This document shows, one piece after another, positions 1 to 24,000 of a stretch of DNA of 24,000 nt (its first letter is position 1; each line of letters opens with the position of its first letter). Source of the DNA: Psittacicella hinzii. GTDB taxonomy: Bacteria > Pseudomonadota > Gammaproteobacteria > Enterobacterales > Psittacicellaceae. The stretch spans positions 1 to 24,000 of the forward strand of contig NZ_NRHC01000040.1 of NCBI RefSeq assembly GCF_003585885.1. The letters run 5' to 3'. A program made the translations under genes and the position numbers. Under the pieces are notes generated by a model, which saw only the letters and a list, made by a program, of their open reading frames with translations, was not told where the DNA came from and searched no databases.

Positions 1-135
1 GTGGTACTTATTTTTTATTTCAACTCCTAATAATTTTTTAGGGTGTTTATGGTCAAATAATTAATGACGTTAAATTTTTACACACTTTTATGCAATGAAA
101 ATCAACTAGTTAGATTTTATCACTCAATCACTATA

Positions 136-165
136 TTGACTACTAATCACATTTTGGGGTATTAT
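136..165 (+). promoter_or_regulatory. Candidate sigma70 promoter for the first island genes
   Basis: TTGACT (136-141), an 18-nt spacer, then TATTAT (160-165). ATCAC/AATCAC occurs three times (119-123, 126-131, 145-150) around the -35 box. This is sequence pattern only. Confidence 0.35.
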
Positions 166-272
166 ATGGTTGTAAAGAGAAGATTACAAACTTCTCAATG
201 GTCAAAAAAAAGATAAGTTACAGAGTTTAAAAAATCAAAAATCTACAACTTATCAAACAGGAATTTAAATCT

Positions 273-698
273 ATGAGCTTCTTTAAAAATTTAAAAAGCA
301 ATAAGGTGCAATTAAGATCCTACCTATTAAGACATCTATACAATGACTTAACTTCATTTAGTGAAAACTATACCGTTAGGGCTTACAGATTGTTTTGGGT
401 TGAAGCTGATGACTATATGCCTAACGATGTTATGAGTATAGATGTTAACTTTAAATCGGTTCATCTTTTAAAGATTAGAAAATCAACTGATCCGAATATT
501 GATGAAGAATATCGCAGACAGTGTAATCGAATTTTTAAATCTTTAGACAAAGGGAAATTAAGATACTTTCATTATTACGTAGTTTTATCAAATGGTGAAA
601 AACGTACCAATGTAGATGAAGATTTGAAAACATACGTAAAAGTCAAATACGATGATTTTACAGATGTAGATAACTACAATTGCAACCAATCAAACTAG
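273..698 (+). CDS. Hypothetical protein, 141 aa, no recognisable family
   Basis: Long ORF with an AGGA motif upstream of the ATG. Its leader shares motifs with the leader of the next gene. Confidence 0.6.
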   Translation: MSFFKNLKSNKVQLRSYLLRHLYNDLTSFSENYTVRAYRLFWVEADDYMPNDVMSIDVNFKSVHLLKIRKSTDPNIDEEYRRQCNRIFKSLDKGKLRYFHYYVVLSNGEKRTNVDEDLKTYVKVKYDDFTDVDNYNCNQSN

Positions 699-741
699 TG
701 AAACTAAAAGATAAGTCACAATCAAATACAGGACAACAAAT

Positions 742-1422
742 ATGAGTAAAATTTATTTTACATTTGAAGAGCAAGATATTATCAACAAAGAAATCGATGA
801 GGCTTGGAATAAATTATTAGAGCAGTACGAAAATATAAATTTCGATGAACTACTTTATACTTTACGTAATCTTTTTGATTATCTTAACTTTGACTATGAT
901 GATTATGGAATAAATTACCTTAAGTTAGCCATAGAAAGATTTGATTTAAGAGAGTATAGTAAAATCGAACCTCAATTATTACATCATACTAAAGAAATCA
1001 CAAGTAAGTACATAGGAGCTGGAGCTGGTTCTATTAGATCGGGTATTGAAGATTTTGAAAATTTAGCTTCAAAATTAAATCTTGTTTTTAATATAAATGA
1101 ACAGTTAAAAGAGCTTCTAACTCTTGCTAATAATGATAATTATGATCGTTCTAAAATATGGAAAATCTACGACTATCATAGATCTTGGTTACCTAGAAAG
1201 ATTGATTTAATACGTGATACTTCTAAAAAGAGCGTTGAGTATGAATTAGTAAGAAGCTTATTTATAATTGATGACGCTCATCCTAGAGGGGGGCACTGTG
1301 TTAGTAGCATGTCGACAATATCTTACGGGGTAGATGATAATCTTTATGTTAGAAATGAACATTTATGGGAAACATATAAAAAAACAAAGCTACTGCATGC
1401 CAAGAAACTAAATAAACTATAA
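742..1422 (+). CDS. Hypothetical acidic helical protein, 226 aa, paralogue of 1434-2054
   Basis: ORF with AGGA 9 nt upstream of the ATG. The central block FDLREYSKIEPQLLHHTKEITSKY...LNLVFNINEQLKELL aligns with FDKQEFSKAEIFISHSKEIASKH...LNMLFKIDERIKKIL of the next ORF. Confidence 0.7.
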   Translation: MSKIYFTFEEQDIINKEIDEAWNKLLEQYENINFDELLYTLRNLFDYLNFDYDDYGINYLKLAIERFDLREYSKIEPQLLHHTKEITSKYIGAGAGSIRSGIEDFENLASKLNLVFNINEQLKELLTLANNDNYDRSKIWKIYDYHRSWLPRKIDLIRDTSKKSVEYELVRSLFIIDDAHPRGGHCVSSMSTISYGVDDNLYVRNEHLWETYKKTKLLHAKKLNKL

Positions 1423-1433
1423 GGATTTTTACA

Positions 1434-2054
1434 ATGAAGATGAAAATGAAAAATTACGATTTAACAGTTTTAGAAAGAAGTGTAATCTGTTACGAAGCAG
1501 AGAAAGCTGAAGAAACCTTAAGAGAATGGGACGATAATTTTACAGATTTTGATATTCTTTTTAGAAAAGTACTAACTGCTGAAACTAAAGAAGAATATAG
1601 TCAAAATTTAAATTGCATTAAGGAAAAGTTTGATAAGCAAGAATTTAGTAAGGCTGAAATATTTATAAGTCATTCTAAAGAAATCGCTAGCAAACATAAA
1701 AGCACTGGGCTAGTATTTGGCGCTCTGTTAGAACTTGAAAATGTAGTTTCAGACTTAAATATGCTTTTCAAAATCGATGAAAGAATTAAAAAAATTCTAG
1801 CTAATTTGGAAGAAGAGGGAAAAGGTAATGATGAGTTTGTTAATAAATTAAAACTAGTTAGGGAAGCAACTCGTACTGTACGCACTGCTCACGAAGATAC
1901 CCCAGAATATAAATTATTAGAGGACTTAAAAGTGATTAAATGTGCTCTTTCTCAATTTGCTCATTTGGTTAATGTAATCATATGGCATGGACAAATTGAT
2001 AGTAGTGAAATTAATAGATTAAATATTATGCTAACAAATATAAGTAAAGTTTAA
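1434..2054 (+). CDS. Hypothetical protein, 206 aa, paralogue of 742-1422
   Basis: Begins 11 nt after the previous stop, with AGGA upstream. It is homologous to the preceding ORF across the central block. The start lies in an ATGAAGATGAAAATGAAA run, so the exact Met is ambiguous. Confidence 0.7.
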   Translation: MKMKMKNYDLTVLERSVICYEAEKAEETLREWDDNFTDFDILFRKVLTAETKEEYSQNLNCIKEKFDKQEFSKAEIFISHSKEIASKHKSTGLVFGALLELENVVSDLNMLFKIDERIKKILANLEEEGKGNDEFVNKLKLVREATRTVRTAHEDTPEYKLLEDLKVIKCALSQFAHLVNVIIWHGQIDSSEINRLNIMLTNISKV

Positions 2055-2090
2055 AAGAATATTACTAACAGTAATTAGTTTATAAAAAAA

Positions 2091-2116
2091 CACTAAGGGG
2101 TGGAGCCCCCTTAGTG
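2091..2116. terminator. Perfect 10-bp GC-rich hairpin (CACTAAGGGG / loop TGGAGC / CCCCTTAGTG) flanked by A7 upstream
   Basis: The inverted repeat was read directly. The A-run at 2084-2090 becomes a U-tail only for minus-strand transcripts. On the + strand the hairpin has no U-tail. Confidence 0.5.
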
Positions 2117-2147
2117 CCACATAAAACATAATTACTAAATTGCCTAC
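2111..2147 (+). repeat. Copy 1 of a conserved intergenic junction element (TTAGTGYCASATAAAACATAATTA...CCTAC)
   Basis: ttagtgccacataaaacataattactaaattgcctac matches 4761-4795 at about 31 of 37 positions with one 2-nt gap. It lies upstream of the gene at 2189. Confidence 0.6.
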
Positions 2148-2188
2148 TTTAAAAGGCGTAAACCCACTTAATTACGAGGAGTAATAAA

Positions 2189-2506
2189 ATGGATATTAAA
2201 GATCTTTATAGATCTTACCCTGATTATAGCATAGAAGAGCAGGAGAAGTATATAGCTCTTATTATTAATACTATGCAAAATAACTTAGATACTCTTAAGT
2301 ATTTAATTGCTAATCATTTTGAGCTTTTTAAAACTGATGAGTATTTATCTTTAGAAGTCCTTGCTAAATATCAGGCTGATATAGCTGAAAATTTTGATTA
2401 TAAAATAGATTTGTTAATGAAAGCTAGCGAGGATTTTTCTGAGTTTGAACGCAATTTTAAGGTTGAAAAAGGGGTATTAACCTACAAAAAAACTGAAAAA
2501 AATTGA
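2189..2506 (+). CDS. Hypothetical small acidic protein, 105 aa
   Basis: ORF with a strong GAGGAG SD 7 nt upstream of the ATG. The sequence is rich in D and E. Confidence 0.7.
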   Translation: MDIKDLYRSYPDYSIEEQEKYIALIINTMQNNLDTLKYLIANHFELFKTDEYLSLEVLAKYQADIAENFDYKIDLLMKASEDFSEFERNFKVEKGVLTYKKTEKN

Positions 2507-2513
2507 GAATATT

Positions 2514-2660
2514 ATGAAAAGTAAAAAGAAATTAATTAAAAGTTACAACGAAGTTATTAGTTCTCTAATAATCACAAAATTAGCCTTAGATTATGAAGAT
2601 AGGGAAGATATCGATGAAAAATTAATAGTAAATATAAAATCAGGTAAAGAAGAACTTTAA
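2514..2660 (+). CDS. Possible small protein, 48 aa (MKSKKKLIKSYNEVISSL...KSGKEEL)
   Basis: Found by manual translation and too short for the supplied ORF track. It fills the gap between 2506 and 2676 exactly, starting 7 nt after the upstream stop and ending 15 nt before the next start. The SD is weak. Confidence 0.4.
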   Translation: MKSKKKLIKSYNEVISSLIITKLALDYEDREDIDEKLIVNIKSGKEEL

Positions 2661-2675
2661 TTAAGGGATAAGATA

Positions 2676-3074
2676 ATGGCTAGAAAATCAGAAGACGAAA
2701 GACTTCGTCAGGTTATGGTGTTGCCAATTCTAACTCTAGTAAATAACTTAACCATAGAAGTGTCTAATCTGAAGAAAATGGTCGAAGATCTTCAAAAAAT
2801 ACATTTTGATACAGTTAATGATGTCAAGCCGTTTGCAAATGCTGTGGCTATTGCAAACGCGGCTCCTAGCCTCGACGAGGATTATATCGCATTATCTGAA
2901 GTTTGTAAACGTATAGGTGTACGTCGTGGAGATTATTTAGCTAGAGCTGAAATAGAAGTGGGGTATCCAAAGCCTGTGAGTATAGGCAAGGTTTTATTTC
3001 TTACTAGAGTGCAGTTTGCACATTTGCTCAATAATATTGAGAAAAAGAATAAAGCTAAAGCTTTAAGGAAATAA
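2676..3074 (+). CDS. AlpA/excisionase-family (MerR-like winged HTH) DNA-binding protein with an approximately 65-aa N-terminal helical extension
   Basis: The C-terminal segment LSEVCKRIGVRRGDYLARAEIEVGYPKPVSIGKVLFLTRVQFAHLL fits the AlpA/Xis pattern (L-EV---G-sR-----------FPKPV-lG-----w---ev--wl). An AAGGGA SD lies upstream. Confidence 0.6.
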   Translation: MARKSEDERLRQVMVLPILTLVNNLTIEVSNLKKMVEDLQKIHFDTVNDVKPFANAVAIANAAPSLDEDYIALSEVCKRIGVRRGDYLARAEIEVGYPKPVSIGKVLFLTRVQFAHLLNNIEKKNKAKALRK

Positions 3075-3099
3075 CAGTGGTATAAGCTAAAGCTTTAGC
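3052..3099. repeat. Two identical 14-nt repeats AAGCTAAAGCTTTA (3052-3065 and 3084-3097), each containing the palindrome TAAAGCTTTA; the second extends to the 14-bp perfect palindrome GCTAAAGCTTTAGC
   Basis: Read directly. The spacing is 32 bp. Copy 1 lies within the last codons of the AlpA-like gene and copy 2 is intergenic, upstream of 3177. Confidence 0.5.
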
Positions 3100-3176
3100 C
3101 ATGTTATTTGATAACAACTTTAGCATAGAAACGCTTACGCGTTTATAAAGACATCAGAGAAAATCAGAGTTCAAAA

Positions 3177-3740
3177 ATGAGATTACCAAAGGAAGATATT
3201 GAGCGATTTTGTACTTATAGCCTTGAAGTTGTTTTAAGGGATCTATATCAGTGCTTTAGCATTTTTAGCAGACAACGTTACGGGTTGAAAGAGCTATGTG
3301 ACAACGTAATGGGTTATATGGATTTTAAACAAAATTCTCATTTGGAAAAGTTCGGAAGCTTAAAAGATTATAACTTTTCTAGTGATATAAATAATCTTGA
3401 ACTTTTCTTTTATATCATGACTAAAAAATTGGTAAAAACATGGATACGAGAATTATCTTGGAGTGAAGATTGTTTTTATTCTTTTGATAGCGAAACTATG
3501 GAAACAGTTAAAAAAACAGTTACTGCAACTGGAAATAAAGCTGATCTTAGCTGTCGATTATCTGATGTATTTCTTACCTTTGCGTCATGGTTGACTGATT
3601 GCTTTAGAGATGTAGAAGATAATTATGGAGTAAGCATTTCTATCGTTAAATGTCATAATTTTGTTTCTTATGATTTCTCATCTTCTGAATTCTGTAAGTT
3701 TGCAGTCAAATTTCATGGAGTAAAACTGGACTACTTATAG
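3177..3740 (+). CDS. Hypothetical protein, 187 aa, possible distant member of the 4270/4809/5418 paralogue family
   Basis: Long ORF. It shares the CF...RYG and D-V-F/L-x-x-F motifs with the 4809 ORF at similar relative positions. This is a weak by-eye match. Confidence 0.6.
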   Translation: MRLPKEDIERFCTYSLEVVLRDLYQCFSIFSRQRYGLKELCDNVMGYMDFKQNSHLEKFGSLKDYNFSSDINNLELFFYIMTKKLVKTWIRELSWSEDCFYSFDSETMETVKKTVTATGNKADLSCRLSDVFLTFASWLTDCFRDVEDNYGVSISIVKCHNFVSYDFSSSEFCKFAVKFHGVKLDYL

Positions 3741-3742
3741 TT

Positions 3743-3919
3743 ATGTATAAATTTTATTTAGTACCTAAAAAGGAGTCAGAATGTGTAAGTAATAAGGTAG
3801 CTAGCCGTTTCTTTTTAAGAATGCTTTACAACCTTATGCAGAATAAAAATGTATATGTTAATGAAGAAGTCATAACTCTTGAACCTTGCGGAAAATACGG
3901 CTTTTATTTTCTGCCGTAA
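3743..3919 (+). CDS. Possible small protein, 58 aa (MYKFYLVPKKESECVSNK...GKYGFYFLP)
   Basis: Found by manual translation. The ATG lies 2 nt after the stop of 3177-3740, and the stop is embedded in the hairpin at 3899-3927. It falls just under the length cut-off of the ORF track and has no clear SD. Confidence 0.35.
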   Translation: MYKFYLVPKKESECVSNKVASRFFLRMLYNLMQNKNVYVNEEVITLEPCGKYGFYFLP

Positions 3920-3927
3920 TAAAAGCC
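3899..3927 (+). terminator. AT-rich hairpin GGCTTTTATT / 9-nt loop / AATAAAAGCC followed by TTTAAAA
   Basis: Perfect 10-bp inverted repeat read directly. An alternative pairing TACGGC/GCCGTA overlaps it. The U-tail is short, so terminator function is uncertain. Confidence 0.3.
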
Positions 3928-3955
3928 TTTAAAATAACTTTGAGGCATTACGACA

Positions 3956-4309
3956 GTGCAGAATATTTATCTATTTACGAAACACTTACCTCCTCCAAGA
4001 GCTTATAAAAACTTTTTCTGGGATTTAGTTTATTCTCATAAAGATTTAGGCACTTATATTTTTGAAGAAGAGGATTATCCTCTAGAACTAGCTATGTATA
4101 TATGTATAGATCTTTTTGATTTCTTATCTAAAAATTTAGTTTTAACCTTAAACAGTATAGGTGAACTTTATTTTAAATCTTCTTATTGTTACCATAGTTT
4201 TGAAGATGATATAACTGGGATAGAAGTCTCACTCCCTTGTGTCTTAAATCTTGAAGAGGTTAACGGAAAATGCAAAATTGTAATACACAAAGAAGCGACA
4301 GTATCATAA
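3956..4309 (+). CDS. Hypothetical protein, 117 aa (GTG start)
   Basis: ORF with GAGG 10 nt upstream of the GTG. No family recognised. Confidence 0.5.
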   Translation: MQNIYLFTKHLPPPRAYKNFFWDLVYSHKDLGTYIFEEEDYPLELAMYICIDLFDFLSKNLVLTLNSIGELYFKSSYCYHSFEDDITGIEVSLPCVLNLEEVNGKCKIVIHKEATVS

Positions 4310-4764
4310 GCCAGATTAACTCACTTACCAAGACATTTCAGAATGATGACCGTACTCTTTTAAAGGGAGCTCTTCATCGCATGCTTGCATGGTATGACAA
4401 GCTATCAGATAGGTATATGGATTATTATGCCGTTAGTGGTGATCATTATGTAATGTTGTATTTACTAGAGCAACTCATACGTTGTAAATACAATAATGAA
4501 CAAGAGCTATCAGTTGCTAAAGAAATAGTTAAAAACTTAAGACGTTATTATATCTTCACACTAACTTCTCCAAAAGGATCACAAGAGTGTGATGAGTATA
4601 TTAAAGATATGATTTTAGAATTTAAGCAATATATTGGTCGCAATTTAATTGTTGTTTTAGGGGAACAGTGGAGTGTTATTTTTAGAGATGAAGATTTTAA
4701 TATTCTCAAAGATAATGACCTGACCACAAGTGCATATTTTAAAATCGAGAAGATAACCAATTAG
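4270..4764 (+). CDS. Hypothetical protein, 164 aa, paralogue-family member
   Basis: ORF that overlaps the previous ORF by 40 nt if the first ATG is used, so the true start is uncertain. LLEQLIRCKY aligns with LLEKLIECYD of the 5418 ORF, and the D-M-I-L-E-F-x-x-x-I motif is shared. Confidence 0.6.
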   Translation: MQNCNTQRSDSIISQINSLTKTFQNDDRTLLKGALHRMLAWYDKLSDRYMDYYAVSGDHYVMLYLLEQLIRCKYNNEQELSVAKEIVKNLRRYYIFTLTSPKGSQECDEYIKDMILEFKQYIGRNLIVVLGEQWSVIFRDEDFNILKDNDLTTSAYFKIEKITN

Positions 4765-4795
4765 TGTCAGATAAAACATAATTATAAAACCTACA
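4761..4795 (+). repeat. Copy 2 of the conserved intergenic junction element
   Basis: ttagtgtcagataaaacataattataaaacctac. It starts at the stop codon of 4270-4764 and ends 13 nt before the GTG at 4809. Confidence 0.6.
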
Positions 4796-4808
4796 AGAGG
4801 GAATTAAA

Positions 4809-5378
4809 GTGTATAAGCACAACTGGAAATATTTAGATAGAGATCTTAAAGCTTTAGCTAAAGATCTACTAAATGACATAAAACAGAGAAATGTGGAAGC
4901 TTTAGCAATTTGTTTTCACAATAATCTGGAAAGCCTTGAAAGAGTTAGGTACGGTCATAAATTAAATCTTGAAGACTTTACTACCATGCAATTTGGAGTC
5001 AATGATTTGCTTTACAGTTATATCGCTATTTTTGTTATGCAAGGGTACGATAAGAAAATGGGACTGGAAGAGTTTCAGAAACGTCAAACAAAAATTAACA
5101 TGTTAATTGGTAATCTACCATTGTTATTTTCTACTGATAGGCATATCTATGGAATTAGAGATAAAGAGCTAAAGCTAATTCTGGAAGATGTGCTGAATGA
5201 GTTTATCTTATTTATACGTACAGATCTGAAGAAAGTTGTAGGTAATTTTAAATTAGAGTTTAAGGACTGTTTTAATAACAAGATTAGTGGTAAAGATCTT
5301 CAGACATTAGCATGCTTTTACACTGCAAATCCAACTAATGAAGAATATCCAACTATCGACCCTTATCATTTTATTTGA
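4809..5378 (+). CDS. Hypothetical protein, 189 aa (GTG start), paralogue-family member
   Basis: ORF with an AGAGGGA SD upstream. The motifs CFHNNLESLERVRYG and LEDVLNEFILFI are shared with neighbouring ORFs. Confidence 0.65.
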   Translation: MYKHNWKYLDRDLKALAKDLLNDIKQRNVEALAICFHNNLESLERVRYGHKLNLEDFTTMQFGVNDLLYSYIAIFVMQGYDKKMGLEEFQKRQTKINMLIGNLPLLFSTDRHIYGIRDKELKLILEDVLNEFILFIRTDLKKVVGNFKLEFKDCFNNKISGKDLQTLACFYTANPTNEEYPTIDPYHFI

Positions 5379-5417
5379 CCAGTCATAACGTGTAACAATT
5401 TGTAATAAGGAATTTAA

Positions 5418-6023
5418 ATGTCTATTTCTCAATTAAGTGCTTTTCAATTAAGTAAAGAAGAACTTAAACAGTTCGAAGAGCAAATGGTAGGGCTTAGATA
5501 CTTTTTTAATAATGATATTAATAACGCCGTACTGTTAAAATGCTTTAACAATTTATATGCAAGCTTAAAGAAGCACAAAGCCCCAAGTGTAGCTCTATTT
5601 TCTGAAACAAAAATAATGGTGCTCAGAAGTGACATGTTACTTGAGAAACTTATAGAATGCTATGATAGTGAATGGTGCAGAGGTAAATCTACCTATAAGC
5701 TATCACAATCGAAGCTTATCAACGCAATTTTTAAAATATACGATCATGATCTTAATTACCTAGAGGATATAAACTCAACTCTAGTAGGCAGAGCTGCGCA
5801 GGATATTATCTGGAAGTTTGAGGATAAAATTAGGGATTGGTTTAGAGGTACTTTAGCAACTGTAGGCTTAGATCTTGAATATTACAACGACGCACTTGAG
5901 TATATAGAAGATCTCAATAAGGTGAAAGATGATAGTTTTGATTTATATTCTATCTATAACCCTATGATTTTTTACTTTCGTATAGAAACAATTAAATCAG
6001 TATTAGAGAAAGAAAGTTATTAG
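5418..6023 (+). CDS. Hypothetical acidic protein, 201 aa, paralogue-family member
   Basis: ORF with an AAGGA SD 8 nt upstream. The motifs CFNNLYASLKK, LLEKLIECYD and QDIIWKFEDKI are shared with 4270 and 4809. Confidence 0.7.
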   Translation: MSISQLSAFQLSKEELKQFEEQMVGLRYFFNNDINNAVLLKCFNNLYASLKKHKAPSVALFSETKIMVLRSDMLLEKLIECYDSEWCRGKSTYKLSQSKLINAIFKIYDHDLNYLEDINSTLVGRAAQDIIWKFEDKIRDWFRGTLATVGLDLEYYNDALEYIEDLNKVKDDSFDLYSIYNPMIFYFRIETIKSVLEKESY

Positions 6024-6035
6024 CAATTTTATACC

Positions 6036-6131
6036 ATGTACTTCGAAACGACTTTAGTTATATTTATTCTTATTTTTATGCTTGCTATAGAGAGCAAAGC
6101 GGTCGACCATTTGCTTAATATGGTGGTATAG
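6036..6131 (+). CDS. Possible 31-aa hydrophobic peptide (MYFETTLVIFILIFMLAIESKAVDHLLNMVV)
   Basis: Found by manual translation. It has one predicted TM-like stretch and lies between the 5418 gene and the terminator at 6142-6179. No SD. Confidence 0.3.
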   Translation: MYFETTLVIFILIFMLAIESKAVDHLLNMVV

Positions 6132-6141
6132 AGAAACTTTG

Positions 6142-6179
6142 AGGTTAGCTTATAGGCAACTTTAGCTGACCTTTTTTTT
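6142..6179 (+). terminator. Rho-independent terminator candidate (AGGTTAGCT / 13-nt loop / AGCTGACCT + T8)
   Basis: A 9-bp stem with one G-U pair, followed by eight T residues. Read directly. Confidence 0.55.
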
Positions 6180-6225
6180 AAACTTAACTTTTTTGAGCTT
6201 TTGTTGAAAGCTAACAGGTAATTAT

Positions 6226-6303
6226 ATGAAATTTAATTATAATACCGCCATGTCGGTGATAGACTTCATTCTTGTCTGCCTTGTCATTATATCTTGCTAT
6301 TGA
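6226..6303 (+). CDS. Possible 25-aa hydrophobic peptide (MKFNYNTAMSVIDFILVCLVIISCY)
   Basis: Found by manual translation, with a weak AGG upstream. A second hydrophobic stretch (LICLLGVWAIVLAVDMIVEAYNSI, 6300-6374) continues in the -1 frame. Confidence 0.3.
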   Translation: MKFNYNTAMSVIDFILVCLVIISCY

Positions 6304-6413
6304 TTTGTTTATTAGGTGTTTGGGCTATAGTGTTGGCTGTTGACATGATTGTAGAAGCATACAACAGTATCTAAACTATAAAGACACTTTCAAGTTTAAG
6401 GATTAGTATTAAT

Positions 6414-6656
6414 ATGAAACCAGTAAAACATGAAGCTCCCATGAAATATGAAGATCCTCGAGATTTAAATGAATTTCAACTTTCAACATGGGCAGAGTAT
6501 AGTTTAAAATTTATAAGTATTTCGTTTAATATTGCGTTTGTTTTGATATGTATAAGTGCTTTAATAATAGCGGTTTTATTTTTTGTTTCTATAATTGGAG
6601 AACTATCTTTAAAAGTTGTTGAGATATACAATTTAATCAAGATCTCCTTAAGCTAA
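6414..6656 (+). CDS. Small membrane protein, 80 aa
   Basis: Track ORF. A hydrophilic N-terminus is followed by a roughly 30-residue hydrophobic segment FISISFNIAFVLICISALIIAVLFFVSIIG. Confidence 0.5.
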   Translation: MKPVKHEAPMKYEDPRDLNEFQLSTWAEYSLKFISISFNIAFVLICISALIIAVLFFVSIIGELSLKVVEIYNLIKISLS

Positions 6657-6684
6657 GTAATAATCACACATTGTGAGGAAAAAA

Positions 6685-6798
6685 ATGGATAGATATCTCA
6701 AAATCTTTTTGTTCATAGGAATATGCTGGTTTGGTATTGAACTAATAAACCTAATAGCTGAACTTGTAAAACTTTACATCTATATATCTAATAAATAA
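6685..6798 (+). CDS. Possible 37-aa single-pass membrane peptide (MDRYLKIFLFIGICWFGIELINLIAELVKLYIYISNK)
   Basis: Found by manual translation. A strong GAGGA SD lies 6 nt upstream of the ATG, and the ORF fills the gap before the primase gene. Confidence 0.5.
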   Translation: MDRYLKIFLFIGICWFGIELINLIAELVKLYIYISNK

Positions 6799-6830
6799 GG
6801 ATAAAATAACTAAGCAAAAGACTGGAAGAT

Positions 6831-8237
6831 ATGGTATATAAGCGATATTTTGCAGTACCTTTTGCCCAAGTCAAAAGTTTTGTTAAATTAGCTTATACTC
6901 AAACAAATATTTTGCCATTTAGTGCAAAGCCAAAATTTGATTATGAATTAAAATTGTGGTATCTAGAAAGCTCTGACGAGCGTATTCTTAACTGTGAATT
7001 ACAATTGCTTAATGATTACTTGCCTAAGCATGACACAAGTAGCGAAGTTATTGATTATAACGATCTAAGTAACTGGGTAAGTAATAAATTATCTGAGGTA
7101 GGTGTTAGAGATAACAAGGGAATTGTGCTGGATCTATCAAGCGGTAGCACAAAGTGGCGACGATGTGAAGTTCTGAACGGAAAGCGTGGGAATTTAGATA
7201 GTGGGTATTTACTAAAATACAACGGAAAAGTAGTTAATTTAATTATTTATAATTATAAACAAGAAGAAACACTTGAAAAATTTACATACGTAGTTGGACG
7301 AAATAATAGCAATACGGAATTAAGTAAAGAAGAAAAAGAAGAGTTAAAGCTAAAGCAACTAAATACGAAAGCTTATTATCAACAGAAAACGGAAGAAATT
7401 AAGAGTAAATATCAGGACGATAATAGAGCAAACATTGAAATTGAACATTGGTTTAAGCAGAACTCATCAAGCCTAGCTAAGAACAGTAATATAGTACCTT
7501 ACTATCTATTATCAAAAGGTTTGTACTATGATGACAATATCATGGTTTCACAAAGAAATATATTAGCTCCCGTTGGTAGTGATGTAAAAATTGAAATAGG
7601 TGATCTAATTGTACCAATCTACGACTGTAACAGTTTACTTGTGAAATCTTTTCAAATTATTAAACCTAACGGATTAAAAAGATTTCTTAAGAATTATAGC
7701 GTAAAGGACGGTATTAATTTTATCCATAAGAAACAATTTAATAAAAAGGCTATCTTATGCGAGGGGTATGCTACAGGTGCCAGTATAAAGCAAGGTTTTG
7801 ACCTAATACAATGTAATGATATAGATATTATTGTTTGCTTTAGCTTACATCACTTAGAGAACATTGCAAAACAATTAGGTCAAAGTTGCAAGTACAAGGA
7901 AATCGTAGTGCTTGCTGATGATGATAGAAATGAAAACGGGAGACCTACAAGAGATCTCCCGCCTATGAGTAATTACAATTTTGGATCAAGATCATGCACT
8001 GTGAAGTGGATCTTACCTCCGATAACTGACGAGGAGAAAAAAAATCTCTACAATTGCTTAAACACTAAAGTTGTTAATACTAATGAGTTTCGCGAAGCAA
8101 ATAGAGCTAAATTGCTCTCGTCAAGTTTTTACAAAATAAAAGATTTTAATGACCTTTATTTTTGCTTTTTGGTATTAGACTATAGTAATGGTTTAGCCTC
8201 TATAGTAAACAGAATGGTGTCTGCTTTTGGAGCTTAA
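6831..8237 (+). CDS. Plasmid/phage-type DNA primase: Toprim domain protein without a helicase domain, 468 aa
   Basis: Toprim signature ILCEGYATGASI (acidic Glu motif) ... IVCFSLHHL ... VVLADDDRNENG (DxD motif). This resembles TraC/Sog and P4-alpha-like primases (xAEGYATAAS ... AFDAGNL ... AADND). The N-terminus YFAVPF...LKLWY resembles the short DUF5710-type module found ahead of plasmid primases. The middle segment WRRCEVLNGKRGNLDSGYLLKYNGK resembles the primase recognition segment. Confidence 0.65.
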   Translation: MVYKRYFAVPFAQVKSFVKLAYTQTNILPFSAKPKFDYELKLWYLESSDERILNCELQLLNDYLPKHDTSSEVIDYNDLSNWVSNKLSEVGVRDNKGIVLDLSSGSTKWRRCEVLNGKRGNLDSGYLLKYNGKVVNLIIYNYKQEETLEKFTYVVGRNNSNTELSKEEKEELKLKQLNTKAYYQQKTEEIKSKYQDDNRANIEIEHWFKQNSSSLAKNSNIVPYYLLSKGLYYDDNIMVSQRNILAPVGSDVKIEIGDLIVPIYDCNSLLVKSFQIIKPNGLKRFLKNYSVKDGINFIHKKQFNKKAILCEGYATGASIKQGFDLIQCNDIDIIVCFSLHHLENIAKQLGQSCKYKEIVVLADDDRNENGRPTRDLPPMSNYNFGSRSCTVKWILPPITDEEKKNLYNCLNTKVVNTNEFREANRAKLLSSSFYKIKDFNDLYFCFLVLDYSNGLASIVNRMVSAFGA

Positions 8238-8355
8238 AACGTTGTCAATTGAGTACTTTTGTGGTATTCTAAAAAGATAATTCTTTGGTTACCAAAATGT
8301 TAACGTGTTTTTAAAATACTCCGAAGCTATCAGGTTTTTAAAGCTTCTCTCATAA

Positions 8356-8364
8356 TGGTATACT
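8356..8364 (+). promoter_or_regulatory. Extended -10 promoter candidate for dapD (TGgTATACT)
   Basis: TG at 8356-8357 and TATACT at 8359-8364, 68 nt upstream of the dapD ATG. There is no good -35 box. Confidence 0.35.
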
Positions 8365-8432
8365 ATTAACTTTATTCCTCCAAGTTTTTAATTTGGATAA
8401 AATCAACAGAATATTTATTCTTAAGGTCAAAC

Positions 8433-9266
8433 ATGTCTTACAATTTAGCAGAATTACAAGCTTTTATCGAAGCTGAATTCGAAAACAGAGCTTCTATTAA
8501 CCCACAAACAGCTAGCGATGATTTAAAAGCAGCAATTGAATATGTAATCAACCAATTAGATAAAGGTGCATTACGTGTAGCTGAAAAAATCGACGGTAAC
8601 TGGGTAACTCACCAATGGTTAAAGAAAGCTGTACTTTTATCTTTCCGCATTAAAGAGAACCAAATTATTGAAGGTGACTCAACTAATTACTACGATAAAG
8701 TTGATACTAAATTTAAATCTTACACTCAAGAAGATTTTGCTAACGCAGGTATCCGTGTAGTTCCAAATGCAGTTGCACGTAAAGGTTCACACATTGCTAA
8801 AAATGCAATTTTAATGCCTTCATATGTAAATATCGGTGCATATGTAGACGAAGGTACAATGGTTGATACATGGGCTACAGTTGGTTCATGTGCACAAATC
8901 GGTAAAAACGTACACTTATCAGGTGGTGTAGGTATCGGTGGTGTATTAGAGCCATTACAAGCTAATCCAACTATTATTGAAGACAACTGTTTTATCGGTG
9001 CTCGTTCTGAAATTGTTGAAGGCGTAATCGTTGAAGAAGGTTCTGTAATCTCTATGGGTGTTTTCATCGGTCAATCAACTAAAATTTACGATCGTGAAAC
9101 TGGTGAAATCCACTATGGTAGAGTACCAGCTGGTTCAGTAGTTGTTTCTGGTAGCTTACCTTCTAAATGTGGTAAATACAGCTTATACTGCGCTGTGATT
9201 GTGAAAAAAGTTGACGCAAAAACTCGTGGTAAAGTAGGTATTAACGAATTATTACGTTTAGACTAA
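8433..9266 (+). CDS. dapD: 2,3,4,5-tetrahydropyridine-2,6-dicarboxylate N-succinyltransferase
   Basis: Long blocks are essentially identical to E. coli DapD as I remember it ([29 protein letters not shown]; [66 protein letters not shown]; [28 protein letters not shown]). Confidence 0.95.
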
Positions 9267-9286
9267 TACAATAATACAAAAAAAAG

Positions 9287-9319
9287 GCAAGTCATTTTAC
9301 TGTGACTTGCTTTTTTTTT
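9287..9319 (+). terminator. dapD rho-independent terminator (GCAAGTCA / loop / TGACTTGC + T9), with an A-run upstream so possibly bidirectional
   Basis: Perfect 8-bp stem and T-run read directly, 20 nt after the dapD stop. Confidence 0.8.
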
Positions 9320-9331
9320 AATTAAGCATAT

Positions 9332-9367
9332 AAAAAAGTCTAGGTAGAAACTAACCTAGACTTTTTT
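9332..9367 (-). terminator. matP terminator hairpin (GTCTAGGT / loop / ACCTAGAC) flanked by A6 and T6
   Basis: Perfect 8-bp stem. The matP stop codon (9356-9358) lies inside the stem. A T-run follows the hairpin on the minus strand. Confidence 0.7.
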
Positions 9368-9781
9368 ATATGATTCTAATTTTTCTTTATCAACAAACTT
9401 TTCTAACAATAAAATAGCTTCGCTTAAGCTAACACCTTTAGCTGTTGAAAGTTCTGATAAAACTTTCCAAGCTTCATATTCTAAAAATACGCTCTTTTTA
9501 GCATATAAAACTACTTCATTGTCATCAGCTCTTTTTCTTCGAGCACGTACAGCCATATCTAGCTTTTTAACTAAATCTGGGTTTAAATGCTCTTCTACCC
9601 ATTTTTCGATTTGCTCTGGATACTCTCGTGAATTTATTAATTCTAAAGAAAACTGTCTAACCATTTCTTGTTCTATATACTTGGTTATGTTTTCCCCTTT
9701 TTGGTATTTAGAATTTAAATAATTCCATTTCCATTTAGCTTCACGTACAGGGAGCTTTTGATGTTTGCGATATTTCTTCAT
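9356..9781 (-). CDS. matP: Macrodomain Ter protein MatP homologue, 141 aa
   Basis: [23 protein letters not shown] aligns with E. coli [43 protein letters not shown] aligns with [32 protein letters not shown] aligns with RGKTLSETIVQLI. Confidence 0.85.
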   Translation of the reverse strand: [141 protein letters not shown]

Positions 9782-9817
9782 AAGAGAATATATTGTTAAG
9801 CGCTAACTTAACAAAAT

Positions 9818-10211
9818 TGGTGGAGCTGAGGGGATTTGAACCCCTGTCCGAAATCAGTCCATCCCAAGTTCTACATGTTTATTCTTATTTGTAATTTCAT
9901 TAGCTGGCAGTAAATAAGACGAAAGCCCAACTAACTAGATAGAATAAGATTTCATGTTTAAACGTCCTATCAGCATTTAAACACTAACTAGTTTATAAGA
10001 TTATAAGCATCGTATATCCCCTATGACCTACTAGTGGAGTAAGGAGAAGATGGCTTTACACAGGTTATTAAGCTGCTAAAGCAACGCCGTTGTTATTTGA
10101 ACGGCCAAAGAAAGCATTGTCTGCATTTATATTTATTCGAAGTTTTTAAAAGCTCTTCAACTTTACATGCCCTTGAAACTTCCATAATCCCGTCGAATCC
10201 AGAACAGCCCC
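9818..10211 (-). ncRNA. ssrA: tmRNA (SsrA), about 394 nt, one-piece
   Basis: On the minus strand the 5' end is GGGGCTGTTCTGGATTCGACGGGATT and the 3' end is GGACAGGGGTTCAAATCCCCTCAGCTCCACCA. The acceptor stem has G3-U. The internal tag frame GCA GAC AAT ... GCT TTA GCA GCT TAA TAA (10124 down to 10071) predicts the tag ADNAFFGRSNNNGVALAA. Confidence 0.95.
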
Positions 10212-10247
10212 GAAATCTTTGTTCATACTCAAGTTTTAAGTATATTT

Positions 10248-10276
10248 ATTATAACAAATGAAAGTTGTAAATGCAA
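10248..10276 (-). promoter_or_regulatory. ssrA promoter: TTGCAT - 17 nt - TATAAT
   Basis: On the minus strand, TTGCAT lies at 10276-10271, the spacer is exactly 17 nt, and TATAAT lies at 10253-10248. The promoter sits about 37 nt upstream of the mature 5' end, consistent with a processed precursor. Confidence 0.7.
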
Positions 10277-10312
10277 ATTTTGCCCTTTTACGACAAGTTC
10301 TACTAGCCATAG

Positions 10313-11257
10313 CTACTTCTTCTTTTTCTTAGCATTAAAGTCTAGTTTTACTTTAGAAGCACTCTCTGCAGAAAATTCTTCATGTAACTGTTTTAAATGT
10401 TCATTAGCTACATGGGTATATATTTGCGTGGCTTGTAAACTAGCATGCCCTAATAAAGATTGGACACTACGAATATCAGCTCCATGATTTAACATATGCG
10501 TAGCAAAGCTATGACGCAAGCTATGAGGACCAAAACCAGTCAGATCAAAATTAAAACATTTTTCAGCGTAATTACGTATTCTTTGCCAAAAGTTAGCTCT
10601 GGTCATAGGATTACCAGAAGCATTAACAAAAATATAGTCACTTGTTACTTCTTGCTGATGACGATAATGCGTTAGATAATTATTTAAATGAAAATAAGCT
10701 AAATTACTTACCGGCACAATACGCGTTTTAGAGCCTTTACCTTTAATACGCAAGGTTAAGTTTTTGCTATCTAATTGATTAAAAGTTAAGTTAACTAACT
10801 CTGAAATCCTTAACCCTGAAGAGTAAATTAGCTCTAGCATAGCACGATCTCGTAATCCCTTTGCCTTACTAAGATCAGGTTGCTTTAACAATAATTGCAT
10901 CTGCTCTTCTGTTAAGTAGACCATTTTAGGACGAATAGCTTTCGGTAATGACATCTTCAAAGTAGGATCTACCGAAATTATCCCTTGAGCAAAAAGATAT
11001 CTAAAAAACAAACGTATAGTTACTAACCAATGACGTAAAGTATTTACCGAAATATTTTCTTCTAGAGCTTGAATAAAGTAAAGATTGATATAATCCGTAT
11101 CCATTTCAGCAAAATTAAGATTTTGCTGTTCATAGTTCCATTTGTAAAATTTACTCAGGTTGTAGTAGTAAGAAGTAACTGTATTCTCACTCTTTTGTTC
11201 CACCAAGGATACGTTCTGGATAAAGCTATTTATTAATTGAGCATTATTCTTTGACAT
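10313..11257 (-). CDS. Tyrosine recombinase, XerD/XerC family, 314 aa with a lysine-rich tail
   Basis: All catalytic positions are present: GLRISEL (Arg), GKGSKTRIVP (Lys), HSLRHSFATH (His-x-x-Arg), LLGHASL (His), TQIYTHV (Tyr). The C-terminus THVANEHLKQLHEEF is closest to the XerD pattern THVATERLRQLHQQ. Confidence 0.8.
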   Translation of the reverse strand: MSKNNAQLINSFIQNVSLVEQKSENTVTSYYYNLSKFYKWNYEQQNLNFAEMDTDYINLYFIQALEENISVNTLRHWLVTIRLFFRYLFAQGIISVDPTLKMSLPKAIRPKMVYLTEEQMQLLLKQPDLSKAKGLRDRAMLELIYSSGLRISELVNLTFNQLDSKNLTLRIKGKGSKTRIVPVSNLAYFHLNNYLTHYRHQQEVTSDYIFVNASGNPMTRANFWQRIRNYAEKCFNFDLTGFGPHSLRHSFATHMLNHGADIRSVQSLLGHASLQATQIYTHVANEHLKQLHEEFSAESASKVKLDFNAKKKKK

Positions 11258-11497
11258 ATTTACATTAAAAACTTGTTACTCTAGATTAAACTAAATTATT
11301 TATCGTCTTACTCCTCAACATTAATAATTACCCTGACAATAGCAACTGTTGAAGCAATGATAATGACAATGAAAACAAGTCTCTTCTTTAGCGTAAACTA
11401 CAGTAACAAGACAATAACATAGAGAGCCAATATGGTTATCTCTTAAATGACTTTCTTATCGTCTAATGACTAAACTATTTTATCTACTTTAAGAGAA

Positions 11498-11535
11498 AAC
11501 TCCTCTAGATTAAATCTAAAGGAGTTCTTTTTTTT
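11498..11535 (-). terminator. Long hairpin terminator after the acid phosphatase gene (AACTCCTCTAGAT / TAA / ATCTAAAGGAGTT), with T8 on the + side
   Basis: A 13-bp stem with one mismatch, 12 nt beyond the stop at 11547. On the minus strand it is followed by TTTTCTCTT. The + strand has a cleaner T8 tail, so it may act bidirectionally. Confidence 0.65.
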
Positions 11536-11546
11536 AGAAAAAAATT

Positions 11547-12392
11547 TTAGTTTTGGAAATTAGTTAAATCCCAAGCTTTAAGTGAATCTACTAAAATTTG
11601 ATTTCTTTCACTTAAATTGAAGTTGTAGTAGTTTGGTACTAAAGTACTCATCCAGTTACCATACATAGGGTTAGGTAACACTACATATTTAACCCCAAAG
11701 TCTTTTTTATTTGCATCTACCCAAGCATTGCGCTCTTCTTTAGTTTTGAATTTACCTGCTTCTGGGAAGTCACGTAAATTATCACCAACATAAAGAACTA
11801 CATTACTATTAGCTTGTGCTTTAGCAAAACGAGATTCTTTAGAAGATACATCTCCTTTAAGAAGAACAGTTTGACTTGTTACTCCTGGGAAACCTAAAGC
11901 AACTAATGTTGCTTTTGTATAGTCTAAGTTAGCTTCAGAACGGTTTGAAACATAGTATACAACCCCACCTTTGCTAACTACATGTTTAGCAAACTCTAAT
12001 GCACCAGGTAATGCAACAGGTTGTCCTGTTTGCTCCCATTTACTCCAGTTTTTTGAACTAAATGGAATACCGTATTTTGCAACTCCTGCTTGGAAATCCC
12101 CATTACTGATCATAGTTTCATCTAGATCAACAACTACAGCTTTAGCTTTACCACGTACATTTTTTGCATTATCAAAAGCTACTGTTGCTACATTAAACGC
12201 TTGATAAGAAAGAGCACGGAACTCAGCTGCATTTTGTACCCAAGATGTTGCTGATACTAAATAAGCACCTGCTAATTGCTCTGGATTTAAAGTAGTAGTT
12301 GTTACTTGTTCATTGTTTGTTGAAGAAGAACATGCACTTAAAGTAACAGCAGCTAAAGCAGCTAAACATAAAGATGAAAATTTACCTTTCAC
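11547..12392 (-). CDS. Class C acid phosphatase / 5'-nucleotidase, lipoprotein e(P4) family, 281 aa
   Basis: Lipoprotein signal with lipobox LSAC. The DDDD-superfamily motifs VVDLDETM and YVGDNLRDF are present. There is extended similarity to Haemophilus influenzae e(P4) (Hel): YKALAYQAYN vs FRALSYQAFN, AVPGAVEF vs ALPGALEF, LPNANYGGW vs LPNPMYGNW. Confidence 0.85.
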   Translation of the reverse strand: MKGKFSSLCLAALAAVTLSACSSSTNNEQVTTTTLNPEQLAGAYLVSATSWVQNAAEFRALSYQAFNVATVAFDNAKNVRGKAKAVVVDLDETMISNGDFQAGVAKYGIPFSSKNWSKWEQTGQPVALPGALEFAKHVVSKGGVVYYVSNRSEANLDYTKATLVALGFPGVTSQTVLLKGDVSSKESRFAKAQANSNVVLYVGDNLRDFPEAGKFKTKEERNAWVDANKKDFGVKYVVLPNPMYGNWMSTLVPNYYNFNLSERNQILVDSLKAWDLTNFQN

Positions 12393-12677
12393 AGAAACCT
12401 CAAAATTTAATTAATTTATGGAAAGACTTCAGAGCACAATTAAATTGCGAAACGAAGCTAACAATATTTTATCAAACTATTAGCTGACTTTCACATAACA
12501 TTTTGCAATAAAGCTCTATTTTTCAATTATTTTCATCTTAATGTGCAAAGGATTAAATACCTAGAGGCAAATTAGCTATGGGTACTAGAAGTATTATTAC
12601 GAGAATTATGTTTTACTTACAGAAGATAAAATTGCAAAAAGTGCGATCAAAGACCACACTTTTTTAATAGCTCTAAT

Positions 12678-13349
12678 TTATTTTATAAACAGAGATGGCA
12701 TTAAATCCATACAACTTGACACTATTGCTTGGACGCCGATAGCAAGCATAAATAATCCCATCACCCTAGTGATCACGTTAATCCCTGTTTGCCCTAAAAA
12801 TCTTGTAATAAATGGCGAAACATAGAACAGGAAGTAAACGATCGCAGAGAAGATCATAGTTGTAACAACTAAGCCAACAAGTACCCAAGGACTTTCAACT
12901 CTTTCAGCCCATAGTACTGAAGTTGAAATTGCCCCAGGACCTGCAATTAATGGTAAAGCTAAAGGTACTACCGCAATACTTGCAGGTTGGAAGTTACTTT
13001 CATCAGCTTTGCTTTTTAATTCTTTACGCTCTTCATCATTTTGCTTCTGACTACTCATAGTCCCTTTAAGCATAGGGAAGGCAGCATTTGCAATCACGAT
13101 ACCACCAGCTAAACGAAAGGCGTTATTAGAGATACCAAAAAATTGCAGAATATATGCTCCAAGAAGCATTGAAACTACGATAATGACACAAATAGAAATT
13201 GCAGCTAAGATAGCTACGCGCTTTCTATCTCTTGGGTATAGATCAGAGGTTAAGCTGATAAAAATTGTCAAACCACTGAGAGGATTGGTTATAGCAAATA
13301 TTGCCAAGAAAAATGACAAACATGTGCCGAAAATATCCAGTTCTAACAT
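12678..13349 (-). CDS. MarC-family integral membrane protein, 223 aa
   Basis: Multi-pass hydrophobic protein with the N-terminal NPL motif region (AITNPLSGLTIF) and the size and topology typical of the MarC/YhgN family. Assigned from remembered family features. Confidence 0.6.
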   Translation of the reverse strand: MLELDIFGTCLSFFLAIFAITNPLSGLTIFISLTSDLYPRDRKRVAILAAISICVIIVVSMLLGAYILQFFGISNNAFRLAGGIVIANAAFPMLKGTMSSQKQNDEERKELKSKADESNFQPASIAVVPLALPLIAGPGAISTSVLWAERVESPWVLVGLVVTTMIFSAIVYFLFYVSPFITRFLGQTGINVITRVMGLFMLAIGVQAIVSSCMDLMPSLFIK

Positions 13350-13416
13350 GCTTAAAAAATTTTCAAAAGTTTAAAATTACCTAGATCATTTTAACACATC
13401 TATGGCAATTATTAAT

Positions 13417-13445
13417 AAAAAATCTCACCGCACAAGACGGTGAGA
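13417..13445 (-). terminator. Terminator after the second sppA paralogue (TCTCACCG / 7-nt loop / CGGTGAGA + T-run on the minus strand)
   Basis: Perfect 8-bp stem at 13423-13445. A6 at 13417-13422 reads as a U-run on the minus strand. It lies 10 nt after the stop at 13455. Confidence 0.75.
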
Positions 13446-13454
13446 ATTTCTAAA

Positions 13455-15494
13455 TTAACGAGTTAATCTAATTACAAGTTCATTTACAAATGAATTTCCT
13501 TTACCAACAACTGATAAGGCTGTTTCATTTTTAGCTGTAGGTGTTACACAAAGTTCACACATGCTAAATACAGCACCATTGTTAGCTTGTTCAAATTTTA
13601 AAGCTTTATATGCGGTTGCTGATAAACTAAATTCTTGTCTTGCTTTGTAATCTGCAAAAGCGTTAATCTCTGAATTTAGGGTAGCTAATAAAGAACTATA
13701 AGGTGAAGACTCTGGGTTAGCTTCGTATTTAACTATAGCTGTTGCGTCAAAGTTTTCATCTTTTTCTTTATTTAACTTATCTAGGTACTCATAAGCAACT
13801 TCTACGCCACCAAGAGCATCTACTAGTTTTACCTCGTAAGCATCTTGACCAGTGAAGATACGACCTTGGTCAACTTTAGCTAATTGTTCAGGAGTAAATG
13901 ATCTCGCTTTAGCTAAGTTTTCAACTGCAGTTTCATATTGTCCTAAAGTTACAACTTTACGATATTCTGCAAATTGCGGAGAAACTAAAACACTACTACC
14001 ACTCACCACTAAATTGAATGGGAAAGGTAAATTAGCACCAGAAGTTACTAACTGTGAACCTTTAAAGTAAGATGGGTTCATGTTATAGAAAGCTCTTAAA
14101 GCATCAGTAGAATCTATTAGATTTGATGAAGCGTTTACCCCACCTACTGGTACATATTTAGAAGCAACAATTGCGTCAGCACCAGTTGCAGCTAAATAAG
14201 CTGAACCAAGTAAACCATCACCAGTTAATACTACTACCGGAACTCCAGATTCTGAAACTTTTCTTAAAGCACTGTATAAAACTTGTGCTTCAGGTAAAGT
14301 ACCACCAATCGAATCTAAACGTAAAACAATTCCTTTTACTTTACCCTTACCTTCTTTTGGTGCTTCAGCTAAAACTGTACGATTTAATAACTCACTGGCA
14401 ACACTATTAGCATCTACATCTGCTCCAGTTTGCCCGTAGAAACCTGAATAATAGTAAGTTAAATAATAGTCTTTTGTTGAGTAATCAGTTTTATCTTCAC
14501 TCTTAACAACACGAAGATCTGATAAATATTCATCTAAGTAAACTAGATTTGGATACTTATCTTCATCAATACCCGCTTGATCACGTAAGTAATCACCCCA
14601 TTGGAAACGAGTTACAGCTTTATCAAATAAACCTCTTTCAACAAATAACTCTGCTTCATTTTTTAAAGTGTAAGCATCTGCTACTAAAGACTCAACTGAG
14701 AATAGTTCTCTTGGTTTTAAAGATACAGTTTTATCTTTAAGAATTGCAGTTCTTGTTTTACTAAAATCAGCAAAAGCATAATCTACAGGTTTATAAGTAA
14801 TAGACTCTAACGAGAATTGATTATCTTCTGTAAATGAGTTTTGTACTCTTAGAGCTGAAAGACCATATTTACCTGCTTGGAATGAGTAATCTTTAATACC
14901 GTAGTTTTCATAAAAATCTTTTAAGAAAACTGCAGATACAGAGTTACTTAAATAAGGACTACCAACACGATCAGTTACTAAAGTATCAGCATGTTGTAAA
15001 GCAACAAAGTCACCTACTGACCAGTATCTTGAATAACCAATTACTGGTTTTTTATTCTCAGACTCTTCTTTGAATTTTACAATTGCACGATCTAACTCTT
15101 CGTGGATACCAAAAGTTTCAAAAGTTGCGCGTTCAACATCAATTACGACACCTTTAATACGCTCATCTTTAGCTGCAGCTTCTAAAACTGCACGTAAATC
15201 TCTAATTGAAACTTGGCTTGGTAGATCTACCCCAAGATTTACTGCTAGGTTATAGTAACCTGGAAGACGTAAAGACTTTTCAGTTACTAACTCTAGGTCT
15301 AAATAAAGATATTTCTCTCCTGTAAATCTTTCATCTACAGAAGCAGTTAAAGTTTTTGTGCTTTGGCTTAGGTATAGAACAAATACTACAACTAGCAGAC
15401 CAAATACTGCAAATAGAGTAAATACAACCCATGATAAAGCCTTATAAACATACTTTACCAATAGCCAAATTGCAAATAATAATTTCTTTATCAT
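13455..15494 (-). CDS. Divergent SppA-like (signal peptide peptidase A, 67K type) paralogue; start revised to the Met at 15494 (679 aa)
   Basis: Two-domain SppA architecture with an N-terminal TM segment. Blocks IKGVVIDVE and VKGIVLRLDSIGG...VPVVVLTGDGLLGSAYLAA parallel SppA. The ATG at 15494 has GAGG 8 nt upstream and lies 1 nt after the upstream stop. The track start at 15533 has no SD and overlaps the upstream gene by 38 nt. Confidence 0.75.
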   Translation of the reverse strand: MIKKLLFAIWLLVKYVYKALSWVVFTLFAVFGLLVVVFVLYLSQSTKTLTASVDERFTGEKYLYLDLELVTEKSLRLPGYYNLAVNLGVDLPSQVSIRDLRAVLEAAAKDERIKGVVIDVERATFETFGIHEELDRAIVKFKEESENKKPVIGYSRYWSVGDFVALQHADTLVTDRVGSPYLSNSVSAVFLKDFYENYGIKDYSFQAGKYGLSALRVQNSFTEDNQFSLESITYKPVDYAFADFSKTRTAILKDKTVSLKPRELFSVESLVADAYTLKNEAELFVERGLFDKAVTRFQWGDYLRDQAGIDEDKYPNLVYLDEYLSDLRVVKSEDKTDYSTKDYYLTYYYSGFYGQTGADVDANSVASELLNRTVLAEAPKEGKGKVKGIVLRLDSIGGTLPEAQVLYSALRKVSESGVPVVVLTGDGLLGSAYLAATGADAIVASKYVPVGGVNASSNLIDSTDALRAFYNMNPSYFKGSQLVTSGANLPFPFNLVVSGSSVLVSPQFAEYRKVVTLGQYETAVENLAKARSFTPEQLAKVDQGRIFTGQDAYEVKLVDALGGVEVAYEYLDKLNKEKDENFDATAIVKYEANPESSPYSSLLATLNSEINAFADYKARQEFSLSATAYKALKFEQANNGAVFSMCELCVTPTAKNETALSVVGKGNSFVNELVIRLTR

Positions 15495-15495
15495 A

Positions 15496-17472
15496 TTATT
15501 GGCCTCGTATTGCAGATAAATGTTCTTCATCAAGGATAGCTTGATATGTACCTAAAGTTTCTTGGTTATCACCAGCGATGTAATTATTTAATTTATTAAT
15601 TACGCCACTAAAATAACCACCAGTTACATAGTCTATTGAGCTTAACACACGACTACTTAAAGTTACGCCAGTGATAGAGTAACGACGTCCTGCATTGTAA
15701 TAGATTACTGGTAATTTATCGATCTCTTCAAGATCAACTTGAGTATATTCACCACGTGAATATTTATCTTCAGTACGCTCACCTTGACCTAAAACAATAA
15801 ATTCACGTGCTTTGTTGATAGCTTCAGAAACATTACCAAAACTATCAACTAGTCCTAAAGTTTTAGCATCTGTACCGCCCCAAATATGCCCTTGAGATAC
15901 GCGGTGTACATCTTCTAAAGAAGCAAATTTATCTTTACGTCCTTCATAAACCATTGAAATAAATTCATGGTATGAATTAGCAATACCAGCTTTCCATAAA
16001 TCTTTTAGTTCGTCACCATAAGGGTTAGTCCAACCTGCAAAGAAGAATGGAACTCTGAATGGACCTGCGTAATATCTGTCGTAACCAACTGCATCAGTGT
16101 GGATATTAAACTGTTCTAAGAATCTATTTAAGTTGTAACCACTGATTACCACCCCTATAGAACCTGTTAAAGTAGTTGGGTTAGAGTAGATATAGTCACT
16201 TGAAGATGACATCATGTAACCCGCAGAAGCTGCTAAAAAGCCTTGAGATACTACTACAGGAATACCTTTAGAGCGAATGTCATTAATCGCTTGACTAATT
16301 GTTATACCTGTATTTGCCGAACCACCAGGTGAGTCAATACGTAATACAAGTGCTTTTACATTATTTGCGTTGTAGTAAATTGAACGTAAATATCTTAAAG
16401 TATTATCATTTGAAATTACGTCTGGAGCTCTACCGCTTGATACTACACTACCCACTAAAGCTACGTAAGCAATGTGATCTTTATTTCTGCTTGCGCTTTT
16501 GAATAATGGGTTTTCAATTGCTGAAGTATAACTACTTAAAGCAAAATAGTTAGGTAACTTACTATTGTTTTTCTTACCTTGAATTTCATTAGCTACTAAA
16601 GCATCAAAATCTGCTTTAGTTACTACACCATCAAACCAGCCTTTTTCCGTAAATGCTTGTGCAAAATTACCTTTGTAAGTTTTGAATAAACCTAATAACT
16701 CTTCATCGTTTAGGTCAAACTCACTTAATGGTAGACTGTAGTTTTGCGCAACTGCAGATAAGGTATCTAGGTAGATTTGATAATAAGCATCAAAAGATGA
16801 TTTAACATCTTCATCTACTTGGTATTTTACGTCACGTAAAATTAAATCTTTATATAAAGATACACGTTGACCTAAAAAATCAACTTTAAATTTATCGTAG
16901 AAACCTTTATAGAAGGTTGCACCGTAAATTGGTCTTACAGGTCTAACAAATGCACCCGGAGCTACGTATCTTTTTGTAGCTGCTGAAGAGATTAGTAATT
17001 CGTTGTTAGTACCAGTTGATTGAACATAAACGTATACCGGCTTACCTGCTTCTCTTACCTGTAATAAAGCTTGAGAAATCTCATAAGCCTGTGCGTTATT
17101 CCATTGACGTCCATTAATGGTAACAACTACACCTTTAACTTTATCATCTTGAGCTGCTTGTGCTAAAGCATAAACTTGCTCACTGAATGAGTAACGACTG
17201 CTACGCGAACTCGCAAATAAATTAGCCCAGCGACTAGCACTAGTTCCATAAACTGAAGTTTCATTTATTTCATCTGAACCTAAAGTTAATAAAACAACCG
17301 CATTGTCAGGGGTTGAAGATCTACTTGGAGACTGTATCTCAGTATATTTATCGAATAAAGCAGTAACTGTTAAAAAGAGTAATACTCCTAGAACTGCATA
17401 TACGTTAAAGACAACCGAGATAAAAAACTGTATTGCAGCCCAAATCTTGCAAACTGCGCCTTTTAAACTCAT
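15496..17472 (-). CDS. sppA: Signal peptide peptidase SppA (protease IV), 67K type, 658 aa
   Basis: N-terminal TM segment. ALVLRIDSPGGS, IPVVVSQGFLAASAGYMMSS (Ser nucleophile context AAS-x-GY), TLTGSIGVV and QGHIWGGTDAKTLGLVDSFG all match E. coli SppA blocks from memory. Confidence 0.85.
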   Translation of the reverse strand: MSLKGAVCKIWAAIQFFISVVFNVYAVLGVLLFLTVTALFDKYTEIQSPSRSSTPDNAVVLLTLGSDEINETSVYGTSASRWANLFASSRSSRYSFSEQVYALAQAAQDDKVKGVVVTINGRQWNNAQAYEISQALLQVREAGKPVYVYVQSTGTNNELLISSAATKRYVAPGAFVRPVRPIYGATFYKGFYDKFKVDFLGQRVSLYKDLILRDVKYQVDEDVKSSFDAYYQIYLDTLSAVAQNYSLPLSEFDLNDEELLGLFKTYKGNFAQAFTEKGWFDGVVTKADFDALVANEIQGKKNNSKLPNYFALSSYTSAIENPLFKSASRNKDHIAYVALVGSVVSSGRAPDVISNDNTLRYLRSIYYNANNVKALVLRIDSPGGSANTGITISQAINDIRSKGIPVVVSQGFLAASAGYMMSSSSDYIYSNPTTLTGSIGVVISGYNLNRFLEQFNIHTDAVGYDRYYAGPFRVPFFFAGWTNPYGDELKDLWKAGIANSYHEFISMVYEGRKDKFASLEDVHRVSQGHIWGGTDAKTLGLVDSFGNVSEAINKAREFIVLGQGERTEDKYSRGEYTQVDLEEIDKLPVIYYNAGRRYSITGVTLSSRVLSSIDYVTGGYFSGVINKLNNYIAGDNQETLGTYQAILDEEHLSAIRGQ

Positions 17473-17654
17473 ATTGTACTTTCCTTTAGATCAAAATTAT
17501 TTAGAAGTTGTTTCTTTTTAATCTTAATACTTAAAATGCAGTGCTTTTTTATTATTAGAAATAATAAAAATTTTTTAGTGCACCTTTTTATGTTATATCA
17601 CATATTTATAAGATTGTTAAGACTAAAAAGTAAAAATACTCAAATTTCTCATTT

Positions 17655-18914
17655 CTAACCATTAATGTAGTTAGTAATTACAACTTCTAAAGTTCGAGTG
17701 GCAAAACTTTCTTCTTCGTTATTCCCTTGAATAAAGTTTATATTAAAACGATTACTATGACACCAATCTAGCAGGCGATAATTATATTTTCCTTGGAACT
17801 GAATAAAGGTAGAAACAGCAAAACGTAAGCCATTTTTATTTAAATCCTCAAGGAAAGAATATAATTCTGCTTCTAAGTCAAAACTCCAAGAGTTTTGTAA
17901 ATCATCTTCATTTAACACGCAAGGCGGATTAAAATAAAGAAATGCCTGCTCTTGGATTAATTGGTTAATATCTAAATCACTAAAGTTATTTTCGGCAAAA
18001 TCTATATGCTTACTATTTAACAGATTTAAGTAATCCTTGTATCTTTCTCGTACTTTAATACTAAAATCTCGTTTACCCACAGGTAAATTGAATAAACCTT
18101 TATGGTTAAAACGAGCAAAGTTATTAAAGCCGTAGATGATTAACATAATCACACGAATAAGCATATCATCGTTAAAAACTAGTTTAGGGGTATGCTCTTT
18201 TGTTGCATTTTTGATTTTTAAACTTTCTTGCCCCTCTTGCTTATTGCCATTGACTGACTGCAAGTAGTTTTTAACCTTCAATTGATTTAATAAGTGATTA
18301 TAGTCACTACGTAAATTTAAGTATGGTTCACGATTATAATCACTTAAACCATCATTGGAGTTTGAATTGTAGTAAGCGTAACCAAAAGCCGCAGAGTTAG
18401 ATAAACCATAACGTTCTGCAAGAAAGTCTAACTTTCTCGCTAACTCTTCATAAGTGTGGCGTTGCAAGTATTTTAAAATTTGCACATGGACTGAATTAGT
18501 ATCTAAGCAAACTATTACTTTGGCGTTAGTATTAACTCCAACACTACTCGATCCAGAAAAAACGTCATAGAAAAAGTTAACATCTTTAGGAAGCAACTTT
18601 AAAATCTGCTCCATACTAGAGACCTTAAGCCCATTTACAATGTAAGGAGATGGTATTACGGTCTTACTTACTTTTTCTACCTTTACTTCCTCTTCAGGAA
18701 GATCAAATAAAGGAATAAAACTGTATTGTTGCTCAGTCTTTTTCTTTTGATGCTTTTCTTCTAAAAATGTCAATGGAGGCGACTTGTAGTTAGCCGGCAC
18801 ATTGATATTTTCAGGTACGTACAGTAAGTAATCGATATTTTGGTCATACTTAGCTATATTTACAGGAGTAAATAACTCGGCATCAATGAAGTCATCATTA
18901 TCAAATGCACTCAT
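17655..18914 (-). CDS. Dam-family (MethyltransfD12-like) DNA adenine methyltransferase homologue with atypical motifs, 419 aa
   Basis: FYDVFSGSSSVGVNT aligns with Dam LVEPFVGAGSVFLNT. IMLIIYGFNNFARFNHKGLFNLPVGKR aligns with [29 protein letters not shown]. Motif IV reads FLYFNPPC (codons aat ccg cct tgc) instead of DPPY. The start lies 2 nt after the xseA stop. Confidence 0.7.
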   Translation of the reverse strand: MSAFDNDDFIDAELFTPVNIAKYDQNIDYLLYVPENINVPANYKSPPLTFLEEKHQKKKTEQQYSFIPLFDLPEEEVKVEKVSKTVIPSPYIVNGLKVSSMEQILKLLPKDVNFFYDVFSGSSSVGVNTNAKVIVCLDTNSVHVQILKYLQRHTYEELARKLDFLAERYGLSNSAAFGYAYYNSNSNDGLSDYNREPYLNLRSDYNHLLNQLKVKNYLQSVNGNKQEGQESLKIKNATKEHTPKLVFNDDMLIRVIMLIIYGFNNFARFNHKGLFNLPVGKRDFSIKVRERYKDYLNLLNSKHIDFAENNFSDLDINQLIQEQAFLYFNPPCVLNEDDLQNSWSFDLEAELYSFLEDLNKNGLRFAVSTFIQFQGKYNYRLLDWCHSNRFNINFIQGNNEEESFATRTLEVVITNYING

Positions 18915-18916
18915 CT

Positions 18917-20752
18917 TTAAAATTCACTATTGTTTTTTAATTTCGCTAGATTTGCTTTTAAAGCTAAGATTTTTTCTTGAGAAACTAAATTCTGTAAATT
19001 ATGCTCTTTGTCGCTCTTACCTTTTACTTGGGCTTCTAAACTACCATCTTGCATTAATAAAGTAAAATTATTTAGTTTTTCAACTTGAGAGATTGAAGTT
19101 ACAACTTGTTGCTCTTGATCTAAAACCATAGCATAACCTCGTGACAGAGGTAATAGAGGATTACTTACTTCAACTCTTTGTAATAAGTACTCTAGTTCAT
19201 TAACTTTAGTCGCAAATTGACGGTTAGCCAAATATTTTATTTGATTTTCTAGATAGCCGATGTCTTTAACGTAAGCTTCAAGCTTACTTAAAGGTTGCAG
19301 ACGCATAACTTGGTTACGTTTTGCTTGCCAATCGTATTCCTTTTGCCAAATCTGATTTTTATACAAAGTCTCTAACTTTGCTGTTAATTCATTTAATTTG
19401 GTATTTCTTACTGACAAGGAATTAGTATAAATATAATCTAACTTTAAAGCTAAATCATTTATGATTTTTTGATCTCTTTCTAAAAGATAGCTTGGGTTAA
19501 AACGTTTAACTTTTTCTTGGAGTAAATTTACTTGGTTTTCTTTTTGTTTCCAACTAATTACTAAAACTTGGTTTATATCTTTATTAGCTTGCTCAAGACG
19601 GTTTAATTTATCTTGCCAATAAAAAGTATACATACGGTTTAACTGATACTCTAACTCTGTAAAGTAATTAAAGTAGTCTGCTATTTTTCTAGAAGGATCT
19701 AGGTATGATAATCTTTGGTCTAGTTGATTAAGCTGATGGTTTTTGAAATCAAATAAACCATTTACCAATGAGTTTAATTGATTTAAAGCATTATTTACAT
19801 AATCTCTGACACGTAAACGCCAAATTGTAATGTGCTTAGCTGCAGCCGTAGGGGTCACACAAGCGTAATCGGCAACTAAGTCGGTTAAAGGATTATCAAC
19901 CTCATGTCCTACTGCGGAAATAGTTGGGATTTTTGAAGCTAAAATAGCCTTAACTAATTCATAATCAGAAAATGCTAACAGATCCTCAAAAGAACCACCT
20001 CCACGTCCAACAATCAAGACTTCACACTTATTTTCTGCATTTGCCGTGGCTAGAGCTTCAATTAAAGAAGCTACCGCATTATTACCTTGGACATTAGCGT
20101 CATAAATGGTGATCTCAATATCTGGCGCTTCTTCTCTAAAAACCTTGAGCATATCCTGTACCCCAGCAGCTTTAGATGAAGAAACTATCCCTACTTTGAG
20201 AGGAAATTGAGGGATTGCACGTTTACGTTCAGGACTGTGCCAACCATTTTTTACAATTTCTTGTTTTATACGTTCAATTCGAGCTAATTGTTCACCAATT
20301 CCTCCAGCAATACGCATACGTCTAATATTTAGTTGCATACTACCACGTGGATTATAAACAGTTAACTCACCATAAACTTCTACTGTTGCCCCTACCTGAA
20401 AATCTTCTACACGACAACCTGTAGACTGGGCAAACTCACGAAAGCTAGTTTGGTAATTCCAAACATTGGCATTAATTATGGCATCTTCTTCAGTATCTTT
20501 AAGAGTTAAATAAGAGTGCCTACCTGAATGTTTTATACTTGAAATTTCTGCGATTAAGTACACTCCCCAGTAACGTTCATTAAAATGGCTTTGCACTTTA
20601 TTTAAAAATTGAGCTACTGATAGAGGCTTTATTTTGCGTTCAGGTTTAACTTCTTCAACTTCTATTTGATTAAAATCTAATTCAAATTCCATAAAATTTG
20701 TTCTCTTAGCAATATTCGGAGGGGAACATTTAAATATTATAGCTTGTTTCAC
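18917..20752 (-). CDS. xseA: Exodeoxyribonuclease VII large subunit, unusually long (611 aa from the GTG; 591 aa from the ATG at 20692)
   Basis: OB-fold and catalytic core blocks match E. coli XseA (YLTLKD, VYNPRGSMQLNI, GIVSS..AAG.QD, CEVLIVGRGGGSFEDL, ISAVGHEVD, TPTAAA, NPLLPLSRGYA). The GTG start codon region contains GCTATAATA (a TATAAT-like box), so the ATG at 20692 is an alternative start. Confidence 0.85.
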   Translation of the reverse strand: MKQAIIFKCSPPNIAKRTNFMEFELDFNQIEVEEVKPERKIKPLSVAQFLNKVQSHFNERYWGVYLIAEISSIKHSGRHSYLTLKDTEEDAIINANVWNYQTSFREFAQSTGCRVEDFQVGATVEVYGELTVYNPRGSMQLNIRRMRIAGGIGEQLARIERIKQEIVKNGWHSPERKRAIPQFPLKVGIVSSSKAAGVQDMLKVFREEAPDIEITIYDANVQGNNAVASLIEALATANAENKCEVLIVGRGGGSFEDLLAFSDYELVKAILASKIPTISAVGHEVDNPLTDLVADYACVTPTAAAKHITIWRLRVRDYVNNALNQLNSLVNGLFDFKNHQLNQLDQRLSYLDPSRKIADYFNYFTELEYQLNRMYTFYWQDKLNRLEQANKDINQVLVISWKQKENQVNLLQEKVKRFNPSYLLERDQKIINDLALKLDYIYTNSLSVRNTKLNELTAKLETLYKNQIWQKEYDWQAKRNQVMRLQPLSKLEAYVKDIGYLENQIKYLANRQFATKVNELEYLLQRVEVSNPLLPLSRGYAMVLDQEQQVVTSISQVEKLNNFTLLMQDGSLEAQVKGKSDKEHNLQNLVSQEKILALKANLAKLKNNSEF

Positions 20753-20902
20753 TAAACAACTGGCTAAATTCTCTCTAAAGTGATAAATTTTTGCCTCTAG
20801 TTTTACCTATTTTAGGAATAACAAAGTTAAATCTTTTTAAGCTTTTGAAGCTTGATTAACTTCTTCCAGCTAGTTAATAAATCGTTATTTCTTTCTAAAG
20901 TA

Positions 20903-20911
20903 TGCTACAAT
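20903..20911 (+). promoter_or_regulatory. Extended -10 promoter candidate for def (TGcTACAAT)
   Basis: TG at 20903-20904 and TACAAT at 20906-20911, 36 nt upstream of the def ATG in the divergent xseA/def intergenic region. Confidence 0.4.
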
Positions 20912-20947
20912 AAATGCCGACAACAGAGCTAACATTTTTCGAATTTT

Positions 20948-21490
20948 ATGTCTGAACAAAATGTAAATATTATTGAAATCTTTGACGTGGTAATCTACCC
21001 TGAAGATATTTTACGTACTCGTGCGAAAGAGTACACTGAAGAAGAATTTGGTCAAGAACTACAAGATCTTGGCAAGAAAATGCTTGACACTATGTACGCT
21101 CATGAAGGCATTGGTCTAGCAGCTAACCAAATTGATCTAGATAAACGTATTATTGTAATTGATGTATCTGAAGATAAAAGTAAACAGTACATTATGATCA
21201 ATCCAGTAATCACTCACCAAGAGGGTGAAACTGCTATTGAAGAGGGATGTTTATCTGCGCCTAATGTACGTGACTTTGTTAAACGTGCAGAGAAAGTTAC
21301 TTGTGAATACTATGATCCACAAGGTAATAAACATACCATTGATGCTGATGGTATCCTTGCTATCTGTATTCAACACGAAATTGACCACTTAAATGGTATT
21401 ATGTTCTTTGATCATTTAGAAACTTTCAAACGCAACCAAGCGCTTGAAAAAACAATGAAATATAAGAAAAAATTAAGTCGTTTAAAATAA
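20948..21490 (+). CDS. def: Peptide deformylase
   Basis: All three PDF motifs are present: GIGLAANQ, EGCLS, QHEIDHLNG. Confidence 0.95.
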   Translation: MSEQNVNIIEIFDVVIYPEDILRTRAKEYTEEEFGQELQDLGKKMLDTMYAHEGIGLAANQIDLDKRIIVIDVSEDKSKQYIMINPVITHQEGETAIEEGCLSAPNVRDFVKRAEKVTCEYYDPQGNKHTIDADGILAICIQHEIDHLNGIMFFDHLETFKRNQALEKTMKYKKKLSRLK

Positions 21491-21502
21491 TTTTAGCTAA
21501 AG

Positions 21503-21529
21503 GAAGGAACTCTTGTGTTCCTTCTTTTT
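21503..21529 (+). terminator. Hairpin + T5 between def and fmt (GAAGGAAC / TCTTGT / GTTCCTTC TTTTT)
   Basis: Perfect 8-bp stem followed by five T residues, 12 nt after the def stop. Confidence 0.55.
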
Positions 21530-21603
21530 CTACTTAATTTACTCTCCCCCCCATAATTACGGTAGTTTAGCTATTTTGCAATTGCTAAGGAAAAAGCTCA
21601 AGT

Positions 21604-22638
21604 ATGACAAACACTCCTTTAAAAGTTTTATTTGCAGGTACTGCTGACTTCTCAGCTACATTCCTAGAACCTATTATCCAATCTGAACACCAAGTAATTG
21701 GCGTAGTAACCCAACCGGATAAAGTATCTGGTCGTGGCAAGAAAGTTCAAATGACTAAGGTTAAAGAGATCGCTGTTGCTCATGATATTCCAGTTTATCA
21801 GTTTAACTCTTCTCTTCGCCATCCAGAGAACTATCAAGAGTTATTAAAACTAGACTTTGATATTATGGTGGTAGTTGCTTTTGGTGACATTTTACCAATA
21901 GAATTAATTGACTTCCCTAAATACAAATCAATTAATGTACACCCGTCTTTACTACCATTTGGTCGAGGAGCTTCTCCAGTACAAAATACAATTGCTTCAG
22001 GTGACCAAACTACCGCTTTCTGTATTATAAAAATGGATGCTACTTTAGATACAGGTGATATCCTTTACCGTGAAGAAGTAGACATTGCACCAAAAGAAAC
22101 TTCAGAAACTTTATTTGCTAAACTTTCGCAAATGGGTGGTCCTATTTTAATTAAGGTTCTAGACAATATCGAGCAGTATTTAGCAAATGCTAAACCTCAA
22201 GATCCATTAAATGTTCCTGAACCTAAGAAAACTTACACTCGTAAGATCAAAAAAGAATACGGCCGTTTAGATCCGGAGTTAGAAGCTATTGTTTTAGAAA
22301 GAAAACTTCGTGCTTATACTCCATGGCCTGGTTTATTCTTTGCTCATCCTGAACAAGAAAATCAAGACATTAAAGTAATTGAAGCCCAAGCTTTTACAAG
22401 TTTAGAAGAAGTAAAACAATTACACGCAACTAACAATAAGTTTGATTTAGTAGCTTCACAAACTCCTGGAACTATTGTTGCCCAAACTGATAAAGCGGTT
22501 TACCTCTTATGTGCAAATAATACCGTTCTGGAAATAACTTCTTTACAATTACCAGGTAAAAAACCTACAGATCTAAAAAGTTTAAGAAATGGTTACCCTA
22601 ACCTTTTAGCTTTAGGATCTAACTTAAAAAATAACTAA
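21604..22638 (+). CDS. fmt: Methionyl-tRNA formyltransferase, 344 aa
   Basis: LKVLFAGTADFS, VVTQPDKVSGRGKK, INVHPSLLP.GRGASPVQ and KMDATLDTGDILY match the Fmt N-terminal formyltransferase domain. The gene follows def, as in most bacteria. Confidence 0.95.
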   Translation: MTNTPLKVLFAGTADFSATFLEPIIQSEHQVIGVVTQPDKVSGRGKKVQMTKVKEIAVAHDIPVYQFNSSLRHPENYQELLKLDFDIMVVVAFGDILPIELIDFPKYKSINVHPSLLPFGRGASPVQNTIASGDQTTAFCIIKMDATLDTGDILYREEVDIAPKETSETLFAKLSQMGGPILIKVLDNIEQYLANAKPQDPLNVPEPKKTYTRKIKKEYGRLDPELEAIVLERKLRAYTPWPGLFFAHPEQENQDIKVIEAQAFTSLEEVKQLHATNNKFDLVASQTPGTIVAQTDKAVYLLCANNTVLEITSLQLPGKKPTDLKSLRNGYPNLLALGSNLKNN

Positions 22639-22652
22639 TTTTAAATTAATCA

Positions 22653-24000
22653 ATGGCAGAACCTTTAAAACTCAAAACTAAAACAGCTTCACCGAAAGGT
22701 AAGCTTGCAAGCGAGAAAACTACTTCAAAGACTAGATCTTCGAACAAGTTCTCTGGCAATAAAACCAATGCAACAAAAGCTAACTCTAAAAAAGCTTATC
22801 GCAACAAAAGTCGAGATAAAGCTAATCTAGATAAAAGTAAACAGCAAAAGCGTAACCTAGATAGTGAATATGTTAATACTAGCGATTTAAGTCAATTTGG
22901 CTTAACGCGCGTAAAAAGTAGCACTTTTACTAATCCACGTTTTCAAGCAGCTTTACTAATTAAAAGAGTGCTTGAAGATAAGCAACCGCTTAATATTAAT
23001 TTAAGTGGTGTAGTTAAACCTAAAGACATAGGTTTCACTTCAGAATTAGCCTACGGAGTAATTCGTAACTTACCACGCATTAATTTTATTGCTAATAAGC
23101 TCCTAACTAAACCTTTAAAAAAAGAAAACTACTTTAGTCAGTTTATTCTTTTAATCGGTATCTATCAAATTATTTATATGCGTGAAGCTCACCATGCTGC
23201 CGTATATGAAAATGTTGAGCTTAGCAAGCAACTATACGGCAAAGGAGTATCAACTATTATTAATGCTTGTTTACGTCAACTACTACGTGAACTTGATACT
23301 TATCTCGAAGCGAGCAAAGAAGTAAGTCTCCTACCAAAATGGTTAAGCAAAACTTTAGAGGCAAGAGTTAGTGAAGAGAAATTCTTACCTATGGTTGAAG
23401 CTCTTAACCAAGCTCCGCCTCTTTGGTTACGAGTTAATCAAGATAAAATTTCAGCAGATAAGTTCTGCCAACTCTTAAAATTTGCTGAAATAGAATATCA
23501 ACAACATCCACAATTGCCTCAAGCGATTTTATTAACTAAAGCTTTAACAATTGCGGATATCCCAGGGTATGAGCAAGGATTATTCTCTGTTCAAGATTTA
23601 CATGCGCAATTATCAAGTTTAATCTTAACGCAAGAAGTCCAAGACTTGGCTTTAAGTGAACAGCTAAGTAAAGCTAAAAATATTAATTTAAAAGAAGATA
23701 TTAAAGAGCCAATTATCTTAGATACATGTTGCTCTCCTGGTGGAAAAACCACTCATCTTCTTGACTTAATTCCAACTGCAAAAATGATCGCTACCGACAT
23801 AGATGCTGGCAGAATTAAAAGAGTATATGAAAACTTAAAGCGTTTAAAACAAACAGCCCAAGTTATTACAGCGGATGCTCGTTTTCCAGAACAATGGTTA
23901 CCGCAAGCTATCTCTAAGGTAAGTCAAGAGCAGCAAGTTGACTTAATGTTACTCGACATTCCATGCTCTGGTACTGGAGTAATTCGTCGTCATCCAGATA
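22653..24000 (+). CDS. rsmB: 16S rRNA (cytosine967-C5)-methyltransferase RsmB, 5' partial (runs off the window), with a lysine-rich N-terminal extension
   Basis: Open frame from the ATG at 22653 to the window end, translated manually and absent from the track because it has no stop. It has a NusB-like region (FTSELAYGVIRNLPRINF...IGIYQIIYM), PLWLRVN, the SAM motif LDTCCSPGGKTTHL and the catalytic motif LLDIPCSGTGVIRRHPD. The order def-fmt-rsmB matches E. coli. Confidence 0.9.
   Translation, partial: MAEPLKLKTKTASPKGKLASEKTTSKTRSSNKFSGNKTNATKANSKKAYRNKSRDKANLDKSKQQKRNLDSEYVNTSDLSQFGLTRVKSSTFTNPRFQAALLIKRVLEDKQPLNINLSGVVKPKDIGFTSELAYGVIRNLPRINFIANKLLTKPLKKENYFSQFILLIGIYQIIYMREAHHAAVYENVELSKQLYGKGVSTIINACLRQLLRELDTYLEASKEVSLLPKWLSKTLEARVSEEKFLPMVEALNQAPPLWLRVNQDKISADKFCQLLKFAEIEYQQHPQLPQAILLTKALTIADIPGYEQGLFSVQDLHAQLSSLILTQEVQDLALSEQLSKAKNINLKEDIKEPIILDTCCSPGGKTTHLLDLIPTAKMIATDIDAGRIKRVYENLKRLKQTAQVITADARFPEQWLPQAISKVSQEQQVDLMLLDIPCSGTGVIRRHPD

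What the first reader, a model, noticed from the sequence alone, without database searches (positions are those of the whole stretch)
1..8237. Dense one-directional island of unrecognisable genes, marked only by an AlpA-like HTH and a helicase-less Toprim primase
About 19 ORFs lie on one strand with very short gaps, several of 1-15 nt. I can place none of the roughly 15 larger products in a known family. The only recognisable domains are two mobile-element hallmarks, the AlpA/Xis-type HTH and a TraC/P4-alpha-like Toprim primase. No capsid, conjugation, toxin, integrase or known defence genes are visible. Many products are small, acidic and helical, and they occur as diverged tandem paralogues with repeated junction sequences. 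This fits cargo of a satellite- or PICI-like element, or the leading region of an integrative conjugative element, where anti-defence or defence genes cluster. That function is a hypothesis, not something the sequence shows.
Basis: partly seen in the sequence, partly recalled or inferred. Interest (0 to 1): 0.75.

Follow-up and report, generated by a model that had tools for sequence, protein, structure and literature searches.

The report
Orphan-gene island ending in plasmid-type primase
Upstream of dapD, one lineage of the bird bacterium Psittacicella hinzii carries at least 8 kb of real, same-direction genes that match nothing in about 15 billion known proteins except a helicase-less primase of the conjugative-plasmid/phage-P4 type, so this is most likely part of an integrated mobile element whose cargo function is unknown.

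Summary
The core observation holds. Positions 273-8237 carry 15 co-directional ORFs at 89% coding density, and all show coding-frame codon bias. Eleven exceed 100 codons, against 0.4 expected in shuffles. Seven cargo ORFs were searched exhaustively against 1.84 billion representatives of about 15 billion proteins. They hit only themselves and one in-window paralogue. Pfam, PHROGs, NCBIfam and PADLOC give nothing for the ORFs each was run on, except the last gene.

The last gene (6831-8237) is a true TraC/Sog/P4-alpha-family Toprim primase with EGYATG and DDD motifs. It has no helicase domain. Its nearest relatives are helicase-less primases in conjugative transfer regions.

The island is absent from the same locus in the other sequenced P. 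hinzii lineage, which has rpiR-recO directly upstream of dapD.

Three details fail. The 'AlpA-like HTH' has no tool support. Only one paralogue pair is significant. The ORF count is 15 (12 annotated), not 19.

The left boundary, any integrase and any att site lie outside the window and could not be retrieved.

Best reading: this is the visible part of a lineage-specific island derived from a mobile element, and it resembles a plasmid/ICE leading or establishment region more than a P4/PICI satellite. The anti-defence role is untested. Interest is moderate to low.

The parts
1..272 (.). Non-coding left edge of the window. The island's true left boundary is not visible.
   Evidence: All six frames are closed within 20 codons of the edge. 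ORF 64-216 (50 aa) is doubtful. No similarity to the recO-dapD spacer of L082.
273..698 (+). ORF1, 141 aa, no family hit (CKF54_03675)
   Evidence: Frame-0 codon bias. No Pfam, PHROG or PADLOC hit. Singleton cluster on one contig.
742..1422 (+). ORF2, 226 aa, orphan; paralogue A
   Evidence: Exhaustive search finds only itself and ORF3. Paralogy with ORF3: 29% identity, E 2e-10, z 19. AF2 pLDDT 44.
1434..2054 (+). ORF3, 206 aa, orphan; paralogue B, 11 nt after ORF2
   Evidence: It is P0011, confirmed by sequence.
2089..2118 (.). GC-rich perfect hairpin (10-12 bp stem) in the 134-nt gap between ORF3 and ORF4. Probable transcription-unit boundary.
   Evidence: RNA fold of 2055-2188 has z -4.7, with 0 of 200 shuffles as stable. 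The T-run lies on the minus-strand side.
2111..2134 (+). Copy 1 of the 24-nt junction motif TTAGTGYCASATAAAACATAATTA, 55 nt upstream of the ORF4 start
   Evidence: There are only two copies in 24 kb, both inside the island.
2189..2506 (+). ORF4, 105 aa, acidic (pI 4.7), orphan
2514..2660 (+). ORF5, 48 aa. Apparently not in the NCBI annotation; coding status is likely but unproven.
   Evidence: Best codon score in frame 0. No family hit.
2676..3074 (+). ORF6, 132 aa, basic (pI 9.6).
   Evidence: Only a self hit among 5.8 billion proteins. No Pfam, NCBIfam or PDB hit. No meaningful BLASTP similarity to P4 Vis or E. coli AlpA. AF2 gives pLDDT 73-89 for residues 1-40 and below 50 for 55-132.
3177..3740 (+). 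ORF7, 187 aa, orphan
3743..3919 (+). ORF8, 58 aa, 2 nt after ORF7; apparently not in the NCBI annotation
   Evidence: no hits.
3956..4309 (+). ORF9, 117 aa, acidic (pI 4.8), orphan
4270..4764 (+). ORF10, 164 aa, orphan; overlaps ORF9 by 40 nt
4761..4784 (+). Copy 2 of the 24-nt junction motif, 25 nt upstream of the ORF11 start
4809..5378 (+). ORF11, 189 aa, orphan
5418..6023 (+). ORF12, 201 aa, orphan (CKF54_03720)
6024..6413 (+). 390-nt stretch with no ORF of 40 aa or more. It holds three small hydrophobic ORFs of 23-31 aa; their coding status is unknown.
   Evidence: No Rfam hit. No iterons or tandem repeats of note.
6414..6656 (+). ORF13, 80 aa, one predicted hydrophobic helix
   Evidence: No family hit.
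6673..6798 (+). ORF14, 41 aa, hydrophobic; apparently not in the NCBI annotation; weakest coding signal of the set
6831..8237 (+). Helicase-less Toprim primase of the TraC/Sog/P4-alpha (EGYATA) family, 468 aa (CKF54_03730). Catalytic core is about residues 216-402, with GDLIVPIYD, EGYATG (311-316) and DDD (363-365).
   Evidence: Pfam Toprim_3 E 2.9e-5, 24.8 bits, below the gathering score of 27.2. PHROG 2249, 35358 and 510 'DNA primase', E 1.9e-15 to 2.3e-5. BLASTP to P4 alpha residues 155-268 E 4e-11, to the pCC31 408-aa DUF5710/Toprim protein E 8e-11, and to P0002 E 2e-14 over residues 27-366. No Walker A motif. No PADLOC hit.
8238..8432 (.). Right junction and dapD promoter region. Alignable homology with the island-free lineage starts at 8431.
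   Evidence: Promoter-like sites at 8242-8270 and 8337-8364. No repeat shared with 1-272.
8433..9266 (+). dapD, the first conserved chromosomal gene on the right flank (not part of the island)
   Evidence: Pfam THDPS_N_2 and Hexapep. 92.7% aa identity to L082 dapD.

Best explanation
Window 273-8237 is the visible right-hand part of a lineage-specific accessory island of mobile-element origin. It sits immediately upstream of dapD in the CKF54 lineage of Psittacicella hinzii.

ANATOMY (shown): there are 15 real, co-directional genes. Gaps, a GC hairpin and a repeated 24-nt junction motif suggest about five transcription units: 273-2054, 2189-3074, 3177-4764, 4809-6023 and 6414-8237. The last gene is a helicase-less Toprim primase of the TraC/Sog/P4-alpha (EGYATA) family. 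Of the other 14 genes, eight were shown to have no homologue outside this island and the rest match no family library.

MECHANISM (inferred): the block is an establishment or leading-region-like module of an integrated plasmid, ICE or mobilisable element. After transfer or induction it would be transcribed in one direction. The primase would lay primers on the element's own DNA, so that complementary-strand or element replication does not depend on host DnaG, as established for RP4 TraC, ColIb Sog and P4 alpha. The small orphan proteins upstream would be element-specific establishment or host-interference factors. ORF6 may be a DNA-binding regulator.

Whether the element is still mobile is unknown, because its left end (integrase, att, relaxase/oriT if any) lies outside the window.
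For: Coding reality:
- All 15 ORFs score best in frame 0; 11 ORFs reach 100 codons against 0.43 expected.

Orphan status:
- An exhaustive phmmer search of 7 cargo ORFs against 1.84 billion representatives returned only the 7 self hits and the in-window paralogue.
- ORF6 found only itself.
- All looked-up island proteins are singleton clusters on one 42.2-kb contig.
- No cargo ORF gave a tblastn hit in 72,556 plasmids or 50,697 phages.

Accessory status:
- Two assemblies of the other P. hinzii lineage have rpiR-recO directly upstream of dapD. The same dapD-matP-ssrA-xerD-e(P4) order follows, and no island protein matches them.

Primase identity:
-.

Plasmid or ICE flavour:
- 99 of 105 plasmid records hit by the primase are typed conjugative.
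- In pCC31 the homologue is a 408-aa helicase-less protein next to the MobP1 relaxase.
- The only database relative (P0002) lies between a T4 coupling protein and a NikA/relaxase pair.
- Phage relatives are mostly annotated as primase-helicase fusions such as P4 alpha, 777 aa.

Composition:
- GC is slightly lower (about 0.30 vs 0.33-0.36) and the fit to host synonymous codon use is marginally poorer (p 0.04).
Against: - No integrase, relaxase, T4SS, ssb, psiB, ardA, oriT-like or att sequence is visible in the 8.2 kb.
- No direct repeat links the two ends seen.
- Composition is nearly host-like: 4-mer correlation 0.89-0.94 with the flanks. That fits either long residence or an element native to this clade, and it equally fits an immobile remnant.
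- The comparison genome is very divergent (xerD 69% and matP 63% aa identity). Absence there shows lineage specificity, not a recent insertion.
- Primase relatives also occur in phages with slightly higher scores (54-57 vs about 50 bits), so a phage origin is not excluded.
- The Pfam Toprim_3 score is just below the gathering threshold.
- Functions of the cargo are pure inference.
Confidence: 0.5

Rival explanations
1. Early/replication region of a prophage or a phage satellite (P4-like or PICI-like). The orphans would be phage early host-takeover genes. The primase would start element replication after induction. The integrase and structural or packaging genes would lie to the left of the window.
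For: The primase core is 31% identical to the P4 alpha primase domain. It hits three PHROG 'DNA primase' families and 15 phage records at up to 57 bits. One-directional arrays of small orphan genes before a replication gene are typical of phage early operons (general knowledge).
Against: No cargo ORF reaches significance in any PHROG; the best is E 0.0019, to families of unknown function. None hits any phage genome by tblastn. There is no helicase domain or Walker A motif, whereas most of the phage relatives listed, including P4 alpha, are annotated as helicase fusions or as larger primase proteins. No AlpA, Vis, integrase, Sid, Psu, Delta, terS or capsid gene was found. The viral-contig scan with the primase found no relative.
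Confidence: 0.25
2. An immobile, decaying remnant of an old insertion that no longer functions as an element. The genes persist by drift or have been co-opted individually.
For: Composition and codon use are nearly host-like. No mobility gene or att repeat is visible. The 390-nt stretch 6024-6413 holds only fragmentary small ORFs.
Against: Fifteen intact ORFs at 89% density show strong frame-specific codon bias and no visible pseudogenes. This argues for continued selection or a recent origin. The primase catalytic motifs are intact.
Confidence: 0.2
3. A defence locus in which the Toprim protein is a nuclease (OLD, PARIS AriB or Gabija-like) rather than a primase, and the orphans are its partners.
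For: Toprim domains occur in several defence nucleases (general knowledge). Islands next to mobile-element genes often carry defence systems.
Against: No PADLOC hit for the Toprim protein or for any of the 14 other island ORFs scanned. No ATPase partner and no Walker A motif. The protein carries the primase-specific EGYATG motif and aligns to the P4 alpha and plasmid primase cores.
Confidence: 0.04
4. Fast-evolving native chromosomal genes of Psittacicella that are not of mobile-element origin.
For: Host-like codon usage. The genus is poorly sampled, so orphans are expected.
Against: The block is absent from the syntenic locus and from the whole proteome of the sister lineage, which is in the searched collection. 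A plasmid/phage-type primase has no housekeeping role.
Confidence: 0.04

Closest known systems
TraC (RP4/IncP), Sog (ColIb-P9/IncI) and the DUF5710-Toprim primases of Campylobacter pTet/pCC31-type and Neisseria conjugative plasmids
   Same: Shares the Toprim core with the EGYAT(A/G) and acidic DxD motifs. It is helicase-less and of similar size (408-aa pCC31 protein vs 468 aa). It is the last recognisable gene of a one-directional block of small unknown genes. BLASTP E 8e-11 to the pCC31 protein and 2e-14 to P0002, which lies in an IncP-like Tra1 region.
   Different: Identity is only 21-28%. There is no ArdC-N domain and no HMM-detectable DUF5710 domain. No relaxase, coupling protein or T4SS lies nearby within the 8 kb seen. 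The gene is chromosomal, next to dapD.
Satellite phage P4 (alpha primase-helicase, Vis/AlpA, integrase, sid-delta-psu)
   Same: The primase domain is homologous: 31% identity over 121 aa, with the same GDLVVPLYD and EGYATA motifs. Small unknown ORFs precede the primase gene on the same strand in P4 too.
   Different: P4 alpha is 777 aa with a helicase and an ori-binding part; here the protein is 468 aa with no Walker A motif. No similarity to Vis. No integrase, cI, epsilon, sid, delta or psu homologue. No ori/crr-type iterons.
Leading regions of conjugative plasmids and ICEs, which carry anti-defence and establishment genes (own knowledge of Samuel et al. 2024, Nature; not read here)
   Same: Dense, strictly one-directional array of small, often acidic, poorly conserved genes together with a plasmid-type primase.
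   Different: None of the usual markers (ssb, psiB, ardA/klcA, ardC, Frpo/ssi hairpins next to oriT) was found. Adjacency to an oriT or relaxase cannot be checked.
Gram-negative PICIs (int-alpA-pri/rep-packaging modules)
   Same: Integrated, one-directional, with a replication gene and a possible small DNA-binding protein upstream.
   Different: No integrase, no statistically supported AlpA, no primase-helicase/rep pair, and no terS, ppi or capsid-remodelling genes.

Membership tests
EGYATA-type Toprim primases (TraC/Sog/P4 alpha; Pfam Toprim_3) | Toprim domain recognised by profile | tested here: inconclusive
   Pfam PF13362 E 2.9e-5 but 24.8 bits, below the 27.2 gathering score. PHROG 2249 'DNA primase' E 1.9e-15.
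EGYATA-type Toprim primases (TraC/Sog/P4 alpha; Pfam Toprim_3) | E-G-Y-A-T-A motif and downstream acidic DxD motif, aligned with known members | tested here: met
   EGYATG at residues 311-316 and DDD at 363-365 align with EGYATA / ADRD of P4 alpha, EGFATA / ADND of pCC31, and EGYATA / AEDD of P0002.
EGYATA-type Toprim primases (TraC/Sog/P4 alpha; Pfam Toprim_3) | Primer synthesis activity | not testable with these tools
   Needs a biochemical assay.
P4-like satellite | Primase fused to a helicase/ori-binding domain (alpha) | tested here: not met
   468 aa. The homology to alpha ends at alpha residue 268. No Walker A motif.
P4-like satellite | P4-type integrase and Vis/AlpA excisionase | tested here: not met
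   No integrase in 1-8237. xerD at 10313-11257 is housekeeping and syntenic in L082. There is no alignment to Vis and only a chance-level match to AlpA (E 4.0). The left flank is unseen, so an integrase outside the window is not excluded.
P4-like satellite | Capsid-size and helper-control genes (sid, delta, psu, epsilon) | tested here: not met
   No significant PHROG hit and no tblastn hit to phage records, including P4.
PICI | int - alpA - pri/rep - packaging module order | tested here: not met
   None of these was recognised except a primase lacking rep/helicase.
AlpA/Xis HTH (PF05930 / HTH_17) | Profile or pairwise similarity to family members | tested here: not met
   No Pfam hit at E<=10 on the isolated C-terminal domain. 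BLASTP to E. coli AlpA E 4.0, and no alignment to P4 Vis. The AF2 model is too poor to judge the fold.
Conjugative plasmid/ICE leading region | Lies next to oriT/relaxase and enters the recipient first | not testable with these tools
   No relaxase or oriT in the window.
Conjugative plasmid/ICE leading region | Marker genes ssb, psiB, ardA/klcA, ardC | tested here: not met
   No Pfam, PHROG or NCBIfam hits.
Conjugative plasmid/ICE leading region | Plasmid-type helicase-less primase, with all genes co-directional | tested here: met
Known anti-phage defence systems (PADLOC-DB 2.0) | Any component model matched | tested here: not met
   Best E-values 0.012-0.038 at 12 bits, which is noise.
Genomic island (accessory, horizontally acquired block) | Presence/absence polymorphism at a conserved locus | tested here: met
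   Absent between recO and dapD in GCA_042659645.1 and GCA_003585935.1 with the right-flank synteny conserved. Caveat: that lineage is distant.
Genomic island (accessory, horizontally acquired block) | Flanking direct repeats, a tRNA-type target, and an integrase | tested here: inconclusive
   No repeat between 1-272 and 8238-8432. The tmRNA gene is 1.6 kb away with dapD and matP in between, so it is not the junction. The left end is unseen.

The most novel reading that the evidence does not exclude
The roughly 14 orphan genes may be a set of entirely new anti-defence or host-takeover protein families. They would be carried by a previously undescribed kind of small integrative element of Psittacicella/Pasteurellales-like bacteria, one that replicates or establishes itself with only a helicase-less TraC-type primase: neither a P4-like satellite nor a PICI nor a classical ICE.
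Probability: 0.12. Interest if true: 0.65.

Novelty: new member of a known kind. Interest (0 to 1): 0.33.

Why it matters
If the reading is right, this is one more lineage-restricted mobile-element island. Its value is as a compact, fully intact set of at least 14 expressed-looking genes with no detectable relative among about 15 billion proteins, tied to a plasmid-type primase. Blocks of this kind are where new anti-defence and establishment proteins have recently been found, so it is a reasonable candidate list for functional screening.

It also shows that strains named P. hinzii include two deeply divergent lineages that differ at this locus.

It does not open or settle any long-standing question by itself. 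The sequence gives no mechanism for the cargo.

Tried and rejected
1. Left extension of the contig. Exact-protein look-ups of four window proteins found nothing, so the source assembly appears not to be indexed. The Pasteurellaceae loci do not share the dapD-matP-ssrA arrangement, so they were not used.

2. A concatenated 1895-aa query in the search for homologous proteins returned nothing, not even self hits. That result is uninformative, because single-ORF queries do find self. The same trick worked in the exhaustive search.

3. Structure prediction. ORF6 alone gave mean pLDDT 56, with the putative HTH part below 50. ORF2 with its paralogue gave pLDDT 44. Both are too poor for fold searches.

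4. AlpA test by Pfam on the isolated domain, PDB, and BLASTP to P4 Vis and E. coli AlpA: all negative.

5. Further paralogy. Smith-Waterman with shuffles over 55 pairs gave one significant pair only. Five small hydrophobic ORFs near 6036-6798 show no similarity beyond composition.

6. Integration at tmRNA was rejected, because dapD and matP lie between ssrA and the island and this order is conserved in the island-free lineage.

7. The xerD-like gene as the island integrase was rejected. It scores above the cutoff of NCBIfam's generic tyrosine-recombinase subfamily model (286.2 vs 279 bits), with XerD as its best-scoring specific family (287.3 bits, below that equivalog's 329.6 cutoff). It is syntenic in L082.

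8. Rfam, iteron and tandem-repeat searches for an origin or ncRNA in the gaps found nothing beyond tmRNA.

9. The promoter scan is at background level: 45 sites found vs 44 expected.

10. The viral-contig scan with the primase found no relative.

11. Literature searches (Psittacicella; EGYATA; leading region) gave nothing bearing on this locus.

Full report
SOURCE AND LAYOUT

The window is from Psittacicella hinzii. The last island gene is NCBI protein RIY32922.1 (CKF54_03730), on a 42.2-kb contig.

All sizeable ORFs in 1-8300 are on the + strand. They are 273-698, 742-1422, 1434-2054, 2189-2506, 2514-2660, 2676-3074, 3177-3740, 3743-3919, 3956-4309, 4270-4764, 4809-5378, 5418-6023, 6414-6656, 6673-6798 and 6831-8237.

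To the right lie ordinary chromosomal genes:
- dapD (8433-9266, +)
- matP (9356-9781, -)
- the tmRNA gene (9818-10211, -)
- xerD (10313-11257, -)
- an e(P4) phosphatase, ychE, two sppA paralogues, a Dam-type methyltransferase, xseA and def

The first 272 nt are non-coding, and no gene runs off the left edge for more than 20 codons.

Yes in its core.
- Eleven + strand ORFs reach 100 codons, against a mean of 0.43 (maximum 2) in 200 shuffles of this AT-rich sequence.
- The longest minus-strand ORF is 72 codons.
- Coding density of 273-8237 is 0.89.
- Each of the 15 ORFs has its best per-codon likelihood in frame 0 under a codon table built from the flanking housekeeping genes.
- Gaps of 2, 7, 11 and 15 nt and one 40-nt overlap are present.
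- The NCBI annotation appears to hold 12 CDS here, inferred from the consecutive accessions RIY32911-RIY32922 seen. 'About 19 ORFs' is therefore an overcount.

UNRECOGNISABLE GENES

Pfam, PHROGs, NCBIfam and PADLOC give no credible hit for any island ORF they were run on, other than the last gene.

I then concatenated seven cargo proteins (ORFs starting at 742, 2189, 3177, 3956, 4270, 4809 and 5418; 1189 aa). I ran an exhaustive phmmer search against 1.84 billion representatives of about 15 billion proteins.
- The only hits were the seven proteins themselves at 100% identity, plus one 206-aa protein at E 8.8e-4.
- That 206-aa protein is the window's own ORF 1434-2054.

Further checks agree.
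- ORF6 (2676-3074) found only itself among 5.8 billion sequences.
- Every island protein looked up is a singleton cluster seen on one contig.
- tblastn of all island proteins against 72,556 plasmids and 50,697 phage genomes matched only the primase segment.

The searched cargo genes are strict orphans.

THE PRIMASE

The 468-aa product of 6831-8237 scores Pfam Toprim_3 at E 2.9e-5, at 24.8 bits and just under the 27.2 gathering score. It also hits three PHROG 'DNA primase' families, best E 1.9e-15.

Pairwise BLASTP aligns it to three proteins:
- residues 252-371 to the primase domain of P4 alpha (31% identity, E 4e-11)
- residues 216-402 to the 408-aa DUF5710/Toprim protein of Campylobacter plasmid pCC31 (E 8e-11)
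- residues 27-366 to P0002, its only relative in the protein database (E 2e-14)

The alignments place GDLIVPIYD, EGYATG (311-316) and DDD (363-365) opposite the corresponding motifs of those proteins. The E-G-Y-A-T-A motif is the signature of the TraC/Sog/P4-alpha primases (own knowledge of Strack et al. 1992; not read here).

There is no Walker A motif in this or any other island ORF, and no PADLOC hit. 'Helicase-less Toprim primase' is confirmed.

Context of the relatives:
- 99 of the 105 plasmid records hit are typed conjugative.
- In pCC31 the homologue lies two genes from the MobP1 relaxase.
- P0002 lies between a type IV coupling protein and a NikA/relaxase pair.
- Phage relatives are mostly annotated as primase-helicase fusions or larger primase proteins.

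THE 'AlpA-LIKE HTH'

ORF6 has a confidently predicted long N-terminal helix and a basic pI. Its C-terminal part gave nothing.
- No Pfam hit, even at E<=10 on the isolated domain.
- No NCBIfam or PDB match.
- No BLASTP alignment to P4 Vis, and only E 4.0 to E. coli AlpA.
- AF2 pLDDT is below 50 over this part.

The stretch GYPKPVSIG does resemble the G-[FY]-P-x-P-v-x-x-G of AlpA/MerR-type excisionases by eye. That is a lead, not a result.

PARALOGUES AND REPEATS

Only ORF2/ORF3 are demonstrably paralogous: 29% identity, E 2e-10, z 19 against shuffles. The second- and third-ranked pairs are also neighbours (4270/4809 and 3177/3956), but with uncorrected p about 0.01 among 55 pairs.

One junction motif, TTAGTGYCASATAAAACATAATTA, occurs at 2111 and 4761 and nowhere else in the 24 kb. 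Each copy lies shortly upstream of the first gene after a gap.

A perfect GC-rich hairpin (2089-2118) sits in the 134-nt gap after ORF3. The RNA fold has z -4.7.

Together with the 102-nt and 390-nt gaps, this suggests about five transcription units. The generic promoter scan is at background, 45 sites vs 44 expected, so this is inference.

IS IT AN ISLAND?

The dapD protein shares a 90% cluster with that of another P. hinzii strain. That strain's contigs could be fetched.

In GCA_042659645.1 (L082) and GCA_003585935.1 (L083) the genes directly upstream of dapD are an RpiR-family regulator and recO. Further upstream are a 976-aa protein, rodZ, ispG and hisS. Downstream the order dapD-matP-tmRNA-xerD-e(P4) is the same as in the window.
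- Nucleotide homology between the window and L082 starts at 8431, two bases before the dapD start.
- No island protein has any match in L082 or L083.
- Neither recO nor rpiR is present anywhere in the window.

Two caveats apply. The two lineages are far apart (dapD 92.7%, xerD 69%, matP 63% aa identity), so this shows lineage specificity rather than a recent insertion. And the left junction is unseen.

Composition is only mildly atypical. GC is about 0.30 against 0.33-0.36, synonymous codon fit is slightly poorer (p 0.04), and 4-mer correlation with the flanks is 0.89-0.94.

WHAT IT MOST LIKELY IS

The block is the visible part of a lineage-specific island derived from a mobile element.

SHOWN:
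- real co-directional genes
- orphan status of the searched cargo
- a TraC/P4-alpha-family helicase-less primase as the terminal gene
- absence from the sister lineage's locus

INFERRED:
- The block works like the establishment or leading region of a conjugative or mobilisable element.
- It would be transcribed one way on entry or induction.
- The primase would prime the element's own DNA independently of DnaG, as known for TraC, Sog and P4 alpha.
- The small orphan proteins would serve establishment or host interference.

I put about 0.8 on 'accessory island derived from a mobile element'. I put about 0.5 on the fuller statement, including the plasmid/ICE flavour.

Rivals:
- A prophage or satellite early region (0.25). 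The primase core and gene style fit. Against it, there is no significant phage-family hit, no helicase, no AlpA/Vis, no integrase and no packaging genes.
- An immobile remnant (0.2). This overlaps with the main reading.
- A Toprim-nuclease defence system (0.04).
- Native fast-evolving genes (0.04).

COMPARISON WITH KNOWN SYSTEMS

Membership in the EGYATA primase family is met at motif and pairwise level. It is borderline by the Pfam threshold.

Membership in P4-like satellites or PICIs fails on every other defining part that could be tested.

'Leading region' cannot be tested, because adjacency to an oriT or relaxase is unknown and the usual markers (ssb, psiB, ardA, ardC) are absent.

It matches no known defence system in PADLOC.

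NOVELTY AND INTEREST

This is a new member of a known kind: an orphan-rich island from a mobile element in an undersampled host.

Fourteen consecutive genes without any detectable family, eight of them searched against about 15 billion proteins, are notable as a candidate pool. They are not by themselves surprising for mobile elements of a genus with a handful of genomes. Nothing in the sequence reveals what they do. Interest is 0.33.

The most novel reading still open is a new type of small integrative element with only a helicase-less primase, loaded with new anti-defence families. I give it about 0.12.

LIMITS

- The left flank could not be obtained.
- Both structure predictions were too poor to use.
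- The primase itself, ORF1, ORF5, ORF8, ORF13 and ORF14 were not covered by the exhaustive search.

Noticed in passing
window 9818-10211 (-): The tmRNA gene encodes an 18-residue tag, ADNAFFGRSNNNGVALAA, longer than the usual 10-11 residues. It is only 76% identical at nucleotide level to the tmRNA of the other P. hinzii lineage.
   Followed up: no
window 8433-12392 vs L082 10001-16229: Strains both named P. hinzii (CKF54 vs CKF58/JBHSSP) are deeply divergent: dapD 92.7%, xerD 69% and matP 63% aa identity. They are probably separate species. matP is called at 141 aa here against 192 aa there.
   Followed up: partly
window 11547-12392; L082 13319-16229: There is one e(P4)-family acid phosphatase/5'-nucleotidase gene in the window, but three tandem copies in the other lineage.
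   Followed up: no
window 13455-17472 (-): Two tandem SppA (signal peptide peptidase) paralogues of 692 and 658 aa whose ORFs overlap by 38 nt. The first is much more diverged from the SppA model.
   Followed up: no
window 17655-18914 (-): A 419-aa adenine methyltransferase whose Dam/type II MTase domain covers only residues ~250-416. The N-terminal ~250 aa are unassigned, and no restriction partner is evident among the neighbouring genes.
   Followed up: no
window 6024-6798: A run of small hydrophobic + strand ORFs (31, 25, 26, 80 and 41 aa) lies just upstream of the primase. Their pairwise similarity is not above what composition gives, and the three shortest may not be genes.
   Followed up: partly
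window 2089-2118: A perfect GC-rich hairpin in an otherwise 30% GC region. Its T-run is on the minus-strand side although no minus-strand gene is nearby. It could block antisense transcription, stabilise the upstream mRNA, or be a DNA-level site.
   Followed up: partly
window 18917-20752 (-): The xseA (exonuclease VII large subunit) ORF is 611 aa, and the model matches only residues 45-432. It has an unusually long C-terminal extension.
   Followed up: no
L082 8564-9850 and 3752-6682: In the other lineage, RecO is 406-428 aa with a long glutamine-rich C-terminal extension. A 976-aa protein with no Pfam hit lies between rodZ and rpiR.
   Followed up: no

Follow-up and report, generated by a model that had tools for sequence, protein, structure and literature searches.

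Mutational work on EcoDam, M.TaqI and M.EcoRV indicates that an enzyme deprived of its stacking aromatic residue is slower by orders of magnitude. The motif concerned, motif IV, is defined as (S,N/D)PP(Y/W/F) and builds the target-base pocket (PMC10073500). In METTL14, an eroded motif IV (EPPL) marks a non-catalytic protein, with selection for substrate binding and not for catalysis (PMC7544214). Dam, SeqA, MutH, and MatP co-travel in one gamma-proteobacterial branch (PMC4255302).

Psittacicella is a bird-associated bacterial genus, and the window analyzed here is a stretch of 24,000 nucleotides from Psittacicella hinzii. It contains a Dam-like gene, here called damL, whose product has NPPC at motif IV and departs from the rule (D/N/S)-P-P-(Y/F/W). 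Our favored reading, a tentative one, is that damL is a domesticated restriction-modification (RM) methylase that would bind GATC-type sites and AdoMet, methylate poorly or not at all, and work with ExoVII and mismatch repair.

Family and gene order of damL

17655..18914, minus strand: Dam-like gene damL (419 aa), open reading frame with stop codon included
18917..20752, minus strand: xseA, exonuclease VII large subunit, 611 aa, operon partner upstream of damL

The damL protein belongs to the D12 class, scoring 52 bits against Pfam PF02086 (cut-off 22), and T4 Dam is its best solved-structure match by sequence (E 1e-17). The AF2 model (pLDDT 84) has a predicted fold close to T4 Dam, with a target-normalised TM of 0.85-0.88. 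The Dam-family homology named in the original prediction is therefore well founded. Dam-specific models are failed by the protein (TIGR00571, 63 against a cut-off of 115; NF008152, 15.5 against 441). Its best PADLOC profile is MTase_II PDLC03383, a Type II RM methylase (207 bits), which ranks above the orphan-Dam models. The nearest paralogue, at 43% identity, is the C-terminal domain of a tandem methylase, part of an AlwI-family RM system that the genome also encodes.

Among 1.84 billion representatives, only two full-length clusters were found, and none of the full-length relatives lies outside the clade. A profile search with the five-sequence damL alignment returned no orthologue beyond those five. 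As judged from these searches, damL is shown to be restricted to the Psittacicella lineage, all of whose branches have it in this one operon.

XseA was identified by PF02601 (279 bits) and an OB fold. The xseA stop codon occupies 18917-18919 and the damL ATG 18912-18914, leaving the 2-nt gap that had been described before. The order xseA then damL occurs in five of five lineages, four known from genus genomes and one from a metagenome, and the gaps measure 2-14 nt. The surroundings are a def-fmt / sppA core neighborhood, and xseA and two sppA genes adjoin in all lineages. A scan of 17300-21000 gave no terminator and fewer promoter-like sites than in shuffles, so the operon structure of xseA-damL is based on spacing and synteny. 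In our favored reading damL is co-transcribed with xseA, as this arrangement suggests, and is probably translated by reinitiation after xseA. No cognate endonuclease gene was found next to damL when its neighbors were checked in all lineages. Replacement of XseB by the damL protein was ruled out; xseB is present elsewhere in four of four genomes.

Motif IV, AdoMet pocket, and DNA-reading hairpin

17895..17900, minus strand: residues 339-340, L-Q, at the position of the family Y-N seven residues past the motif IV Tyr
17919..17930, minus strand: motif IV N-P-P-C, residues 329-332 (AAT CCG CCT TGC)
18060..18149, minus strand: DNA-reading beta-hairpin G-F-N-N-F-A-R-F-N ... L-P-V-G-K-R-D, residues 256-285
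18540..18566, minus strand: motif I D-V-F-S-G-S-S-S-V, residues 117-125
18624..18650, minus strand: motif X region S-P-Y-I-V-N-G-L-K, residues 89-97 (family consensus S-P-L-N-Y-T-G-N-K)

The NPPC codons and the degenerate N-terminal segment YIVNGLK were both read correctly in the original prediction. Motif IV is DPPY in 27/27 aligned relatives. In about 255 motif IV instances from relatives, DPPY occurs in 242 and DPPC once outside the damL clade, so NPPC is not a common state among homologues. A literature search found no paper with DPPC alongside DPPY and methyltransferase. Tyr is present at position 339 in 27/27 relatives and Asn at position 340 in 26/27. In the orthologues, these positions are L-Q in the three Cys-bearing proteins, I-E in the DQPE protein, and Y-G in the DPPY protein. 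A literature search on what T4 Dam Tyr181 does gave nothing but unrelated papers, and it is the complete conservation of the Tyr at position 339 in the relatives that suggests a functional role.

Motif I keeps D117, F119, and G121, while G122 (27/27 relatives) has become Ser in damL; the orthologues have Ala. The AdoMet motif reads F-S-G-S-S compared with F-x-G-x-G in the family, and the acidic D138 of motif II is kept. These small residues in motif I could still allow AdoMet binding. Motif X keeps K97, S89, and P90, and the family Tyr (26/27) is replaced by Val. The hairpin aligns with T4 Dam 104-133, and the EcoDam contacts Y119, L122, R124, and P134 (listed in PMC10073500) correspond to F263, F266, R268, and P278 of damL.

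Of the family-conserved positions, 15/17 are kept in the hairpin, 12/15 in motifs X-I-II, and 5/12 in the region of motif IV, a contrast with Fisher p 0.014 and 0.008. In damL the hairpin is retained with its intercalating aromatic residue, as are the N-terminal Lys and most residues of the AdoMet pocket; N128, D138, P330, and P331 are still present. Erosion is selective for the motif IV region (D329N, Y332C, Y339L, N340Q). An eroded catalytic motif together with a substrate-binding surface under selection (5/12 against 15/17; pN far below pS) points toward a pseudo-enzyme. The conservation pattern favors an inactivated or weakened methylase retained as a DNA-binding protein, which was one suggestion of the original prediction, over a functional variant; sequence alone cannot settle the choice.

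Motif IV states of the five orthologues are DPPY, DPPC, DPPC, NPPC, and DQPE, and their tree is ((DPPY, DQPE), (NPPC, (DPPC, DPPC))). This topology places two independent losses of the catalytic Tyr inside the clade. The DQPE branch has four times the length of its DPPY sister, and none of the Cys-bearing branches exceeds the DPPY-bearing one in length. Across the four genus orthologues, the Pfam D12 scores fall in the series 81, 80, 68, and 50 bits. The hairpin is the most conserved region, with 80/57/50% identical columns in three/four/five sequences. The motif IV region (46/25/17%, compared with an average of 50/37/25%) is the least conserved functional region.

The kept AdoMet pocket, both prolines, a Cys332 that is conserved in three species although synonymous change is saturated, and ordinary branches fit a pocket that may still be in use, which counts against our favored reading. 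A further reading, which we consider quite improbable, is that the pocket was rebuilt for another reaction or substrate (a different base or atom, or a base that is itself modified or damaged). Replacement of two Tyr by Cys and Leu would enlarge the pocket, and the Pro-Cys sits at the structural position of the nucleophilic Pro-Cys of C5-cytosine methylases. C332, L339, Q340, and the flanking PPC(V/I)LN..DLQ are common to three species, in line with such rebuilding, as are the retained AdoMet pocket and the ordinary branch lengths. However, evidence for other chemistry is nil, and conservation of the motif IV region in the three Cys species is just average (46% compared with 50%). With DPPY in the sister lineage and DQPE in another, no new active site is common to the clade.

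A functionless RM methylase relic in decay, or an assembly error at NPPC, is very improbable and largely refuted. The eroded catalytic motifs would suit a relic, and the many RM systems in these genomes are possible sources, but five lineages, among which synonymous divergence is saturated, all have intact reading frames. Because synonymous sites are saturated, pN and pS were compared in place of dN/dS; pN is 0.23-0.42 and saturated pS 0.65-0.85, and the pN/pS of about 0.3 indicates purifying selection. Between species, damL is more conserved than its neighbor xseA (59% identity compared with 43%), and its operon position and start codon are conserved across lineages. The possibility of a sequencing error at the motif IV Cys, raised earlier, can be dismissed, since the same Cys is found in two other species with codon TGT in place of TGC, which makes three independent assemblies. 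D329N (AAT) is seen in one genome's assembly only.

The protein also carries clade-specific segments:

18171..18281, minus strand: clade-specific insertion, residues 212-248, a gap in 27/27 outgroup homologues
18660..18914, minus strand: clade-specific N-terminal extension, residues 1-85
18699..18728, minus strand: linker motif F.PLF, residues 63-72 (F66, L69, and F70 invariant)
18795..18875, minus strand: conserved N-terminal block N.AKY.Q..D.LL.VP....VP, residues 14-40

Large extensions had been predicted and are present; the N-terminal one is about 85 aa rather than about 90, and only about 35 residues of the insertion (~212-248) are clade-specific. The whole mid-protein excess over T4 Dam is about 60 residues, and about 25-30 of these are common to ordinary relatives of about 310 aa. 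The N-terminal extension is absent from every relative outside the clade (1.84 billion representatives). Its pN is similar to that of the core, and residues 53-82 are predicted to be disordered. Block 14-40 is the second most conserved region, with 13/27 columns identical in all five orthologues compared with 25% overall (67/63/48% in three/four/five sequences). The linker around F.PLF has a modeled pLDDT below 50, and we only infer a docking role for this motif. The insertion is the least conserved region of the protein (5% identical in five sequences, pN 0.35-0.65) and has a pLDDT of 65-71. Long insertions and extensions are frequent in Psittacicella (MutS, MutL, MutH, XseA), so the extensions alone prove little for damL. 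The S-L-F of the MutH N-terminal extension, considered as a docking motif common with F.PLF, is conserved in just 5/9 lineages.

Mismatch repair genes and the proposed role of damL

9356-9781, minus strand: MatP gene (Pfam 82 bits)

Psittacicella breaks the textbook gene set in a defined way: MutH, MutS, MutL, and MatP stay, and Dam and SeqA are gone. MatP was correctly named in the original prediction, and the genome search it proposed for a second canonical dam, seqA, and mutH recovered mutH. Neither an orthologue of canonical dam nor seqA was found in the four Psittacicella genomes (completeness 86-92%). All four retain matP and intact mutS, mutL, and mutH, and MutH is seen in nine lineages with the catalytic D..E-x-K retained. 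Of 27 other families in the order, 22 have both dam and mutH and five have neither, and only Psittacicella breaks this co-occurrence. For true dam orthologues from 21 related families, the NF008152 score is 329-474 bits. At the canonical dam locus, a GNAT gene rather than damX-dam comes after aroB, on a contig of 5 kb. This order supports the absence of dam; the contig ends shortly after the GNAT gene. The observed/expected ratio of GATC is 1.01 and uninformative.

The idea that damL could be the genome's only Dam stands in part. The genome has six or more further D12 genes or domains, all with DPPY and F-x-G-x-G and all in RM clusters. Still, canonical dam is missing, and damL is the only D12 gene common to all four Psittacicella genomes, always directly behind xseA. 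No N6_N4-family methylase common to all four genomes was found as an alternative GATC methylase.

Retention of mutH and the order-wide co-occurrence of dam and mutH argue that some GATC methylase must exist, a point against a pseudo-enzyme. The main rival explanation, possible although somewhat unlikely, is that damL is the lineage's working replacement Dam, derived from an RM system and responsible for GATC maintenance for MutH since the loss of canonical dam, with an unusual yet competent NPPC/DPPC pocket. A slower pocket would perhaps be offset by expression or by N-terminal recruitment. This agrees with damL being the only D12 or N6_N4 methylase gene in all four genomes, with the intact mutH, mutS, and mutL, and with the kept D117, F119, G121, N128, D138, P330, P331, hairpin, and K97. 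Conservation of the Cys in three species (TGC/TGT) with no rate acceleration in the Cys clade, and DPPY in one orthologue, also agree with it. However, the stacking aromatic residue belongs to the definition of motif IV (PMC10073500) and is lost. Y339 and N340, family-invariant and in the same loop, are gone as well, along with the motif X Tyr and the motif I Gly, and the motif IV region has the weakest conservation of any functional region in the orthologues.

The DQPE orthologue also speaks against a working Dam; it can hardly be active, but the gene persists and seems to coexist with an intact MutH. The sample with this orthologue, SRR29005952, also contains an intact MutH in the clade's lgt-mutH-parE arrangement. 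The two genes are on separate contigs and were assigned to one organism by shared sample, divergence rank, and similar G+C. MutH retention in the clade would therefore be independent of damL catalysis.

Under our favored reading of a domesticated methylase, an orphan RM-type D12 adenine methyltransferase with the T4-Dam fold would have become fixed as a copy in the Psittacicella chromosome behind xseA. The damL protein would still recognize a GATC-type site and bind AdoMet, while methyl transfer to adenine would be very poor or nil, and the selected function would be sequence-specific DNA binding. The N-terminal block and the short linker motif probably tie the protein to partners, of which ExoVII would be the obvious choice, with MutH, MutL, or the replication clamp as further possibilities. 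Thus tethered, the protein could mark sites or serve as an adaptor during strand excision and mismatch repair, canonical Dam and SeqA having been lost.

A more specific proposal, which we consider speculative and rather unlikely, is that MutH repair in Psittacicella runs without Dam methylation. A pseudo-Dam would mark or hand over nascent GATC sites and bring ExoVII to the MutH nick, with hand-over, for example, through the N-terminal docking block. A bolder variant is a new base modification by the Pro-Cys pocket as the strand mark.

Either outcome would be informative. If Cys works in place of the stacking aromatic residue in an N6-adenine methylase, the motif IV rule needs widening. If the Cys pocket is inactive, MutH in Psittacicella uses a strand signal other than Dam methylation. 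The adenine pocket of an RM-derived, exonuclease VII-wired Dam-family protein has been dismantled twice, and DPPY, DPPC, NPPC, and DQPE form a natural mutational ladder in a culturable genus.

Comparison with known methyltransferases

METTL14 (EPPL) and ciliate MTA9, both non-catalytic paralogues, resemble damL in having a methyltransferase fold with an eroded motif IV that selection maintains for binding the substrate (PMC7544214). They are beta-class MT-A70 proteins and obligate partners of an active subunit; for damL, no second D12 or N6_N4 methylase gene common to the four genomes was found as an active partner.

E. coli-type orphan Dam (NF008152) is also D12 class, with the same predicted fold (TMt 0.74-0.82 for the damL model), and equivalents of its DNA contacts K9, Y119, L122, R124, and P134 (PMC10073500) are present in damL. 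The damL genome, like hosts of E. coli-type Dam, has mutH and matP, but unlike them it has no SeqA. damL is not an orthologue of E. coli-type Dam; it has a different locus and a motif IV without the aromatic residue.

FokI/AlwI-type Type II/IIS RM D12 methylases (single, ~310 aa; tandem, ~650-700 aa) are the nearest relatives, at 30-43% identity. They share with damL the expanded helical domain L-S-x-S ... N-x-x-x-Y-x-L-R-S-D-Y-N. DPPY, S-N, and the C-terminal Y-x-Y-x-S-x-S-Y-N block are present in 27/27 aligned relatives and are lost or changed in the damL clade. damL also differs in having no nearby endonuclease gene and in its own N-terminal extension and insertion.

Phage T4 Dam (PDB 1yf3, 1yfj, 1yfl, 1q0s) is the best match among solved structures, in sequence as well as in fold. 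Both proteins have the hairpin G-F-x-N-x-x-R-x-N ... P-x-G-K-R and the N-terminal G-x-K. T4 Dam has 259 aa, with DPPY and the downstream Y-N, whereas damL has NPPC and L-Q, an additional 85-aa N-terminal extension, and a helical DNA-binding domain enlarged by about 60 residues. Unlike the phage gene, damL is chromosomal and lies in the xseA operon.

The damL gene and its origin

The original prediction described damL correctly as a D12-class gene with N-P-P-C at motif IV, Y-I-V-N-G-L-K near the N-terminus and an ATG 2 nt after the xseA stop, and it correctly took the lineage to have MatP, which lies in the window. The features concerned are:

9356-9781, MatP
13455-17472 (-), two tandem overlapping full-length sppA genes directly downstream of damL
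17655-18914 (-), damL open reading frame, 419 residues
17919-17930 (-), damL motif IV, AAT CCG CCT TGC (N-P-P-C)
18917-20752 (-), xseA (Pfam match, 279 bits)

The damL protein scores 52 bits against the Pfam D12 methyltransferase family (cut-off 22), 63 bits against the Dam-specific TIGR00571 (below the cut-off of 115), and 15 bits against NF008152, the E. coli Dam equivalog (cut-off 441). Its motif I is D-V-F-S-G-S-S-S-V, and its N-terminal motif is S-P-Y-I-V-N-G-L-K. The second sppA copy has a much weaker Peptidase_S49 match than the first (45 vs 136 bits).

The closest proteins are from P. melopsittaci (59% identity), P. gerlachiana (58%), a P. hinzii-labelled genome (49%), and one metagenome assembly (39%). 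In the genome library, damL is confined to Psittacicella: it occurs in 4/4 genomes of the genus and is absent from 27 other families of the order. No further full-length relative came from an exhaustive HMMER search of 1.84 billion representatives or from a five-orthologue profile search; all other matches comprise two stretches without the N-terminal extension and insertion. In all five lineages damL follows xseA on the same strand (gap 2-14 nt) within a conserved neighbourhood, rsmB-fmt-def / xseA-damL-sppA-sppA-marC, and these neighbourhoods contain no endonuclease gene. damL is a chromosomal gene passed on vertically rather than a mobile restriction-modification (RM) module.

The next relatives (30-43% identity) are Type II/IIS D12 methylases, either single-domain (~310 aa) or tandem (~650-700 aa), and the best PADLOC profile is Type II RM methylase (207 bits), far exceeding orphan-methylase profiles. 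Among its paralogues in the window's genome, damL is closest to the C-terminal domain of a 695-aa tandem D12 methylase encoded on contig C104 (43% over residues 246-419), whose gene lies with those of an AlwI-family restriction endonuclease and a divergent C5-cytosine methylase (C104:1253-6743). A maximum-likelihood tree groups the five damL orthologues in a single clade (100/100) with a long stem (0.94).

Dam, SeqA and mismatch repair in Psittacicella

A whole-genome check for a second canonical dam, seqA and mutH, as had been proposed, found mutH but neither dam nor seqA in the four Psittacicella genomes. Best NF008152 scores are 72, 44, 26, and 20 bits, compared to 329-474 bits in 21 families elsewhere in the order. 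With completeness at 86-92%, absence from a single genome is weak evidence, but absence from all four is not. MutH is present in 4/4 (171 bits against the Haemophilus influenzae MutH structure), retains catalytic D..E-L-K and C-terminal F-Y-L-R, and is intact in nine Psittacicella-like lineages, metagenomes included; MutS and the MutL N-terminal ATPase region were also found. Of the 27 other families sampled, 22 have both a Dam match and MutH; in the five lacking MutH, Dam is absent (four) or stop-broken (one). Psittacicella is the sole exception to this pairing in the sample. The dam, seqA, mutH, and matP genes are usually co-distributed (PMC4255302).

One other family (G023) has a stop-broken dam, seqA with three TAG codons, and no mutH, which suggests joint decay. 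Another (G005) matches Dam (142 bits) and MutH (74 bits) only weakly, has no SeqA match, and may represent a further lineage in which the Dam/MutH pair has been remodelled. Normally aroB precedes damX-dam. In the window's genome, aroB lies on a short contig (C79:2974-5026). A 314-aa GNAT acetyltransferase gene comes next and overlaps the end of aroB, and a divergent 786-aa esterase-like gene lies before it; the aroK-aroB-damX-dam arrangement is absent at this short-contig locus.

Several repair proteins are lengthened. MutH of the nine lineages (alignment A3) has a clade-specific N-terminal extension of ~55 aa, with D..E-L-K intact and lgt-mutH-parE order conserved (L013:1303-2127 (-), contig C68 in the window's genome). 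In Psittacicella, the open frames span 971-1097 aa (MutS), 792-1089 aa (MutL), and 274-292 aa (MutH); in the window's genome the MutHLS genes lie on contigs C114, C131, and C68. The MutL N-terminal region scores 413-444 bits in the four genomes (G000-G003), the Pfam MutL_C dimerisation domain is found in none of them, and the MutL C-terminus is either highly divergent or replaced. In the clade, XseA is 611-837 aa and carries a long additional helical portion at its C-terminus (window 18917-20752 (-), L014:3473-5986, L015:4096-5994), and it is fast-evolving (43% between two species with Def and Fmt at 76-82%). Because lengthening is general in the genus (MutH, MutS, MutL, XseA), length alone is no evidence of function.

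The suggestion that damL is the genome's only Dam holds in part. The window's genome has at least six further D12 genes or domains (contigs C19/C34, C29 (two), C104 (two domains), C34, and C13), all with D-P-P-Y, located in methylase or RM clusters; all except the second C34 gene match F-x-G-x-G/S/A as well. None is common to all four Psittacicella genomes, nor is any N6_N4-family methylase, and damL is the sole D12 gene that is. One DPPY-bearing gene, apparently split over two contig ends (C19:11-622 (-) and C34:2-265 (+)), lies next to another D12 methylase gene and an N6_N4 methylase gene (C34:270-1412, C34:5378-6367). The group resembles a methylase or RM cluster, and its genes could include a GATC methylase private to the window species. 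GGCC is strongly avoided in the genome (observed/expected 0.25), suggesting long-standing HaeIII-type restriction pressure, and GATC is neutral (1.01).

Residues lost and kept

The window protein was scored against the 69 alignment columns whose conservation reaches 85% or more among 27 out-of-clade relatives. Retention was higher in the hairpin than in the motif IV region (Fisher p 0.014), and likewise for hairpin plus motifs X, I, and II (p 0.008).

Table. Family-conserved positions kept in the window protein, and identical columns in 3/4/5 damL orthologues.
Whole protein: identical 50% / 37% / 25%
N-terminal block 14-40: identical 67% / 63% / 48%
Motifs X, I, and II: kept 12/15
Clade-specific insertion 212-248: identical 22% / 14% / 5%
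DNA-reading hairpin, residues 256-285: kept 15/17; identical 80% / 57% / 50%
Motif IV region, residues 322-345: kept 5/12; identical 46% / 25% / 17%

Motif IV region losses are D324, D329 (to N), Y332 (to C), L333, and I334, and the family-invariant Y339-N340 pair is L-Q. AdoMet-side residues D117, F119, G121, N128, and D138 are retained. Removal of the motif IV aromatic residue cripples catalysis in mutational studies. Among orthologues, motif IV and residues 339/340 are DPPY with Y-G (P. hinzii-labelled genome), DPPC with L-Q (two species), NPPC with L-Q (window), and DQPE with I-E (metagenome). The tree, ((DPPY, DQPE), (NPPC, (DPPC, DPPC))), implies at least two losses of the tyrosine; the branch leading to DQPE has four times the length of its DPPY sister. 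Pfam D12 scores of the four genus orthologues are 81, 80, 68, and 50 bits, and the window protein, which is lowest, is the most eroded of the four. NPPC did not prove common among homologues: outside the clade DPPY occurs in 242 of ~255 motif IV instances and DPPC once, with Y-N retained. The aromatic-residue requirement rests on the published motif IV definition (PMC10073500, PMC7544214).

Synonymous differences are saturated (pS 0.63-0.80 over the whole gene in all pairs, up to 0.87 in single regions), and non-synonymous differences are 0.23-0.42. Between the window species and P. melopsittaci, identity is 59% for damL, 43% for XseA, and 70-83% for Def, Fmt, SppA, and MarC. That damL is a relic or an artefact seems very improbable. 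Ordinary relatives conserve the motif IV region and the hairpin to a similar degree (12/24 and 17/30 columns), so selection in the clade protects DNA reading and a new N-terminal element more strongly than the catalytic loop. Cys332 is kept in three species (codons TGC and TGT), and Cys-bearing branches (0.19-0.33) are no longer than the DPPY branch (0.27), which argues against a fully dead pocket. Changed chemistry or a changed substrate would be an improbable explanation.

Residues 1-85 are clade-specific, and conservation of block 14-40 is evidence of function. The model has moderate to good confidence for residues 10-50. It shows residues 53-82 as disordered, yet F66, L69, and F70 are invariant; this F.PLF segment looks like a docking peptide, and a clamp-binding or XseA-binding role is speculation.

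Pocket erosion, regional conservation, and double tyrosine loss favour a binding-only protein. Our leading but tentative reading is that damL encodes a GATC-type DNA-binding protein with little or no catalytic activity that acts together with ExoVII and mismatch repair. The same three observations stand against a still-working replacement Dam, which MutH retention without canonical dam favours and which we consider doubtful. Sample SRR29005952 carries the DQPE orthologue, which is surely inactive, and an intact MutH in the lgt-mutH-parE arrangement, the two genes matching in divergence rank and G+C content. If one organism carries both, the clade keeps MutH without catalysis by damL, and the MutH argument loses most of its force. 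The remaining probability falls to some explanation outside these readings.

Comparison with T4 Dam and E. coli Dam

Phage T4 Dam is the best solved relative (E 1e-17). An AlphaFold2 model of damL from a 32-sequence alignment (mean pLDDT 84, pTM 0.83) superposes on T4 Dam (target-normalised TM 0.85-0.88) and less closely on E. coli Dam and DpnM (0.74-0.82). The target would be GATC-type, given the retained hairpin residues and relatives acting on GATC, GGATC, or GGATG. The counterpart of the T4 Dam G-K-R is retained as G-K-R-D. The E. coli Dam DNA contacts K9, Y119 (intercalating), L122, R124, and P134 (PMC10073500) correspond to K97, F263, F266, R268, and P278 in the damL protein.
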